DNA of 64,000 bases from an uncultured Chloroflexia bacterium. GTDB lineage: Bacteria; Chloroflexota; Dehalococcoidia; Dehalococcoidales; RBG-16-60-22. The position numbers were made by a program, and so were the translations under genes. Of this stretch, positions 1 to 64,000 are shown piece by piece (the stretch's first letter is position 1; every line of letters starts with the position of its first letter). The notes beneath the pieces were generated by a model, which ran no database searches, had not been told where the DNA came from, and was given only the letters and a program-made list of their open reading frames with translations. The stretch lies in contig CAWCLJ010000004.1 of the NCBI GenBank assembly GCA_963796365.1, forward strand, positions 1,721,275 through 1,785,274. The letters run 5' to 3'.

Positions 1-349
1 TATCCTGGGTGTCTTCGTCATCATTATCTTGCTCAGTATGTGCTTTTCCTGCGTGAGCATGGCTCTCGCCTCTATTTTCAAGACCAGAGAAAGAATGATG
101 GGTATCGGTCAGGTCATCACCATGCCGCTCTTCTTCGCCAGCAGTGCTATCTATCCCATATCGATGATGCCTGCCTGGATTCACCCGCTGGCCGTTATTA
201 ACCCGCTTACTTATGTAGTGAATGCGATGAGGGGCCTACTGGTCACCGGTAACCTGTCTTCCCTCCCGGTGGACATGCTGGCAATCCTGCTGGCAACAAT
301 CCTTTTCCTCGTTCTCGCGGCCAGAGGCTTTAAAAGGTTGGTGTCTTAA
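1..349 (+). CDS. ABC-2 type transporter permease, C-terminal part (5' end off-window)
   Basis: Frame is open from nt 2. TM-rich sequence ends in ...INPLTYVVNAMRGLL..., the usual ABC-2 permease C-terminal signature. Confidence 0.65.
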   Translation, partial: ILGVFVIIILLSMCFSCVSMALASIFKTRERMMGIGQVITMPLFFASSAIYPISMMPAWIHPLAVINPLTYVVNAMRGLLVTGNLSSLPVDMLAILLATILFLVLAARGFKRLVS

Positions 350-810
350 CGCTTCGGTAATATATACCCGATGGCTTCCGCTATCCGATTGATATCGTCA
401 TGCCATAGCTTTCATAAAATATTTGCAAGCGATCTACGCTTCAATTCATCCGAGATGCCCTGCGTTACATGGCAAAGGAGCGTGTCACTCGTGCCTTCAT
501 GATGATGTCAGAAAATCCGGTAATAAGAAAAATAACCCCGGTTATCGTAAATACCAACATATTATCATTTTTGTATTTTTAAAATTTACAGAATAAGCGT
601 ATTTAATCATAAATTTACGAAGTTCGTGTTGTCATTGGATCATTAAACCATTCTTTCAAGAAGGAATCTTATACGAAATATAAGGACAAAGATTAAAAGT
701 ATAATTGGTCATATAATTACAGGTTTGATACTTTTAGTTGGCGGAGTTATCCTGCTGGTGCTTTTATTGTTTAAAATGATGGGGAATGTAAGTAACAGGA
801 TATACGAGAA

Positions 811-1257
811 ATGTTGAAGGAAATTACCGGACAAAATGGTATCATAAAAAAACTACTTAAGAAAAAAGTAGTCAACTTTATGGTAGTGGGGGGAATAGGT
901 TACGTCATTAATATGGCTATCTACTACCCGCTCATAAACGTTTTCAAAGATAAGGTGGATATATTACGACAGCAATTTTATATTATTCCGTTTTTGCTAT
1001 CTTCTCTTATTGCCATCATCTGTAATTATTATCTGAATAAATTGTTCACCTTTAAAGACTCCCGTGAAAACAGTTTAGGCGGAATTAGATATTTGTTCAT
1101 GGCTCTTGCCACGCTTGTGCTCGACGTATTTGTCTTGTTTTTATTTGTACAGTATTGTCATTTGCCACCGATACTCGGTGCGGCACTGGCGATTCTTCTC
1201 GTATTTGTCCTTAGATTTTTCATAGCAAAGAGTTGGGTTTGGCATAATGGAGACTGA
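811..1257 (+). CDS. GtrA-family membrane protein
   Basis: 148 aa, about 4 TM helices. VNFMVVGGIGYVINMAIYY near the N-terminus and FFIAKSWVW at the C-terminus are typical of GtrA-like proteins. Confidence 0.7.
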   Translation: MLKEITGQNGIIKKLLKKKVVNFMVVGGIGYVINMAIYYPLINVFKDKVDILRQQFYIIPFLLSSLIAIICNYYLNKLFTFKDSRENSLGGIRYLFMALATLVLDVFVLFLFVQYCHLPPILGAALAILLVFVLRFFIAKSWVWHNGD

Positions 1258-1607
1258 CACGGAAATCTTATTCGAGAAAGATAACCGTTGGGAGCATTGA
1301 ATATTTTCCTTTGGTATTAAGACGTATTTCCGGCCCGCCGTTTGAATCAGTATATAGTTTTTTCTCTCAAGCGTTTTTCTTCAGGAGTTTTTCTCCCATA
1401 GAACAAATAACATATTTTTACACTAACGAATGAGCAATTTCAATGTATATTAGGGTGAAGCGGGTGGATACCGCACCATAAAGCGTAAACCGAAAACCCA
1501 ATCAAAGCCATGATTAATAAAACCTTGATGAACGTCAACTTACTTTTAAAATTTTTTTCAAATTTAACGCTCACTCCATGCCCAATGATTCTTTTAGCTT
1601 CAAAATA

Positions 1608-1793
1608 TTATTTGGTTTCAAAAGGCCAACCTTTGACCGGCATGTGGTATTTAACCAGAAAATCCTTGAAATCGTTTACATCAATACGATTGTGCCCGCT
1701 AGGAAGTTTAAAGACTTTCAGTTTATTACTGTTTATCCATTCCATTACCGTGCTTTTACTTACCTCACAATAATCCGCTATATCACTTGTCAT
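1608..1793 (-). CDS. excisionase-family HTH DNA-binding protein
   Basis: 61 aa. IADYCEVSKSTVMEWINSNKLKVFKLPSGHNRIDVNDFKDFL fits the MerR-like Xis/AlpA HTH pattern. Confidence 0.6.
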   Translation of the reverse strand: MTSDIADYCEVSKSTVMEWINSNKLKVFKLPSGHNRIDVNDFKDFLVKYHMPVKGWPFETK

Positions 1794-1909
1794 TAACCTA
1801 ATATTTTCTAGCTGTTTTTTTAACTGGCATTGGCGCCTCCCTAAACTAGATTTTTTGGTTGCTGTTCAAAGGCCATTTATTTCCCTCATCGAGAAACCAA
1901 ATACTATTC

Positions 1910-2035
1910 CTACCCGAATTTCTCGTAACAGATTATCTCTTCCAAAGATTTTCGGTCTTTTGGCCTTCCCGTTTCATTGGGATATCCCAGCATTAACAGA
2001 CTTACTATTTTGTATTTTTCCGGGACCCCAAGAAT
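1910..2035 (-). pseudogene. nitroreductase-family C-terminal remnant (41 codons, no start)
   Basis: ILGVPEKYKIVSLLMLGYPNETGRPKDRKSLEEIICYEKFG* looks like a canonical nitroreductase C-terminus. It is fused in frame behind the integrase remnant. Confidence 0.5.
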
Positions 2036-2356
2036 TTTCTTTACCTTCTCCTGTATGGCACGGTCAACCTTCTTTCCACAAACTGAACAGAAAAGATTTC
2101 GCTTTCATAAAATCTCACCACAATTGTGACATTTTAACTTCAATTGATGGTTTAAATGCATGATGGTTAAAGTTCCCCTGTCAAAATCTATATCAGTTAC
2201 TTTCAGTTGAATGGACTCAGAGATGCTGATGCCGGTCTTTCCTAGCGTAGAAACAAATGCCTTCTCTCTTGGATTTTTGGCAGCTACGATAAGTCTCTCC
2301 AAGTCTCTAACATCTGGCTGTGGTTTCAATTGTCGGATAAGTATATCTCGTGCCAT
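2036..2356 (-). pseudogene. tyrosine recombinase/integrase remnant (Zn-ribbon-insert type) with in-frame TGA; catalytic half missing
   Basis: LERLIVAAKNPREKAFVSTLGKTGISISESIQLKVTDIDFDRGTLTI is the start of a phage-integrase catalytic domain. CHNCGEIL-TGA(2105-2107)-KRNLFCSVCGKK is a CxxC..CxxC ribbon split by a stop. No R/HxxR/Y region follows. Confidence 0.6.
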
Positions 2357-2559
2357 GTCATTACCAAATTTGATATAATAAAAAACGCCGACACATTATG
2401 GTCAACGCAATAAAACCTTATTTAAGATCCCTTGAAATTCAGTTTCTAAGTGACTTTCGGAGGAAGGTTTACAAGAACTTAGTGATTTCTTTATAAGACC
2501 AGCTGTTTCACCAATTTGCTGAAGCTGGTCAAGCAGTTGCAGAATGGGGTTTTTCGCAA

Positions 2560-2588
2560 GGGAGTTCGACCCTCCCCCGTCTCCACCA
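2560..2588 (+). other. tRNA/tmRNA 3'-end-like fragment (T-arm + acceptor strand + CCA), probable att remnant, copy 1
   Basis: GGGAG-TTCGACC-CTCCC-CCGTCTCC-ACCA. No complementary 5' acceptor strand in the 400 nt upstream. Confidence 0.45.
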
Positions 2589-2803
2589 GAAACACGGAAG
2601 AGCCCTGTAAAGGCTCGTTTAAGATACGGATATTCGATCCCTTACGGGAAGCCGCCACCTGGAGAACAGGTTTAAAAGGCGGCTTCGGTTTTATAGCGAT
2701 AACTGACTTGGTGTTTTTAATATCTGTACAAATAGCATCTAACATCTGCAACAATAGTTTTCTTTTTCCCCCCTGGTTTGCTTTTGCCCAAAACTGGGGC
2801 AGG

Positions 2804-2875
2804 TCACTTGACGTCGGCTTTAACTTCTTTGAGCACGGCGATGACCTGTTCCTCGGTGTACTTTCTGGCTTTCAT
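2804..2875 (-). pseudogene. IS3-family transposase OrfA N-terminal fragment (23 codons)
   Basis: MKARKYTEEQVIAVLKEVKADVK* matches the conserved IS3/IS911 OrfA N-terminus and then stops. No OrfB nearby. Confidence 0.45.
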
Positions 2876-3026
2876 GAGTCCCCCTGGTTTTTTTATTATA
2901 CCGGAAGACTCTAAGTCACTGTATAGCTGTTTTGGGGGTAAGGTCACTAAAGATAATTGCCAAAAATTTGAAAAACTCTGAAAAGACGCAATTTTAAATA
3001 TGATTATCACTACTTTTTCGCTGATT

Positions 3027-6000
3027 TCAAATCGAGAGTTGCTTATAAAGATTTTTTATTTCTGCCGGGATTTCCTCTTCCCTTTTCAAAGTATCAAGGT
3101 ATTGTTTATAAGCACGCATTGCGGATGGCTTATTATTTAACGCTAAGTGCGAACGCATTATTTGGCAGTAAATATCTTCTTGATATGGATCAATGGCAAG
3201 ATATTTTTCTAATAATTTGATGGCTGTTGTATAGTTGCCCTGTTTAGCGTTTATTTCTGCTGATTGAGAAATTGCTCTTAAATATGTGTTTTCGAGTTCA
3301 CGCCGGCGGTTTTCTATCCAATCGGTATAAAACCCCGGAAGAAATGAGCCGCCGTATAATTCAAGGGCATATTCAAGCGCGATATCTTTCTTTTCGTCCT
3401 CGGTTGTTTTCTCTGCTAAAGAAAGAGACCATTCGAATTCATTAACGTCGAACCATATGCGGATGTCAGGATTTATCTTATAGATGCCATTTTCCATGAT
3501 GAATATACCCGGGAAAAGTGCCTGGCGGGCTCTAAAAAGATTAATATGAAAGTTGCTGCTTCCCTTGGCAGGAGACAGGTCGGGCCATAAGGCTGTAGAT
3601 ATTTGTTCACTTGTTTCACCTTTGGGGTGTGCCAGTAAATAATACAAGATTTCCTTGGCCCGGTTTGATCTCCAATCGCTGTCATTTATTTGCCGGTTAT
3701 TTATTATCACTTCGATGTTGCCCAGAGCTTTAACCCTGATATCATATTCATTCTTTATATCAGAGCTCGCAGGTATATCAGTGATAGTTTTTGTTTGTTT
3801 CGTTTCTTTTAAACTCTTTATTTTTTCAATGACCCTGATAAAACGGCCGTTTCCTATCTCGAGTGTGACTCCGTGATATAGCAAAGGTAGAGCTTTCCTT
3901 CCTTCGGTAACTAAGAAACTCTCATACCCTAATTCATCGGCTAAATTGGATGTTTTTTCGAGCCATTCAATCGAAACATCATATTCACGGGATAAAAATG
4001 ACACCTGCGCCAGGTGGAAACTGGCCTTTGCTAACGCATCTTTATCGCCAATTACCTGTAGGCGTTTGTAAACATCATCCAGTATTTTCTTTGCCTGTTC
4101 CAGTTGCCCGGTCTCATACGCGATTATCCCGAGCTGCATGTCAAAAAGAGCTGCCTCGTACGGCTGTTTTTGGTCCTCTGCCTGGTGGCAGGCTTCTTCC
4201 ATCAAAATTTTAGCTTTATCATATTGGCCTAAAAGCCGGTAAGTCTCTCCAATGCCGGCGGTTGCATAAGCGATATAAGTAGGTTCCATTGACTGGCGGG
4301 CGAGTTCTATCCCTTCATTATAGCTTTCTAAAGCTTCATTGAAACGGCAAAGCTCCCGGAGTACATCGGCGATGGATATCATTATCGTTGCTTCTGCACG
4401 CAAATATCCTGTTTCTTTGGCTTTATCGAATCCAGAATAAAAAGTATCCAGAGCTAAATCATATTGTCCAAAACGTTGGTAGATAATTCCAATGTTGTTT
4501 AATACGGCGGCAAGTTTTCCTAAATTTTCTGTTTTTATCCAGCCGATTCTCGCTTTTTCAAAATGCATCTTAGCCTTCGTCAGTTGTCCCAATCTCTTGT
4601 AAATTACACCTAAGGAATTATGTACTGACGAAAAAGCATCGTTATCGGAAACCGAAGCGTAACATTTTTGTGCCAGGCGAAGGTGCCCAAGAGCTGATGA
4701 GAATTGCCCCTGGTCTTTATAGATATCTCCGAGTCTTCTATGACACGCACCTAACAAATCTTTAGGTCCGTCGTGTTCTTTTAGTAGCTGGATGGCTTTT
4801 AAGATGTCATCCTTTGCTTCTTGGAAGCAACTATTAAGGCGAAATGCAGCACTGCGCCAATTTAATGCATTTGATTTTAACAGCCATTTCTTTTTATCGT
4901 TGCATTCATCGATTAAATGGTTAAGGATTTCCAGGGATTGGTTTGTATCACCCAGGTGAATCAGACATTGCGCATTAAGTAAAACCAGTTCATGGTCCGT
5001 AACCTTTAGATTTAACGGCAGCATATTGAGCCATCTTTGCAGCATGGTCCACTTACCTGACTTTAATGTCATCGCCCCGTTTACTTTGATTAACCGTGCT
5101 GCATCGGAATTTCTTTTGGCTTTACAGTAATGTTCTATTGCTTCGTTTAAATTGCCGTTCTTTTCGTATAGTGAGGCGGCTTTAAAATGCAACAGTTTAT
5201 ATTCCACCAGGTCGTCCTGCATTAATTTCTCTTGCAGGAAATCCCTGAAGAGCTGGTGATATCTGTACAACTTTTTTTCTTCATTCAAACATTGAAGGAA
5301 CAGATTCTTTTGTTTAAGGAATTTTATAGATTTATAATAGTTCACATCCGGGACTAATTGCTCTACCAATTCCGGATCAATTGTGGCGACGGTACTGGAA
5401 GCAAGGAGGAATTTTTGTATCTCCCCGGGTTGTTTCAAAAACACTTCCGTGGTCATATAGTTAAAGACCTGGTCCTGGTTCAATTCGGATAATTTGGGAA
5501 TGCTGTTTAGTCCAATGTTATTAAGTCGAAGTAAAATGTTTACTACCCAGCCTCCCGTTTCCTCCGCCAGGCTTTCAGCGTCTTTATCGGTCAGGTCTTT
5601 TTCAAAGCAGGTTGTCGCCAGGTTTTTTATTTCTGTTACGTTGAACGATAGATTTAACATTGAAAGAGACGCAACCTGATTTTTCAATATCAATCTGGAC
5701 ATTTCAGGAAGTTCAACCTGGTTCCGGCTGGAAATGATAAAGTGACAATTTTCCGGCATTTTCTCTAACAACAGATTTAATACATTTTTAGCCGGTGGTG
5801 AATTTTCTATCACATGGCAGTCTTCAAAAACAAAAATAAGGTAATCCGGTATTGTATCATTAATTTCATTAGCCAGGACTGTGGTTGTATGGCTTATGTC
5901 TTTATCTGTATCGTTAGCTGCTGCCAACTGCGATGCTGTGATTTTTCCAAAGGCAGTAAAGCAGGAAGATATTGAGTTAAGAATTCCTTCTAAAAAAACC

Positions 6001-6233
6001 TTGGGTTCTTCATCTTCGGGACTTATTGAATACCAGCAAACCGGGATATCTACGCTATGAATGAAATCGGTAAGGAGAGTAGTTTTTCCATAACCGGCTG
6101 GCGCTGAAATCACCTGGAGTCGCTTTTGGATATTGCTGTGCAATATATCTGTCAACCGCTCGCGAAAAACATGGTTGTCACTTTTTTCCGGAACGTTTGG
6201 TTTTGTCTTGGATATCCTGTCGGTAGTGCTCAT
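3027..6233 (-). CDS. STAND ATPase - TPR - SARP (winged helix + BTAD) transcriptional regulator
   Basis: 1068 aa. N-terminal P-loop ISAPAGYGKTTLL (MalT-like) and a long TPR-like middle. C-terminal OmpR/SARP wHTH (IRVKALGNIEVIINNRQI..WRSNRAKEILYYLL) plus BTAD (AIDPYQEDIYCQIMRSHLALNNKPSAMRAYKQY). Confidence 0.8.
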   Translation of the reverse strand: MSTTDRISKTKPNVPEKSDNHVFRERLTDILHSNIQKRLQVISAPAGYGKTTLLTDFIHSVDIPVCWYSISPEDEEPKVFLEGILNSISSCFTAFGKITASQLAAANDTDKDISHTTTVLANEINDTIPDYLIFVFEDCHVIENSPPAKNVLNLLLEKMPENCHFIISSRNQVELPEMSRLILKNQVASLSMLNLSFNVTEIKNLATTCFEKDLTDKDAESLAEETGGWVVNILLRLNNIGLNSIPKLSELNQDQVFNYMTTEVFLKQPGEIQKFLLASSTVATIDPELVEQLVPDVNYYKSIKFLKQKNLFLQCLNEEKKLYRYHQLFRDFLQEKLMQDDLVEYKLLHFKAASLYEKNGNLNEAIEHYCKAKRNSDAARLIKVNGAMTLKSGKWTMLQRWLNMLPLNLKVTDHELVLLNAQCLIHLGDTNQSLEILNHLIDECNDKKKWLLKSNALNWRSAAFRLNSCFQEAKDDILKAIQLLKEHDGPKDLLGACHRRLGDIYKDQGQFSSALGHLRLAQKCYASVSDNDAFSSVHNSLGVIYKRLGQLTKAKMHFEKARIGWIKTENLGKLAAVLNNIGIIYQRFGQYDLALDTFYSGFDKAKETGYLRAEATIMISIADVLRELCRFNEALESYNEGIELARQSMEPTYIAYATAGIGETYRLLGQYDKAKILMEEACHQAEDQKQPYEAALFDMQLGIIAYETGQLEQAKKILDDVYKRLQVIGDKDALAKASFHLAQVSFLSREYDVSIEWLEKTSNLADELGYESFLVTEGRKALPLLYHGVTLEIGNGRFIRVIEKIKSLKETKQTKTITDIPASSDIKNEYDIRVKALGNIEVIINNRQINDSDWRSNRAKEILYYLLAHPKGETSEQISTALWPDLSPAKGSSNFHINLFRARQALFPGIFIMENGIYKINPDIRIWFDVNEFEWSLSLAEKTTEDEKKDIALEYALELYGGSFLPGFYTDWIENRRRELENTYLRAISQSAEINAKQGNYTTAIKLLEKYLAIDPYQEDIYCQIMRSHLALNNKPSAMRAYKQYLDTLKREEEIPAEIKNLYKQLSI

Positions 6234-6499
6234 TTTGGATAGTTGTATCCGTTATTTTGATAATTTTCTTGCATCCGGTTTTCTATACCTGGTCAAATGA
6301 AACACATTCACTCATCGCCTATTATAAAGCGTTTTGGAAATAAGAACAAGGATTAAAACATATCATTCTTTTCCTGCATAAAACTTATTTTTTGTCATGA
6401 TTTGGTTTCTGGTAAGGTTTTGGTAATACCCTTTCTACTATTATTGGGAACAGAGGTAAATTAAAAAACCTCAATGCTCAATGAAAGGGGGATGATTTC

Positions 6500-6616
6500 G
6501 TGAAGCTATTTTTACTGTATAAGAAATATGCTCCATGGATCACACTCGCTCTCGTATTAGGCCTCATAGTCGCCATAGCTATACTTGGCGGAGCGCCCGA
6601 TATTACTTGTCCTTAA
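6500..6616 (+). CDS. small single-TM peptide (38 aa)
   Basis: GTG start behind an AAGGGGGA Shine-Dalgarno-like site. VKLFLLYKKYAPWITLALVLGLIVAIAILGGAPDITCP. The stop abuts the next ORF. Confidence 0.4.
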   Translation: MKLFLLYKKYAPWITLALVLGLIVAIAILGGAPDITCP

Positions 6617-6697
6617 TTGATAGGATCTGAATTCAATGCTCCGGATAAATTATTAACGTTTTTTATCCGGGGCGTTGGGCTCCCGGAAGGTAAGACT

Positions 6698-7252
6698 ATG
6701 AATATTGATACTGCCCTTTCACAAAAATCTAAAAAAGTATTACCTAAAATGGTAAATATCAAGATAAATTACTGGTGGCTTATCTTGTTTAGCCTGTTAT
6801 TGCGCATACTGCCGTATATTTTTACGGCGACCTCTTCTCATGTTGATATCAAGAGGATATGCCTTTTCTTATCATACGTAATACTATTATTTACTTTGGT
6901 AAAAAATTTACATATCAAAGGAATCTGGATTATAGCGGTTGGCACGCTGCTAAACTTTATCGCGATATTGGCAAATGGTGGTTTTATGCCCGTTTCTCCG
7001 GATGCCAGGCTTCTTGCAGGAAAAACTCCGGTTATTTTGCACGCCGGCAGTATATCATTAACTAACGCGGGCGGCGTGATACTTTTCCCCGAACAAACCA
7101 GACTTAGAATCCTGACTGACATATTACCGGTTTCTTCTTTACACGCGGTTTTTAGTGCCGGAGATGTCATTATCGCTATCGGTATTTTGGTCGTTTGTAT
7201 CAGAATAATTTTTCAGGTAGTGAAAAGAGCCCCGGCATCGGCTCTGGACTAA
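6698..7252 (+). CDS. DUF5317-like integral membrane protein
   Basis: ATG at 6698 lies behind GGAAGG. TM-rich, with LNFIAILANGGFMPV and VFSAGDVIIAIGI motifs that I associate with DUF5317. The track ORF starts earlier, at a TTG (6617). Confidence 0.5.
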   Translation: MNIDTALSQKSKKVLPKMVNIKINYWWLILFSLLLRILPYIFTATSSHVDIKRICLFLSYVILLFTLVKNLHIKGIWIIAVGTLLNFIAILANGGFMPVSPDARLLAGKTPVILHAGSISLTNAGGVILFPEQTRLRILTDILPVSSLHAVFSAGDVIIAIGILVVCIRIIFQVVKRAPASALD

Positions 7253-7276
7253 TAAACGGGATAAGGGGTTTTATCC

Positions 7277-7495
7277 ATGAAATATTCAAATACACTGAAT
7301 GCTATCGCCAAAGGTATTGAAACAAGGCTGGTAGACACGATTATTGTTAATATTGTGACGCTTGAAACCATCAAGATAGCCAGGAAATTACATATCCCCG
7401 AAGAAGAAATACAGGAATGGCGGTCTACGCGATGTTGCCAATCAAGAGTAGATAAAGTTCCCTCTATCTTAAAAAACCTGAATGTAAACGGTTAA
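7277..7495 (+). CDS. hypothetical protein (72 aa)
   Basis: ATG behind AAGGGG. No recognisable motif. Confidence 0.35.
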   Translation: MKYSNTLNAIAKGIETRLVDTIIVNIVTLETIKIARKLHIPEEEIQEWRSTRCCQSRVDKVPSILKNLNVNG

Positions 7496-7870
7496 AATCA
7501 CGACATTGTCTGGATAAACATTTCAGCTCTCTTTCTCAAATAAAAGATATGCCGTTTAAGATAATCACAAGAACTTGGTAACAAAGATATATCAGAAATC
7601 GGTTGGGAGCGTTTTCTTACGTTTATTGACTATGTCAAAGTTTGCTCGATATGCAAACATAAGCCAGAAACTTGCGGCCATGCTAAAAACGGTACGACCG
7701 CTAACGATTTACGTCAAGCATTAGTCTGGTGCAGTGATTGGAAACCGAGAGTTGAAAAAAGAGGAAAACGGACTAAAAAAAAGATTGACCCTGATTCTTT
7801 CTTGCCATAGAGTATGTTTATACGTAGACAGCATCAATTTTGTTTGTAGCAAGTTATTGCGTATTGTTTC

Positions 7871-7901
7871 GGGGACAGTTCGGCCCTCCCCCCGCTCCAC
7901 C
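7871..7901 (+). other. tRNA/tmRNA 3'-end-like fragment, copy 2 (degenerate)
   Basis: AGTTCGGCCCTCCCCCCGCTCCACCGGAAACA aligns with copy 1 (AGTTCGACCCTCCCCCGTCTCCACCAGAAACA), with 2 substitutions and 2 single-nt indels. Confidence 0.4.
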
Positions 7902-8075
7902 GGAAACAACAAAGCCCCACCTGAAATAGGAAATGGCCTTTCACATGTCCATTTCATCCGTAATGGCAATAGTCGGGAATTCTCTGAAGCAGGGCAATAC
8001 TATCACCTTGCATCACAGCCTCAATAAGCAGTACACTTAAGCGGAATACACTAAACACCGTCACGAGGTCTCCTC

Positions 8076-9371
8076 TTGTCATCCAATGAAACTCCGCAAC
8101 AAGTTCCGGGAAATTTAACAGCGCCTAAACGCGGTTTGCAGGGTATGTTCGATACCCTGAGTATTCGTAACTTTCGTTTATACTGGCTGGGCTTGATAAC
8201 CCTGACATTCGCCGGCCAGCTGCAATTACCGGCCCAATCATGGCTCGCTTATTTGCTCACTCATTCTCCGTTAAAGCTGACACTGGTCGCCGCCATGCAG
8301 GGTGTTCCGATGATTGTTTTCTCCATCTTTAGCGGCGTCTTCATTGATAGAATACAAAAACGCAATATCCTATTAATCGCCCAGAGTTTTTCGACTGTAC
8401 TTGCCATTGTTATTGCTGTTCTGATAGGCACCGGCCATATACAGTATTGGCACCTGCTGGTTTCGTCATTCTTGAGCGGCATCAGTGGTTCTTTTAACAT
8501 GACCGCCCGGTATGCCATTGTGGCGGAGCTGGTTCCGGTGCAAAAGCTGTACAACGCCACGGCTTTGAATAATGCCGGGTCGAATATCGTGGCCACGGCC
8601 GGGCCGGCCATTTCCGGAATCTTGATCGGTGTCGTCGGGGTACAGGGAGCCTATTACGTTGGAATCGTATTTTACGTCATCGGCATCATTATTCTCGGTC
8701 TGCTGCCGGCTACCAGTAAATTAAGTCAAACCTCCGGAGGCCGCGTGATTAAAAATTATGTTGAAGGCATACAGTATCTTCGTCTTCGAAAGGCCATTAT
8801 TGTAATACTGGTGATGGAAATGGCGCTGACCTTTTTCGGTACGTCTTATCAGGGCCTGATGCCGGTATTCGCCAACCTGCTCAAACAACAGTCTGAAGGC
8901 TATGGCTTTATGCTGGCGGCGGTGGGTATCGGCTCGGCCGTGGGTTCGCTGGCCGTCGCCAGCCTGGGCAATTTCAAAAGAAAAGGTTTGATCTTGCTGG
9001 TAACCGGTATAACCTTAGGTATATTCCTGGGGCTGTTCGCCAATATGGGAAACCTGGGTAATATCCTGAAAATAGGGCAAAATGATTACTACCTGGCTCT
9101 GGTGTTGCTGGCGGGCGTAGGCTTTTTTATAACCGCTTACACCACCACCAGCAATACCATCATTCAGATGAATACCAGCGATGAATTCCGGGGAAGGATG
9201 ACCAGCTTCTACTCGATGGTCATCGGGTTCTACCCGTTAACGACGTTTGTGATGGGGACCGCGGCCGAAGGTCTGGGGGCGCCCTTAGCGTTAACCATCG
9301 GGGCTTCATGCCTGACGCTATTTATGGTCGTTATGGCCATTGCCAGCCAACGCATACGCCGGCTTGGATAA
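8076..9371 (+). CDS. MFS transporter (12 TM, EntS/MFS_3-like)
   Basis: 431 aa. N-terminal IRNFRLYWLGLITLTFAGQLQ and repeated 6+6 TM organisation. TTG start 7 nt after GAGGT. Confidence 0.8.
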   Translation: MSSNETPQQVPGNLTAPKRGLQGMFDTLSIRNFRLYWLGLITLTFAGQLQLPAQSWLAYLLTHSPLKLTLVAAMQGVPMIVFSIFSGVFIDRIQKRNILLIAQSFSTVLAIVIAVLIGTGHIQYWHLLVSSFLSGISGSFNMTARYAIVAELVPVQKLYNATALNNAGSNIVATAGPAISGILIGVVGVQGAYYVGIVFYVIGIIILGLLPATSKLSQTSGGRVIKNYVEGIQYLRLRKAIIVILVMEMALTFFGTSYQGLMPVFANLLKQQSEGYGFMLAAVGIGSAVGSLAVASLGNFKRKGLILLVTGITLGIFLGLFANMGNLGNILKIGQNDYYLALVLLAGVGFFITAYTTTSNTIIQMNTSDEFRGRMTSFYSMVIGFYPLTTFVMGTAAEGLGAPLALTIGASCLTLFMVVMAIASQRIRRLG

Positions 9372-9477
9372 TCCGTCTTGTTTTCAGGTTTAGCTTTTAC
9401 CGTCGGAATCCACTGCAAATAAACGTTTTCCATCCTGTTTCGGCAGGTAATAAAATGCGGCTGAAGCGCGGATGGTT

Positions 9478-10376
9478 TTAGAGAATACCGCGTAACCGCG
9501 GGTCTAAAGCGTCCCTTGCCCCGTCTCCCAGCATGTTGAAGGCAAAGACGACTAGCATAATGGCCAGGCCGGGAGCAAAGGAGAGGACGGGATGTGGAAG
9601 CAGGAAACGGTAGCCGTCATAGACCATCGAACCCCAGGCGGCGCCCGGCGGCCTGATGCCGATGCCAAGGAAGCTTAGACCGGCTTCCGCCAGGATGACC
9701 GTACCCAGTTGCAGGGTTACCAGCACTATCATCGGCGGCAGGGTGTTGGGCAAAATGTGGCTTAACATAATACGCCGGCTGCCGGCCCCATTCGCTTTTT
9801 CCGCGAGGATATAATCATTTTCTCTGACACTAAGAGTCAGGCCGTGCATGACCCTGGCATATCCAGGGAGGGTGGCGACGGCCAGAGCGATGATAACGTT
9901 CTGGATGCCGCTGCCGAGCACTGCGTCTATCAGAAGGGCCAGCAAAAGCATCGGGAATCCCATCAGCGCATCCATGATTCTCATGACGATCGTATCGGTG
10001 ATACCGCCAAAATAACCGGCCACTAGACCCAGCAAGATTCCCACAATGGCAGCGGATAATGTTGTGACAAACCCCACGATCATGGCTGTTCTTGCGCCAT
10101 AGATGAGCCGGCTTAATGTATCTCTGCCTTCAATATCCGTACCCAGGAGATGATGCAAGGACGGTTGGGCCAGAGATTCATTCAAATTTCCGACGTATGG
10201 GTTATAGGGAGCCAGCAAAGGGGCAAAGATGGCGCAGATAACTAATAGGGATAATATCACAAGCCCGAATATAACCAGCTTGCGTTGAAAGAATACCCGG
10301 CTAAAGCGCCGCCACTCATTGACACGCGCCGGTGCTTCTTTAAACTCCTGTATGCATCGTGGCGTTTTGTCACCAT
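9478..10376 (-). pseudogene. peptide/nickel ABC transporter permease (DppC/OppC-like), 5' frameshift
   Basis: ATG (10376) with an AGGAG SD is in one frame. The conserved N-terminus ...EFKEAPARVNEWRRFSRVFFQRKLVIFGLVILSLLV... is in another frame that has no start codon. The rest (260 aa) is intact. Confidence 0.6.
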
Positions 10377-10385
10377 CTGGATCTC

Positions 10386-11350
10386 CTAGTTGAAACGTAT
10401 CCTGGGGTCAAACCAGCCGTAGGATATATCGACAATTAAGTTGCAGAATATAATTAACGCGGCCAGCGACTAAAGTGCCTGATTGAACAACAACATAGTC
10501 CTGGTCAAATACGCTGGTCACCAGAAGTCTGCCGATACCGGGAATAGCAAATACGGTTTCCACGAGAACGGCACCGCCAAAAACCATGCCAAGACCGATA
10601 CCCATCAAAGTAATCACCGGAATAAGGCTGTTTTTCAGGGCATGTCTTGATGATTATGGTACGTTCGCGCAGGCCCTTGGACCACGCCGTGCGGATATAG
10701 TCCTGCCGGATAATTTCAAGCATGGCGGAACGCGTCTGGCGGGCGGTATACGCCATGCCGCTAATGGCAAGGCAGAAAACCGGCATGATAGCCTGCCTGG
10801 TGCTCAGCCAGAAATCTGTAAATGGTGAAGTATAGCCGTAGATGGGAAGCCAGTGGAGCTTGAGGCCGAGAGTATATATCATCAATATACCCAGCCAGAA
10901 AACGGGGATGGTTATGCCGATATTAGCCAGAGTGGTAGATACCGAATCTATCCAGGTCCCGCGCCTTATGCCGGCCAATCACTCCCAGCAATATGCCAAA
11001 AACATTGGAAATAATGAATGCCATAATACCCAGGTATAGCGTAATGGGAAAACGCTGCTGCCAAAAGAGTATTGATGTTCTGGTGGTAATATATCGAATT
11101 CCCATGTTCCCCCGAAAGATTCCGCCAACCCAGTCAAAATACTGGACCATGAGGGGCTTATCCAGCCCATACTCATGCCGGAAGCCCTGCATCTGCTTCC
11201 TCGGACATGGCGCCGGAAGAGGCCTGCTGCGCCCATGAAAATAACCAGCGGGTCGCCGGGTAAAAGGCGCATCGCGAAAAATACAATCAGAGTCATTAAG
11301 ATGAGAATAAGAACGCCCTGGATCAACCGACGAATGATATATGTTGTCAT
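10386..11350 (-). pseudogene. peptide/nickel ABC transporter permease (DppB/OppB-like), at least 4 frameshifts
   Basis: Conserved pieces lie in different frames: MTTYIIRRLIQGVLILILMTLIVFFAMRLLPGDP / RHEYGLDKPLMVQYFDWVGGIF...ITLYLGIMAFIISNVFGILLGVI / AGIRRGTWIDSVSTTLANIGITIPVFWLG...SKGLRERTII / RHALKNSLIPVITLMGIGLGMVFGGAVLVETVFAIPGIG / NLIVDISYGWFDPRIRFN*. Confidence 0.75.
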
Positions 11351-11538
11351 CTTATACCTAAACCATTATCCAAAATTCATCCTGCTAAAACTAACTTTCG
11401 CTGCTTCGACAGGCTTATCTGTCTTCCATCAAGGGGAATTGATTATCGGTAATCCATGATCTTAACTGTACCGGGTGGCTCGCTTTAAGCGCGGGCCACC
11501 CGGTTTCTTAATTTGACATCCAGTTTTATATATGCTAT

Positions 11539-13217
11539 TTAGTGTTTGTCCATCCAGACTATTTCGGTCTGCCAGCGGGTAAAGCCGGTTGTATACTCTG
11601 TGCTGTGTACCCAGTTTTGCTGGATGACATATGCCCGGGACAGCCATAAATCGGTATGACCAACGTGTTATCGTTGATGTAATGCATGCACTTAACGGTT
11701 TCCGCAGGTTGCTGTGACAGGTCGGTGATGCCCATGGCTTCTACGTCCATCTGGTGCTGCTGGTCCGTGCGGCCCAGGTAGGAGACATAGGTGAAGGGCT
11801 CGGTGCTGAACCAGCGGATGTAGGTCTGCAGGTAGTTGGTATCGCAGCCGCCGGCAAAGTAGAACAGTAAATCCTGGTTGGCTGCGGGTACATTGTCTTT
11901 GCCGTAGGCGGTGCCGAAGAATCGGCCGGCATCGGCCTGGTCAATCGTGACATCAAAACCGACGGCATCAAGCATCTGTTTTACCATGGTGCAGGCATCA
12001 ATCGGGTCAGGCCCGAAGGCGTTAGTGGTCAGTATGCTGACTTTGAGCGGATTGGTAGTAGAATAGCCTTCTTTTGCCAGCAGTGCCTTGGCGTTATCCG
12101 GGCTGAAGGCTTGGCCGGAATTGGCATCATAACCCCATTCACCGTCCCACGGTACGCTCTTCAGGGTCTTGTAAAGTCCATGCCCGATAGCCTTGGTGAT
12201 GGCGTCTTTGTCAATGGCGGCTTCTACCGCTTGCCGTATGTCCAGCTTGGACATGACGCAATCAGGGTTGGCAGTATTGGGCCAGAGGCCCCAGGGGAGA
12301 ATTGGCCAGGCGGCCTGTTCGACATAGCCTTTGGATATCAAATCCACGGCATCTGCCGCCGGGGCGCCCCACATATCGGCTTCGCCAGCTTCGAAAGCGG
12401 CGCGGGCAGTTACGGCATCAGGGATAATTTTATAGTCGATTTCATCAAGATAGGGTTTGCCGGGTTGCCAGTAATTGGGGTTCTTCACCCAGGTCATACT
12501 GACATCAGGCTGGAAATCTTTCAGGATGAAAGGACCGGTGCCGACCAGATGGGAACGGGCCCACTCGATACCTTTTTGCTGATCGCCGCCGGAGGCAGTA
12601 TCCCAGGCCTGTTTGGAGTACATGGCGGTCCACCAGCCCCAGGTGGCCATCATCTGGTTATTGAACTGGGTCATATCGATTATCAGCGTATAATCATCCG
12701 GAGTTCTCATGTCTTTGTAGAAATCAAGATACGGGATGTTCTTGGCATCGATAACCTGCTGAAGGTTCCACTCCGCGACTTCAGAGGTTAGTTGTGAACC
12801 ATCATGGAAGAGGACGCCGTGCCTGATGTGGAAAGTAATGGTAAGAGCGTTCTGGTCAACATCTACGCTCTCGGCCAGGACCGGTTCAACACCGGCAGAC
12901 ATTTCGCCTCGTACACTGGTTGTATCTACCAGTGCTTCCGCGCCCTCGAATATTTCAGCGCGGTCGCCTGGGCCCATCAAAGGTACATAGCTTAATACCT
13001 GGGGGCCGGAGGACGCGATAATTCTAAGTGTTCCGCCGGTTACGGGTGTCTGTGTAGTGGGTGAAGATGAAGTAGGCGCTGATGATGCGGTTGCTGGAGC
13101 TGATGAAGTAGTTGGTGCAGGTGCGGATGTAGAGGTTGTCGAAGAACTGCCGCAGCTGGCAGCCAGCAACCCGCCGACCATAAGTAGCGCAAGTGCTATA
13201 AATAATACTTTTTTCAC
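11539..13217 (-). CDS. ABC transporter substrate-binding lipoprotein (family 5, peptide/nickel), frameshift in the last ~35 codons
   Basis: Lipobox LLAASC followed by an S/T/P-rich linker and an SBP_bac_5-like body. The native-looking C-terminus AYVIQQNWVHSTEYTTGFTRWQTEIVWMDKH* is in another frame, starting around a CCCGGG run near 11640. Confidence 0.7.
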
Positions 13218-14030
13218 GAATGGATTACCTCCTCTTTTAATTGGTTAACCCAGTGCAAAAATCTCACCGTTTTTCTCTATAACTTTTCTCCTTTCTGAAT
13301 TACACATTATGACGGGTTAGTTTCGATTTTTCTCCGGGTACCGATTTTCTTCTGCATTCAATTTGTTGTCATAAGCCATATAAATTTAAAGCACCGGCTG
13401 ATGAATGTTAAGACCGATGCTATTATTTCTGGTAGAATGCTTGGATAAATATAGCACCAACGTAATATTCGTGTCAAATGAGGATAGCATAGAATAATAA
13501 CCGTTTAATATTTGAGAAAATCATCCTAATCAGGTCGCCGGCCCGATTAGGATAATAATTCTATATATCCATATATCTTTTTAATGAATTAAGATAACGC
13601 TATCAAAAAATGTTAATACTTGCGAAAATCACACATATATTGATGAAAATTCCTCTTAATCATTAAAAAGCCTCGTTAGAATAATTTCCTGAAACGGCTT
13701 GCTCCGGTGAATCTTTAAATTTGTTTCAATACCTCCCCAATGTCCTCTTAACAGACCGCAGGCGTTAGTCCGGTGAATTCATGTTTTGAAATAGAACAAG
13801 CGCCGGCGCCTTGAGGCAAATGCAATTACGAATACCTTAATAGGTATGTTTACGAATACCTAACCGGACCGGACGGTTATATCTTTGATTTACGATTGAG
13901 GTTTTTGTGATAATAAATTTTTCTGTGAGACATAATCTTTTACCTTATTTTGTGTTCTGTCCTATCAGGTTTGACCGGTCTTTCCGTACATTTAACCATG
14001 CCGTAAAAATGGCTTTACAGGAAGAAATAT

Positions 14031-15536
14031 ATGTCTTCCCTGTTGGATAGAATCAATCATAACATCGATGAATTGAATCACCTGCCGGAACCGGCGGTAA
14101 ACCCGCCGGCAGCTATAAGTTTTCATGATTCCCCCCGGGTTCAGCTCTTTTTCTTGAGTATCCTCCTTAAACTGGCAAGCTCGGGCATTTCCGGGGTTGG
14201 CTTTTATATGCTGCCGCCGCCCATAGCCGTGCTCGGGCTCCTGTTAACTATTCTCTGGCTGACAATGTTGTTTTTAGTTGCCCTGCCCGGCTCCGCTGCC
14301 GTACTTCAGCGCCAGAGCCGGTGGATGCGGCCGGCGGCCAGAGCGGTTTCATATTTTATCGTTATCGCTGCCGTAGTATGGGCTTCTATCGCTGTCACCA
14401 TAAATGTAAACCGGAATAACCCGGTATCGGCTTTCTTTTCCGGCCAGCCTTCGACAAATGTTCTTAGCTCCCTCCAAACGATTTTCGGATATAATGACGG
14501 GACATCGCTCTGCCAGCAGGCGGCGCAAAATGCCATCAATGGGAAAAATCCCTATGCCAACGCCAATATCGTCACGGCTACCATAACCTACGGCGGTGGG
14601 GATTTGAAAGTCACGCCGTTAAGACGCGGGCAACTCGCCGGCGCTTTTCCTTATCCCAACCTGGCCGAGCTTCAGTCCTTATGGGCGCAGGCATTAAAAC
14701 ACCCGGATGTCATCCCTCCGGAAATTGAATCGAAGCTGAATTACCCTTCAGGGAGTTTCCTTATCCTCATACCTTTTATTCTCATCGGCGTTAACCGCGC
14801 CTGGGAAATATACGCCATCCTCTTGGCCGCGGCGTTTGCCATTACCACCTTTCAGATTAAGGAAAACAACCGCATCATTTTTCTTCTGGCGCTGCTTGTC
14901 AGCGTCGAGTTGCCCAACATGATAGCGGTAGGGGAAACAGGGACGTTGCAGTATCCTTTCTTGCTGCTCGGCTGGGTGCTTATGAAAAAACATTGGCGTA
15001 CTTCTGCTGTTATGATGGGTATTGCGATAAGCATCAAGCAGATAAGCTGGTTTTATTTCCCGTTCTATCTGATTCTTCTTTTAAGAGAAACCGGCATGAA
15101 GCGCTTCCTCGCCGGCGCCGGTATCGCCGCAGGAATTTTCCTGGCGGCCAATCTTCCATTCTTTGTCCTCGCCCCGCGTTTATGGATAAACTCGATTAGC
15201 GCGCCGCTGACCGCCCCGATGTTTCCGCTGGGCATCGGGATTATATCGCTTGTAAGCGGGCACATAATCAATATTCACAATCCACTGCCGTTCACCTTGC
15301 TGGAATGCCTGGCTTTTATAGGCGCCCTTATCTGGTATTACCGATACTGCCGGCGTTTCCCGTATACCGGGCCGCTGCTTGCCGTCCTGTCGCTTTTCTT
15401 CGCCTGGCGGAGCATGTGGTCTTACTTTTTCTTCGCCGATATTATCATGCTGACGATGATTTTGGCGGGCGACTTTGACGCCGGGGAAACTTCTGCCGGT
15501 CAGGATATTAATCGCTTTTTGCGTATAAGCCGGTAA
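14031..15536 (+). CDS. polytopic membrane protein, possibly GT-C type glycosyltransferase (DUF2029/GT87-like)
   Basis: 501 aa, more than 10 TM helices with one large loop. The functional call is weak. Confidence 0.4.
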   Translation: MSSLLDRINHNIDELNHLPEPAVNPPAAISFHDSPRVQLFFLSILLKLASSGISGVGFYMLPPPIAVLGLLLTILWLTMLFLVALPGSAAVLQRQSRWMRPAARAVSYFIVIAAVVWASIAVTINVNRNNPVSAFFSGQPSTNVLSSLQTIFGYNDGTSLCQQAAQNAINGKNPYANANIVTATITYGGGDLKVTPLRRGQLAGAFPYPNLAELQSLWAQALKHPDVIPPEIESKLNYPSGSFLILIPFILIGVNRAWEIYAILLAAAFAITTFQIKENNRIIFLLALLVSVELPNMIAVGETGTLQYPFLLLGWVLMKKHWRTSAVMMGIAISIKQISWFYFPFYLILLLRETGMKRFLAGAGIAAGIFLAANLPFFVLAPRLWINSISAPLTAPMFPLGIGIISLVSGHIINIHNPLPFTLLECLAFIGALIWYYRYCRRFPYTGPLLAVLSLFFAWRSMWSYFFFADIIMLTMILAGDFDAGETSAGQDINRFLRISR

Positions 15537-15685
15537 CCGCCCGTGATACCAATGCCGCGGATATGATTGATACCTTCGATTTTACCAGGAGCCCCCGCCT
15601 CCCGGTCATTTTATCGGCAACCCGGAAGGGCTCGCCTTATCCCCAGCCTTTGCAAACCATCGTGCACCCATAAAAAATAAGTTAA

Positions 15686-15713
15686 GGGTGGGTGTAGCGT
15701 AGCGAAACCCACC
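15686..15713. repeat. REP hairpin flanking the RAYT (3' side)
   Basis: GGGTGGGT-N13-ACCCACC immediately after the RAYT stop. Confidence 0.6.
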
Positions 15714-15715
15714 AA

Positions 15716-16258
15716 TTACTCACCGTCCATCTCAATGATACGCCTGTCTATATTAGTGCCCCAGTTTTGTTCATAAAAACCTTGTTGTACGTATTTTCCA
15801 AAACTGCTGTATTCCCATTCCGATGGTGACTTAACAAGGCCATGTTTAACCGGATTATAATGAATATAATCACAATGCCGGTTAAAATCTTCCTGGTCTC
15901 TGATCAGGTGCTCCCAGAACCTTCTTTGCCAAACACCCGCCTCACCCTTGTTTATTATTGATTCAGGTAAAAGAGTGTCATCGCATTTTTTATACTGTTT
16001 GCTAAATCAGGACTTGATTAACTTCCATCTTGTAGAGTAATCAGTATCTTTTTCCGGGAGCGTCCAAATGGAATGAAGATGGTCTGGTAAGATTACCATA
16101 GCGTCAATTTTCCAGGGAAGTTTCTGCATCACATCTTCGATACAATTACGTAACAAATCAATAGCATTCTTTTGCAGTAATATAGGATATCTTCTATAAC
16201 TTACAACGGTAAAAAAGTAAGTGCCGCCACGCAGATAAAATCTATGGTAATCAGGCAT
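15716..16258 (-). mobile_element. REP-associated tyrosine transposase (RAYT, IS200/IS605-like Y1) with in-frame TGA at 16007-16009
   Basis: YFFTVVSYRR..., [38 protein letters not shown]...GVWQRRFWEHLIRDQEDFNRHCDYIHYNPVKHGLV. HUH and catalytic-Tyr regions are both present, in one 180-codon frame broken by one stop. Confidence 0.75.
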
Positions 16259-16266
16259 AAACTTTT

Positions 16267-16295
16267 GGGTGGGTTACGTTTCACTTCACCCACCC
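16267..16295. repeat. REP hairpin flanking the RAYT (5' side)
   Basis: GGGTGGGT-N13-ACCCACCC. Same stem as the 15686 copy. Confidence 0.6.
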
Positions 16296-16307
16296 CAAAA
16301 ATCCAGC

Positions 16308-17150
16308 TTATCTCTCCGGCTTCGGATAATAATTCAGGGTCCGCCAGTTGACCGTGTTCGTCTCGTAAATCGCGAAAGGCATGGAAATATACCCGCCGTC
16401 AATCACGAGCTCCGTCCCGTTCACGTAGCTGGACTCATCGGAAGCCAGGTAAAGCACACCGTAGGCGATATCTTCCGGCGTCCCCATGCGGTCGAGCGGG
16501 TTGGTGACGGAAAGCATTTCCACCGCGTGCCCGATGCCCTGTTTATCCACCATCTGCGCCAGTTTCCGGAAAAGCGGTGTTTCGATGTTGCCGGGGTGGA
16601 TGGAGTTGAACCTTATCTTGTCCCGCGAATAAATGATGGCGTCTGACTTGGTCATCGCCCGCAGCGCGCCCTTGGAAGCGTCGTAGAAAGAAACATCCGA
16701 CGCGACGATGCCGTATATCGAGCAAATATTAATGACGCTGCCGGGTCCGGTCTTTAAAATGTAATGGATAGCGTACTTGGTGCAAAACCAGGCCCCTTTA
16801 ACGTTGACGTTAAAGACCTTGTCGAAAGCCTCTTCGCTGGCTTTATGGGCCGGGCCGCCCCCCATCCCTATCCCCGCGTTGTTGACCAGGATATGGAGCT
16901 TGCCGTATTTTTTATAAAACGCTTCGAAGGCCTTTTTGACTTCTTCCTCTTTGGAGACGTCCGCGTGCTCGTACATCGCCTCGCCTTTGACCGCTTTGAT
17001 TTCTTTGACGACCCTTTTACCGTTCTCGTCATCGATGTCCACGATGCAAACGGAAGCGCCCTCCTTCGCCAGCAGCTTGGCGGTCCCCTCCCCGATGCCG
17101 TTTCCCCCTCCGGTCACGATGGCCACTTTGCCTTTGACTCTATCTGTCAT
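16308..17150 (-). CDS. SDR-family oxidoreductase
   Basis: VTGGGNGIG Rossmann motif, NNAG, YDASK catalytic motif. 280 aa with a short C-terminal extension. Confidence 0.85.
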   Translation of the reverse strand: MTDRVKGKVAIVTGGGNGIGEGTAKLLAKEGASVCIVDIDDENGKRVVKEIKAVKGEAMYEHADVSKEEEVKKAFEAFYKKYGKLHILVNNAGIGMGGGPAHKASEEAFDKVFNVNVKGAWFCTKYAIHYILKTGPGSVINICSIYGIVASDVSFYDASKGALRAMTKSDAIIYSRDKIRFNSIHPGNIETPLFRKLAQMVDKQGIGHAVEMLSVTNPLDRMGTPEDIAYGVLYLASDESSYVNGTELVIDGGYISMPFAIYETNTVNWRTLNYYPKPER

Positions 17151-17256
17151 TTCTCTCCTTAAAATAACCGGGTTTTACCGGAATTGTTCCCCAACATCAT
17201 ACCATTTTTATTTTTGTTACTGGAAAATAGTTCCGCGTAACGGAAAAACGTAATTT

Positions 17257-17603
17257 GTCATCCTGGGGGATAGTTTACCCTGGTGAGCCGAAGCCCTTGA
17301 GCGAAGCGAAGGGTTGCCGAAGGGGAGGATATCAGGGCGGGGAGGTGTAATTCCCTTTCTAGTCTCTCCCTTTCCCCCGCTCGTCATGCCCGGTCTAATC
17401 GGGAATCCATTTTTAAATGTCATTGCGGGCCATCGCCCGCTCATGGTGAGCTTATAGCCTGCCCTCGAGTGACCTGTCCCGTATGAACGAAGAGAATCGG
17501 GAAGCGAAGGGAACCATGAGATTGCCACGCTTGCGCGCCGCAACGCTTCAGCCTGCAGGCGCGCCTTTCTCCGCCGAAGGCGGATCAATGGCTCGCAATG
17601 ACC
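17257..17603. repeat. concatemer of palindromic intergenic 'word' repeats
   Basis: GTCATCCTGG..GAGCGAAGCGAAGG..ATATCAGGGCGGGGAGG; GTCATGCCCGG..CGGGAATCC; GTCATTGCGGG...; GAGATTGCCACGC...GGCTCGCAATGAC. The same words recur elsewhere in the window. Confidence 0.7.
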
Positions 17604-17686
17604 TATCTAATCCCTACTCCGTCAACCCTTAACCCTCAACCCTATACACTACCCACTATCCACTATTACCTATTTACCATAACTAA

Positions 17687-17885
17687 TGAAAAAACATGGG
17701 TTGAGCCTGAATCGTATCTAAGCTTACCATAATATGTCAAAAAAACGATTCATGCCTGGACCGAGCCTGATTTAACATAATACCCTTAAAAAACGACTCA
17801 CGCCTGATTCGAGATTAGCTTTCCATAATATATCAAAAAACGAATCACGCCTGGGCCGAAGCTAAAATAACATAATGTTGGAATC
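17687..17885. repeat. degenerate ~48-nt tandem repeat, 4-5 units
   Basis: Units share CATAAT(A)N5-8AAAAAACGAnTCAyGCCTG. Unit starts near 17687, 17727, 17776, 17824 and 17871. Confidence 0.6.
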
Positions 17886-18120
17886 GAACTTCTCATAGCT
17901 GTCTCACGTTCACACATATCCATCTTCATTTCTTTTGACAGCATATATTAGCACGGGTGTTCTAAACATGTCAATAGCATTTTGTCACAAATTAGCTTCG
18001 GCTTAGCTTCAAAATATTTTTCTCCTCCATCAAAACAGTAAGTCCCCGGGGAGGAATTCCGGGGACCTACCAGAGAGTTAAGGCTCGCGCCTCATGAAAG
18101 CATATAAATATGGGTACAGG

Positions 18121-21100
18121 TTACAACGTCCGCTTCCGCCACTGGGTAAAATAAACAACTAAAGCTAATACCAGGCACGCGGCGCACACCCCGGTGATAA
18201 CGCCCCGGTTATTGGCCAGCGGCGCCGTGTCGGCTTTAGCGGGCAGCTCATTCGTCACCGCCGGCGTTGCAAAAACAGCGGGAGGAGCCGTTGGAGGCGG
18301 GGGTGGCGGTGGTTCGTTAACTAAAAGATTATCGGCAATGTCATTGACCGTCACGATGTCTCTCCCGGCTGACTTCGGGGTATAGCTGAAAATAACCATC
18401 CGGGCAGTCTGGCCGGCGATTACGACTTGCTGCGTATCTACCGGGGCGCCGTTCACCCTGAAGATCAATTTATAAAGGCCGTACTGTTCGCCGGTATTGG
18501 AGATAATTGTTTTTACCTCGACGTTTTGCCCGATATCCACCTGGCTGGCCGACATTGTAATGGATACTATCGTAAAAGCGGGCGGCGTTAAAGTAACCGT
18601 AAAGCTTCCCTTCAAACCGCCGACGGTTATCTGGTTAACGCCTTCATATCGCGTTTTCAGCTTAAAGTGCAGCGTGGTTTTTTCGCCGCCGTTAAGGATA
18701 ATGGTCTGGGGGTTAAGGGCGGCATCTTTAAGGATGACGGCGGCGGTATAATTGCCGCTCAAGTCACCCGCATTGGCAATGTCGACGCTGATATCTACAT
18801 CGTCGTATAGTTCGACGCTGGCCGGCGTAATCACGAGGTTGGAAAAAACGAAATTGGCCGGCCTGGGCAGGGCAAGCAGAGTATAGCGGGAAAAATGGCT
18901 GATGAGTGCGGTTAAAACATGTTTCTTTTTATCGATGGTAAAGGGCACCGGTTGATATGTCTTGCTGGCGCTGTCCCATAAAGCGATACAGAGCATATCC
19001 GGCGTAGCGTCCTTGGGAAGTTCGTTTTCATTATACATGATGGTCAAGGGGATGGCTGGACTGAAGGTCGCGCCGGCCGGCTGAAAATCGTAGACGTTTC
19101 CAACCAGCGACATTCCGGGTTGCGGCGCATCCGGTTGTTTCACATCGGTAATCGTAATAATGGGTAAAGCGCTGCCGGCTTTGTTTTTCGCTGTCGTGCC
19201 CGGCGGTATGTCGATGGTTGCCAGCGCATCGTAGCTGTTGGCCTGGATATCATCGAAAACGCGCCCGTCGTCACTAATGAGGGTGCGCAATCCGGTTATC
19301 GTTTTATCGTCGGCGGCTGACCCGCCGCTAATGCTTCCACCACCGCCGCCTCCGCCCCCTACGCCCGGAATCGTGACGCCTATCTGGGCGAAGATCGCGG
19401 TAATGTTGTAATCCCCGCTAATCGTCAATGTCGTATTATCGGAATTAATGTTGCTCACGGTACCCGTATCGCCGCTCCATTGCACAAACTGCCAGCCTGG
19501 TGCCGGCACGGCGGCGATGTTTACCGTCGCCCCCGCGTCGTAGGTATAAAATCCGGGCGCCGGCGTTACGTCACCGCTGCCGGAGACCGAAGTTATCAGG
19601 TTGCCTGCAACTCGCAGGAAATTAGCGGTTACGGTGGTATCGGTATCAATGGTAACGTCAATAATTGTTGAGTTTTGTGATGCGTCCCCGTTCCAGTTAA
19701 GGAAGACCCAGTTGACGGCGGGCGTGGCAGCGAGGGTCACATTACTGCCGATATCGTAAGGATGGGGGCCTGCCGGCGGCCAAACATTGCCGCCGCCGTT
19801 GGCTACCACCGTCAGAACGGGACGGTCGAAGACGGCGGTGATATTGTAATCGCCGTTGATAGTAATGGTTGCGTTCGCTGAACTGGCGTCGCTAAGAGCG
19901 GCGGTATCGCCCGTCCAGTTCTTAAACCTCCAGCCGGGCGCCGGTGCTGCGCTGATATCGAAGGAAGTATGCACGGGATAGGTGTAGTTGCCAGTCGCCA
20001 TGGAAATGCTGCCGTCACCGTTCGTCATCAGATTTAAAGTGCCGTTAACGCGGTAAAAATAGGCGGTCACGTTTTCACTGCGGTTCAATGTAATGTTAGT
20101 GCTCGATATCGTATTGCCTGATACATTGCCGGACCAACTTGCGAAAGCCCAATTAGCGGCAGGCTGGGCGGTAAGGTTAACACTGCTTCCCTGGTTATAG
20201 TCATGCTCTCCTGGCTCCGGTGTAATCGTTCCGTTGCCGCTGACCGCCATAGTCAGGGACACCATCGTGGTAAAACTACCGGTCGTATACGACCAGTTAT
20301 CGCCGGCAGAGTTGATAACGTAACACCGGTAATAATATGTCGTGCCGGCGCTTAGGCCGGTAATATTGGCGGAAAAAAGTCCGGTCTCTAATGCATCGAA
20401 GTTAAGGTCGTTGGCCCAATTCCCGGCGACATTCCCACCATCGCTCGGGCCCCAAAAAATATGGACAGCCGGGTTCTCGCCTCCGGTCAAGTTCACCTCT
20501 CCGTTAAGCCTGGCGGACTGTGTGGTAATTTCATCGGCGTCTTCGTTGGTAACTACCGGCGGTGCGACCGCTGCGCCGTAAATGCTGTAAATGCCCGCGA
20601 TATCATCGGCGGTGAGGACACGCTTGGTTGTCCCCGGCACGCCGTAGCCGCACATCACTTTATTGGCGTCATCGACACCGTAAAGGTCGTTCAGCATCAG
20701 GGTATGACCAAGCTCATGCGTCGCGATAGTCTGGACGTCGTAGTAACCGGGCGGGCAGATGGCCGATGTGCTCCAGTTATAATTATTATTAAATTCAATA
20801 TCGGACTCGAAGATTTTTAAAGTTGCCGGATTGTACCAGATACAATTAACCGCCAGCGTGCCGACGGCCATGTTCCCCCAAAAAATCTCGTTTACGCCGT
20901 TAGCGTTATATGCAGTAGCTGTGGTTGGCCCGTCATAAGTAAAGGTAAAAGCCGCGCCGGCGGCATTCCAGGTCGCCATGGCGGCCTCTATCGCGGCTGC
21001 TTCGCCGGTGCAGCCGGGTGCATTTTCATCAATACGGTAATGAATATTGGGAGCGGGCGGGTGGGGCCAGCATTTACCGGAGTACGAATAAGGAACGGAG

Positions 21101-21714
21101 GCACCGGATAAAACAACCGGGACAACTCCGTCATCGGCAAGATGGCCCTGGAGAAGCTGCTTAATCATGCCGGTAAAATCGGACAACGCCATGCTGCCAA
21201 CTTTCCCACCGACGGCGGAGTACTTGCCCTGGTAGCCGTCGTAGATGGAATACTGGTCCGTCGTAAGTTTATCGGTTAAAGCCCCGGCGGCAGGCACCTG
21301 GTCCCGAGGTATTTTATTCAAAAACAGGACGGCGCTGTCGCCTTCATTAAAGCCGGGCATATCGGAGAACCATTCTCCCGTACCATCAGCTTCACCGCCG
21401 GCAAAGGTGACAGTTATATCGGAGTTGGCGGCCTTGCCTTTAAGGGTCTCATTTACGGATACTACCACGGATGTATGTATGCCGGTCTTTCCGTCATCCC
21501 AGTAACTTATTTTGTCCTGTACTGTGCCCAGTGCGATAAGGTCGGAACCGGTAACCGCCGACTGTAGAAATGACCAATCCGCCGTGTCATCAGCGGCGCG
21601 GGCCTTTGGAGCGGTGATGGGAAACAGGCCCGTCAGCAGGGTAATTATCACCATAATGACGGCTAATAGGGGAAAAGATTTGCGCACGTATACACTTATC
21701 GTTTTGTTTTCCAT
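18121..21714 (-). CDS. cell-surface zinc metalloprotease / adhesin-like multidomain protein
   Basis: 1197 aa. N-terminal signal/TM, ATHELGHTLMLNDLYG zinc motif, FN3-like domain. Four tandem InlB-B-repeat-like units (..W.F..W.GD..). Gly and Pro linkers, two CARDB-like domains, C-terminal TM anchor + RKRTL. Confidence 0.75.
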   Translation of the reverse strand: MENKTISVYVRKSFPLLAVIMVIITLLTGLFPITAPKARAADDTADWSFLQSAVTGSDLIALGTVQDKISYWDDGKTGIHTSVVVSVNETLKGKAANSDITVTFAGGEADGTGEWFSDMPGFNEGDSAVLFLNKIPRDQVPAAGALTDKLTTDQYSIYDGYQGKYSAVGGKVGSMALSDFTGMIKQLLQGHLADDGVVPVVLSGASVPYSYSGKCWPHPPAPNIHYRIDENAPGCTGEAAAIEAAMATWNAAGAAFTFTYDGPTTATAYNANGVNEIFWGNMAVGTLAVNCIWYNPATLKIFESDIEFNNNYNWSTSAICPPGYYDVQTIATHELGHTLMLNDLYGVDDANKVMCGYGVPGTTKRVLTADDIAGIYSIYGAAVAPPVVTNEDADEITTQSARLNGEVNLTGGENPAVHIFWGPSDGGNVAGNWANDLNFDALETGLFSANITGLSAGTTYYYRCYVINSAGDNWSYTTGSFTTMVSLTMAVSGNGTITPEPGEHDYNQGSSVNLTAQPAANWAFASWSGNVSGNTISSTNITLNRSENVTAYFYRVNGTLNLMTNGDGSISMATGNYTYPVHTSFDISAAPAPGWRFKNWTGDTAALSDASSANATITINGDYNITAVFDRPVLTVVANGGGNVWPPAGPHPYDIGSNVTLAATPAVNWVFLNWNGDASQNSTIIDVTIDTDTTVTANFLRVAGNLITSVSGSGDVTPAPGFYTYDAGATVNIAAVPAPGWQFVQWSGDTGTVSNINSDNTTLTISGDYNITAIFAQIGVTIPGVGGGGGGGGSISGGSAADDKTITGLRTLISDDGRVFDDIQANSYDALATIDIPPGTTAKNKAGSALPIITITDVKQPDAPQPGMSLVGNVYDFQPAGATFSPAIPLTIMYNENELPKDATPDMLCIALWDSASKTYQPVPFTIDKKKHVLTALISHFSRYTLLALPRPANFVFSNLVITPASVELYDDVDISVDIANAGDLSGNYTAAVILKDAALNPQTIILNGGEKTTLHFKLKTRYEGVNQITVGGLKGSFTVTLTPPAFTIVSITMSASQVDIGQNVEVKTIISNTGEQYGLYKLIFRVNGAPVDTQQVVIAGQTARMVIFSYTPKSAGRDIVTVNDIADNLLVNEPPPPPPPTAPPAVFATPAVTNELPAKADTAPLANNRGVITGVCAACLVLALVVYFTQWRKRTL

Positions 21715-22003
21715 GGGACTACTGCTAGAGTATATTATTATCTAGGTAATGTTTAAGGGAAGTATAGACTTACTTGCTTTTTATTGTCAAGACTTATCAA
21801 GTATGCTCCTATTAGATTTAGAAAATATTTAGAAAAAATTAGGTAATTACTCAAACATTCATAAGCGGCGGCACTAATGCCATAAACCGGGATGCAATAG
21901 AAATCCGATAAGGTTTCGTCCCCATCTGTTTGCAACTTTAGGAGTTTCGCGATTCAATGTTTGTTATAGTGAAAAGGCATAAGACTTCACCAAGCCAGGA
22001 GGT

Positions 22004-22072
22004 GAGATTGCCACGCCTCATGCTTCGCATATTGGAGGTTTTCCGGGGCGAAGCACGATGGCTCGCAATGAC
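22004..22072. repeat. palindromic 'word' repeat (GAGATTGCCACGC...GGCTCGCAATGAC type)
   Basis: Same termini as the element at 17520-17603. Confidence 0.6.
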
Positions 22073-22173
22073 ATATCCTTCCAAACGCGAAAGTCCTGAA
22101 CTTGTTACTTGTCACTTTACCTCAACCGGGCTTATAATCAGATGCACGATTAAAGAAAGAACAGGAGTCAAAC

Positions 22174-22938
22174 ATGCCTGACAAAACATACCGCCTGTCC
22201 ATCGGCGATATCAAAATCACGATTTTCAGCGATGGTTATCTACAGGACCCGGAGGAACAGTTCGGGTTGAACGTTCTCTATATCGAGGCCGGAACTCACA
22301 AGATGCTGCTGGATAACGGCTGCGGCGTCACGTTCCAGGAAGGTACTGCCGGTAATCTTTTAAAGAACCTGAAGTCGGCCGGAATAAAACCGGGGGACGT
22401 CGATACCATCATCTTCGACCACGGCCATCTCGACCACGTTTGCGGTACGACCGACGAAAAAGGCAAGCCGATTTTCCCCAACGCCCGATACATCATCACA
22501 AAAAAGGAATGGGACTATATCCTGGCCGGGCCGACCGATAACAAAACGCAGAATGATTTTTACACTCCCGCCCGGAAATACCTCGTCCCGATGGAAGACA
22601 GTTTCGAGCTGGTCGGGGATAATTACGAGGTATTACCCGGCATTAAGTTCGTCCCTGCCCACGGCCACACCCGCGGCAATTCGATGGTAGACTTTTCTTC
22701 CAGTGGCCAGCACCTTCTATCGGTCGGCGATATGGTTCATTCCCAAAAAGAGTTCACCGAACCCGCCCACTGTGCCGCCTTCGATGTTGACTCCGATGAA
22801 GCGATAAAAACGCGGTCGAAAATCCTCGCCAAACTGGCTAAAGACGGGACGTTTGTTTTCGCCACCCACTTCGCCTTCCCCGGCCTCGGCCATTTCCGCG
22901 AGAAAAAGGGGGTCATAAGCTGGGAAGCGATAAAATAG
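22174..22938 (+). CDS. MBL-fold metallo-hydrolase
   Basis: FDHGHLDHVCG (HxHxDH) plus downstream His/Asp ligands. AGGAG SD. Confidence 0.8.
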   Translation: MPDKTYRLSIGDIKITIFSDGYLQDPEEQFGLNVLYIEAGTHKMLLDNGCGVTFQEGTAGNLLKNLKSAGIKPGDVDTIIFDHGHLDHVCGTTDEKGKPIFPNARYIITKKEWDYILAGPTDNKTQNDFYTPARKYLVPMEDSFELVGDNYEVLPGIKFVPAHGHTRGNSMVDFSSSGQHLLSVGDMVHSQKEFTEPAHCAAFDVDSDEAIKTRSKILAKLAKDGTFVFATHFAFPGLGHFREKKGVISWEAIK

Positions 22939-23104
22939 AACAGTAGAGGTTATTTAAGCAACATCCACTTTAACCCCCCTTCAAAGGGGGAAAGAATGGA
23001 TAAACGGATAATTCATCGGTTCATCCAGTTATTATTTCTCTTTTTAGGGAGAGTTAGAGGGGAATTTAGTATCGAACAATTATCTTATATTCCAGAAGTC
23101 TCTG

Positions 23105-23136
23105 AATAAAAAAGCCCCGGGATTTCTCTCGGGGCT
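23105..23136 (-). terminator. putative intrinsic terminator
   Basis: AGCCCCG-N10-CGGGGCT followed by a U-run on the minus strand, downstream of 23213..24064. Confidence 0.45.
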
Positions 23137-23212
23137 CTGTGTTGGTTATTGGTTTAATTAGTAATCTGATGGGTGTGGGGCATTTGATATTGGTACTTAT
23201 CTGTAGTATTTT

Positions 23213-24064
23213 CTAGTTTTCCCGCCAGTTCCAGTCTCTCCCGCCCTTGAACACGGCGGAGTTCATCTCATTGCTTAAGAATATCAGATTAGCCTGCGGG
23301 AAACGCATGCACATGGCATAAAAGAAGTCGCCGGTAGTTTTATGTTTTGGCAGCTCTTCTCTGGTGGCTTTGAGGTAGTCTTTCATGAACTCGAAGGTGG
23401 AGTTATCGAAAGGCATGCCCGGTTTCTCATGTCCCGGTATGACCACCTCCGCCCCCAGCTTTTCCAGCCGTCCGATGTCTTTCAGCCAGAGTACGCGTTC
23501 TTCCTCGGTGATTTCACAGGTAAAGGGGTGCGACTGGTTAAAGAGGACATCGCTGCCGTAAAGGGTCTTGATGGAAGGTATCCAGACTACCGAGTTCCAT
23601 TTCAGGTCACCCATGACCTCCGGTATGATTTCGATGCGCTTGCCTTCAAGTTCGAAGTAATTTTTCGTCATCGGTTCGATGTTCACCGCTTTGGTGGGTA
23701 CGTTCGTCGGCCCGATGATATTCCGCCAGTGGTCCACCTTGCCGAACATCTGTTTGTTAATCGTGCGGGCGACATCCGGCAGGGCGATGACCTTCGCTTC
23801 CGGGAAAGCCTCGACAATCGGCCCCAGCCCGAAATAGTGGTCCGGGTGAGCGTGGGTGACATAGATGTATTTAAGGTGTTTGCTTGTCTCCAGGATTTCC
23901 GCTGCCACACGGTGTCCGTTGGATAAGCTCCATTGAGCATCGATAAGCGCGGCGTCCGTTTTCCCCGTGACGATAACCGAAGCGACGGAAAAACCGCTCT
24001 CGTCGCTGAAAAATACCTTTGTCGCCAGCTCGTTTTCGCCATGCCGGTTGATTCTAATTTCCAT
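23213..24064 (-). CDS. MBL-fold metallo-hydrolase
   Basis: VTHAHPDHYFG motif. 283 aa. Confidence 0.8.
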   Translation of the reverse strand: MEIRINRHGENELATKVFFSDESGFSVASVIVTGKTDAALIDAQWSLSNGHRVAAEILETSKHLKYIYVTHAHPDHYFGLGPIVEAFPEAKVIALPDVARTINKQMFGKVDHWRNIIGPTNVPTKAVNIEPMTKNYFELEGKRIEIIPEVMGDLKWNSVVWIPSIKTLYGSDVLFNQSHPFTCEITEEERVLWLKDIGRLEKLGAEVVIPGHEKPGMPFDNSTFEFMKDYLKATREELPKHKTTGDFFYAMCMRFPQANLIFLSNEMNSAVFKGGRDWNWREN

Positions 24065-24281
24065 CTTTTACCCTCCTAAATAAGTTCGTTCTAGTTTAGC
24101 AAAGCATTGTTCCGCGGTGCAACTGGGCGTGAAAGTTTGAAAAAAGTAGTTGTTGCCAAATGGCGAACGGATTCTTTATGCGGTTTTTCTTTTTTCCCCT
24201 GCCTTGTTTATGGTTTGTTTATCACGCAATTTAGACAATGTATCTGCAACATAAGGTGCAAAATCATAGAAACAAGAAGAT

Positions 24282-25616
24282 ATGCAGTTAGTTAACGATT
24301 CCCAGACTTTCCAGAAGAATAAACTCGCGCAGCCGATTGTCGACGAGCCTAAAAAGCTGCCCAAGATTGCCATTCCGGTTATCAAAAAACAGGAAACAAT
24401 CAGGATACGACTCGACCTTCTTAACAAAATTTGTGGCAACACGCGGTCGGCCAAGCAGCAGGTCGCGGTCTATTCGACGATTATCGAAATGGCGCGGTAT
24501 GCGCTTAATGCCTGCGCATCTTCTATGATATTGTTCGACGAACATGATAATAAGGTGATGCGCCGGTTTTCCGACGGCCCGCTGGGAAAACAGGTCATAC
24601 AATTAACTACCCAGCAGCAACTCGGTATTGCCGGACTGGTCGTTCAGACCGGAAAATCGCTGAAAGTCAACGCCGTCGATGAAGACGCCCGGTTCGGCCG
24701 GTTCAAAGGCGAAGTCGCCGGCGTCCTGGTGCGGTCGGCGATTTGCGTCCCCCTGATCATCAACAAAAAGGTCATCGGCATCCTGGAAGTATTGAACAAG
24801 CTGGACGGCAACGATTTTACTGACCGGGACCTGCAAACGATGGACGGTATGGCCGCCGGCTCTACTTTAACGATAGAAAACGTTAAAAATAATGAAAACC
24901 TGCTGTTATCCTACCGCAGCCATCTGCTCAAGCTGGTCAAAGACAACGATGCCCGGGAACTTTCGGAGTGTAAACATGCGCGGCGCGTGGCAGACTATGC
25001 GTTAATTGCCGCCAGAGAGCTTAACCTGCCGGCGGAAGGGCAGACGGTCATCGAATACGGCGCCATCCTCCATGATGTCGGCATGCTGGGTGTGCCGCCG
25101 GAAATTCTGACGAAAAAAGAAAAGCTGACGAACGAGGACTGGAGCATTATCCGCAAGCACCCGGTGATGGGTTATAATCTTTTAAGGGGCATGCCGAACC
25201 TGAACCAGGTAGGGAAAATCATCCTTTATCACCATGAAAGGTTCGACGGCAAAGGCTATCCCGCCGGGCTGAAAGGTGAGACCATCCCTTTGAACGCCCA
25301 GATAATTTCCGTCGCGGAAGCTTTTGACAGCATGACGGTAAAACATGCCTACCGCGACGCCATGTCTCCCCAGCAGGCGATGAAAGAGCTTGGCCAGTAT
25401 TCCGGCACCCAGTTTAACCCAGACGCCGTCAAGGCGATCTGCATGGGGCATATCCGTTCCCGGTCGTTGAACGGCATTAAAGCCAAAGAGGACGTTAAGA
25501 AAATCGACTATTTTAAGAACCAGCACGGCGAGTCCAGCACCTGGAAAATCAACTTCAGCCAGAGTTCCCGTTTAGGGAATACACAACAGCCCGCCGCGCC
25601 GGCTAACCCGGCATAA
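24282..25616 (+). CDS. GAF + HD-GYP domain protein (putative c-di-GMP phosphodiesterase/signalling protein)
   Basis: GAF-like region (..ICVPLIINKKVIGILEVLNK..), HDVGMLGVP and YHHERFDGKGYPAGL motifs. True start may be downstream of 24282. Confidence 0.75.
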   Translation: MQLVNDSQTFQKNKLAQPIVDEPKKLPKIAIPVIKKQETIRIRLDLLNKICGNTRSAKQQVAVYSTIIEMARYALNACASSMILFDEHDNKVMRRFSDGPLGKQVIQLTTQQQLGIAGLVVQTGKSLKVNAVDEDARFGRFKGEVAGVLVRSAICVPLIINKKVIGILEVLNKLDGNDFTDRDLQTMDGMAAGSTLTIENVKNNENLLLSYRSHLLKLVKDNDARELSECKHARRVADYALIAARELNLPAEGQTVIEYGAILHDVGMLGVPPEILTKKEKLTNEDWSIIRKHPVMGYNLLRGMPNLNQVGKIILYHHERFDGKGYPAGLKGETIPLNAQIISVAEAFDSMTVKHAYRDAMSPQQAMKELGQYSGTQFNPDAVKAICMGHIRSRSLNGIKAKEDVKKIDYFKNQHGESSTWKINFSQSSRLGNTQQPAAPANPA

Positions 25617-25653
25617 CCGGACATTTCCGGATAGTTTAAACCGGCCCGCCTTT

Positions 25654-26997
25654 TTATTCCGCCGACCCGTTCAGCGGGCAAACGCTACATTTGCCTTGCG
25701 TGCACAAAGTCTTGTAAATTTGCAACAGACCCTGCCGCTTTGATACATTAGTGACCATGCCCGCCATTAACCCCAGTTGTTTTCGCATGTGCTTTTCCAG
25801 GGAGTTTTCCGCCGCGGCCGGGAAATGGCGGAAAATATCGAAGGCTTTTTCTTCCAACCCGGGCGCCGATACCGCCTGCCCGTAAGCCGCATAAAAAGGC
25901 AATACAGAATTGGTGATAATGTCTCCCGCCCGCTCTTTGCCGGTTAATGCCGGGGCCGGAACCCTTGCCGGTATGCCAAAATCCAGATATTTTCCCCAAT
26001 AGCCTTCCGCCCTTACCAGTAAGGAATCTTCCAGCAGGCCTACGGAATTATTCTGGGCTGTCTCAAGGACTGACTTCAACCCGTCTAAAATTCCCGATTT
26101 CCGGTACCTCGTCAGCAAAGCGCTTATCGCGGCAATGCGGCGGACGGGCAAATTCCCCGGTCTAACTTTAAAAAATTGCCAGTCATCGGCGGACAATTGG
26201 GCGATTTTCCCGCTCTTTTCCCATAACCGCTCCAGTCCGGTTTCAAATTCATCAACGGGCCGGCCGGAGGAACAACCTCGAAGACGTTGTGCAGGCAATA
26301 GCCCCGCTGCTCCTATTAGATAGGCCTGGATTTGCGTATGGCACTCATCATCCGGCGCCGTTGCGGACATGATAACTTCCAGTTCTTTTAAAGGCACCGC
26401 CCGGGCTAGTTTTGCCATTGCCTCTTTGTTCTTGGTATAGCCCAGCGCTGTCATAATACCCCGGTATAACGCCTGCCCCGCCCCCTCATTTAAAATGTCT
26501 TCCTGGAAGTCCTGAATCCTGGCGTAAAACCTTGCCTTCCCGGCTTCCTCCAGCAGGTCCGGTATAATTTCCGGCCTGGCCAGGCAAATAACGGGCGTAA
26601 CCGGGGAGAAAGCAGAGCTAAGCCGCCGTCCGGCCTGCACTTCGGTGTATGCCTCCAGGGCGATGGTGGGGACTTCCATTCCGTTTTGCAGCATAGTCTC
26701 TTTGCCGGCGTCATCCCGGCGGACAATATGCAGGATAACGGAATTATAGGCGGGGTCTTCATGGTGTCCATGCTGCCACCAGCCGCTTGACTTAACGTGA
26801 AACTCAATATCGCCTTTAACGAGCCCTTGCGGCGTGGCGATGACAGCTTCTTTAAAATCGGCGCCGCGCCCGTCATTGGGCCGGCCGGGATAGATAATCC
26901 GGACCGGTTCGTTTTTGACCGTTTTCAGGTCCGCCCGCTGCCATACCGGCGATTGCCATATTTCCAGCACGCGGCTTTCGGGAACGGTGAAAGACAT
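25654..26997 (-). CDS. DUF2851-family protein
   Basis: N-terminal ..IWQSPVWQRADLKT..PVRIIYPGRPNDGRGADFKEA..GDIEFHVKSSGWWQHGHHEDPAYNSVILHIV matches my recollection of DUF2851. Confidence 0.55.
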   Translation of the reverse strand: MSFTVPESRVLEIWQSPVWQRADLKTVKNEPVRIIYPGRPNDGRGADFKEAVIATPQGLVKGDIEFHVKSSGWWQHGHHEDPAYNSVILHIVRRDDAGKETMLQNGMEVPTIALEAYTEVQAGRRLSSAFSPVTPVICLARPEIIPDLLEEAGKARFYARIQDFQEDILNEGAGQALYRGIMTALGYTKNKEAMAKLARAVPLKELEVIMSATAPDDECHTQIQAYLIGAAGLLPAQRLRGCSSGRPVDEFETGLERLWEKSGKIAQLSADDWQFFKVRPGNLPVRRIAAISALLTRYRKSGILDGLKSVLETAQNNSVGLLEDSLLVRAEGYWGKYLDFGIPARVPAPALTGKERAGDIITNSVLPFYAAYGQAVSAPGLEEKAFDIFRHFPAAAENSLEKHMRKQLGLMAGMVTNVSKRQGLLQIYKTLCTQGKCSVCPLNGSAE

Positions 26998-27232
26998 GAC
27001 TACCTCTTTCAGTCAAGCACGAAATACGAGTATCGAAGCACGAATAAAGGTAACTCAAAGCTGAAAACTCAAAAAGCCTGCCCCGTACTTGATACGGGGT
27101 TAAAACCATAACGCAAAACTAAAAACTGATTCTAGTAACGGTAACTTTTACTTTTTAGCTGTGGCTTTGAGCTTTGCGCTTTCAGTTTTAAGCTTTCATA
27201 ATACTACACGATATCGTGTAAAATGTCAAGCC

Positions 27233-27463
27233 TTATTTAGAAGAGGCGTCGTATTTGAATTTTGCTTTTTCGGCAATCATGGAGAGGAGCCTGGCGGAGG
27301 CGCCGCGCGGCTTATACATGCCGGTTTCCCACTCGCTGATGGTCTGCTGCCGCGTTCCCAGTTGCTCGGACAATCCGGTCTGTGTCAGGCTGAGGTGCCG
27401 GCGCAGGGCCTGGACGCTTTCGCCGTCCCACTGGTTTTTAGTTCCCGGGGCTTTCTTTCCCAT
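27233..27463 (-). CDS. XRE-family HTH transcriptional regulator
   Basis: LRRHLSLTQTGLSEQLGTRQQTISEWETG is a classic Cro/C1 HTH. Confidence 0.7.
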   Translation of the reverse strand: MGKKAPGTKNQWDGESVQALRRHLSLTQTGLSEQLGTRQQTISEWETGMYKPRGASARLLSMIAEKAKFKYDASSK

Positions 27464-27803
27464 GCCTGAATTTTACACGATGCCGGATAAGAAGGTCAAT
27501 CGGAGGAAGTAACAAGTAACAACCGTTCAAGTGACAAGGAATGACTAAGTAACAAGTGATAAAAAGGACTGTCATGCTGGAGGAACGAAGTGACGAAGCA
27601 TACCAGGTAAGGGTTTTATCGATTATCTTTTTTTATGTGTCACTTACATGTTATTGCTACTTGGCAATTGTTACTTTTTCTTCTCCCCCTATCCTATCGG
27701 CCAGTCAAAAGACTGTCTTTCCCGCCACCGGTAACTTAGTCCTGTGCCGGGTGCCGCCGTTCCGGCTTTCTTTTATAGTGAGTATGACTAAAGGAGCACG
27801 GTT

Positions 27804-28262
27804 ATGTTTCAGGTAATTTATTATTCATGCACCGGCAATACCCGTAAAGTTGCGGAAGTCATCGCTACTGTGCTGGGAACGGCGGCCAATGATGTCAGAA
27901 CGGTAGATATCGTTTCCCAGGGTGATTTCATTTTCCTGGGGACCGGCTGCTACCAGGGTGAACTGCCCATAGAAATCAGGGAATTTCTCGAGAGAAACCG
28001 GTTCAACGGGCGCAAGATTGCCCTGTTTACCACCTCCCCCTTCGGTCTGGACGCCGAGCGCCGCCGTGTTGAGAAACAGCTTGAAGCTTGCGGCGCTATC
28101 ATCGTACGAAATTTCAAATGCTACGGCCGGCTGCTGGATATCAACAAAGAACATCCTACCTGGCTGGAATTGAAAAAAGCCGCCTGGTTTGCCCGTTCGG
28201 CGGCGATTACGCTATTCGACCGGCACGCTGATGAAATTGAAATGCTTATCCCGGCAGGGTAA
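27804..28262 (+). CDS. flavodoxin-like protein
   Basis: MFQVIYYSCTGNTRKVAE N-terminus. Paralog of 37732..38190. Confidence 0.7.
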   Translation: MFQVIYYSCTGNTRKVAEVIATVLGTAANDVRTVDIVSQGDFIFLGTGCYQGELPIEIREFLERNRFNGRKIALFTTSPFGLDAERRRVEKQLEACGAIIVRNFKCYGRLLDINKEHPTWLELKKAAWFARSAAITLFDRHADEIEMLIPAG

Positions 28263-28283
28263 TAAAAAAATAAGGAGAAAAAT

Positions 28284-28688
28284 ATGGACAAGAAAGAAAT
28301 GATCGCTTTTATCACCGCCAATCCCATCGGTTATCTGGCTACCATCGAAGGCAACTCCGCGCGGGTACGCGGCATGGATACCCTCCAGGCCGATGATGAC
28401 GGCCTCGTTTTCTATACCGGCAAGAACAAAGATGTTTTTAAGCAGCTGGCAGCCAACCCCAACGTTGAAGTATGTTACTTTGCCAGGGGGAAACAGGTAA
28501 GGGTGCGCGGTGCGCTGGAAATGCTTGAAAATGAAGCCATAAAAAAAGAGGTTGTCAACAAACGGCCCTTCCTTAAGCCGATGGTGGCCAAAGGCTACGA
28601 CATGCTGGCGGTCTGCCGCCTCAAGGGCCGGGCGAGCTACTGGAGCATGGATAATATGGCTGCCTCGCCTGTTTACATAGAGTTTTAA
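28284..28688 (+). CDS. pyridoxamine 5'-phosphate oxidase-family (FMN-binding split barrel) protein
   Basis: 134 aa. ..NPIGYLATIEGNSARVRGM.. and overall PNPOx-like pattern. Confidence 0.6.
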   Translation: MDKKEMIAFITANPIGYLATIEGNSARVRGMDTLQADDDGLVFYTGKNKDVFKQLAANPNVEVCYFARGKQVRVRGALEMLENEAIKKEVVNKRPFLKPMVAKGYDMLAVCRLKGRASYWSMDNMAASPVYIEF

Positions 28689-28769
28689 GTTATTAAGAAA
28701 ATTACAGATTAAAAAAAACATAGTGGATTAGGCTGACTAATATGAATTGTAACTTTAATGCCAAACAAA

Positions 28770-28807
28770 ATAGCCCCCCGGTTTTTCCCCGAGGGGCTAT
28801 CTTTTTC
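28770..28807. terminator. bidirectional intrinsic terminator between convergent genes
   Basis: ATAGCCCC-N15-GGGGCTAT with an A-run before and a T-run after the stem. Confidence 0.55.
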
Positions 28808-28875
28808 CCAGTAGGGTGGGGTATTTTCCCTCCCCCGCGTGTTAACTTTTGAGCTTTGAGTTTTAAGCTCTCAAC

Positions 28876-30531
<1,656 letters not shown>

Positions 30532-30831
30532 TTATTTGGATGACTTCTTCGCCAGAATATCGCTCTCGCGGAGAATCATCAGTTCTTCATCATCGATCTT
30601 GATTTCCGTGCCCCCGTATTTGGCGTAAATAACCTTATCGCCAACCTTGAGGTCCATCGGTATCCGCTTGCCGGTGTCGTCAAATTTGCCCGGACCGATA
30701 GCTATTATTTCACCCTCCTGGGGTTTTTCTTTAGCCGTATCCGGCAGGTAAATCCCTGATTTCGTCTTTTCTTCCTTCTCGGTGGGTTTTACCAGGACGC
30801 GGTCGCCAAGCGGCTGTAACTTTGATGCCAT
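30532..30831 (-). CDS. groS: co-chaperonin GroES
   Basis: 99 aa. [11 protein letters not shown]...GEIIAIGPG.. pattern, directly upstream of groL. Confidence 0.95.
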
Positions 30832-30879
30832 ACCTTCCTCCTTTCAATCCTTGTATGAAAATACCTATTTTAACATTAT

Positions 30880-30906
30880 TTAGCACTCTCATGACGAGAG
30901 TGCTAA
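30880..30906. promoter_or_regulatory. CIRCE operator (HrcA binding site)
   Basis: Perfect TTAGCACTC-N9-GAGTGCTAA about 50 nt upstream of groS. Confidence 0.9.
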
Positions 30907-31185
30907 CACAATTATCATACCGCAGTTAGTGTCTATGAGCAAATCATGGTACGGAAATTTACAGCCAGTTATAGTAACTTATCGTTTGATTTCTCTAATT
31001 ATCTACCGTTATCCACGTTATCTTTACCGTAATACTCTCAAAATCGAAATATTTTAAAATTTTCAGGCACTGCTACCATCAGAAGTTTGAAGTTTGCGCC
31101 GGGTTTACGGCGAAAAAGGGGGCCAAAAACCTCTCTGGGAGTTGTTGTGGATATATCCGATAACCGCTCACACTCGCCCTTTAAC

Positions 31186-31295
31186 TGGAGAGTCCGGAGA
31201 GAATTCCCTCTGGCGGTCCTTCCGGTACCGGAAGGACGGGGACGTCACCCAACCACCCCGGGTCACCGTTGATTGAGGGATTTAGGGGGTTGACT
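31186..31295. repeat. GC-rich hairpin element, copy A (diverged)
   Basis: GAGTCCGGAGAGAATTCCCTCTGGCGG... resembles the copies at 38208 and 43850. Confidence 0.5.
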
Positions 31296-31544
31296 AAAAC
31301 TAACGAGAAGAATTTTCTTTTTACTAACTACTAAGGTAATGTGCAAGTATTTATTCGGAGCGGCCTCTCTTACTGACCCTCTCTTCGTTTACCGAAAGAA
31401 GGCAACAGAAAGTGTTGTATCAGCAATATCGGTTGTCTCCCTCCTTGCCAGCGGGGAGGGACGATCGTGGGTGGGGTCAGTTAAAAAAAACTTGCGCACG
31501 TTGTTTACTAAGGTAAAAAATATTGGCTGCCGACAGGTAAAATC

Positions 31545-33293
31545 CTATTCCTCGGCTTGGTCTTTAGCGGGGGCTGCCTCATGGTCTTTGGCAGGGACGA
31601 CCTCGATTTTTTCCTGGTAAACATATTTTCCCCCGCGCATACAGGAGGCGCCGGCCGCTATCAGACACATGGCGATGGAAAACGCGTAGACCACGGTCAG
31701 GCCGTGCTTAAAGGATTGGGATATCAGTTCCGGAAAGAATTTTGTTGAGGTAATGATATCCGCCTGCCCGGCCGGCAGGGCCTGCAGCACACTGGCCGGA
31801 ATGACGGTTTTCAGCGGGTTGCTGCCCAGGTAGGCGGCAAAAAGATAACTCGCCGGCGGAGCGTTGGATACCTGGCTTGCGACGGCCGCGGGTACCGCAT
31901 GTTGTATCAGGCCGTTATATATTATCGAAGGCATGGTCGCGTTTAGGCCGACGGTCATAAGTGTAAAAATAACCGCGGTGGAAAGCGGGCTTCCCACGTT
32001 AAACAGCGTGGAGCGCATACCGGAACCCACACCGCGGTGTTTTTCCGGCAGGCTGTTCATAACCGCGGAGGTATTCGGCGCCATGAACATGCCCATGGAA
32101 ATACCGTCGAGCATGATAATAAGCGCAAACAGGGGATAAGAGAAATTTACCGGCAGGAGTATGAGAAATAGAAAGCTGATAGATGCCCCAATCATCGCTG
32201 CCGTGGCGAAGTAACGCGCCCCGTATTGGTCGGAAAGGCGCCCTGAAAGCGGTCCCGTCAGCAAAACGCCGATACTGGAAGGCAGTGTGAATATACCGGC
32301 CCACAGCGGGGTTACCTCGTAGTTATAGCCGTGCAAAGGCAGCCAGATGCCCTGCAGCCAGATGGACATCATCAGCATTAGCCCGCTCCGCGCTATTGAT
32401 ACCATCAGGCCGGCCAGGTTGCCGGCGGCGAAGGCGCGTATCCGGAAAAGTTCCATCCGGAACATCGGTATGTGAACATGCATTTCGATGAAAACAAATG
32501 CCACCAGCATGGCGGCGCCGCCGATCAACGTACCGATTACCACCGGGTTTCCCCAGCCCATAGCGGCCGTGCCGTACGGTTGGATTCCCAGGTTGATGCC
32601 AACGAGCAATATTGTCAGCCCGGCGGCGAAAGTGGCGTTACCCAGCCAATCGATAGGTTCCTTATGGTGAATGCCGATTTCTTTAAGTTTGAGATAGGCC
32701 CAGATGGTTCCGGCGATGCCGATGGGGATGTTAAAGAGGAACACCCAACGCCAGCCGATCTGGGACAGCAATCCGCCCACCACGATGCCCAGGAACTGCC
32801 CGGTGACCCCTGATATCTGGTTTAACCCGAGCGCCATGCCGCGCTGGTTGGGCGGGAATGCATCCGTAAGAATGGCGGCTGAGTTGGAAAAGAGAAAAGC
32901 TCCGCCGATGCCCTGGACGATACGGAAGGCAATCAGTTCGATGGCCCCGACCGAGGGATGATTATTGAGGATGATGGTACTGGCGGAAAGGATCGAGCCG
33001 AGAGTAAATACGGCAAAACCAAGGTTGTACATGCGGGTACGGCCGAACATATCCCCCAGTCGGCCGAAGGTAACCACCATGACCGCCATTGCCAGGGAAT
33101 ACCCCATCATCAGCCAGAGAAGGAAGATGAAGCTGTCCGGTGCCAGCGGGTCGATGCCGATGCCGCGGAAAACAACCGGCATGGCCAGCATCAGGCTGGC
33201 GCCGTTGACCATTGCCAGCAACATACCCAGCGTGGTGTTGGAAAGAACTATCCACTTGTAATTCTTCCCGTAAGGGTATTCTTCCTGTGTCAC
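31545..33293 (-). CDS. MFS transporter, DHA2 (EmrB/QacA-like, 14 TM)
   Basis: 582 aa, 14 predicted TM helices, GRLGDMFGRTRMY motif. Confidence 0.8.
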   Translation of the reverse strand: MTQEEYPYGKNYKWIVLSNTTLGMLLAMVNGASLMLAMPVVFRGIGIDPLAPDSFIFLLWLMMGYSLAMAVMVVTFGRLGDMFGRTRMYNLGFAVFTLGSILSASTIILNNHPSVGAIELIAFRIVQGIGGAFLFSNSAAILTDAFPPNQRGMALGLNQISGVTGQFLGIVVGGLLSQIGWRWVFLFNIPIGIAGTIWAYLKLKEIGIHHKEPIDWLGNATFAAGLTILLVGINLGIQPYGTAAMGWGNPVVIGTLIGGAAMLVAFVFIEMHVHIPMFRMELFRIRAFAAGNLAGLMVSIARSGLMLMMSIWLQGIWLPLHGYNYEVTPLWAGIFTLPSSIGVLLTGPLSGRLSDQYGARYFATAAMIGASISFLFLILLPVNFSYPLFALIIMLDGISMGMFMAPNTSAVMNSLPEKHRGVGSGMRSTLFNVGSPLSTAVIFTLMTVGLNATMPSIIYNGLIQHAVPAAVASQVSNAPPASYLFAAYLGSNPLKTVIPASVLQALPAGQADIITSTKFFPELISQSFKHGLTVVYAFSIAMCLIAAGASCMRGGKYVYQEKIEVVPAKDHEAAPAKDQAEE

Positions 33294-33646
33294 TTGGCGT
33301 TCCTCTGGGGTTGTTCGCGAGGCATTTTATCAGGCGTGACCATATTCATGAACGAAAGCCGTACCTGGATATTGCGTTAGCTGATAGTTAATGGGAAGAC
33401 AATATTTCCTGATTGTCAGCCGGCTTAAATGCTTTGAAACAAAACCTAACAACAAGAGTATAGGACTTTCAGAAAATCTTTTCAATAACACCGTTTATGC
33501 TTATATCACAATTACGTGAATACCTTATCTTTTTCTTTCGTAAGATTTTCCATAAAGTCAATCTGTTTTTGACCGGGCATTGCGTTAACTGGTAGGATAT
33601 AAAACATACTATAATTAATTTAAGAAGTTTTGGTTCAGGGAGTATC

Positions 33647-34912
33647 TTGGCCTACGAAAAAATTATCCTCGATAATGGGTTGAGACTGGTAACGGAGTGT
33701 ATGCCGCACACCCGCTCCGTGGCGATAAACTTCTTTGTCGGCACCGGTTCCCGTTATGAAACGGCGGAGCACTGCGGCATATCGCATTTCATCGAGCACA
33801 TGTGCTTTAAAGGCACGAAAAAATACCCCACCTCCACCGATGTTTCCACCGTTATCGAGGGGGTAGGGGGGATACTCAACGCCGGGACGGACAAGGAACT
33901 GACCATCTACTGGTGCAAAGTGGCGGACGTGCATTTCCAGAGCGCCCTCGATGTCCTGACGGACATTCTTCTCCATTCCAAATTCGACCCCGCGGAAATC
34001 GAAAAAGAGCGCCAGGTCATTATCGAAGAAATCAACATGTCGCTGGACTCCCCGGCGCAGCGCGTTTCCATGCTTATCGACGAGCTGATGTGGCCGGACC
34101 ACCCGCTGGGGCGGGATATCGCCGGCAGCAAAGAGTCCGTCACGGGCATTTCCCGCAAGATGATGCTCGATTATATGACATCGCAGTACCGGCCGCAGAA
34201 TATCGTCCTCTCCGTGGCCGGGGCTATTGACCGGGCGCAACTGGTGGAAGAAGTGACTAAAGCGACAACTGGCTGGCCAAAAATTTCACGTCCGCTCCTT
34301 TATGCCCCCTTCCATCGCACCGACGGACGCCGCGTACTTATCGAAAGGCGGGAGACGGAACAGACCCAGCTCTGCCTTTCCATGCCGGGGCTTTCCATCG
34401 TCCATCCAGACCGTTTTAAGCTTGATTTGTTGAATGTTATTCTCGGAGAAGGCATGAGCAGCCGCCTTTTCGTTGAGGTGCGTGATAATCTCGGGCTGGC
34501 TTACAGCATCCAGAGCTATGCCGAGCATTTCTTGGATACCGGCGCCATGACGGTATCCGCCGGCGTGGATAATAAGAACCTGGCGGTGGCGGTCAAAGCC
34601 ATCCTCCATGAGCTTGCCTGTCTTAAAGACGGCATTCCGGAAGCGGAACTCACAAAAGCCAAAGAGCTATTTAAGGGCCGTATTTGCCTGCGCATGGAAG
34701 ACAGCCGCAGCGTTTCCGGCTGGATGGGCAGCCAGGAAATCCTGACCAGCCAGATTCTGACCGTCGATGAGGTAATTAGGGTTATCGAATCGATTACCTG
34801 TGAAGACCTGAAAAAAATTGCCAACCAGGTTTTAATTGGTAACGGCCTCCACCTCGCCGCCGTCGGCCCCATTGACCCGGACGGTAACTGGGAAGACCTG
34901 CTGAAACTCTAA
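33647..34912 (+). CDS. M16-family (pitrilysin/insulinase-like) zinc peptidase
   Basis: HFIEHMCFKGT (HxxEH) and downstream Glu. 421 aa. TTG start after AGGGAG. Confidence 0.85.
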   Translation: MAYEKIILDNGLRLVTECMPHTRSVAINFFVGTGSRYETAEHCGISHFIEHMCFKGTKKYPTSTDVSTVIEGVGGILNAGTDKELTIYWCKVADVHFQSALDVLTDILLHSKFDPAEIEKERQVIIEEINMSLDSPAQRVSMLIDELMWPDHPLGRDIAGSKESVTGISRKMMLDYMTSQYRPQNIVLSVAGAIDRAQLVEEVTKATTGWPKISRPLLYAPFHRTDGRRVLIERRETEQTQLCLSMPGLSIVHPDRFKLDLLNVILGEGMSSRLFVEVRDNLGLAYSIQSYAEHFLDTGAMTVSAGVDNKNLAVAVKAILHELACLKDGIPEAELTKAKELFKGRICLRMEDSRSVSGWMGSQEILTSQILTVDEVIRVIESITCEDLKKIANQVLIGNGLHLAAVGPIDPDGNWEDLLKL

Positions 34913-35254
34913 AACATAATATCTAAACTCTAAACAATATCAAATATCCAAATTAAAAATCACCACCCTGCGTCATCCCCGCATACGTGGGAATTAAATA
35001 TTGCCTCAATCTTATGAAAGCCTTATCCGCACTTTCTCTTATTTTACAGTAGAGTGCGTTAGCGAGGGGCACATAGTGCCCTTAATTAAAACCCCCTTTC
35101 AAACAAAGAATCTATGACTGTGTAAAATATCGAGTTTGAGAGGGGTTAGGGGTGAGTAGACATTCTTACTTTATAAACCATGCACCCCGTTCTCTTGTAA
35201 TAAAGTAGGCAAAGTGGGGAGCATGTAATTCAAGGTAAATGCTTTTAATTTAAA

Positions 35255-35572
35255 TTAGTCGGTGGTTTTTATCATTTCCTTCAACCATTCCAGGAATAAT
35301 GCCGCAGATTGTTTATCCCTCATACCGCTAATGGTAATCGTATCCGGTATTACGACCGTTGACATATCCTGGTAACGGAAAGCGAGGGCTCTCGACCCGG
35401 GATTGTAGCCGCAATTTTCAATTACCCGGCTTAAATGCGTCATAAAAGGGGAAATGTCTCCGGATAGTTTAATAATGGCACGCGTTATATAATTGCTGGT
35501 CTGGATGTTTTCACCTAATAAAAATATCTGGTAATTATCCAGAAATGATGTATCCGGTTCAGGTTTATCCAT
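35255..35572 (-). CDS. hypothetical protein (105 aa), co-transcribed with the DUF5714-like gene
   Basis: ATG at 35572 lies 2 nt after the upstream stop. No motif recognised. Confidence 0.45.
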   Translation of the reverse strand: MDKPEPDTSFLDNYQIFLLGENIQTSNYITRAIIKLSGDISPFMTHLSRVIENCGYNPGSRALAFRYQDMSTVVIPDTITISGMRDKQSAALFLEWLKEMIKTTD

Positions 35573-35574
35573 TT

Positions 35575-36276
35575 TCAGTTGTCTTTTTTCCCAAAATAAG
35601 GGCAGTCCTGCAAAATGCATTCTTTGTTGCGCGCCGTATACTGGCATTTTATGTCCTGGTAAGCATTTAGATTAATGTTCATAATCTTATCTAAATACTC
35701 TACCGCCGCTTCCAACCCCCGGCGTAATGACCTTTTGCAGCAGCGGGCCCCTTCATCGACGATTCTATTCAGAACAAAAGCCGTGGCCGCATTAGCCAGC
35801 CCCCTTTGCGGCCCGGTCAGCGGCGTTGCTCCCGTTAGCACGCTGACGGCAATGCCGACACCTATTCCTCCCCCGCACGTCCCGTGAGAGCCGCACCAGC
35901 CCCCGGGAACTTTCGCGCCTCTTTCGATGGCTTTTTCCACTGCGCCTTCCGGCACCGGATAGCCGGCGTTTTTCACTGCTGTTACAATGACCGCCGGTAA
36001 TATGGCGTGATGTTCCGGCCCATGCATTGGTACGGAAGGATGCGCCATGACTTTTTCCAGGATTTCAAAGGGGTCGGTGCCTTTGGTTTTACTTAAAACA
36101 TCTCTCAATACTTCTATCGCCCCGCGGCTGTGGCAGGCATCGCAAACATAATGGCCCGCCGGGCAGTAAATCAGCGCGGGGAATTCCTGGCCGCAGAAAT
36201 CGCACTTTTTTCTGATTTCCTCCGTGCCGTATACGAGCGGCCGACCACAGACCCCGCAATTTTCTTTTTTATCCAT
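35575..36276 (-). CDS. DUF5714-like Cys-rich protein
   Basis: N-terminal CxxC...CxxC...CxxxHxxCxxCH cluster, HGPEHH, PGGWCGSHGTCGGGIG, CCKR motifs. Confidence 0.55.
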   Translation of the reverse strand: MDKKENCGVCGRPLVYGTEEIRKKCDFCGQEFPALIYCPAGHYVCDACHSRGAIEVLRDVLSKTKGTDPFEILEKVMAHPSVPMHGPEHHAILPAVIVTAVKNAGYPVPEGAVEKAIERGAKVPGGWCGSHGTCGGGIGVGIAVSVLTGATPLTGPQRGLANAATAFVLNRIVDEGARCCKRSLRRGLEAAVEYLDKIMNINLNAYQDIKCQYTARNKECILQDCPYFGKKDN

Positions 36277-36317
36277 ATTTCTGTTTCCTGACTTTTATTA
36301 AATATCCGCTTCTATAT

Positions 36318-37496
36318 TTATTTTACTATCACCTTCGGTGACTTTGAAATATAGGACTCATTCAGCTCTATCCCCAGTCCGGGAAGGTCCGGTACTTTAA
36401 ATTTCCCTTTTTCAGGCTGGTAGTCCGGGCTGCAAATTGCCCGGTTACCCGGCTTGATAGAGTTTACATGGTGTTCGTGTATCTGGAAATTGGGAACTAC
36501 CGCTTCCAGTTGGAGCGCCGCTGCCGTTGATATGGGGCTGCCGCAAACATGCGCCTGGACAGTGATGTCGTAAATGCGGGCGAAATCACAGATTTTCTTT
36601 CCTTCCGTTATGCCGCCGACCAGGCAAAGGTCCGGCTGTATCATGTCCAGTAACTACTTTTCAAAATACTGCCGGTACCCCCAGCGGGTATAAAGGCGTT
36701 CGCCGGCCGCCATCGGGATTTTAACATTTTTCGTAAGCTTTTCCTGCAGGCCGGCATTTAAATAGTGGACGCCTTCTTCAAAAAACATGCAATTGAACTC
36801 TTCCAGCGCCCGGCCTATCTGAATGGCGCTGCCGGCGCCTGTGTTGGCATGTAATTCTATCAGGATATCGACGTCATCACCGACCGCCTCCCTGACGGCT
36901 TTAATCCTTTGATGTACCATCCTGACCGTTCCGGGATTGAGAATTTTATTCGCGTCCGGTAACCTTTCTCCTTTTTCATCGAAGGTTGTCGGGTCTACTT
37001 TTATCGCGTCGTACCCTTCCGCTACCGCTTTTTTGGCCGCCCCGGCATATTCCTGTATTTTGCCCAGATGTAAGAACCGGGTTTCATCCCAGCCGAAGTG
37101 TATCTGGCTTGCATAGGTCCTCAAGTTGTCGTTGGTCTTGCCGCCCAACAGCTGATAGACCGGCTGTTTCAGTGCTTTCCCTTTAATGTCCCAGCAGGCG
37201 ATGTCGATGGCGCTCATGCCGCCAAAGACCACCGGACCGCCCCCCTGCGCCCAGAAAGTACTGCGGAACATGGTCTCCCAGAGTTTTTCCGTTTTCATCG
37301 GGTCGGCCCCGATGAGGAAGCTTTCCGCCAGGTTTTTTACATAACCCGCCCCGGCGGTGTGCCCGGTTCCGTAAGCCAACCCGACCTCTCCCAGCCCGCT
37401 GATTCCCTCATCGGTGTTTATGCGGACGATTACAGGGTGGTGCCACGGCATTGAAGGAATGTCAGTATCCCAGATTTCTACAGAGGTAATTTTCAT
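36318..37496 (-). pseudogene. enolase-superfamily (mandelate racemase/muconate lactonizing enzyme-like) gene with in-frame TAG at 36654-36656
   Basis: ...GERLYTRWGYRQYFEK-TAG-LLDMIQPDLCLVGGITEGKKI... is continuous in one frame. N- and C-terminal barrel halves are otherwise intact. Confidence 0.7.
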
Positions 37497-37731
37497 AATG
37501 GCTACTCCCTTCGAAACAATGCAGGTCCCCGGCGGCGTAGGGGAAGAAGTGCGCTTTCAGGATATTATGAGGTCATCATCTTTAAGAACGCAAATCATTT
37601 TGTTTTCCTGTCCCTTCGGCCAGTTAAAATACTCTACCCGTAACTAATCATAATTCCCCAGCCCGTATGGTCTCCGCCGGTAAAAACTCCTTTATATTAA
37701 TATCATCAGGATTTAGTTGAGGAGGTCAAAG

Positions 37732-38190
37732 ATGTTTGAAGTGGTGTATTTTTCACGGACCGGCAATACGAAAAAAGTCGCCGAGGCCATGGCTGCGGAA
37801 CTCGATGTAGAGGCTAAAGATGCCAAAGTCGCCGGCGTTTTACCTAAAGATGCTTTTATTTTTCTCGGCACCGGCTGTTACGGCGCTACCCTGCCGAAAG
37901 AAATTGACGCTTTCATGAAGAAGAACTATTTCCAGGGCAGGATTATCGCTTTGTTCACTACATCCGTTTTCGGCTCGCTGGCCGAACGGAACCTGATAGA
38001 AAAGCAACTTACGGAAAGGGGCGCCATCATCACCCATAATTATAAATGTTTCGGCCGTTTCCTGACGGTGAAAAAAGACCACCCGATGCCGCAGGAACTG
38101 GAGAAAGCCAGGGATTTTGCCCGCACCGTCGCCTTAACGATGTTTCCCGATAGAGCAGAAAGGAAGAAAACACTCGCTTCAAAGCGCTGA
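37732..38190 (+). CDS. flavodoxin-like protein
   Basis: GAGGAGG SD, then ATG. MFEVVYFSRTGNTKKVAE. Paralog of 27804..28262. Confidence 0.7.
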   Translation: MFEVVYFSRTGNTKKVAEAMAAELDVEAKDAKVAGVLPKDAFIFLGTGCYGATLPKEIDAFMKKNYFQGRIIALFTTSVFGSLAERNLIEKQLTERGAIITHNYKCFGRFLTVKKDHPMPQELEKARDFARTVALTMFPDRAERKKTLASKR

Positions 38191-38207
38191 TAAAGAATCT
38201 GAAATAG

Positions 38208-38321
38208 GAGTCCAGAGGAAATTTCCTCTGGCGGGGGCTCCGGGGATGTCCCCCGGCCACTCCTAGTCCCCCTTGAGTGGGGGATTCAGAGCCTGTCCCG
38301 TACTTGATACGGGAGAGTTGA
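38208..38321. repeat. GC-rich hairpin element, copy B
   Basis: GAGTCCAGAGGAAATTTCCTCTGGCGGGGGCTCCGGGGATGTCCCCCGGCCACTCCT... followed by CCCCCTTGAGTGGGGG and CCCGTACTTGATACGGG hairpins. Confidence 0.6.
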
Positions 38322-38407
38322 CTAAATTTTATTAAGAGACTAGTTAAATAATATGAACAGTATCGTAATCTCAAACAATAGAAAATCATATAAGGAGGAA
38401 ACAGGAA

Positions 38408-38554
38408 GTGAAAAACTCTGTAGCTGGGTTTGCCGGAGCTTTCTGGTTTGCCGGGTGGCTGTTCACGATTGGGTTCGCCCATCTGATTTGGTGGAAGATT
38501 ATTCTCGGCATCGTCGTCTGGCCGTTTTTCCTTGGGACGCACATAGCGATGTAA
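38408..38554 (+). CDS. small membrane protein (48 aa, 2 TM)
   Basis: GTG 9 nt after AAGGAGG. VKNSVAGFAGAFWFAGWLFTIGFAHLIWWKIILGIVVWPFFLGTHIAM. Confidence 0.5.
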   Translation: MKNSVAGFAGAFWFAGWLFTIGFAHLIWWKIILGIVVWPFFLGTHIAM

Positions 38555-38625
38555 CGGAAAAAATCAGGGCGGAAAATTATTGTCCCCGGATGTCAGACCT
38601 GATAAGATAGTTTCAAAGAGGTCGT

Positions 38626-39138
38626 ATGCCGGTACTTTCGGAACACGATATCCGCCGATTAATTAAGCAGGAACCGCCGCTCATCGAGGGCTGGATAAAC
38701 CTCGATGAGCAGGTCCAGCCGAATGGCTTTGAACTCACTCTCCGCGATATATCGATGTATCTTACCGTCGGCCAGATAGCCCGGACCAATAAAGAACGGG
38801 TGCTCTCCCAGCTTTCTCCCCCGATGCCTTACGATGAGCAGGGGTTTATCAACCTCGCCGCGGGTGCTTATCTCATCACCTATAACGAAATCGTCAACCT
38901 CCCTAAAAATATCATGGCGCTCGGGCGGCCGCGTTCCAGCGTCTACCGCTGTGGGGTAGGGATAGGGATGGCGGTCTGGGACGCCGGTTACCGCGGGCGC
39001 TCTCAATCCATGTTGGTAGTCCATAATCCCCGAGGGTTCCGCGTGCAGCAAAATGCCCGCATCGCGCAGTTGGTTTTCATGGAAATGACCGGACACTCTA
39101 AAGGTTACAACGGCATTTACCAGGGCGAGAATATCTAG
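38626..39138 (+). CDS. dCTP deaminase/dUTPase-superfamily protein
   Basis: 170 aa. ..VQPNGFELTL.., ..ALGRPRSSVYRCGV.. and ..AGYRGRSQSMLVV.N.. resemble the trimeric dUTPase/dCTP deaminase fold. Confidence 0.5.
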   Translation: MPVLSEHDIRRLIKQEPPLIEGWINLDEQVQPNGFELTLRDISMYLTVGQIARTNKERVLSQLSPPMPYDEQGFINLAAGAYLITYNEIVNLPKNIMALGRPRSSVYRCGVGIGMAVWDAGYRGRSQSMLVVHNPRGFRVQQNARIAQLVFMEMTGHSKGYNGIYQGENI

Positions 39139-39878
39139 ACTTTTTCCGCGTAGAAGAAGACCCGGTACGATTTTTCCGTGGCATCTTCAATTTCCCGTTG
39201 ATCATTAAATGAGTAGGTGCGTATGGGCCTGAATCCGGCATTGCCCAGGGCGGACTTGATATCTTTCATGAGATACCAGGTCTGAAACAGGCTGATATCG
39301 GAACGTTTCCATAACTTTCCTTCAGTCCGGAAAAGCGTTATTTTACTCTCCATGAGTCTCTTTTTCGCTTGATATTTGGGATGCTGGATAAAAAAGTAGC
39401 CGGGTTTTTCCCGATAACTTAAATAGTCTTTCGCTCGTTCGAAATTCTTTTTAAGCGTCATGTCAAAAATGAAAACTCCGCCTTCAATGAGGCAGTTAAA
39501 GACGTTTTTAAATGTCTGCTCCAGTTCCTCCAGGGTCATAATGTGATTGAGGGCATCGAAAGTTGAGAACACAATATCGTATTTGGGAGGCAGCTTAAAA
39601 GCACGGGCGTCTTTTAAAATGAATCTGGCGCACGGCGCGTTTTCTTTAGCGTAGCGCAGCATTTCCGCTGAGCCGTCGATGCCGGTAACTTTGTAACCTT
39701 TTCCGGCCAGTACTTTCGCCAGTTGCCCGGTGCCGCAGCATAAATCGAGAATATTAGCTCTGTCAAAAAGCTTTTCCCCAGCGATTAAACTCAAAGCCGG
39801 GAAAATATTATCGGCGAAAGCGCCCCATTCTTTGTTATATAGCCAGGCAAAAGCGTCGTAATCGTGAAAGCGCTTCAT
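39135..39878 (-). CDS. class I SAM-dependent methyltransferase
   Basis: ILDLCCGTGQLAKVLAGKGYKVTGIDGS (motif I). Tandem paralog of the next gene. Confidence 0.8.
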   Translation of the reverse strand: MKRFHDYDAFAWLYNKEWGAFADNIFPALSLIAGEKLFDRANILDLCCGTGQLAKVLAGKGYKVTGIDGSAEMLRYAKENAPCARFILKDARAFKLPPKYDIVFSTFDALNHIMTLEELEQTFKNVFNCLIEGGVFIFDMTLKKNFERAKDYLSYREKPGYFFIQHPKYQAKKRLMESKITLFRTEGKLWKRSDISLFQTWYLMKDIKSALGNAGFRPIRTYSFNDQREIEDATEKSYRVFFYAEKV

Positions 39879-39879
39879 A

Positions 39880-40629
39880 TTAAATAACCTTCCGCGCCGC
39901 GTAAAAGATTCTCGTGGTATTTTTATTGGCCGGGCTGATGCCCTCCCATCTGTTATAAGCGTACGTCTTGATATCGTTAAAACCGGCTTTCTTAAGGGCG
40001 GAGGTTACGGCTGCTTGAGAATAATACGTTTCATATAACGTTGTATTATAGCGTTCCCATTGTTTTCCCACCTTCCGGAAAAGCACTAGGCGGAACTGCC
40101 CGAGGCGGTGCTGCGGGCTGTATTCCATCTCGGCCGTGTAAAAATAGTCCGGCTTGTCAACAATTTCTTTGACGCCGCTCCAGTGGAGGTCGAATTCTCT
40201 TTTCGTATTTAAATCGAAGATAAAAATCCCATCTTCAAGAAGGCAATCGCTGACGTTCCGGAAAACCTGCCTTAGTTCCGCCAGCCTTAAGATGTGGTTG
40301 AGCGCATCGAAGGTGGAAAATACCGCCTCGTATTTACGGGGAAGCTTGAAAGCCCGCGCGTCTCTTCTTAAAAAACGGGCTTCCGGGGCGTTTTTCCGGG
40401 CATAATAAAGCTGGTCGGCCGAAACATCGATGCCGGTAACTTTGTGGCCGTTCTCGGTGAGGATTTTTGCCAGTTGCCCGGTGCCGCAGCAAAGGTCGAG
40501 CACTTCTGCGCCGTCCGGCAGGTCTTTACCCGCGATTTGCTTTAACATGGGAAAGATATTGTTGCCGAAGTCCGCCCATTCCCGGTTATAAAGCCAGGCG
40601 AAATTATCGTAGTCCGAGCGCGGTTTCAT
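39880..40629 (-). CDS. class I SAM-dependent methyltransferase
   Basis: VLDLCCGTGQLAKILTENGHKVTGIDVS. Same architecture as 39135..39878. Confidence 0.8.
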   Translation of the reverse strand: MKPRSDYDNFAWLYNREWADFGNNIFPMLKQIAGKDLPDGAEVLDLCCGTGQLAKILTENGHKVTGIDVSADQLYYARKNAPEARFLRRDARAFKLPRKYEAVFSTFDALNHILRLAELRQVFRNVSDCLLEDGIFIFDLNTKREFDLHWSGVKEIVDKPDYFYTAEMEYSPQHRLGQFRLVLFRKVGKQWERYNTTLYETYYSQAAVTSALKKAGFNDIKTYAYNRWEGISPANKNTTRIFYAARKVI

Positions 40630-40669
40630 GTATTGAATAGTAGCACAGGAAGGGATTTGTTTAAAGAGG

Positions 40670-41527
40670 TTAGTGGAACTGTCTGGCTACCCACTGCGGT
40701 ACATTGACGGTCCCCATGATCACAGGTTTCTGATGGTCATCGCTACCGCCGCTCATAATCAGGCGGTGCTTTTTGCAGAAATCCAGATAATGTTTGGTCG
40801 TGGCCGCGTCCGCCCTGGAATGCCAGCACTCTATACCGTCGATGTATTTCATAAAGTGTTCTTCGACGATTTTTGTCTGCTCATTCAGGTCCTTGGTAAC
40901 GCTGGTAAGCGATGTACCGTTGGAGTCGTTAGGATGGGCCAGGACGAGCCGTCCGCCGGCGTTCCTGATTAAACCGGAAGCTTCTTCAAGCGGCAGGGGA
41001 TACTTGGGGACATCGCACCGGACGAGGTATTTATCGAAAGCCTCCTGGCGATTGCCCACGATTCCTTTTTTGATGAGGTAGTCCGCGATGTGGGGCCGGC
41101 TTAATATCCCATCGATTTCCTCCTGCATTTCCTGCAGGTCGGTATCATCGAAAAGCGGGCGGTTTTCTTTCTTGAATTCGCCGTTAAGGTTATCTATTAT
41201 TTTATGCGCTCTTTTTTCACGGTAGTCCCGTATTATTTCCAGTTTTTCGTTTAAAGCGGCGTTATCCGGGTTGAAAACATAGCCCAGGAAGTCCAGCGCG
41301 TGGGGTTTACTATTCAGCGTTACGGTAACGTTCAACTCCACACCGGTGATGTAGCGGATGGTATGTTCCGCCGCCAGCTTTACCGCCTTGCCCTGATGGG
41401 CAATGGCGTCATGGTCGGTAATCGACATAAACCCGATTCCCCGCTCCTTCGCTTCGTTAAAGACTTCTTCCAGGGTCATCGCCCCATCCGAACCGGTTTT
41501 AGTATGGATATGAAGATCGATTTTCAT
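40670..41527 (-). CDS. PHP-domain metal-dependent phosphoesterase
   Basis: MKIDLHIHTKTGSDG...SITDHD...AHP motifs. Confidence 0.75.
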   Translation of the reverse strand: MKIDLHIHTKTGSDGAMTLEEVFNEAKERGIGFMSITDHDAIAHQGKAVKLAAEHTIRYITGVELNVTVTLNSKPHALDFLGYVFNPDNAALNEKLEIIRDYREKRAHKIIDNLNGEFKKENRPLFDDTDLQEMQEEIDGILSRPHIADYLIKKGIVGNRQEAFDKYLVRCDVPKYPLPLEEASGLIRNAGGRLVLAHPNDSNGTSLTSVTKDLNEQTKIVEEHFMKYIDGIECWHSRADAATTKHYLDFCKKHRLIMSGGSDDHQKPVIMGTVNVPQWVARQFH

Positions 41528-41616
41528 CTGTGTTCCTTTACCTGTTTCCTCGACCCTTGCGGGAGAGGATTAAGGTGAGGGGTAACTGTAAACTATAGAC
41601 TGTGGACTGTGGATTG

Positions 41617-41651
41617 TTTACTATTTACTATTTACTATTTACTATTTACTA
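41617..41651. repeat. perfect heptamer tandem repeat (TTTACTA)x5
   Basis: Read directly. Abuts the stop codon of 41652..42254. Confidence 0.9.
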
Positions 41652-42254
41652 TCATCCCTTCACATACTTCGTGATATACCATTCCTCCGGCGGGTCTTTG
41701 GCCGTGTCAACGACTAAATGGGCCAATTTTAATCCGGGATAAACCTTCTTTATCGCTTCCAGGTCGACCGCCTCGAACTTCTTTTTATTATTCAGGTATG
41801 CTTCTTCCGTCAGGGCGTTGGAAACGTAATTCTCTTTATCCCGCGCCAGGATGCGTTTAATGGAAACCTCCTGCGGGCAGTCAGTTTGCAGGATAATAAA
41901 GGCGACTTTATGCTTGGCCGCCACAGCCGCCGCCTGCTTCCGCAGGTCCTGCGTAACAAAAGTGGCGTCCAGGATTACGTTTTTTTCGGTTTTAAGTGCT
42001 TCATCTGCCATCTCGAACATGACATCATAAACCGCCGTTCGCTTTTTCATGTCCCCGGCCACTTTCGGGTCGAAAACGTCCTGGCCTTTGAGCACGTCCA
42101 GCCTTAGAAGGTCGGAGCGTAAAAGTTTCCCGCCTTTTATCTTGTGGACTTCTTCGGTCGTTTCCGTTTTCCATGTTCCCGGCAGCCCGCATGCGATCAA
42201 GACAAATCCCGGTTTAATTTCTTTTTGAATGAACTTGTTGAACGTTTCTCTCAT
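41652..42254 (-). CDS. P-loop kinase-like ATPase (AAA_33-like)
   Basis: Walker A ACGLPGTWKT. 200 aa. Confidence 0.6.
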   Translation of the reverse strand: MRETFNKFIQKEIKPGFVLIACGLPGTWKTETTEEVHKIKGGKLLRSDLLRLDVLKGQDVFDPKVAGDMKKRTAVYDVMFEMADEALKTEKNVILDATFVTQDLRKQAAAVAAKHKVAFIILQTDCPQEVSIKRILARDKENYVSNALTEEAYLNNKKKFEAVDLEAIKKVYPGLKLAHLVVDTAKDPPEEWYITKYVKG

Positions 42255-42312
42255 TATTCCTCCAAAAACATTCCCCCTTTATTAAAGGGGGATTAAGGGG
42301 GTTTTTACAAAT

Positions 42313-42795
42313 TTATAATATCATCTCCAGCTCTAATTCATCTCTCAGTGGTATGCCGTCACTGCCGGTTAATGGTATCTCCGGCTTTAGACGACGATAT
42401 TTTTCCATAGCATTAACGTGTAATACTATAAGTGAAAAACCGTATTTTTGCCAGAATTTCAGCGCATGGGTGTTATCGTTGGTGGTTACCAGGAACAGCC
42501 GCTTACAACGTTTAGCCAAAGATGTTTTTTTTACTTCATCTACGAGGGCTAGCCCGATGCCTTTACCCTCCACAAGGCTGTTCATCGAGGTTATTTCACA
42601 TTCTTTCCCGTCGATGTGATAAGTTATCAGCCCCGCCCTTTCTCCCCCCTCCAATGCGATAAATCCCGGGTATTCACCGACGTCGTGGACCTTGCCGCGG
42701 GTTATCATTACCGGGCCGGCCCAATCCTTTTTTAGCAGTTCGAGCACCCATGCTTTATCGGTTTCGTTTACGGGCCTGATTTGAAAAGTTGCCAT
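42313..42795 (-). CDS. GNAT-family N-acetyltransferase
   Basis: ..VEGKGIGLALVDEVKK.. acetyl-CoA-binding motif. 160 aa. Confidence 0.75.
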   Translation of the reverse strand: MATFQIRPVNETDKAWVLELLKKDWAGPVMITRGKVHDVGEYPGFIALEGGERAGLITYHIDGKECEITSMNSLVEGKGIGLALVDEVKKTSLAKRCKRLFLVTTNDNTHALKFWQKYGFSLIVLHVNAMEKYRRLKPEIPLTGSDGIPLRDELELEMIL

Positions 42796-42809
42796 TTTTT
42801 AATATCTGC

Positions 42810-43817
42810 CTAGTCTTCAATATAAGACTCCGCCTGCCGGAAGTAGTTTGCCGCGTTCGCCGCAATTTTATCTTTTTCCGCAACGGAGATATGCGGGTCG
42901 TCATACCCGAGGCAGCCCACCTTCCCCCGCACATAGGCCCGGTAGCATTTATAGAAATTGAGCAGTTTCAGCAGTTCTTTGTCCCCACTCTTTTTCACAT
43001 AGGCATCAACAAAGCTTTTGGAAAGGTCCGCGCGGCCGAAGTGGTCAAGGTCCATCGCCAGGAAAGCGATATCCGCCGCTACATCGGTATATCTTAATCT
43101 ATCAATAAACTCGATGCAGTCGTAGATGCAGATGCCGTTGAAAAAACAAATATGATTGGCATGTAAATCGCCGTGGCAGTCCCGCACTTTGCCTTCCGCC
43201 ATGCGCTTAAGGAATAACAAACGGTTGTTTTTAATGAAATTTTCTGTATAGCTTTTAATGTGCTCGTAAGTTTCCGGCGCGATGATAATGCCGAAGTATT
43301 TTTCCGTCTGCTCGAAGTTTTCCGAAGTGTTTTTGATGACAGCCTCGATGCCGCCTTCCCGGGTGATTTCCTTGCTGGTGTCGGCTTTTTTATGAAATTC
43401 GGCCAGGATGTCCGCCACCAGCCCCACCATTTCCGGGGTGACTTTATTTTGCGGGAGCAGGGCGTCCATCATTTTGTCCTGCGGCAGGCGGCGCATCTTC
43501 ACCGCGTACTCGATGGCTTTTCCTTTTCCCCCGATGACCGCCCGCCCTTTTTCCAGGAAAATGGGGACGATACCGAGGTAGGTATCTTTGCAGAGGCGGC
43601 GGTTAAGCTCGACTTCTTTTCGACAGTAAAAAAGGCGCTTTTCCAGCGTGGTGTAATTCAAAAAACCCATGTCCACCGGCTTCTTGATTTTATAAACGTA
43701 TTCCCCGGCCAGTAAAACATAGGAAATCTGTGTCTGCGACAGTTCTACCCGCGCTGGAGGATCGGGGTAGACTTTCGGGTCGAGTAATGCCTGGATTAGT
43801 TCCGGCAGTTCCGCCAT
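42810..43817 (-). CDS. aminoglycoside-phosphotransferase-like (APH/ChoK family) kinase
   Basis: Catalytic loop HGDLHANHICF and DCIEF (DxD-like). ATG at 43817 (the track ORF starts at GTG 43835). Confidence 0.65.
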   Translation of the reverse strand: MAELPELIQALLDPKVYPDPPARVELSQTQISYVLLAGEYVYKIKKPVDMGFLNYTTLEKRLFYCRKEVELNRRLCKDTYLGIVPIFLEKGRAVIGGKGKAIEYAVKMRRLPQDKMMDALLPQNKVTPEMVGLVADILAEFHKKADTSKEITREGGIEAVIKNTSENFEQTEKYFGIIIAPETYEHIKSYTENFIKNNRLLFLKRMAEGKVRDCHGDLHANHICFFNGICIYDCIEFIDRLRYTDVAADIAFLAMDLDHFGRADLSKSFVDAYVKKSGDKELLKLLNFYKCYRAYVRGKVGCLGYDDPHISVAEKDKIAANAANYFRQAESYIED

Positions 43818-43849
43818 AGATAAAATCCCAAGCACTAAATCCTGATAGA

Positions 43850-43935
43850 GAGTCCAGAGAGCAAACTCTCTGGCGGGGACTCAGGGGGTGTCCCCCGGCC
43901 TCTCCTCTCATCAGGGAGGGGCGAAAGGGGGATTG
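43850..43935. repeat. GC-rich hairpin element, copy C
   Basis: GAGTCCAGAGAGCAAACTCTCTGGCGGGGACTCAGGGGGTGTCCCCCGGCCTCTCCT... Confidence 0.6.
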
Positions 43936-44081
43936 CTTAATAGTTTAGAAATTAGGATTTAGAGCTTTTTACTTTGTCTTGGCCTGCGCTTTTTGCTTTT
44001 CCTTGAGCTTTTTCTTAGCTTTCAGGTGCTTACGCATGGCAACTCTTTTAGTTTTATTCATTAAATATACTATAGCCTAAA

Positions 44082-44291
44082 CTAACGTTTCTTGTCACTA
44101 TTTTGTACCATGTCCGCAAATCTTTTAAAGGAGCGGTCGTAATTGCCCTCGATTTCCGCCGGGAAAGCGCAGGCGGGTAATTCTTCCATTTCCAGATGGT
44201 AGGCGATACATTCGCAGCACTTGCCTTTGCGCGGGCAGGGTTCGTAAGTGCAGTTGCACTTAGATTTGTTGGCTTTTAAGTTACATTCCAT
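44082..44291 (-). CDS. small Cys-rich protein (DUF6485-like)
   Basis: CNCTYEPCPRKGKCCECIAYHLEMEELPACAFP motif. Confidence 0.5.
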   Translation of the reverse strand: MECNLKANKSKCNCTYEPCPRKGKCCECIAYHLEMEELPACAFPAEIEGNYDRSFKRFADMVQNSDKKR

Positions 44292-44664
44292 ATATTACGA
44301 CCTCAAGCGCATTTTCATTACTTTTTATTTTATTTATTAGTAATGAGGAAATTTTACTCTCCCATTTATTTGTGTGCCCGATTTCATATTCGTTCGAGTC
44401 ATTTTTTGCAGAATAGAAAATTGCATCAATAGGTATCTTGGCCAGATTGTCTATATCTTTTGAGAAAGGATTCTTTAAATAACAATTCAGAACGATACTA
44501 ATTTCTGTATATGCTTCTAATATTTGTTCGATAAATTGCTCATCAAATTTTGGGTTCATCTTTTTTATTGCTTTTCTAATGTTGTTTCTTTTTTGGGAAT
44601 CATTTGAACCCCACGTAACTGACTCAATTCCATCAAGTTTTATATTAAGCAATAAGGTTTTCAT
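44281..44664 (-). CDS. RusA-like Holliday-junction resolvase (tentative)
   Basis: ISIVLNCYLKNPFSKDIDNLAKIPIDAIF parallels RusA [26 protein letters not shown]. AT-rich gene. Confidence 0.4.
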   Translation of the reverse strand: MKTLLLNIKLDGIESVTWGSNDSQKRNNIRKAIKKMNPKFDEQFIEQILEAYTEISIVLNCYLKNPFSKDIDNLAKIPIDAIFYSAKNDSNEYEIGHTNKWESKISSLLINKIKSNENALEVVIYGM

Positions 44665-44684
44665 TTTTAATTTTCCCCTCCCCC

Positions 44685-45542
44685 CTACTCCACCTTCGGT
44701 CTTTCTGGATTCTTCCCCTTTAAGATATTTTCCGCCCTCTGCCGGAAAAGCTCCTGCACCAGCGGGTCGGTAAAGATGTAAAAAGTGCCTTCGCGTATCG
44801 CTTTAAAGACCAAATCTGCGTTTTCTTCCGGCGTCAGGGTCGGGGCCACTTTATTAAACTGGCTCACAAGCTGAGCGGTCGGCCGGGGTTCCTGGGATTC
44901 AGTCTTGTTTTTAAAATTGGACGGCCGGTTCCTTTCCGCGTCGAAAAGTTTTGAGCTGACGAAAGCCGGCAGGAGAACGCTGATGCCGATAGGCGAGTTG
45001 GCCTGCTTTAGCTGCATGTAATACCCCTCGGAAAAAGCGATAATAGCTGATTTCGTGGCGGCATAAATAACCAGTTGCGGCTCTAAAAGCAGCCCCGCCA
45101 TGGATGCCGTATTTACTATGTGCCCTTCCGCGTTTTGCTTCATCATTATCGGCAGGAAGACCCTCATGCCGTATATTTCTCCCCAGAGATTGACGCCTAT
45201 CATCCACTCCCAGTCACGGAGGGAAGTCTCCCATATCGGTTTACGCAGGGAAATATCCGTATTCACCCCGGCGTTATTAAAGAGGAGGTGCACCTCGCCG
45301 TATTTCTCGACGGCCTTTTTCGCCAGCGCTTCAATGTCTGATAGCTTCGAGACATCGGTGCGTACCGCCAGGACATCCGCCCCCCGCGCTTTGAGGTCCT
45401 TTTCCGCCTGCTTCAGCGCCCCTTCCTCGATATCCGCGATGACCACCTTCATACCTTCGTCAGCGCACCGCTCCGCCAGCCCCCACCCGATGCCGCTGGC
45501 CCCGCCGGTTATAACTGCTACTTTACCTTTAAAGTCTTTCAT
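44685..45542 (-). CDS. SDR-family oxidoreductase
   Basis: ITGGASGIGWG, NNAG, YAATK motifs. Confidence 0.85.
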   Translation of the reverse strand: MKDFKGKVAVITGGASGIGWGLAERCADEGMKVVIADIEEGALKQAEKDLKARGADVLAVRTDVSKLSDIEALAKKAVEKYGEVHLLFNNAGVNTDISLRKPIWETSLRDWEWMIGVNLWGEIYGMRVFLPIMMKQNAEGHIVNTASMAGLLLEPQLVIYAATKSAIIAFSEGYYMQLKQANSPIGISVLLPAFVSSKLFDAERNRPSNFKNKTESQEPRPTAQLVSQFNKVAPTLTPEENADLVFKAIREGTFYIFTDPLVQELFRQRAENILKGKNPERPKVE

Positions 45543-45557
45543 GTTTGGTCTCCTTTA

Positions 45558-45668
45558 TCATGCTGGAGCGTCCTGTCCCACATAGGCGGAGTGAATCGGG
45601 AAGCGAAGCGTTTCTTTCCCTTTCCTGTCAAGCTGGAGCGAAGCGAAGCATCTCAGGGCGGGGTTGGG
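45558..45668. repeat. 'word' repeats, left flank of the GIY-YIG gene
   Basis: TCATGCTGGAGCG... and GTCAAGCTGGAGCGAAGCGAAGCATCTCAGGGCGGGGTTGGG. Confidence 0.6.
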
Positions 45669-45671
45669 AAA

Positions 45672-45959
45672 TTATTTATACCAGTCTTCGCTCAAGTCCT
45701 TAAATTCCGGATTCATCGTTTTTATTAATTCAATCTTTTTGCTCCTAAGCATGCCTTTTATTTGTTTTTCTCTGGCTATGGCAACGGTAATATCGTTCGT
45801 AGATTCAAAGTGAACAAGCCTGCTAATGTTGTATTTCTTGGTGAATCCTTCATTAATTTTGTTCTTGTGTTGAAATACTCTTCTTTCCAGGTCATCCGTA
45901 ACACCGGTATAAAGCATTAGCGATTTATTAGCAAGCATATAGGCAAAATATTCTTTCAT
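45672..45959 (-). CDS. GIY-YIG nuclease-family protein (UPF0213/YhbQ-like)
   Basis: YFAYMLANKSLMLYTGVTDDLERRVFQHKN...REKQIKG. 95 aa. AT-rich. Confidence 0.8.
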   Translation of the reverse strand: MKEYFAYMLANKSLMLYTGVTDDLERRVFQHKNKINEGFTKKYNISRLVHFESTNDITVAIAREKQIKGMLRSKKIELIKTMNPEFKDLSEDWYK

Positions 45960-45980
45960 TTGCAGGTAATTATATCATGA

Positions 45981-46045
45981 CCGCCCCACCCTGATATCCT
46001 TCGTCCGCCTTCGGCGTCCTCCAGGATGACAATTTGTCATTCTCC
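45981..46045. repeat. 'word' repeat, right flank of the GIY-YIG gene (inverted relative to the left flank)
   Basis: Reverse complement reads GTCATCCTGGAGGACGCCGAAGGCGGACGAAGGATATCAGGGTGGGGCGG. Confidence 0.6.
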
Positions 46046-46046
46046 T

Positions 46047-47090
46047 TTACCCGTATTTCCTCCTCATCACCTCGGAAAGCTCGGTGAGTAATTGCAGGGC
46101 GCGCTCCGCTTCTTCTTCATTGGCTAAAGGATTCAGTCCGCAGCAGGGCAGCAGCAGGCTGTGCTTGACGATATCTTTGATTGACAGCCCGTTACGCGTA
46201 AACGGCGCCATGGCCTCTTCTAGCCGGTCTTTCAAACTGGCGACGGTCTCTTTGCTCAACGGCTCGCTGAACTGCGGTACGATGCCCCATGCCACGCATC
46301 CGCCCCGGTTAATAAAGTTTTTTACCTCCAGCGGGTAGAGCGCCAGCGATGCCGCGTAAGAATAAGCGTCAAAGTTGAGTATATCCATCCTGGTTTTCAT
46401 TAATAACGACCAATCGGTGTTGCCGCAGCAGTGAATGCCTTTGAGTCCGCTTATGCCGTCAAAGACCTCATTAAGGATTTCAATGACTTTTTCCGGTTTG
46501 GAAAAATCACCCGCCGCAATGGAGGAACCGTAGGACGACATATAAGGCTCATCTACGAATATAATCGTCTTTTTAGATATCTTCATCAGCGCGTGCTCTT
46601 CCCACGCCGCCTTGAGCTTTAAGAACTTGGGGACGGCGTCCCCCAGCATCTCGTGGTAAAGTATCGAGCGCTTATTTTCATCGGTCACCGTCAGGCCCCA
46701 GGAAAAAGGCCCGGTAATGCACCCTTTGACCGCCTTGGGTGAAAGATTGTCCATTGCCAGAAACTCGTAAAGCCCGGCCGCATATTCACGCCCGATGCTG
46801 TAACGGGAGTAATCGTTTTCCATGTAGGCCATATAAAGCGTTTCCAACTCTTTGGAATAGTCCTTCGAGGTATCGATGTAAAAGCGGTTATTTTCTTTGT
46901 CCAGCGTTGCGCCGGGAAAACCCTCGCTATATTGGATGTACATGTTCTCCATAAATGACCGCCGTGGGAGTTGCGGCCAGGTAGGGATATCTTTAAGGTA
47001 ACGCGTAATCAACGCCGTGGCTTTCCCGGGGTCGGTCATCGGCACGCTCCCGATGGTGGTAATCATGCAATAAAATTCTGTGTTAGCCAT
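46047..47090 (-). CDS. cobalamin-independent methionine synthase-like (MetE C-terminal/Meth_synt_2-like) protein
   Basis: TTIGSVP near the N-terminus, plus GIHCCGN and LLPCCGL putative Zn-ligand motifs. 347 aa. Confidence 0.55.
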   Translation of the reverse strand: MANTEFYCMITTIGSVPMTDPGKATALITRYLKDIPTWPQLPRRSFMENMYIQYSEGFPGATLDKENNRFYIDTSKDYSKELETLYMAYMENDYSRYSIGREYAAGLYEFLAMDNLSPKAVKGCITGPFSWGLTVTDENKRSILYHEMLGDAVPKFLKLKAAWEEHALMKISKKTIIFVDEPYMSSYGSSIAAGDFSKPEKVIEILNEVFDGISGLKGIHCCGNTDWSLLMKTRMDILNFDAYSYAASLALYPLEVKNFINRGGCVAWGIVPQFSEPLSKETVASLKDRLEEAMAPFTRNGLSIKDIVKHSLLLPCCGLNPLANEEEAERALQLLTELSEVMRRKYG

Positions 47091-47119
47091 CTTCTTTCCT
47101 CTCCTCTGCTTCCCCTGTT

Positions 47120-47205
47120 GTCATCCTGACGCAGGTCAGAATCCATCGTGATTACTTCAAGCATCATTAGCCTTTTTTTTGGATTCCTGCTTGCGCGGGA
47201 ATGAC
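47120..47205. repeat. palindromic 'word' repeats (GTCATCCTGACGCAGG..., GGATTCCTGCTTGCGCGGGAATGAC)
   Basis: Read directly, between mtnP and the MetE-like gene. Confidence 0.6.
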
Positions 47206-47249
47206 AAACTAATTTTAACTTTGAACTATTGACCTTTGAGTTCTCCCTT

Positions 47250-48122
47250 TCACCCCTTCACGTACTTCCCTATAATCAGTTCCAGTTCCTTTTTCCTCGC
47301 CGCTGGTATCGCCGCGATGTCCGTCGTAATTGCCCCCGCCAGCGCATTGGCACAGGCGCAGGTCCTCTTTACCGCCACTTTTCCCGCCGCCAGCTTGATG
47401 GTCTTTTTCGCGAAATCGATGTTGTTACGCATCGTCGTTAAAATCGCTTCCACGCTTACCGCCTCTTTTGCCTCGTGCCAGCTGTCGTAATCGGTTATAC
47501 AGGCGATAGACGCGTAGCAGATTTCCGCCTCGCGGGCCAGCTTGGCTTCCGGCAGCACCGTCATCCCCAGCACGTCCGCCCCCCAGCTTTTATAAAGACG
47601 GCTTTCGGCGCGGGTGGAAAAAGCCGGGCCTTCCATCGCGATAAAAGTGCCGCCCTTATGCACCACCGCCCCGGCGTCCTTCGCCGCTTTATAGACGATA
47701 TTATTCAAGTCCGGGCAGAACGGGTTGGCGAACTGTATGTGCGCCACGATGCCGTCATTAAAGAAAGTATTCACGCGGTTCCTGGTGCGGTCGATTATCT
47801 GGTCGGGGATTAAAAGGTGCCCCGGCTTTAGCTCTTCTTTAAAGCTCCCGCAGGAGTTGGAGGAAATGATGAACTCCACGCCCAGGCTTTTTAACGCGTA
47901 AATATTGGCGCGGGACGGCACCTCGGTGGGGGAGATGGTATGCTTCCGCCCGTGACGTGCCAGGAAAGCGATGCCCGCCCCGCCCAGTTTCCCCACGATG
48001 ATTGTGTCCGACGGCTTCCCGAACGGCGTATCCGGATATATTTCCTGGATATCTATCAACCTCTCGATATTATAAAGCCCCGTTCCGCCGATGACCGCGA
48101 TTCTAGCTCTGGGTTGGGACAT
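47250..48122 (-). CDS. mtnP: S-methyl-5'-thioadenosine phosphorylase (MTAP)
   Basis: IAVIGGTGLY, FGKPSD, FLARHGR, MT..PEA.LARE motifs of the PNP/MTAP family. Confidence 0.8.
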   Translation of the reverse strand: MSQPRARIAVIGGTGLYNIERLIDIQEIYPDTPFGKPSDTIIVGKLGGAGIAFLARHGRKHTISPTEVPSRANIYALKSLGVEFIISSNSCGSFKEELKPGHLLIPDQIIDRTRNRVNTFFNDGIVAHIQFANPFCPDLNNIVYKAAKDAGAVVHKGGTFIAMEGPAFSTRAESRLYKSWGADVLGMTVLPEAKLAREAEICYASIACITDYDSWHEAKEAVSVEAILTTMRNNIDFAKKTIKLAAGKVAVKRTCACANALAGAITTDIAAIPAARKKELELIIGKYVKG

Positions 48123-48186
48123 GGGTATTTCCTCCGTTAGTATTCTTTCTTTTTTAACAATCCTAACTCTAGTAATATTGACTGCA

Positions 48187-49074
48187 TTAAAAAATACTTG
48201 ATGTAATACAAGATTTGGCAGTGTCTTGGATTATTTTTCTATCATGTTGCACTTTTAAACCCAAATCGTATATTGCACTAGCAGAATTGATTATTTCATC
48301 GCTGAGCTCAAGTTTTTTAAGCATTTTTTTAACATCATTGCGACCTATACCACTAGTATCCGCATCAAGTTCATTACAAATATCTTGAACTAATTCTATC
48401 CAAGCATCTCTAATGAGTAATCCTGTACTTTGGAATTCTTCAATCTTGTCACTCTTTAAAATCTTGTTTTTAGCGAGTCGAAGTTTTTGTCCAACAACAG
48501 GATTAAATAGTTCGATATTAGAAATAGATTCAGTTATCCAATCAGTTTTCGGATTTCGCCAATAACATCTTTTCCATAATTGTTCTTTTTGTAGAAGTTC
48601 TTCATCTTTATCTAGAATCCACTCTGGCCAAGGCCACGTAAGAAGTTCTGCTTCTAATTTTATTTTTTTGTAAATCGGATGCTCTATCTCAAGTAATTTA
48701 CCAAGATCAATTAATTTAAATTCTGCTTCTTTTATAGGGTGCCAGTAGATTGGGATATTTTTTTCTCTAAACATACAGAGAGCTAAAGAAAAGCCTTTTG
48801 CCCCTTCACCACTATAACCGTCTTGAAATCCGCTAGGAATAATGGTTAATGGAAAATGCCACCAATTCCATAATAGAAAAAGATGTTCTCGTCCATTTTT
48901 TGAATATTGAGGAGTTGAAACTAAAGTGGCATTTTCTGGCAATCTACCGCTATTTAGGATTGCATCAATTGCGATTAAACAATCAGACGTGTATCCAGAA
49001 TGTCCAATATATAAAGCTTTATACTTCTCTTCCTCTTCAATTTCTTGCCAATTAATATCATTTGAATTGAACAT
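48187..49074 (-). CDS. hypothetical protein, AT-rich ORFan (296 aa from ATG 49074)
   Basis: Long uninterrupted ORF in visibly AT-rich DNA. No motif recognised. The first 43 codons of the track ORF run into a repeat element, so I did not count them as coding. Confidence 0.5.
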   Translation of the reverse strand: MFNSNDINWQEIEEEEKYKALYIGHSGYTSDCLIAIDAILNSGRLPENATLVSTPQYSKNGREHLFLLWNWWHFPLTIIPSGFQDGYSGEGAKGFSLALCMFREKNIPIYWHPIKEAEFKLIDLGKLLEIEHPIYKKIKLEAELLTWPWPEWILDKDEELLQKEQLWKRCYWRNPKTDWITESISNIELFNPVVGQKLRLAKNKILKSDKIEEFQSTGLLIRDAWIELVQDICNELDADTSGIGRNDVKKMLKKLELSDEIINSASAIYDLGLKVQHDRKIIQDTAKSCITSSIF

Positions 49075-49290
49075 GATTATACCTACTGAAGTAGTACCTA
49101 AAGTATATCCCCGCTTTACATATCTCGCAAGCGGGAATCCGACCTTTTCTCCTGACCTCTTCTCCGCTGGCAGAGAAGAGGCAACGGTAAATACATGATT
49201 CAAGAGAATCTTTTGTCTCCCTCTTTGTCAACGGAGAGGGAGAATATGAGGAAAAGGTCGGTCAAAATCCGTCCTTTTTGAAGGAAAGAT

Positions 49291-49374
49291 AATCCATCGG
49301 GTCATTATAGGAAATCTTAAATATAAAAGACAAATATCGTTCCCCTTGTCAAAGGGGAAGCCGAAGAGGATTTT
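49291..49374 (+). repeat. ~84-nt intergenic element, copy a (3' side of the hydrolase gene)
   Basis: AATCCATCGGGTCATTATAGGAAAT...ATCGTTCCCCTTGTCAAAGGGGAAGCCGAAGAGGATTTT. Confidence 0.65.
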
Positions 49375-49375
49375 A

Positions 49376-50152
49376 CTACTTCAAAAACTCGTACGCTTTC
49401 TGGTTGAACTCCTTCTTGTTTTCCATGAAGAACATATGCGACCCACCCTCGATTTTTACGAGGGTTGAACCCGGTATTGCTTTTGCTATCACTTCAGATG
49501 AAACCGGGCTGATAATCCTGTCCCCTGTCCCCACGATAACCAGTGTTGGGGAGGTTATAGAGGGCAGCCTGTCCAAAGTGTTGTGGCTGGCGCAGGCGGC
49601 CGCCTGCCCTTCGATGCCTGCATTTGCGGCGCTTCCCATTAAAAAGGACATTATCGCGGCCATATTGCCGAGGATAAACTTATTCATCGGCTTATTACAG
49701 GCCAGTCTTGCCATCGCCGCCTGCATTTTCCGCGGCGGTAAATTAATCAATTCTTTTTGTTCGGGCGCGTCGCCGCTTACACCGTCCTTGCAGCAGTAGG
49801 TACAGGCCAGCACCAGTTTAGTTATTTTTTCCGGGTAGTTGATGGCCAGTTCCTGCGCAATCATTCCCCCCATGGATGCGCCCAGGACGCGGGCCTGCTT
49901 AATGCTAAGATATTCCATCAGTTTAGCCGCGTCATCCGCCATCATCCTTGTTGTATAAGGCCCCGCCGGCTTATCGCTTTTGCCTACCCCGCGGTTATCG
50001 AATGTAATTACCCGGAAGAATTTTTTAAAGAAAGGGACCTGTGACGACCATGCGCTCCGGGGAGACGTGAACCCCATAATCATTACCAGCGGTTCGCCCT
50101 GTCCTTCTACTTTATAATTAATCTTGATTCCGTTAACGGTTGCGATAGGCAT
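49376..50152 (-). CDS. alpha/beta hydrolase
   Basis: Nucleophile elbow GASMGG, FDNRGVGKS, C-terminal H in GGSHMF. Confidence 0.8.
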   Translation of the reverse strand: MPIATVNGIKINYKVEGQGEPLVMIMGFTSPRSAWSSQVPFFKKFFRVITFDNRGVGKSDKPAGPYTTRMMADDAAKLMEYLSIKQARVLGASMGGMIAQELAINYPEKITKLVLACTYCCKDGVSGDAPEQKELINLPPRKMQAAMARLACNKPMNKFILGNMAAIMSFLMGSAANAGIEGQAAACASHNTLDRLPSITSPTLVIVGTGDRIISPVSSEVIAKAIPGSTLVKIEGGSHMFFMENKKEFNQKAYEFLK

Positions 50153-50266
50153 TCGCTTGTCCTCCTCTTACACTGGCGCGTTGCTGCGCTTCAGTTTAGG
50201 TCAGGATGGATGGATTGTCAAGTTAAAATCCTCCCCCTTTAGCTTTCCTCCTTTAACAAAGAGTGA

Positions 50267-50350
50267 CAATTCATCGGGTAATAATTGGAAATTTGAGTAA
50301 AAGAGGCAAACATCGTTCCCCTTGTTAAAGGGGAAGCAGAAGAGGATTTG
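50267..50350 (+). repeat. ~84-nt intergenic element, copy b (5' side of the hydrolase gene)
   Basis: CAATTCATCGGGTAATAATTGGAAAT...ATCGTTCCCCTTGTTAAAGGGGAAGCAGAAGAGGATTTG. Same orientation as copy a. Confidence 0.65.
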
Positions 50351-50474
50351 TAGATCCAAAACAAAAAGGGCGGGTTCTCACCTTTTCTCAACCGCTCACC
50401 CAGAGCTTGTCGAAGGGTCGCCCACCCCTGCTGATAACTGTAAACTGTAAACTGTTAACTGTTAACTAATTACT

Positions 50475-52235
50475 CTATTTATCATACTCCCCCGGCTCAT
50501 CCGGCAGGCCGCATTTGCCGTCTTTACACTCCACCCCGGCTGGTTTCGCCCGCCATTTATCTATCGACTCGCTGCCCTGGTAGCTGTATTCGGAATATTG
50601 CCACAGCGGGTTCGTTTCCCCGCCCACGACGACGAGGCTGATTTTATTCGGGTCGTGATAGGGCGCAATCAGCTCTTCCGGCCTGGCTTTCTTAAAGGTC
50701 GCGAAAGGCTCGATGCCCTGTATCGCCAGCGGGGTTACCATCCAGTCCACATGGTCGAAGCCCCAGTAACGTTCCACCGGCATCTTGATGTTTTCGGAGA
50801 GCCAGCGGCTGTATTCCTGTTTCGTTTTAAAGCCGTCTTTGTTCTTTAACATTTTTGCGATGAGCGGGTCCATGACGATGGTCGCCGCGCCGTTGGTCGG
50901 AGGGATGAAACTCAAGTTGAGGCACATTTCCTCCCCGATTGACCGCCTGGAAGCGGTGCCCGCGCTGTTCACGAAGACCCAGCCGCGGAAAATACTGACC
51001 GTGCTTTCCTCTTTGCGGAACTCGTGCTGCACGTGGAACGGTTCCCAGGGGCTCGCCTCCTCGTTTTCCGCGCAGCAATTATTGTTATAGTTCAGGCTGC
51101 TCCCTTGCGACGACCACATATTCTTTTTGGGCCGGATATCCACCCAGCAGGTGGACATCAGCGACCACGCCCGGCCGATGACCGCGTTAGCCATGTTGAC
51201 CGGCGAAAGCGCGCCGATGCCGGAGTTCATGCCGATTTCATTGCGGATCGGCCCGTTGACCAGCAGCATCGCCGACCAGTTGGATGTTGATGATTGAATG
51301 GCATCCAGTTTGTGCGCGGCGGTTGCCAGAATTACCGGCAAATATTCCGGTTTCGCCCCGGCCATCACCGCGAGCACGGCGACATTTCGCACGGTATACT
51401 TGACCATGCCGCGGATATCGAACCGCATCATCTCCCCGACGATTTCATTCGGGTCGGCGCCGGTGCCGGCGAGCATTTTCTTGACGCGTTCTTCCGTCGG
51501 CAGGATGATGGGGAGTCCGTCCGTCCAGCCTTTATCGTAAAAGAGCTGCTGCAGATTTTCTTCCGTGTCCGGTTTCAGGAAAGACCCGGCGGTTCCTTTG
51601 CTCTCAACTTTGGCGGCTTTGAACTTCAGCTTTTTCGGGTCTACCGGCTTGGTCAGGTTATCGATGATGTCCTGGATGACCGGTTTGCCGCTGTCCGGGT
51701 TCTTGCCGGAGATATAGCCGTCAAGCGTTTCATCGGACATGCCGATAACCGGGTGCGGCGTGAAGAGGAAAGGCACATACCTGGCCTTGCGGTCATTAGC
51801 CACGACTTCGATAAAGGCATCGGTCGTAAAGGGCGCCGTCGGAACACCGTATTTCTGCTCGAGTATTACGCTGGCGCCGGCAACTGCCGACACGCAGCCG
51901 ATTCAGCCCGCCACACCGATGACGGCGGCATCCCCGTTGGCTTTTATTTCGTTCCACAGCGCCGTATCTTTTTCGGTAAGAAAAGTATTCGGGGTGCGCT
52001 TGCGGACGGTCTTGACGGACGGCATGTTTTTTTCAAACCAGCGCTGTACCGCCATCATGAATTTATAGCTGCCGCCATACCCGATATCTATCAGGTAAAC
52101 GGTCTTGCCGTCCAGCATCTGGAGCCGTTTCGCCAGGGATTCTTTGGCTATTTCCGGCCCCGCAAAGACGCCTTGGTTCATCGTTAGGCCGATAGGTTCG
52201 GGGTTTAAAACATTATCCAGTAATTGTATCGTCAA
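50475..52235 (-). CDS. candidate selenoprotein, paralog 1: GrdB-like U-x-x-C domain fused to an uncharacterised ~400-aa domain (586 aa if TGA 51903-51905 = Sec)
   Basis: ORFs 51903..52235 and 50475..51893 share a frame. The joined product reads ...GDAAVIGVAG-U-IGCVSAVAGASVILEQKYGVPTAP.... TTG start 7 nt after AAGGAGG. Homologous along its length to 54392..56077, with the TGA at the same position. Confidence 0.7.
51870..51898 (-). promoter_or_regulatory. putative bacterial SECIS hairpin (paralog 1)
   Basis: GCUG-CGU-GUCGGC-AGUU-GCCGGC-GC-CAGC starts 4 nt after the UGA. The apical loop starts at nt 18 after the UGA (17 nt intervening). Confidence 0.5.
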
Positions 52236-52271
52236 GTCAGGCCTCCTTGTACGATGGGTTATACTTTTATT

Positions 52272-53246
52272 TTACTTCTTTTTCGGCGAAGACGTTTTGA
52301 CCGCGTTTTTGACCCATGTCAGGTCGGCGCGGGCCTTGGAAAAACCGGAATCCGTCTCCGAGAACGGGTCGTGGCGCATGGCCCTTTCTTCTGCCGCCTT
52401 TTTGTCCAGCGCCTCCTGGCGCCTCATGCCTTCCGGGCTGGAATAATTAAGGATACGCTGGAAATTGTCTTTCAGCATCTGTTCGCTGTTGGCATAAGGG
52501 ATGACGTAAAGCTGGTCATTCTCGATGCCTCGCTTCAGCCAGCCGGCCAGTTCCACCGGGTCCATGCCCTGGGCATGGATGGAGCGCAGGAAATCTATTG
52601 TCTTTTCATTAACGTTATAACCGGTATTCGCCAGGCTCTTGGGGCGTGTATAGACCGCTTCCGCAATATTCGACCGGATATTGGCCGGGCACAGGCAGGT
52701 CACGCCGATGCCGTAAGGCTTGAGCGCCATGTAATAGCTTTCCATCAGGTTATTCACCGCGGCTTTGGCGGCGGAGTATGGCGCCGTCCCCGACCCGCCC
52801 ATGAAACCACCCCACGAGGATGTAGTGGCGATGTGTCCGCCCTTACCGGCTTTAATCATGCGTGGCACGAACGTTACCAGGCCGTTAATGACGCCGCCTA
52901 GGCACACCCCGATTACCCAGTCATAATCTTCGTAAGTTGATGCTTCGGCCGGCCCGAAAGTATTTACCCCAGCGGTATTGATTAAAAGTTGCGGCGGACT
53001 GCCGAAAACCTTTTCCGTTTCATCCGCCGCGGCGGCGTAGGCTTTACGGTCGGTCAGGTCGAATTTGATGGCATGTACCGGTGCTTTCTTTTCCTTAAAA
53101 TAGGTCATCGCCTCATCGATATGGTCTTGCCGTATGTCGGCGATAACTACCTTCATGCCGGCCTCGGAAAATACTTTAGCTTGCCCCAGCCCCGCCCCGC
53201 TCGCCCCGCCTGTAATAAAAGCCACTTTCCCGGCAAAATCTTTCAC
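52272..53246 (-). CDS. SDR-family oxidoreductase
   Basis: ITGGASGAGLG, NTAG, YSAAK motifs. Paralog of 53422..54366. Confidence 0.85.
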   Translation of the reverse strand: MKDFAGKVAFITGGASGAGLGQAKVFSEAGMKVVIADIRQDHIDEAMTYFKEKKAPVHAIKFDLTDRKAYAAAADETEKVFGSPPQLLINTAGVNTFGPAEASTYEDYDWVIGVCLGGVINGLVTFVPRMIKAGKGGHIATTSSWGGFMGGSGTAPYSAAKAAVNNLMESYYMALKPYGIGVTCLCPANIRSNIAEAVYTRPKSLANTGYNVNEKTIDFLRSIHAQGMDPVELAGWLKRGIENDQLYVIPYANSEQMLKDNFQRILNYSSPEGMRRQEALDKKAAEERAMRHDPFSETDSGFSKARADLTWVKNAVKTSSPKKK

Positions 53247-53421
53247 AGTTTAGGTTCTCCTTTTCCAATTATGAATGTAAAGTCGTTTTTGCCTAAATTC
53301 CCCTCCCTTGATTGGAGAGGGTAGGGGAGGGTGAAATTCCTTTACACATTTTCCCCTTGTATAAAGGGGGATTCAGGGGTTTTTTTATCCCTGATTACCA
53401 AATACCAATTACTCACCCTAA

Positions 53422-54366
53422 TTATTTCCAGTCCGGCGGGCCTACCTGTTTCTGTTTATCGTAAATAGGGTTATATATGGCCGACCCAAAATCCTTGATG
53501 ACCGACCAGCGTTTTTCATTACGCGGCTCATCCGGGCAGGCGCGTATGATGGCGTCATGGCGGGCTTTGAAACCTGCCTTGAATTCCGGATGGGTGATAA
53601 TAAAAAGGTCGTTGTTCCTGATACCGCGTATTACCCGCTCCCCCATCTCTAACGGGTCCATCGCCACGGAGAAAATATCGATGGGCGGTTTATCACTTTT
53701 CCTGGCGCCGGGCGGCGGTTTCGGCGGCCATGTGTCCCCCGGACTTTTGAACTTCGCGGGCTTATTATCGAAAGAAGTCTGCCCCAGGTTGCTCACCGTT
53801 GGCCCGGGAATGAGCACGGAAGCTCCAATGTTCCGGTTTTGGTAATCTGAAGCGAGGCATTCCATCAGACCGGCCACGGCATACTTGGTCATACAGTAAA
53901 TAATAAAGCCGTCGGAGCCCATCAGCCCGCAGGTCGATGATGTGGAAATGACATGCCCGCCCTCGCCGTGCTTTAACATGCGTGGCAGGATGGTCATCAC
54001 GCCGTTAATCACACCGTTAATATTGACGTCGCTGCTGTAGTCCCAGTCTTTATACGTCAGGTTCTCTATCGTGCCCATCGTGGAACTCACCCCGGCATTA
54101 TTGACCAACAGGTGTATTTTCCCGAAGACTTTTTCCGCCTCATCGGCGGCTTTAGCATAAGCCTCTCTGTCTGTGACATTCAGTTTGATCGTATGGACGG
54201 GCAGTTTTTTCTCTTTGAAGTATTTCGCCGCTTCATCCAGCGCTTCCTGCCGCATATCGGCCAATATCACTTTCATGCCGTATTTAGCGCAAGTCTTGGC
54301 AATTCCCAGCCCGATACCGCTGGCCGCGCCGGTAATAAATGCGACTTTTCCTTTCAGGTCCTTCAT
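53422..54366 (-). CDS. SDR-family oxidoreductase
   Basis: ITGAASGIGLG, NNAG, YCMTK motifs. 314 aa. Confidence 0.85.
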   Translation of the reverse strand: MKDLKGKVAFITGAASGIGLGIAKTCAKYGMKVILADMRQEALDEAAKYFKEKKLPVHTIKLNVTDREAYAKAADEAEKVFGKIHLLVNNAGVSSTMGTIENLTYKDWDYSSDVNINGVINGVMTILPRMLKHGEGGHVISTSSTCGLMGSDGFIIYCMTKYAVAGLMECLASDYQNRNIGASVLIPGPTVSNLGQTSFDNKPAKFKSPGDTWPPKPPPGARKSDKPPIDIFSVAMDPLEMGERVIRGIRNNDLFIITHPEFKAGFKARHDAIIRACPDEPRNEKRWSVIKDFGSAIYNPIYDKQKQVGPPDWK

Positions 54367-54391
54367 GTTATTCTCTCTTTCGCGGTTAAGG

Positions 54392-56077
54392 TTACTCTAT
54401 CCCGCAGGAACCGTCGGCGCAGCTCTTGCCCACCGGCATTCTCAGCGGTTTGGCGTCTTTCTTTATCCCTTTCTTAGGTATCCATTTGTCCACCGGCCAG
54501 GTTTTACTGTAGATAAAGTTGGAGGTGGCATATATGGGGTTAGTCTCTCCGCCAACGACGATGAAATTAATCTTGTCCGGATTCATCGGGAACGGTGAGT
54601 TGGCTTTTTTGATGATCCATTCCTTGAGTTTCTTCAGGTCGGTATATCCCTCGTTATAAACGCTCCTGGCTACCAGCGGGTCGAGAATTACCGCGAAGTT
54701 GCCCATCATCAGGCCCAGGTTTTTCATGGAATTGTAGATATTCTCTGCGCCGCCGATGCCCAGGTTAACGACATCCCAGCCGCGGAACAGGCTGATGGTG
54801 CTTTCTTCCGCCTTAAATCCTTTCTGAACGTGGAAAGGCTGCCAGGGATTTTTCTCTTCATTTTCCGCCACGCACATATTCGTGAAGCTCAAGCCGTTGC
54901 CGAGCGTTGCCATATAGGTATCTCCCAGCCTGGCATCGCCAAAGTTGATACTCATCAATGTCCACGCCCGGCCGATGACTGCGTTGGCGTAATTGAAAGG
55001 ACCGAAGGCGCCGCCGCCGCTGTTCATGCCTATGTCTTTGCGAACCGGCCCGTTGACCACCACCATGCACCCGTAGGAACCGGTGGAACTAGGCAGGGAA
55101 GTCTGGTTCGATGATGCGATCGCCAGGATAACCGGTAAGTGTTCCGGCCTGGCGCCGGCCATGACCGCGTTGGCGGCCACTTTCTCGACTGTATATTCAA
55201 GCCGTTCTTCGACCGGTGTTATGGACATGATACCCACGATTTCATCGGGGGCGTGGTCGGTGCCGGTTAGCATTTCGGCGACGCGTTCCTCCGTGGGGAG
55301 TACTATTGGCAGGCCGTCCGTCCAGCCGTTTTCTAAGAACATACGCTGTAAATTGATCTCTGCATCCGGTTCAAGAAGCCGTTCGTGTTTTGGCTTTTTG
55401 AGCATCTTCATGTTTTTCTCGGCATCGGTTAGCGGCTGCGTCAGGGCGAAGATAATTTCGTCCATCAGGGGCGCTCCGGAAATGGGGTCGTTGCCGTTGA
55501 CGTAGCCGTGCAGTGTCTCGCGGGAGACCCAGCCGACCGGGTAGGGCGGGAAGCTCCAGCGCAGGTTCATGCCGTGGGTACGGCCGTCCCTCTGCATATA
55601 CTCGGCAAAGCGGGATGTAACGACGGGCGCGGTAGGCAGGTTATAAGCATGTTCCAGTGTCCGGGCAAATTCGGCGAGACTCGCCGAACAACCGTCTCAG
55701 CCCCCCACCCCGATGATGACGGCATCGGCGTCTTTTTTAATCACCGGCCAGAATTCCGGCGCATCGGCAAAGGTGTTGCCCGGTTTAACGCGCAATTCCG
55801 TCTTCACTAACGGCCTGTGCTGTTTGAACCATGCCTGTGCTTCTTCCATGAATTCATGGCTGCCGGCAAAGCCGGTGTCAACTAATATCACCCTTTTATT
55901 GTCCAGGCTTTTCAAACGGGGCGCCATGTGCAGGTGTTTCAGTTCATCCCGTGAAATGGTGGGTTGTACCGCCGGGTCGGTAATGGCCATCATATCGTCT
56001 CCGGGGTTTAACCTCCGGCCGAAAATTCCCGATGGCTGCCCTCTGGGGTCGAGAACGGTAATTTTTGTTTCTTTCAT
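54392..56077 (-). CDS. candidate selenoprotein, paralog 2: GrdB-like U-x-x-C domain fused to an uncharacterised ~400-aa domain (561 aa if TGA 55697-55699 = Sec)
   Basis: ORFs 55697..56077 and 54392..55597 share a frame, with 33 stop-free codons between them. The joined product reads ...DADAVIIGVGG-U-DGCSASLAEFARTLEHAYNLPTAPVV... Confidence 0.7.
55670..55688 (-). promoter_or_regulatory. putative bacterial SECIS hairpin (paralog 2)
   Basis: UUCGGCG-AGUCU-CGCCGAA, perfect 7-bp stem. The stem starts at nt 9 after the UGA (8 nt intervening) and the apical loop at nt 16 (15 nt intervening). Confidence 0.5.
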
Positions 56078-56212
56078 GTTGATACTTCCTTATTTTTCCG
56101 CCAAATGCCGGAGCAGAAACGTCATGCGGGGATTTTAGCGCGTCGTCCGGTTGGGGCGGTTTGACGCTCTTCTGACATAAGTGTTGGAAATTGTTATGAA
56201 TAGTTCTTGCGG

Positions 56213-56878
56213 CTATTTTTTGTTAAGCGGCCGTAAAATCGCTCGAGAGGGGCCGGCATCTCCATTGTACATCAATAGCGGCAGGCAGAGAAGTTCGTAT
56301 TCACCGGCCGGCACATGCCCCAGGGCGCAGTTTTCCAGGATATAAACGCCGGCGCCGAGCAATTTCTGGTGCGTCTGGATGATGCTGTCCGGGTCCTGGT
56401 ATTTCCCGATGGTAATGTTGTCCAGCCCGAACATGAGAACGCCTTTTTCCACCAGATAGTCCGCCGCTTTGGTATCCAGGTAGACGTAATTTTCCTGGAA
56501 TTTGGCGCTTTCATACGTTCGCGGGGAGTTGGCGGTCTTGCAGAGCAGCCGGTCGCCTTTTTTTATTTTGTTCTTTTCCAGCTCCGCTACTTTAATGGAC
56601 TCTTTGTCTTTAATCTCGATAACGCGGCACGGGCCGATGGTGGCCTCCACGTCCATATCGGATATCGTCGAGCCGTCCGGTATAAAGTGTAGCGGCGCAT
56701 CGAGGTGTGTACCGGTATGCCCGATAATTTCCAGCATGCATAATGTCGCCATGCTGCCTAATGCCCGGTCGTTGATACGGTAAATCCTTGGCGGTGCCGG
56801 GTCGGTGGGGAAATAGACCATGCCCTGTTTGATAGGCACGGAAATATCGTACCATCCCCTGGGTAATTTGACTGTCAT
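56213..56878 (-). CDS. cyclase-family protein (kynurenine formamidase-like amidohydrolase)
   Basis: IIGHTGTHLDAPLHF (HxGTHxDxPxH) motif. 221 aa. Confidence 0.75.
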   Translation of the reverse strand: MTVKLPRGWYDISVPIKQGMVYFPTDPAPPRIYRINDRALGSMATLCMLEIIGHTGTHLDAPLHFIPDGSTISDMDVEATIGPCRVIEIKDKESIKVAELEKNKIKKGDRLLCKTANSPRTYESAKFQENYVYLDTKAADYLVEKGVLMFGLDNITIGKYQDPDSIIQTHQKLLGAGVYILENCALGHVPAGEYELLCLPLLMYNGDAGPSRAILRPLNKK

Positions 56879-56924
56879 GAAAAACCTCCTTACAATTCCA
56901 TAAGTATCTTGTATTTTACATCAA

Positions 56925-57959
56925 ATGGAAGGGCAGGTAAAAAACATGGGCGATAGTTTAAAAGGTAAAGTTGCCATTGTTACCGGGTCGGGGCAGGGCA
57001 TCGGCCGGGGAATAGCTTTCGGGCTGGCGGCGGAAGGCGCCAAAGTGGTCACCAATAACCGCAAACCGGGCTCCACCGGCTATGCCATCATGAATGAAAA
57101 GCTGGTGAAAGATTTACCGAAAGTTAAGCAGGCCTGGTTTAAGAAACATGTGGCGGAAGATACCGGCGATGCCGAGACTACCGCCGCGAAAATCCGGCAG
57201 TTAGGCGGCGAAGCCCTTGCGTTTTTCGGGGATATGTCCGATTTTGAGATGGCCCGTAAAATCGCTAAAACGACCAAAGAGCATTTCGGGAGAATCGATA
57301 TCCTGGTAAATGTCATCGGGACTTTTGCTTTCAGCCCTATTTGGGAAATGAGCGAAGAGACCTGGGACCATGTCACCCTTGTTAAGCCCAAGTCCCATTT
57401 CAATACTATCCGGCACGTCCTGCCTTATATGATGGAGCAAAAATCGGGGCGCATTCTTAATTGCACTTCCGGCGCGGCCACCGGCAGCCCCAATCAGACG
57501 AATTACGCCGCCGCCAATGCTGGCGTGCTCGGCCTTACGTGGAGCACGGCGATGGAGGTGTATCCTTACGGCATTACCTGTAACGCTTTTGCACCCGGCG
57601 CTTATACCCGTGCCACCTTCGAGCTGGAAGCGATGGTCATGGCGCTGCCGAAGGAAAAACGCCCGTTCCCTGACTCCGAGTTTTTCATGAATATGATGGA
57701 GAACACGCCCGGTCCTGAAGAGCTGGCGCCTTTTATCGCCTATCTTTGCTCCGATGAAGCCGCCAACGTCAGCGGTTCGCTTTTCTTTGTCATGGGAAAC
57801 ACGATTTCACTGTATAATGAGCTGAAATTCGAACGGACGCTGACCCGGCAGGGCGGGAGGTGGACTTTCGACGAGTTGAAAGCGCAAGCCCCCCACTCAT
57901 TATTTATGGGATACCACAGCCCCGCCGCCCCCAATGAAAACCGGTGGGGCGGGAAATAA
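56925..57959 (+). CDS. SDR-family oxidoreductase (long form, 344 aa)
   Basis: VTGSGQGIGRG, YAAANAG motifs. Alternative ATG at 56946. Confidence 0.8.
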   Translation: MEGQVKNMGDSLKGKVAIVTGSGQGIGRGIAFGLAAEGAKVVTNNRKPGSTGYAIMNEKLVKDLPKVKQAWFKKHVAEDTGDAETTAAKIRQLGGEALAFFGDMSDFEMARKIAKTTKEHFGRIDILVNVIGTFAFSPIWEMSEETWDHVTLVKPKSHFNTIRHVLPYMMEQKSGRILNCTSGAATGSPNQTNYAAANAGVLGLTWSTAMEVYPYGITCNAFAPGAYTRATFELEAMVMALPKEKRPFPDSEFFMNMMENTPGPEELAPFIAYLCSDEAANVSGSLFFVMGNTISLYNELKFERTLTRQGGRWTFDELKAQAPHSLFMGYHSPAAPNENRWGGK

Positions 57960-58141
57960 GTTGTCATGCTGGAGTTCGCAAAGGGCGAACGAAGCATCTG
58001 GTAGGGAGGTAAATCTTCCCTTCCAAATGTTTGGGATTTGTATCTTGGTTATTGATTATTCATTATCGGCGTGGCAATCTCACTCTACCGCATGGTAAAG
58101 TGTCATGTATTATGTGTGCAACTAACCTTGAATCGTAAACC

Positions 58142-59333
58142 TTGCCTCGGGAGGTAATTTCCATGACCATGAAAATTGATATGGAAAACCAGGTCTACCG
58201 TGATTTGCAAAAACATCTGGATAAAGGGCCGGTCGGGTTTCCCGCCACCAAATCCGGGGTTGAAATCCGCATGCTTAAGTTTTTCTATTCCCCGGAAGAA
58301 GCCGGGATTGCCGCGATGCTTTCCCCGCATAAACTGGAACCGGTCGGCCGTATATTGAAACGCGCGCGCAGGCATGGCCTTAATCTTACCCGGGAGGAAC
58401 TGCAAAAGAAACTGGACACGATGTTCCAGAAAGGCACGCTGCTCGTCTATACGGACGGCTTTAAAGAGAAGCATTATAAGAACGCCGGTTTTACCGCCGG
58501 CGGCACGCTGGACTTTGCGGTAGGGCGGATTACCCCGGAAATCGAGGAAGTGCATGAGCAATATGTTAAAGAAGCCTTTGCCAGGGTAGAAGTAGGCGCA
58601 AAAAACATCCCGCAGCTCCGCACGGTTCCGGTGGCAAAAAGTATCCCCACCGCCGGAAAAATCCGCCTCGGCAGCTATGATGACGTCCGTCACCTTGTCG
58701 AGCAGGCGCCCGGCCCAATGGCGGTCGCTAAATGTGTTTGCCGCCTGGGCGCGGAAAAGCGCGGCAATCCGTGCTCGAAGAGCCCCATCCGTGAGACCTG
58801 TTTGCAAATCGGCGCCGACCACGCCCGCCAATACGTGGAGATGGGCATCGGGCGCTATGTGACGAAAGAGGAGGTCTTTAAGATGCTGGATGCTGCCCGG
58901 GGGCCGGGTTTATCCTTCAGCCGGAGAATTCGAAGCACCCGGAGGCCATTTGCTGCTGTTGCGGCGATTGCTGCGCCATTTTGAAATCAGTGAAGATGAC
59001 GCCTAAATGGTCGGACCATTTTGCCACTAATTATTATGCAATTGTCGATACGGGCGTCTGTACCGGCTGCGGGACCTGCGTGAAACGCTGCCAGATGGAT
59101 GCCAGGGTCATTGTAAACGGAAAAGCCGTCATCACAACCTGGACCACTGCATCGGCTGCGGCAATTGCGTGACAACCTGTCCTTCTCATGCCAGCAGCAT
59201 GCGGCTTAAAGAGAAGCAATTGGTGCCGCCGGAGACCAAGGACGATACATTCATGAAGATTTATACCCGGCGGGTAGGCTTCCGGAAAGCTTTTACCGCC
59301 AGAATCAAGATGATGCTGGGGATGGATTTATAA
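58142..59333 (+). pseudogene. 4Fe-4S cluster protein, two frameshifts
   Basis: Three frames join to ...KEEVFKMLDAAR / AGFILQPENSKHPEAICCCCGDCCAILKS...VCTGCGTCVKRCQMDARVIVNGKAVI / NLDHCIGCGNCVTTCPSHA...MMLGMDL*. Shifts are near 58897-58907 (CCCGGGGGCCGGG) and about 59135. Confidence 0.65.
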
Positions 59334-62300
59334 TACTTAAATCCATGGCCATCGGCATGGTAAAATAAAAAGTAGAGCCTTTGCCTAAAACGGATTCCAC
59401 CCAGATTTTCCCGCCGTGGGCTTCCACCAGGCGTTTACAGACCAGCAGCCCCAGTCCCAGCCCCGGCTGCGTCGTGGAGGTTTCCGCCAGGCGCTCAAAG
59501 GACTGGAATAGCTTTGACTGGTCCTCCGCAGAGATTCCCCTCCCCTGGTCGCTGACGCTCACTAATATATTGCCGTTTTCTCTTCTGCCGGATATCATGA
59601 TTTCAGTTCCATCCGGTGAATACTTAACCGCATTGTCTATCAGGTTATTGATAATATGCTTTATCCTGGTGCTATCGGCTTCAACTTTAGGAAGTCCCGT
59701 TTCAATTTTCCAGACGAGTCGATGGTTGCCAATATTCGGCTCCCGTTTCTTGACTACTTCCGCTATGGCGGTCTCGATATCGAGGCTGCTCCGGTTAAGC
59801 CGCAGCCGGTCAGCCTGGTACCGGGAAAGCTCGACCAGGTTATCCAGCAGGTGTGACAGTGCTATTGCCCCGGAATCGGCATCTTTTAATAGGTCCTGGA
59901 CCTCTTCCAGCGTCAGCCCTTTGCTCATGGCTACCTTTATTGCCCCGATGACCACGGTAAGCGGAGTCTTTAGTTCATGAGACACCATGCCGAGGAACTC
60001 ATCTTTTAACTCATCGGCTTTCTTGCGTTCGGTAACATCTCGGATATTGATGTCCCTGTATAAAGGCTGCCCGGAGCCATCATTAATTATCGACATATGA
60101 TTGGAGACCCAGACCCAATCCCCGTTCTTTTTGTGCTGCCGGTATTCCGCGTTTGCTGCTCCCGTTTCCAGCGAGCGCTCATGCGCTGTTTGCAGTATCT
60201 TTACATCATCCGGGTGTACCATTGCTATGGCGGCTTTAAGGTCCATTTTTACAAATTCATCCGGAGTATAGCCTACCAGCGCTTGGCATGATGGGCTGAC
60301 ATATTCATATGTCCCGGTCTGCAGGTTAAAACGGATTATCACATCTCTTGAATTATCCAGTACGGAACGGAACTGTGTTTCACTTTCACGTAATGCTACT
60401 TCGGTCTTTCTGCGCCCCATGGCGGCGGATATCCGGTCGGCGATGGTTTTCATTAAGTCCAGCTCTTCATCTGTAAAATGCGTGCGGGACCGGCTGCCGA
60501 AAAACAGCGTACCGGTTGCCTCGTTGCCTATCAGCAGCGGGTGGCAGGCAAAAGCCTGTACCCCATAGCCGCGTACGAGATTGACTAACTCATCGCCGTT
60601 ATAGTGTACATCTTCCGAGACTATCCGTTTACCGGTTTGAGCAACGGAGCCGCAGATGGTAAACCCGAGGTCCAGCCATTCTATCTTATGGGCTTCATTA
60701 TCCGGTATACCGGCATATGCATTTAGTTTCAGACGCCCCTTTTTTTCATCAAGGATGTAATTGAAAAAAATCTGGCAATCCAGGTGTTTCATGACCCCGT
60801 CGGCGATTGCCTGAATGACGCTTTCCGGTTCCGGTACGGTTAACAATAAGGCATTGGCTTCCGCGAGTATCTGGTATCTTTGACGTCTTATCAATAGAGC
60901 TTCTTCTGCTTTCTTGCGTTCCGTGATGTCCCGGGTAATTCCCCGGAAACCGGCGATTTTGCCTCCGCTATTAAAAAACGGTATCGCACTTATCTCAATG
61001 TCAACCGGTTCGCCCTTATTATTGAAGGCTGTATCCTCTTTACGGAATGAGTTCGGATTGTTCGTCAAATCCATAAAGAATTTCTTATTTTCCGCTCCTT
61101 TTTCCGGCGGCATTAATTCGAAAGCATTTTTCCCTATCACCCCCTCCCGTGAATGCCCCCACAACTTTTCCATCTGCGGGCTGCAATAGGTATACTTACC
61201 TGTAGTATCCATCTCCCAGATAAAATCGCTGGTGCTCTCCACAAGTGATTGGTATTTCTGCTGACTTTCTCTTAGGTCTTCCTCTACCTTTTTACTCTCA
61301 TCGATGTTGCGGAGATTGCTGTTCCTGAATAACGGTTTGCCCGAATCATCATAAGTAATGGTCATGCGGTTCGATACCCAGAAATAGCCTCCGTTTTTCT
61401 TCCGCTGGCGGTATTCAACTTCAGCTTTTCCCGTCTTTTCCGCTAAAAGATGCGCCGCATCCAATGAAGCCATATCATCCGGGTGGGTCAAAGAACGCAA
61501 CGTGGGGACATCCATATTAATAAATTCTTCCGTGGTATATCCTGAAAACTCTTGCCAGGACGGGCTTAAGTATATGACTCGCTTGGTCTGCACGTTGAAA
61601 CGTATGATTACGTCCACGGAATTTTCCAGCACCGTGCGGAACCTGGCTTCGTTTTCTCTCAAGGCCTGGTCTGCTTTTTTGCTTTTATCGATATTGGTGA
61701 TATTGCTCTGCCGGTAAAGCGGCCGGCCGTTTTCGTCATTGATGGCGGACATGCGGTTGGAAACCCAGAAATATTCTCCATTTTTCTTCCGCTGGCGGTA
61801 TTCCGCCTCCGCTTTTCCTTCTTTTTCGGCACGCTTGTGTGCCTCTCTAACTAACGGTAAATCTTCCGGATGGACCAGTGTCCCGGCGGTTGATTCACTC
61901 ATGTTCATAAATTCATCCAGGGTATAACCGGTTAAGTCTTCAAATGACGGACTAACGTATTCGTGGTGTAATGTTTGCAGGTTATATCTCGTGATGATAT
62001 CTCTCGAGCTTCCGAGAACGGACCGGAATTTAGATTCGCTTTCCAGCACGGCTGCTTCATACTGTTTGCGTTGGATGGCGCCGGCTATCCGGTCCGCAAT
62101 TGTCTTTATCAGGTCCAGTTCATCTTCATCAAAACTGACACGTGATTTGCTGCCGAAGCCAAGGGTACCGATGGTTTTATTATCTATTTTCAAAGGATAA
62201 CAGGCATATGCCTGCTCCCCGAGATTTCGGAGGAAACGGGCGCGGTCATCGCCGTTATGCTGAATATCTTCCGAGATTATCGGTTTACCGTCCCGGGCAA

Positions 62301-63804
62301 CACAACCGCAGATTGCCTGGCCCAGTTTCAGCCATTGAATTTTCCCGGCTTCTTCAGCGGATAATCCCGTATAAGCATTCAATTTTATACGGCCGGTATT
62401 TTTTTCCAGGATATAGTTAATGAATGTCTCACATTCAAGGTGTTCCAAGACCCCGGCAGCGATGAGGTGGACCGAGTTTTCCGGCACCCTTTCCGTCAGC
62501 AAAACGGCATTCGCATCGGCGAGGATTTTGTTTTTTTCCTGGCTTAACAGTAGAGCTTCTTCGGTTTTTTTTAGCTCCGTAATATCGTGGGCGACCCCTT
62601 GGGCGCCCTTCGGCGCACCTTTTTCATCCCTGGTGAATCTGACATCCAGGAGGACCGATAATATCCGGCCGTCTTTAGTACGGATTCTATATTCGGTAAC
62701 AGCAGCCGGAACCTCTCCTTTTAGCCAGGCTGCCATTCTGCCGCGGAGTTTTTCTTTTCCCGCATCGTCCATGAGTTCCGAAGGAGCCAGCTTTAGAAGC
62801 TCTTCACGGGAATAGCCGGTGATACGGGTCATAGCATCATTAACAGAGATAAATTTTTGCGTCCTGAAATCTAACTCATAGATGCCGGAAGGCGCCGTAG
62901 GGACCAGTTCCGTATATTTTTCTTCCGTTTCTTTTAGCCTGGCCTGCGTGTCTGACAAAAGAGTTATCATGGAACCGGTAGTAGAGATGCCGTTTTTTTT
63001 TGCCTTTATCCCGGCTTCCTGCCGCAACGCCAGGGCGGTAACAGCCAGATATACACCGCTAAGATATTGCAGACTACGTCCTGCCCAACCGAGTACCGAG
63101 CCTACCGAGGGCTGCAAAAGGATCCCGACAATTCCGGCAGCAAAGGAGCCGAGCGACAGGCTGTACCAGTATATAAAACTTGAATTGGTTTTGAGTGATG
63201 TTCCGTAATAAATAAGCGCCGTGATTAAAAAGAGCGCCGCGCCTGTACCGATAACTATCTGCCTAACGATACTAAAACCATTGACCAGAACAAAAGGGGT
63301 TATCCAGCTCTTTACGGCAGATGTGACCAGGATTGCAAATAAAAACAGGATGGTGGCGTAACAGACCAATACCAATATTCTTGCCCGGCTGCTGATTCCG
63401 TTAGGGCTGATGATGTTTTGATAAATTTGTGAAATTAGCAAAATTACCCCGGAACCCAGGACACTGATATTGTAAACCGTAACCCCGGCATTTCTATTAA
63501 TGTTCTCAATTAGCACAGGACTCGTGCATGCGGCAACGCCTATTAAAAGCTGCGCCGTACCTAAAAATAGAAGATACCATCGCCCGGTACGGATAAATGT
63601 GTATCCCATCGTCCCGGCAACTACAAATGAAATTAAGCTTATGAACGTAATATTAAGAATAGTGTTAAGACGAGCGTGTTCATAGCTGCCGGCCGGCGCA
63701 ACGGCATAAATAAAGATGACCGCTGCGATGCAGAGAAACAGCAATACTAATGCCGGGCGTTTAAGGCTTTCCAAAGCCAGTACCTCTTTCCTGACGAGCA
63801 ACAA
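59305..63804 (-). CDS. multi-sensor histidine kinase (TM sensor + PAS/GAF arrays + HisKA + HATPase_c)
   Basis: 1499 aa. About 8 N-terminal TM helices, alternating PAS and GAF modules, [14 protein letters not shown]-box, DNAVKYSP and [24 protein letters not shown] ATPase motifs. No receiver domain. TTG start is uncertain. Confidence 0.85.
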
Positions 63805-64000
63805 CCTGCATTATACAAAAATGACCGGTTTCCCGCCATGAGGTATATATCATATTTTAGAGTTAGGACTAAAAAATAATATTACATTTTTATAACATTT
63901 TTAAAACATTTTTAAAAAATAGGTAATAACGTAAACAGTGAAAAAAGATAATACAATGTTAATAATGAAAACTCAGTCTATTTAGATTGAGTTATTTATT

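Follow-up and report, generated by a model that had tools for sequence, protein, structure and literature searches.

In GrdB and PrdB, a selenolate acts together with a resolving cysteine in reductive C-X bond cleavage, and the enzyme is re-reduced by a dithiol. Thiols are used in the Lig beta-aryl-ether pathway of Sphingobium, where the NAD-dependent SDRs LigD, LigL, and LigN form a ketone, the GSH-dependent LigE, LigF, and LigP displace the alpha-substituent, and a second thiol in the LigG step releases the product.

Few predicted selenoproteins are as abundant in aquatic metagenomes as the UGSC-containing proteins, a family published by Zhang & Gladyshev in 2008 (PMC2398784). No member has a known substrate, cofactor, or activity (PMC13188914). 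Because the family has no assigned pathway either (PMC13188914), the original prediction of a redox/hydrolase cluster serving no recognized pathway is not refuted. Dehalococcoidia with 46 to 49 selenoproteins are on record (PMC13326102).

Organization of the cluster

The stretch of DNA analyzed here (the window) is 64 kb long. In its interval 49376..59333, all gene positions of the original prediction were confirmed, and the gene order on the minus strand was borne out (Table 1).

Table 1. Coordinates of the cluster genes, Sec codons, and hairpins in the window
Feature	Position	Strand	Description
SDR of the SDR_A/SDR_B subfamily	44685..45542		Fourth SDR; outside the interval 49376..59333
Alpha/beta-fold hydrolase	49376..50152	-	PF00561 match; PcaD-like below cut-off
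SelP1	50475..52235	-	Predicted 586-aa selenoprotein; motif GVAG-U-IGC; tail C-KDGK-C
SelP1 SECIS-like hairpin	51870..51898	-	Loop AGUU; 8-36 nt after the U of UGA; centroid structure
SelP1 Sec codon	51903..51905	-	Single in-frame TGA
SDR_A	52272..53246	-	Classical SDR; TGGASGAG, YSAAK; 36 bp upstream of SelP1
SDR_B	53422..54366	-	TGAASGIG, YCMTK; 25 bp downstream of SelP2
SelP2	54392..56077	-	Predicted 561-aa selenoprotein; motif GVGG-U-DGC; tail C-ADGS-C
SelP2 SECIS-like hairpin	55669..55689	-	9-bp stem, 3-nt loop; after UGA
SelP2 Sec codon	55697..55699	-	In-frame TGA
Cyclase-family metal hydrolase	56213..56878	-	Kynurenine-formamidase-like; PF04199, 89 bits
SDR_C	56925..57959	+	Distant SDR (26% identity to both SDR_A and SDR_B); transcribed divergently
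4Fe-4S dicluster protein gene	58142..59333	+	CCCCGDCC motif; three frames; joined protein matches Fer4 families

The minus-strand run is opened by the cyclase gene, 135 bp upstream of SelP2. The cyclase scored 140.5 bits against the arylformamidase/kynurenine formamidase model TIGR03035, below the cut-off of 223, and its sequence allows assignment to the broad family PF04199 only. Linkage to the cyclase, put forward in the original prediction as part of the cluster, turned out to be limited, with a homologue (65 to 76% identity) in about 10 of the 52 Chloroflexota loci. At the other end, the alpha/beta hydrolase gene lies 322 bp downstream of SelP1 and is probably a separate transcription unit; a promoter-like site of this gene did not rise above chance. 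Judged by its PF00561 match, the hydrolase is a generic family member, and with the PcaD model TIGR02427 it reached 128.5 bits (cut-off, 255.85). Hydrolases at the equivalent place in related loci share only 24 to 26% identity with it. Cyclase and hydrolase would both be looser, accessory members of the cluster.

On the plus strand, the third SDR was indeed found to be divergent, and its active-site motif is YAAAN instead of YxxxK. The Fe-S gene is divergent as predicted but had to be corrected to a frame-split gene, with two apparent 1-bp losses near 58890 and 59135, so that a 4Fe-4S dicluster protein is obtained only after conceptual repair. Intact homologues (53% identity) occur near SelP1-type genes in loci L046 and L112. 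A search of the window for tRNA genes found none.

SelP1 and SelP2 are predicted selenoproteins

The original prediction joined two pairs of split open reading frames (ORFs) into two paralogous selenoproteins, and both parts of this proposal hold. SelP1 and SelP2 share 40% identity from end to end (E = 7e-135), and homologues with 82 to 86% identity to SelP1 span its residues 1 to 586. The start codon of SelP1 may be either TTG at 52235 or ATG at 52181. TGA stands at the Sec codon in 136/136 homologues from 80 related genome loci in five phyla, none of which has TAA or TAG at this position. Aligned with the Cys-form protein P0122, SelP2 shows 65% identity across 99% of its length; P0122 has a TGC codon at the Sec site, and the homology runs continuously across the TGA. 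Cys-form orthologues are single ORFs; in an alignment of 192 full-length sequences, eight proteins have Cys in the Sec column. Six full-length Cys-form representatives carry the UGSC domain, and the rare Cys forms retain a C-x-x-C motif. On these comparisons, we regard SelP1 and SelP2 as genuine bacterial selenoproteins.

A SECIS-like hairpin follows each UGA, and that of SelP2 was seen again in UDGC-type homologues. Among 75 SelP1-type sequences, the hairpin covaries (at one pair, for example, A-T in 38 and G-C in 29), the pairs from 15-30 to 20-25 are formed in 71 to 100% of the sequences and change on both sides, and GGUC or AGUU makes up the loop. Shifted-register controls gave lower pairing than the true register. 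An Rfam search returned no match, and RNAalifold gave no single consensus because the hairpin register differs between subfamilies.

The TGA codons could also be read as true stops or mutations, leaving separate ORFs or a pseudogene. In keeping with this, gene callers do split the genes, database entries are fragments of 110 to 178 aa and 400 to 476 aa, and the interval holds a frame-shifted Fe-S gene. Nevertheless, we rejected this reading, whose chance of being correct is practically nil, since it is already contradicted by the conserved TGA, by the protein-level conservation of the 30-plus codons between TGA and the next possible start, by the single-ORF Cys forms, and by the covarying hairpin.

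A UGSC domain is fused to a conserved C-domain

The N-terminal ~150 aa of both selenoproteins match the UGSC domain, Pfam PF24696, with 60.6 bits for SelP1 and 61.7 bits for SelP2 (gathering cut-off, 25). The selenoproteins do not belong to an unknown family, as their N-domain is that of the published UGSC family (PF24696, NF041046). Scores with the NF041046 equivalog itself were 50.4 bits for SelP1 and 40.2 bits for SelP2, below the cut-off of 125, and the Cys-form fusions scored 35 to 54 bits. The UGSC motif as such is present in only 5 of the 136 relatives: the window proteins have UIGC and UDGC, and other subfamilies have UPGC, UHGC, UEAC, USYC, UNAC, USTC, and, rarely, UGSC. Three to six paralogues with distinct U-x-x-C dipeptides can be found in one locus, and the family of long fusions comprises 5,411 clusters at 50% identity. 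It is a family in which Sec is used almost obligately. Some homologues are named "UGSC family (seleno)protein" by NCBI. Gene callers routinely split such genes into two "hypothetical proteins," which makes them relevant to annotation.

For the remaining ~400 aa (the C-domain), Pfam, NCBIfam, and the PDB contain no detectable relative, by sequence or fold, and therefore the chemistry proposed below is without an anchor. When the PDB was searched by phmmer with a single sequence, all matches were to the N-terminal part and insignificant (best E = 0.047); a C-domain profile gave none in the PDB at E <= 10. With Foldseek, the best match of the whole protein (E = 0.0039) covered the N-domain only, and the best match of the C-part had an E value of 0.097. 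A fusion of UGSC with a domain called Unknown_1 was already described in 2008 (PMC2398784), and Unknown_1 may correspond to the C-domain.

Structure prediction of the fusion protein alone, suggested earlier as a check, gave a confident, compact full-length AlphaFold model (pLDDT 83.9, pTM 0.84). In this model, helix 162-178 starts at the Sec position and follows strand 153-157, and the N-domain is predicted to be Rossmann/flavodoxin-like with Sec of the U-x-x-C motif at a helix N terminus. Across the 192 full-length sequences, about 60 C-domain positions are at least 93% conserved. The domain has an invariant polar core (TDGxP..PT, MAG..P..PVxLA, NGP, N..IGR, C.xENEE..W.PFH, and FRGW). The C-domain is also found without UGSC, as tandem copies in P0424 that keep the Cys/acidic motif, and therefore it has its own active site.

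Three conserved cysteines lie outside the UxxC motif. The central one, in the C-domain, is 86% conserved in the same 192 sequences; the other two form a C-x4-C tail, which is disordered, with low confidence, in the model. The tail is present in 48/74 UPGC, 10/12 UIGC, 14/17 UDGC, and 7/7 UEAC proteins, and the Cys pair is absent from the UHGC, USYC, UNAC, and UGSC subfamilies and from 24/74 UPGC members. Four subfamilies lack the tail and several UPGC members have lost it to stop codons, so it cannot be essential.

Each selenoprotein is paired with an SDR

SDR_A and SDR_B, described in the original prediction as paralogues, are 43% identical (E = 4e-70). Both are classical SDRs with TGxxxGxG and YxxxK motifs and PF00106 scores of 134 and 167 bits, respectively. 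Neither reached an NCBIfam equivalog, the best being PRK06194 with 184 and 202 bits against 308. The Asp that ends strand beta-2 of SDR_A suggests NAD as its cofactor.

The proposed linkage of SDR and selenoprotein proved to be conserved in both directions in the Chloroflexota. Of the 45 SelP1-type genes there, 36 have an SDR_A-type gene as their immediate upstream neighbor, and 10 of the 11 SelP2-type genes are immediately followed by an SDR_B-type gene. In the reciprocal test, starting from SDR_A, a selenoprotein gene adjoined in 38 of 53 metagenome loci and followed a tandem SDR in 3 more, which puts it downstream in 41/53. The linkage persists down to 52% identity, and exactly the order of the four genes seen in the window is found again in L005, L006, L008, L014, L023, and L034. 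In other phyla, the SDR was absent from beside SelP1-type genes (0/23), and therefore the family does not require it as a partner; the exception outside the Chloroflexota is a set of three Acidobacteriota loci in which an SDR_B-like gene accompanies a different paralogue.

The notion of a duplicated two-gene unit stood as far as the paralogy of the modules is concerned. A local or recent duplication did not, given the 40 to 43% identity, the opposite internal order, and the fact that other genomes have the two modules apart or inverted. The two modules are real, ancient, and lineage specific.

A proposed Sec-dependent reductase

We propose that SelP1 and SelP2 are specialised paralogues of a large Sec enzyme family, each co-transcribed with its own NAD-type SDR and each carrying out the Sec-dependent chemistry set out here, a reading to which we give about an even chance. 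Each would be a Sec-dependent reductase acting on the small-molecule substrate or product of its SDR and recharged by nearby carriers, a role that we mostly infer. UxxC/CxxU selenoenzymes and C-terminal redox tails are the source of the analogy from which this chemistry is drawn. The C-domain would bind the small-molecule substrate, which the selenolate would attack as nucleophile or reductant, and the neighboring Cys would resolve the adduct to a selenenylsulfide. Re-reduction could then proceed through the C-terminal Cys pair, fed by low-potential carriers encoded nearby. The paired SDR would catalyze an adjacent alcohol/ketone step, sharing a common substrate with the selenoprotein, and the two modules may serve two related substrates or stereoisomers.

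Candidate carriers are an FMN reductase with flavodoxin in many Dehalococcoidales, an Hdr/Flp-type complex where a Cys form occurs in Desulfobacteraceae, and, in the window, perhaps the 4Fe-4S protein. Genes for FMN_red and flavodoxin lie beside the selenoprotein gene in L009, L017, L019, L024, and L047, and for nitroreductase and FMN_red in L078. P0122 is surrounded by HdrA-, HdrD-, and FlpD-like genes, together with one for a molybdopterin oxidoreductase that is formate-dehydrogenase-like by domains. The carrier genes vary by lineage, each being present in a minority of loci.

Alternative readings

If UGSC were instead a thioredoxin-like carrier for protein or low-molecular-weight disulfides, the proteins would be general thiol/selenol-disulfide oxidoreductases with a docking or regulatory C-domain, and the SDR would be a neighbor only through chance synteny in a single order. 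Such oxidoreductases typically have a UxxC motif, a Trx-like fold and a redox role were guessed for UGSC proteins in the 2008 GOS study (PMC2398784), and the SDR link is lineage restricted. This is nonetheless rather unlikely: the modeled N-domain is of the parallel-sheet Rossmann/flavodoxin-like kind, with no thioredoxin fold among the top 50 Foldseek matches, and a 400-aa domain with about 60 near-invariant polar or small residues looks enzyme-like. Moreover, the distinct dipeptides of the paralogues within a locus argue for substrate specialisation, and the two-way SDR linkage is kept even at 52% identity. The cysteines outside UxxC invite another reading, in which the central Cys and the two C-terminal ones would be ligands of a 3-Cys [4Fe-4S] dehydratase- or desulfidase-like C-domain, with UGSC protecting or reducing the cluster. 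The best C-domain Foldseek matches, class I fumarate hydratase and the [4Fe-4S] cysteine desulfidase CyuA, would fit, as would the disordered tail, expected for a site in need of its metal. Those matches, however, are nonsignificant and at noise level (E >= 0.097, probability <= 0.13, TM ~0.17), and ligands lost with the Cys pair in whole subfamilies, or only 86% conserved in the case of the central Cys, make this very unlikely.

The possibility of a divergent glycine/proline-reductase type, with the selenoprotein in the GrdB/PrdB role and a pyruvoyl group derived from Asn-x-Cys in the C-domain, seems remote. GrdB and PrdB are likewise UxxC selenoproteins (Table 2 in PMC2398784), and the conserved N-x-C-x-x-E-N-E-E could conceivably be a self-cleavage site. 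Against this, neither PF07355 (GRDB) nor Gly_reductase matched at E <= 0.01, GrdA, GrdE/PrdA, thioredoxin, and thioredoxin reductase were not found among the cluster ORFs, and the models show a single, continuous, compact chain. The view that this is no canonical glycine or proline reductase is therefore upheld.

Implications

A more far-reaching view of the modules is a long shot. Here, they would do with selenium, and without glutathione, what the beta-etherase logic achieves in aerobes. The SDR would oxidize a secondary alcohol to the ketone, the selenolate would displace an alpha-substituent (aryl-ether, amine, thioether, or halide) to give a selenoether, the UxxC Cys would free the ketone with formation of a selenenylsulfide, and flavodoxin- or Hdr-type donors would re-reduce it. 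The paralogous modules, two here and up to six elsewhere, would be stereo- or substrate-complementary, and the fold of the C-domain would be new among enzymes. If true, Dehalococcoidales and Acidobacteriota living anaerobically in peat and sediment would gain a new means of cleaving bonds derived from lignin or humic matter. More generally, the SDR pairing could lead to a novel selenium-dependent reaction in anaerobes that are abundant, though uncultured, in peat, sediment, and aquifers, and the tight, two-way conserved predicted operon with a dedicated dehydrogenase in Dehalococcoidales offers experimenters a handle.

Comparison with known systems

The UGSC family has Sec in U-x-x-C at the equivalent place, and its Sec forms are reported to far outnumber its Cys forms, as they do among the SelP1/SelP2 relatives. 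However, NF041046 describes a stand-alone protein of ~150 aa, whereas SelP1 and SelP2, with 561 to 586 aa and scores below its cut-off, have an additional unassigned 400-aa domain and, often, a C-x4-C tail. GrdB and PrdB are UxxC selenoenzymes like SelP1 and SelP2, but no sequence relationship was detected, and the partner of SelP1 and SelP2 is an SDR. In high-Mr thioredoxin reductase, MerA, and some Msr, a mobile C-terminal Cys/Sec pair is found, and the similarly flexible SelP tail could shuttle electrons between itself and the main redox center, in either direction; the folds are unrelated, though, SelP1 and SelP2 have no flavin domain, and their tail is dispensable in several subfamilies. 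The Lig beta-aryl-ether pathway offers an analogy in its parallel stereospecific enzyme pairs and in the logic of an SDR followed by a thiolate, which the modules may share. Unlike the selenoproteins, to which they have no homology, the Lig etherases are GSTs; glutathione would not be involved in the modules, whose hosts are strict anaerobes.

Selenocysteine codons in SelP1 and SelP2

SelP1 and SelP2, the two selenoproteins of the window, are each encoded in a continuous frame broken only by one TGA (51903..51905 and 55697..55699, respectively), and the residues around it read AVIGVAG-U-IGC in SelP1 and VIIGVGG-U-DGC in SelP2. P0122, a Cys form of 599 aa from a Desulfobacteraceae MAG, has TGC at this site and is 65% identical to SelP2 over 99% of SelP2, in an alignment that crosses the TGA. 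We then scanned for related loci, keeping one genome per species, which yielded 80 loci; Dehalococcoidales loci at 82 to 86% identity were among the matches. All 136 family copies in these loci had TGA at the Sec codon, while TAA, TAG, or a sense codon occurred in none.

A hairpin begins 7 to 11 nt past the UGA in both genes. Covariation was assessed by explicit pair counts in the SelP1-type subset only (U-x-x-C motif UPGC or UIGC; 75 sequences). In this subset, the stem running from pair 15-30 to pair 20-25 (numbering starts at the U of UGA) was 71 to 100% paired, and pairing was lower in shifted-register controls. Two-sided compensation was seen at one stem pair (A-T in 38 sequences, G-C in 29) and at another (T-A in 23, G-C in 16, A-T in 7, C-G in 3), and the loop was GGUC or AGUU. 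RNAalifold gave no single consensus for all 130 post-UGA segments because the register of the hairpin varies among subfamilies. SelP1 and SelP2 are real selenoproteins, and it is next to inconceivable that they are not selenoproteins at all.

The gene cluster and its paralogues

The original prediction described a duplicated module of selenoprotein and short-chain dehydrogenase (SDR) within a ~10-kb redox/hydrolase cluster. Its description of the genes agrees with the ORF map.

Genes of the cluster and its surroundings (positions in the window)
Feature	Position	Strand	Remark
Cyclase-family hydrolase	56213..56878	-	first in transcription order
SelP2	54392..56077	-	second in transcription order
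SDR_B	53422..54366	-	third in transcription order
SDR_A	52272..53246	-	fourth in transcription order
SelP1	50475..52235	-	fifth in transcription order
Alpha/beta hydrolase	49376..50152	-	after a 322-bp gap beyond SelP1
SDR_C	56925..57959	+	third SDR; divergent
4Fe-4S protein gene	58142..59333	+	divergent
SDR_D	44685..45542	-	285 aa, begins MKDFKGKVAVITGGASGIG; ~4 kb outside the interval 49376..59333
ORF adjoining the cluster	48187..49203	-	338 aa

SelP1 and SelP2 are 40% identical from end to end, and SDR_A and SDR_B (43% identity, 208 bits) resemble each other more closely than anything else in the window, which bears out the predicted paralogy of both pairs. SDR_D belongs to the same subfamily as these two SDRs and is 34 to 35% identical to them. 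The two SDR + selenoprotein modules are genuine, old, and lineage-specific. As the SDRs have diverged about as far as the selenoproteins, the sequences are compatible with the predicted duplication of a two-gene unit, followed by rearrangement; since the gene order within the two pairs is opposite, compatibility is as far as this reading goes.

The active site of SDR_C reads YAAAN, with the catalytic lysine of YxxxK replaced by asparagine, and by its sequence this protein may be inactive or mechanistically different. The 4Fe-4S protein gene encodes the motif CCCCGDCC and two CxxCxxCxxxCP motifs, but its frame shifts twice (from 2 to 1 to 0), as expected from the loss of one base near 58890 and another near 59135. 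The gene is a pseudogene, or else the sequence contains long-read homopolymer errors. The related loci L046 and L112 encode intact homologues of the protein (53% identity) in the vicinity of SelP1-type genes. The ORF adjoining the cluster had no match in Pfam or NCBIfam. Its region has 41% GC, against ~52% in the flanks, and it is possibly a foreign insertion. An Rfam scan of the whole window at gathering thresholds gave zero matches, a tRNA scan of the window found none, and promoter and terminator signals in the cluster did not rise above shuffled expectation, amounting to a weak hint at most.

Conserved linkage to SDR genes in Chloroflexota

Neighbours were counted in Chloroflexota for genes with enough flanking sequence. 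An SDR_A-type gene lay directly upstream, on the same strand, of 36 of the 45 SelP1-type genes, and an SDR_B-type gene directly downstream of 10 of the 11 SelP2-type genes (UDGC motif). The order SelP2-SDR_B-SDR_A-SelP1 was also found in L005, L006, L008, L014, L023, and L034, and the SelP2-SDR_B pair was inverted in L022, L028, L030, L035, and L036. In the reciprocal test, SDR_A homologues (62 to 82% identity) were collected from metagenome contigs: among 53 loci with enough downstream sequence, the selenoprotein followed directly in 38, and a tandem SDR stood between the two in 3 more. The proposed linkage of selenoprotein and SDR is real within Chloroflexota; SelP1-type genes outside this phylum lack it (0/23). 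In Acidobacteriota, an SDR_B-like gene (44% identity) adjoins three of seven paralogues of the UEAC subfamily.

Co-occurrence of the cyclase was limited, with a cyclase gene of 65 to 76% identity in 10 of the 52 Chloroflexota loci. The hydrolase at the equivalent place in related Chloroflexota loci is just 24 to 26% identical to the alpha/beta hydrolase of the window. A recurrent order in Dehalococcoidales is MutS / SDR_A - SelP(UPGC) - FMN reductase - flavodoxin - cyclase - alpha/beta hydrolase.

Neighbours in other lineages

Acidobacteriota harbor three to six tandem family paralogues per locus (L055, L057, L060-L063, L065, L066, L069-L071, and L075), and the motifs differ among the paralogues of these loci (UPGC, UHGC, UEAC, USYC, UNAC, and UGSC). 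Their neighbours encode a MarR regulator, a split PEP-utilising enzyme (PPDK_N + mobile domain), a HAD hydrolase, and biotin-carboxylase-type, OadA-like, and biotin-carrier proteins. The gene of P0122 (L082, 10001..11800) sits among genes for HdrA-like, HdrD-like (CCG domain), and FlpD proteins, in a cluster that also encodes a molybdopterin oxidoreductase whose domain content is formate-dehydrogenase-like. It is followed by a gene of DUF1573, a known selenoprotein family. A miscalled start could account for the hydrophobic N-terminal segment of P0122 itself, as could a signal or lipoprotein-like sequence.

A census of neighbours in Bacillota, Actinomycetota, and Desulfobacterota revealed heterogeneous contexts (including SnoaL, MoaF, Fe-ADH, thiolase/HADH, nitroreductase, and DUF169) and no universal partner outside Chloroflexota. 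ORF cluster 3, at first the commonest neighbour, consisted of antisense shadow ORFs within the selenoprotein gene and was discarded. One candidate for a partner beyond Chloroflexota is a protein of ~305 aa, with no Pfam match and what by eye look like two repeated cupin-like halves; its gene precedes that of the selenoprotein in a Bacillota MAG (L072, 5847..6764) and in a Gaiellales MAG (L079, 6001..6930).

A UGSC domain fused to an uncharacterised C-domain

The N-terminal ~150 aa of SelP1 and SelP2 matched the UGSC family PF24696 with 61 to 62 bits (cut-off, 25), while the NCBIfam equivalog NF041046 scored 40 to 50 bits, below its cut-off of 125. UGSC-containing proteins are a published, abundant selenoprotein family without assigned function (PMC2398784, PMC9312934, PMC13188914), and a 2008 paper mentions a UGSC fusion with a domain named "Unknown_1" (PMC2398784, Figure S1A). 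A few homologues already carry the NCBI name "UGSC family (seleno)protein."

The remaining ~400 aa (C-domain) had no sequence match in Pfam, NCBIfam, or PDB. The predicted structure of P0122 is compact and confident (pLDDT 83.9, pTM 0.84); the model of P0001, the window's own post-UGA fragment, has a pLDDT of 78.7. In the P0122 model, the N-domain is parallel beta/alpha and Rossmann/flavodoxin-like, with the Sec/Cys position at the start of the helix after the third strand, which contradicts the thioredoxin fold guessed for UGSC proteins in 2008 (PMC2398784). Foldseek searches of PDB with the whole model returned generic alpha/beta matches to the N-domain only (best E 0.0039, TM 0.13), and the best E value for the C-part was only 0.097. 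Resemblances of the C-part to class I fumarate hydratase, CyuA, and Toblerone-fold amidohydrolases were at noise level and not significant. Because neither sequence nor Foldseek searches gave a significant match, the C-domain is uncharacterised and, as far as the model can tell, possibly a new fold.

Pairwise alignment resolved P0424 (717 aa) into two C-domains in tandem, with no UGSC domain, and both copies retain the motifs TDGxP..PT, MAGC.P, NGP, N..IGR, and TC...E.EE..PW. The C-domain is therefore autonomous and functions apart from the selenium module. Four proteins of ~710 to 740 aa (P0413, P0424, P0439, and P0443) have two segments each matching the C-domain profile; P0413, P0424, and P0439 have no Pfam match and hence no UGSC domain.

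Family size and subfamilies

An exhaustive HMMER search returned 5,411 clusters (50% identity) at an E value of ≤1e-3 and 988 at ≤1e-30, and word-seeded searches gave >5,600 and >6,100 matches. Nearly all of the database matches are gene-caller fragments, either N-parts of 110 to 178 aa or C-parts of 400 to 476 aa. Full-length Cys forms exist and are rare: the Sec column of an alignment of 192 full-length sequences held U in 163, S in 9, C in 8, and M in 5. The dipeptide within U-x-x-C sets the subfamilies, which in the 80-locus set are UPGC (69), UDGC (18), UHGC (14), and UIGC (10), followed by the smaller UEAC (8), USYC (6), UGSC (5), and UNAC (4). USTC is a further subfamily; its members, 32 to 34% identical to SelP1/SelP2, likewise lie directly downstream of an SDR_A-type gene in L110, L111, L113, and L140.

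Four subfamilies often end in a C-x4-C tail that is flexible in the model (pLDDT <50), namely UPGC (48/74), UIGC (10/12), UDGC (14/17), and UEAC (7/7); the tail is absent from UHGC, USYC, UNAC, and UGSC proteins. In four MAGs (L014, L016, L042, and L052), the UPGC-type gene stops at TAA or TAG immediately ahead of the first tail Cys, and the motif can still be read past the stop in two of them, L014 and L016 (CEDGTCGLPD); such stops may reflect repeated tail loss. In the UPGC-type gene of L022, a TGA replaces the first tail Cys, which may be a second Sec or equally a truncation as in the four other loci.

Possible function

We give about an even chance to the reading that we prefer, in which the selenoprotein would perform Sec-dependent reduction of a small molecule shared with its paired SDR, a chemistry that we infer. 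It fits the near-obligate use of Sec in a UxxC motif at a helix N terminus, the large invariant polar core of the autonomous C-domain, the mobile Cys pair that is often present, and the repeated adjacency to low-potential electron carriers. That these proteins are instead general disulfide/selenenylsulfide oxidoreductases seems unlikely. Three conserved Cys residues, together with the noise-level fold resemblances of the C-part, would speak for a 3-Cys Fe-S enzyme, but the C-terminal Cys tail is dispensable and we consider this option quite improbable. A divergent Grd/Prd-type reductase is more doubtful still, as neither homology nor the partner genes were found.

The UGSC N-domain family, its use of Sec, and the existence of a UGSC fusion are already known. 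As far as the literature searched shows, the size of the fusion family, its near-obligate Sec use, its U-x-x-C subfamily structure, a C-domain without any structural relative, and a bidirectionally conserved SDR operon in Dehalococcoidales appear to be new.

Follow-up and report, generated by a model that had tools for sequence, protein, structure and literature searches.

A long-form UGSC-family gene from an uncultured Dehalococcoidales bacterium, with an in-frame UGA as probable selenocysteine codon and a covarying SECIS-like hairpin

Our results revealed, in a 64,000-nucleotide stretch of DNA from an uncultured bacterium of the Dehalococcoidales (hereafter the window, meaning that whole stretch), a gene, W2, that very probably encodes a single 561-residue selenoprotein, a long form of the UGSC family, whose internal UGA is read as selenocysteine (Sec). 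W2 starts at ATG 56077, with AGGAAG 8 nt upstream, and comprises two ORFs of the same frame, 55697..56077 (-) and 54392..55597 (-), the first of which ends at TGA 55699..55697 (Table 1). No stop interrupts the intervening 99 nt (33 codons), leaving the TGA as the sole break in the frame, and the joined 561-residue product reads ...DADAVIIGVGG-U-DGCSASLAEFARTLEHAYNLPTAPVVTSRF... (the peptide across the proposed Sec residue being ...VIIGVGG-U-DGCSASLAEFAR). The initial annotation had proposed that the two ORFs form one gene read through UGA, with the stop placed in a U-x-x-C motif; the coordinates were confirmed, and joined W2 indeed reads GVGG-U-DGC. Across the window, a scan for in-frame TGA codons between long open stretches returned two credible cases only, W2 and its paralogue W1 (51905..51903).

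Table 1. Positions of W2, its paralogue and neighbouring features in the window
Feature	Positions	Strand	Details
W2, complete gene	54392..56077	(-)	561 codons + TAA stop; tblastn matches across TGA
In-frame UGA of W2, proposed selenocysteine codon	55697..55699	(-)	codon 127, motif GVGG-U-DGC
W2 SECIS-like hairpin	55670..55688	(-)	UUCGGCG/AGUCU/CGCCGAA, perfect 7 bp, class A
UGSC domain, alpha/beta, bears U-x-x-C	55508..55969	(-)	residues 37-190; Pfam PF24696
Uncharacterised C-terminal domain	54473..55372	(-)	~residues 235-535 of W2; conserved motifs
C-terminal tail motif C-A-D-G-S-C	54404..54421	(-)	residues 553-558 of W2
W1, paralogue of W2	50475..52235	(-)	586 codons + stop, motif GVAG-U-IGC
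In-frame UGA of W1	51903..51905	(-)	
W1 SECIS-like hairpin	51870..51898	(-)	GCUG.GUGUCGGC / AGUU / GCCGGCGCCAGC, class B
SDR-family oxidoreductase gene	53422..54366	(-)	Pfam adh_short 5.6e-49; 25 nt downstream of W2
Second SDR-family oxidoreductase gene	52272..53246	(-)	Pfam adh_short 6.5e-39
Alpha/beta-fold hydrolase gene	49376..50152	(-)	Pfam Abhydrolase_1 1.5e-31; downstream end of same-strand cluster
Cyclase / arylformamidase-like gene	56213..56878	(-)	Pfam PF04199 3.3e-25; immediately upstream of W2

The column occupied by the W2 UGA is strikingly constant. Among 61 homologous genes drawn from the Dehalococcoidales, Acidobacteriota, Desulfobacterota, Bacillota and Actinomycetota (at least five phyla), TGA was present at this column in 59, and Leu in the other two. 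The initial annotation would have given up the read-through had coding-type conservation been missing after the UGA; instead, homologues conserve the protein sequence both before and after the TGA (EIK..DAxxxGVGG*DGCSAS...PTAP), and tblastn matches in 78 related loci cover query residues ~4-560, running across it. The homologues with Sec or Cys at this column that it had pointed to as a check were likewise found: besides the 59 with TGA, the one-ORF homologue P0002 (65% identity, 99% coverage) carries Cys there (GVAG-C-DGC). Further, C-x-x-C occurs at the Sec column in the distant one-ORF members P0253, P0261, P0271, P0284, P0352, P0362 and P0389, and C-G-S-C is present in distant one-ORF members as well.

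These same comparisons make it extremely improbable that the locus holds two genes, one for a 126-residue protein ending at the TGA and one for an independent 401-residue protein starting at ATG 55597. Although public gene callers nearly always report only the ~400-425-residue piece, and the product called in the window itself, P0001, has 401 aa, the 33 codons from the TGA to ATG 55597 are conserved like the rest (DGCSASLAEF..LE....PTAP), and the called starts vary among homologues while always lying just past the TGA. Moreover, one-ORF forms (Cys or other) of ~560-600 aa bear the UGSC domain across the junction, and the Pfam UGSC match in W2 (residues 37-190) spans the TGA.

Downstream of the UGA of W2 lies a SECIS-like hairpin at the distance given by the initial annotation: it begins at nt 9 after the UGA, spans 9-27 nt downstream and opens into its loop at nt 16, and among homologues its position and GU loop are conserved while its stem covaries. 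Specifically, in the alignment of class A hairpins (A4, 39 sequences), 97.9% of cells are paired, four of the six pairs change on both sides, and A19 G20 U21 of the loop are invariant. In the alignment of class B (A5, 19 sequences), 94.7% of cells are paired, four of six pairs again change on both sides (22 cells with both-side changes), and G22 U23 are invariant. In each class, the covariation score of the hairpin stem was reached by 0 of 500 shuffles, and pairing fell to 21-76% in slid controls. Some compensatory stem changes pair two synonymous third positions (columns 15/27 and 18/24), and the change in L017 also substitutes two residues of the protein. Rfam scans, run with the gathering threshold and with permissive ones, returned only noise and no SECIS family. 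Folding, which the initial annotation had suggested as a check, gave an unremarkable single-sequence energy: the W2 hairpin was indistinguishable from shuffles (z = -0.85; W1 hairpin, z = -0.61), and one sequence alone is therefore no proof that it matters. Its relevance rests on sequence comparison, namely the TGA in 59/61 homologues together with the covariation of the stem.

The GU-loop geometry, attributed from the outset to bacterial SECIS elements, agrees with that of the Escherichia coli fdhF SECIS. As in fdhF, the W2 and W1 hairpins lie directly 3' of the UGA and within the coding region, and the loop GU, counted from the U of the UGA, falls at nt 23-24 in fdhF, 22-23 in W1 and class B, and 20-21 in W2 and class A; the fdhF loop, GGUC, is identical to that of most class B members. 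Unlike fdhF, the W2 stem is shorter (7 bp) and has no evident bulged U equivalent to fdhF U17. Known bacterial SECIS elements recruit SelB loaded with Sec-tRNA(Sec) to the ribosome. The hairpin 9-27 nt past the W2 UGA very probably acts as a bacterial SECIS element and, by analogy, would recruit the same partners, such that codon 127 would be read as selenocysteine during translation.

Selenocysteine is most likely what the internal UGA of W2 encodes, judging from these alignments. It is very unlikely that the codon is read without a Sec system, either by near-cognate read-through or by reassignment to Trp, Gly or Cys, or that the break reflects a pseudogene or a sequencing error. Such readings would fit the lack of Sec machinery in the 64-kb window, where none of selA, selB, selD or tRNA-Sec was found, a search that covered 64 kb of a 1,996,400-bp contig; the 60 related loci scanned for tRNAs likewise yielded none of them. 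However, 59 independent genomes keep TGA in the same column, which excludes sequencing error or decay, and elsewhere in the window it is an ordinary stop that terminates 5 of the 32 long ORFs, which excludes a general reassignment. In addition, UGA and Cys replace each other at this column, each ahead of x-x-C, a signature of Sec, and the covarying hairpin of fdhF-like geometry follows the UGA. For context, Dehalococcoidia whose genomes encode 46-49 selenoproteins have been documented (PMC13326102).

By its sequence, W2 falls within a known selenoprotein family, UGSC, and carries a large, widespread extra domain. The initial annotation had noted a resemblance to proteins labelled 'UGSC family (seleno)protein', a label that NCBI gives to some truncated homologues, and the profile searches uphold it: W2 residues 37-190 match positions 3-156 of the 172-position Pfam UGSC profile (PF24696) at 61.7 bits (cut-off 25), and one-ORF relatives match the profile too. 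W2 scores 40.2 bits against the NCBIfam UGSC equivalog (NF041046), below its cut-off of 125, and is therefore a divergent long-form relative rather than a typical UGSC protein. UGSC selenoproteins entered the literature in 2007-2008 and were surveyed in GOS surface-water samples (Zhang & Gladyshev 2007-2008; PMC1976440, PMC2398784); a passage of the 2008 paper mentions UGSC fused to an unnamed conserved domain, 'Unknown_1', and a thioredoxin-like fold is also proposed for UGSC there (PMC2398784). W2 shares with the family the Sec in U-x-x-C, Sec forms that are far commoner than Cys forms, and a SECIS hairpin directly downstream. It departs from it in several respects. First, the motif is U-D-G-C in W2 and U-I-G-C in W1, not the literal U-G-S-C. 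Second, where the UGSC protein is small and single-domain, W2 is 561 residues long, ~370 of them in an extra domain. Third, long-form genes occur in tandem paralogue arrays adjoining SDR genes. Finally, the related long-form loci come from anaerobic/sediment-type and soil lineages, unlike the surface water of the GOS survey.

An AlphaFold model of the Cys homologue P0002 (pLDDT 90.3, pTM 0.89) places the equivalent of the U-x-x-C motif between a strand (153-157) and a helix (162-178). On this model, the N-terminal alpha/beta domain of W2 would carry its U-x-x-C pair just past a beta strand, where the next helix begins. Against the PDB, the best folds for this model were generic Rossmann/flavodoxin-like alpha/beta folds, all weak (E 2.5e-3 to 3e-2 over 100-170 columns), and no thioredoxin-fold protein was among its top 50 fold matches, likewise all weak.

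The UGSC region is fused, as the initial annotation had it, to a large domain without a name. For the ~370 W2 residues beyond the UGSC domain, neither Pfam nor NCBIfam has a matching model and the PDB has no matching sequence, and a PDB fold search matched nothing to the C-terminal domain despite the confident P0002 model. Its conserved motifs comprise GWTDGLPI-LPTEERV, AVMAGA-PE-LPV, SST, VNGP, GMN-G-GA, AN-IGRAW, AENEE-PW-PFHV, FRGW, VVGGETNP and DKW. With 4177 clusters at 50% identity matching it, the domain is among the larger protein families that lack a Pfam model or a solved structure. Several candidate relationships were rejected, including weak matches over residues 236-321 to Pfam PUA_2 (E = 0.09) and NCBIfam sulfate adenylyltransferase (E = 0.2), both regarded as noise, and a single match in a profile search against PDB sequences (E = 0.2), taken as chance. 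Fumarate hydratase and IRG1 folds (E >= 0.08) came from an early model, built on an alignment of mostly truncated pieces and with a poor N-terminal half (pLDDT 69), and are not meaningful. With its conserved acidic and polar residues, the C-terminal domain is probably the substrate-binding part of W2; the analysis turned up neither a cofactor site nor a catalytic residue. In many distant family members the Sec column holds M, T, G, S or H in place of Sec or Cys; the C-terminal domain can therefore work without the redox pair, and a redox role is not family-wide.

At the extreme C terminus, close relatives of W2 retain the tail residues C553, D555 and C558, and the motif C-x-[DE]-x-x-C-G is shared by W2, W1 and P0002. 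The tail raises the rather unlikely alternative that Sec127 and Cys130, together with C553 and C558, make up a site for a metal or cluster and not a catalytic redox pair. In line with this, the tail is found in most U-DGC and many U-PGC forms and is missing from most family members without Sec or Cys, and a twin-arginine-like leader on the distant CxxC member P0362 hints at an exported cofactor carrier. However, all U-STC and many U-PGC forms keep Sec without the tail, which rules it out as a constant companion of Sec, and the tail itself is modeled at low confidence (pLDDT 47-70 in the P0002 model).

W2 and W1 lie in one operon, with the two SDR genes between them. W1 is built like W2, to which it is ~45% identical; it starts at TTG 52235, with AAGGAGG 7 nt upstream, and its homologue search returned 7608 matches. 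Across the family, an SDR gene is the immediate neighbor of 35 of 111 genes (79 loci), i.e., about a third. The partners of W2 may be the adjoining SDRs, which are NAD(P)-dependent, and we infer, with low confidence, that W2 works with them when organic compounds are degraded, catalyzing a selenol/thiol-dependent oxidoreductase step.

A different catalytic role, in which W2 is a GrdB/PrdB-type reductase subunit whose Sec attacks a substrate carbon and cleaves a C-N bond, appears improbable. W2 and these subunits have in common a U-x-x-C-type motif, a place among the selenoenzymes of anaerobes and a catabolic gene cluster, and the local pattern is alike (strand, U-x-x-C, helix, and a strand opening P/IP). 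The initial annotation had compared the Sec region with GrdB/PrdB on a sequence pattern, but the comparison found no backing in the Pfam/NCBIfam searches it had called for: while these recovered UGSC (PF24696), no glycine- or proline-reductase family appeared at E <= 1, and no sequence similarity is detectable with these profiles. Domain order also differs, the Sec domain of W2 being N-terminal, and the conserved neighbors include SDR genes but no PrdA/GrdE-like pyruvoyl partner and no GrdA-like gene.

Taken with the SDR-coupled role proposed for W2, a new-fold catalytic domain of ~370 residues, the U-x-x-C module, SDR partners and arrays could make long-form UGSC proteins an undescribed selenoenzyme class, a possibility that we put forward tentatively. 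If so, the tandem arrays would have diversified for the anaerobic breakdown of different organics in Dehalococcoidia, Acidobacteriota and Desulfobacterota, and long-form UGSC proteins would form a sizeable share of the large selenoproteomes reported for those groups. Strong retention of Sec (59/61), adjacency to SDR genes and multi-copy arrays together mark the family as a target in which a novel selenium-dependent reaction of uncultured anaerobes might be sought. In public gene calls, nearly all of the best 120 matches per protein search start just past the UGA; because gene calls split nearly every family member at this codon, the N-terminal redox module is lost and selenoproteomes are undercounted.

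Three of the genes around W2 drew only sub-threshold equivalents in NCBIfam. The top match of the SDR gene at 53422..54366 was PRK06194, and that of the hydrolase gene at 49376..50152 was 3-oxoadipate enol-lactonase, each under its cut-off, while the cyclase/arylformamidase-like gene at 56213..56878 reached 140 bits against TIGR03035, below the cut-off of 223. Separately, a search for contigs encoding the window's product returned only a 3.9-kb Logan contig, which has the same gene order.

The gene W2 is open on the minus strand from its ATG, preceded 8 nt upstream by AGGAAG, to a TAA, with one TGA as its sole interruption and 33 stop-free codons between that TGA and the second ATG. The joined product of 561 residues reads ...DADAVIIGVGG-U-DGCSASLAEFARTLEHAYNLPTAPVVTSRF..., where U is selenocysteine (Sec). 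The initial annotation had read the split ORFs, the TGA, and a hairpin that begins 9 nt past the UGA (UUCGGCG/AGUCU/CGCCGAA) as one gene translated through UGA, and all of these features were found where it had placed them. The genetic code is standard, since 5 of the window's 32 ordinary long ORFs close with TGA; a whole-window scan revealed just two credible in-frame TGAs between long open stretches, those of W2 and of W1, a paralogue in the same operon. W1 is ~45% identical to W2, carries the motif GVAG-U-IGC, and starts at a TTG behind a strong Shine-Dalgarno sequence (AAGGAGG). Three long ORFs antisense to the selenoprotein gene were rejected as genes, as their equivalents cluster across loci only through conservation of the sense gene and are shadows of it.

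Searching ~5.8 billion proteins with W2 returned >6,000 matches, and among the best 120 almost every one is ~400-425 residues long and covers just the final 71-75% of the query; these homologues are gene calls that start right after the UGA. The exception among the best 120 is P0002, a single-ORF protein of 599 aa from a Desulfobacteraceae MAG (65% identity, 99% coverage), whose junction reads GVAG-C-DGCSAS, i.e., with Cys at the Sec column. A scan with one genome per species yielded 78 related loci, spanning Dehalococcoidales, Acidobacteriota, Desulfobacterota, Bacillota, Actinomycetota, Chloroflexia, and Binatia, from which 61 family genes were picked by motif search and translated in the frame of the match. 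The homologous column is TGA in 59 of these 61 genes and Leu in 2, and the protein is kept on both flanks of the TGA (..LW.EIK...DA...GVGG*DGCSAS.A.F.R..E...G.PTAP..T.RF), which together exclude a sequence error, a pseudogene, or two separate genes as explanations of the split. Three sub-types were evident: U-DGC (W2-like), U-PGC or U-IGC (W1-like), and U-STC. The closest related locus (L001, 82% identity) comes from a Dehalococcoidaceae MAG; the other contig of that MAG (L067) bears the W1 sub-type U-IGC.

The hairpin was found in all homologues compared, in one of two registers. In class A (39 distinct sequences including W2; positions counted from the U of UGA), nt 13-18 pair with 24-29 around a loop AGUNU in which A19, G20, and U21 are invariant; 97.9% of cells are paired, 4 of the 6 pairs have changed on both sides, the covariation was reached by 0 of 500 shuffles, and a control shift of the 3' arm by 1-3 nt brought pairing down to 21-68%. 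In class B (19 sequences including W1, whose own SECIS hairpin closes on AGUU), nt 15-20 pair with 25-30 and enclose GGUC or AGUU, in which G22 and U23 never vary; pairing holds in 94.7% of cells, both sides have changed in 22 cells, and again 0 of 500 shuffles reached the score. Several covarying pairs join two synonymous third codon positions; columns 15 (Ser UCN) and 27 (Ala GCN) form a G-C pair in 37 sequences and an A-U pair in 2, and columns 18 and 24 are G-C, C-G, or U-A. In one locus (L017), a compensating change swaps two amino acids as well (Ala to Pro, Ala to Gly). Protein-level selection by itself does not account for these patterns. The likeness to a SECIS, the hairpin 3' of the UGA that directs Sec insertion, is thereby borne out, although the window hairpins taken singly fold no better than shuffles (z = -0.85 for W2 and -0.61 for W1). 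Relative to the SECIS of Escherichia coli fdhF (UGA CAC GGC CCA UCG GUU GCA GGUC UGC..., loop GGUC at nt 22-25), class B loops sit 1 nt nearer the UGA, most of them with an identical sequence, and class A loops sit 3 nt nearer. An Rfam scan of the hairpin regions matched no family, a result given little weight because the bacterial SECIS models in Rfam are, as far as is known, each tied to a particular gene family. Recoding of UGA127 to Sec with the downstream hairpin as SECIS is well supported, and the finding is real and was correctly interpreted at the outset. A ribosome arriving at UGA127 would insert Sec as the hairpin serves as SECIS, presumably with SelB and tRNA-Sec; Dehalococcoidia carrying 46-49 selenoproteins have been described (PMC13326102).

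W2 belongs to an already known selenoprotein family with an existing Pfam model. Specifically, residues 37-190 match UGSC (PF24696; 61.7 bits, cut-off 25), in line with the initially proposed label 'UGSC family (seleno)protein', which NCBI applies to a few truncated homologues (P0161, P0210, P0224); W2 scores 40.2 with the NCBIfam equivalog model NF041046, under its cut-off of 125. UGSC-containing proteins, a selenoprotein family of unknown function, were first reported in 2007 (PMC1976440), ranked among the most abundant families in Global Ocean Sampling with 255 Sec versus 21 Cys forms (PMC2398784), and are still listed as uncharacterised in a 2026 review (PMC13188914). An alternative, in which Sec would have a nucleophilic role like that in the reductase selenoprotein B subunits GrdB/PrdB, follows from a resemblance also proposed initially, but Pfam and NCBIfam scans gave it no sequence support. 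A first AlphaFold model, with mostly truncated input rows, was poor in its N-terminal half; from a second alignment of 97 sequences, among them ~28 one-ORF full-length relatives, P0002 was modeled with mean pLDDT 90.3 and pTM 0.89. Cys161, equivalent to W2 U127, is placed in the loop that joins strand 153-157 to helix 162-178, with the second Cys in the helix's first turn, an arrangement typical of redox-active C-x-x-C pairs. Against the PDB, Foldseek returned no more than weak matches, 100-170 columns long, to generic Rossmann/flavodoxin-like alpha/beta domains (best E = 2.5e-3); going by their length and fold type, we would assign these to the UGSC domain.

The large domain that could not initially be named comprises the remaining ~370 residues, which matched nothing in Pfam, NCBIfam, or PDB sequences; the same Foldseek search gave no match >268 alignment columns or at E <= 0.001, so this domain lacks a detectable PDB relative. 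When the downstream ORF of 401 residues (residues 161-561) was used as query, exhaustive HMMER searching recovered 4,177 clusters (50% identity) at E <= 0.001, and 470 at E <= 1e-30, a large family without model or structure. A 'UGSC/Unknown_1' fusion was mentioned in 2008 (PMC2398784); Unknown_1 could be this domain. One-ORF relatives (~560 residues) also bear the UGSC domain. Some have C-x-x-C at the Sec column (P0253, P0261, P0271, P0284, P0352, P0362, P0389), and others have a non-redox residue there, such as M, T, G, S, or H, and have lost the second Cys too; many distant members (e.g., P0243, P0245, P0256, P0258, P0285) keep the two-domain architecture with both redox residues lost. From these relatives, the architecture predates the redox pair or can outlive its loss, and the C-terminal domain must contribute something independently. 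The residues that hardly vary in this domain are polar or acidic (T-D of GWTDGLP, T of PTEER, S of SST, N of VNGP, N and R of AN..IGR, and E-N-E), a pattern that points to a site of binding or catalysis. A tail C-x-[DE]-x-x-C-G occurs in W2, W1, P0002, and most U-DGC forms, and is missing from all U-STC, many U-PGC, and most non-Sec forms; an alternative role for the Sec/Cys pair would be a metal site that includes these tail cysteines. Hydrophobic/signal-peptide-like or twin-arginine-like leaders occur in some distant members (P0258, P0294, P0301, P0316, P0362); W2 and W1 have no hydrophobic or twin-arginine-like leader.

ORFs clustered from the 78 related loci and the window region (79 loci) included 111 family genes, with 2-5 copies in 23 loci. 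An SDR (an oxidoreductase family) of one same cluster is the immediate neighbor of 35 of the 111, in 29 loci; in 21 cases it is the next gene downstream, with both genes on one strand. Other recurrent neighbors, recognized by eye from sequence, are aldo/keto reductases, old-yellow-enzyme-type flavoproteins, uroporphyrinogen-decarboxylase-like proteins (near family genes in L005, L021, L039, and L060), flavodoxin-like reductases, tannase-like esterases, and ABC transporter parts. The setting is catabolic and oxidoreductase-rich.

Features of the selenoprotein genes and their surroundings in the window
Feature	Coordinates	Strand	Remarks
Cyclase / arylformamidase-like	56878..56213	-	
W2	56077..54392	-	TAA 54394..54392
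W2 first half, ORF	55697..56077	-	126 aa, ORF finder
W2 second half, ORF	54392..55597	-	401 aa, ORF finder, same frame as first half
W2 TGA	55699..55697	-	
W2 hairpin	55688..55670	-	
W2 tail motif	54404-54421	-	
SDR	54366..53422	-	
SDR	53246..52272	-	
W1	52235..50475	-	second long-form (UGSC plus C-terminal domain) selenoprotein gene, same operon
W1 TGA	51905..51903	-	
W1 tail motif	50475-50530	-	
Alpha/beta hydrolase	50152..49376	-	
Third SDR	56925..57959	+	flanking cluster
Histidine kinase	63804..59305	-	large sensor, multiple PAS + GAF, 1,499 residues, flanking cluster
SDR	44685-45542	-	clears PRK06194 equivalog cut-off (330 bits vs 308)
Antisense ORF	55713-56138	+	rejected
Antisense ORF	54173-54598	+	rejected
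Antisense ORF	55083-55505	+	rejected
Family-less ORF	48187-49203	-	338 residues, just downstream of selenoprotein/SDR cluster
Family-less ORF	58103-58831	-	242 residues
Family-less ORF	14031-15536	+	501 residues
Family-less ORF	44281-44664	-	127 residues
ORF	46047-47090	-	347 residues, weak methionine-synthase-like match only (E = 3.5e-7)

As to function, the U-x-x-C module could give or take two electrons via a selenenyl-sulfide, these electrons would serve a reaction whose substrate the C-terminal domain holds, and the adjacent SDRs may interconvert hydroxyl and keto groups in the same pathway, a tentative proposal that we regard as somewhat doubtful. The PAS/GAF histidine kinase is a possible regulator of the W2/W1 cluster. 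In the literature searched, the long-form architecture with its large orphan domain, the paralogue arrays, and the SDR partnership are not described. W2 represents a useful annotation correction and a good target for function discovery, though it would come as no surprise to a specialist in selenoproteins.

Four SDR genes are present in the region overall, the plus-strand SDR and the one clearing the PRK06194 cut-off lying within 10 kb. The ORFs listed as family-less matched no Pfam or NCBIfam family, each having been compared with one or both libraries. Tandem arrays of 3-5 or more UGA-split copies within ~17 kb were observed in five related loci (L028, L032, L044, L045, L051), such arrays occurring chiefly in Acidobacteriota and Chloroflexota MAGs.
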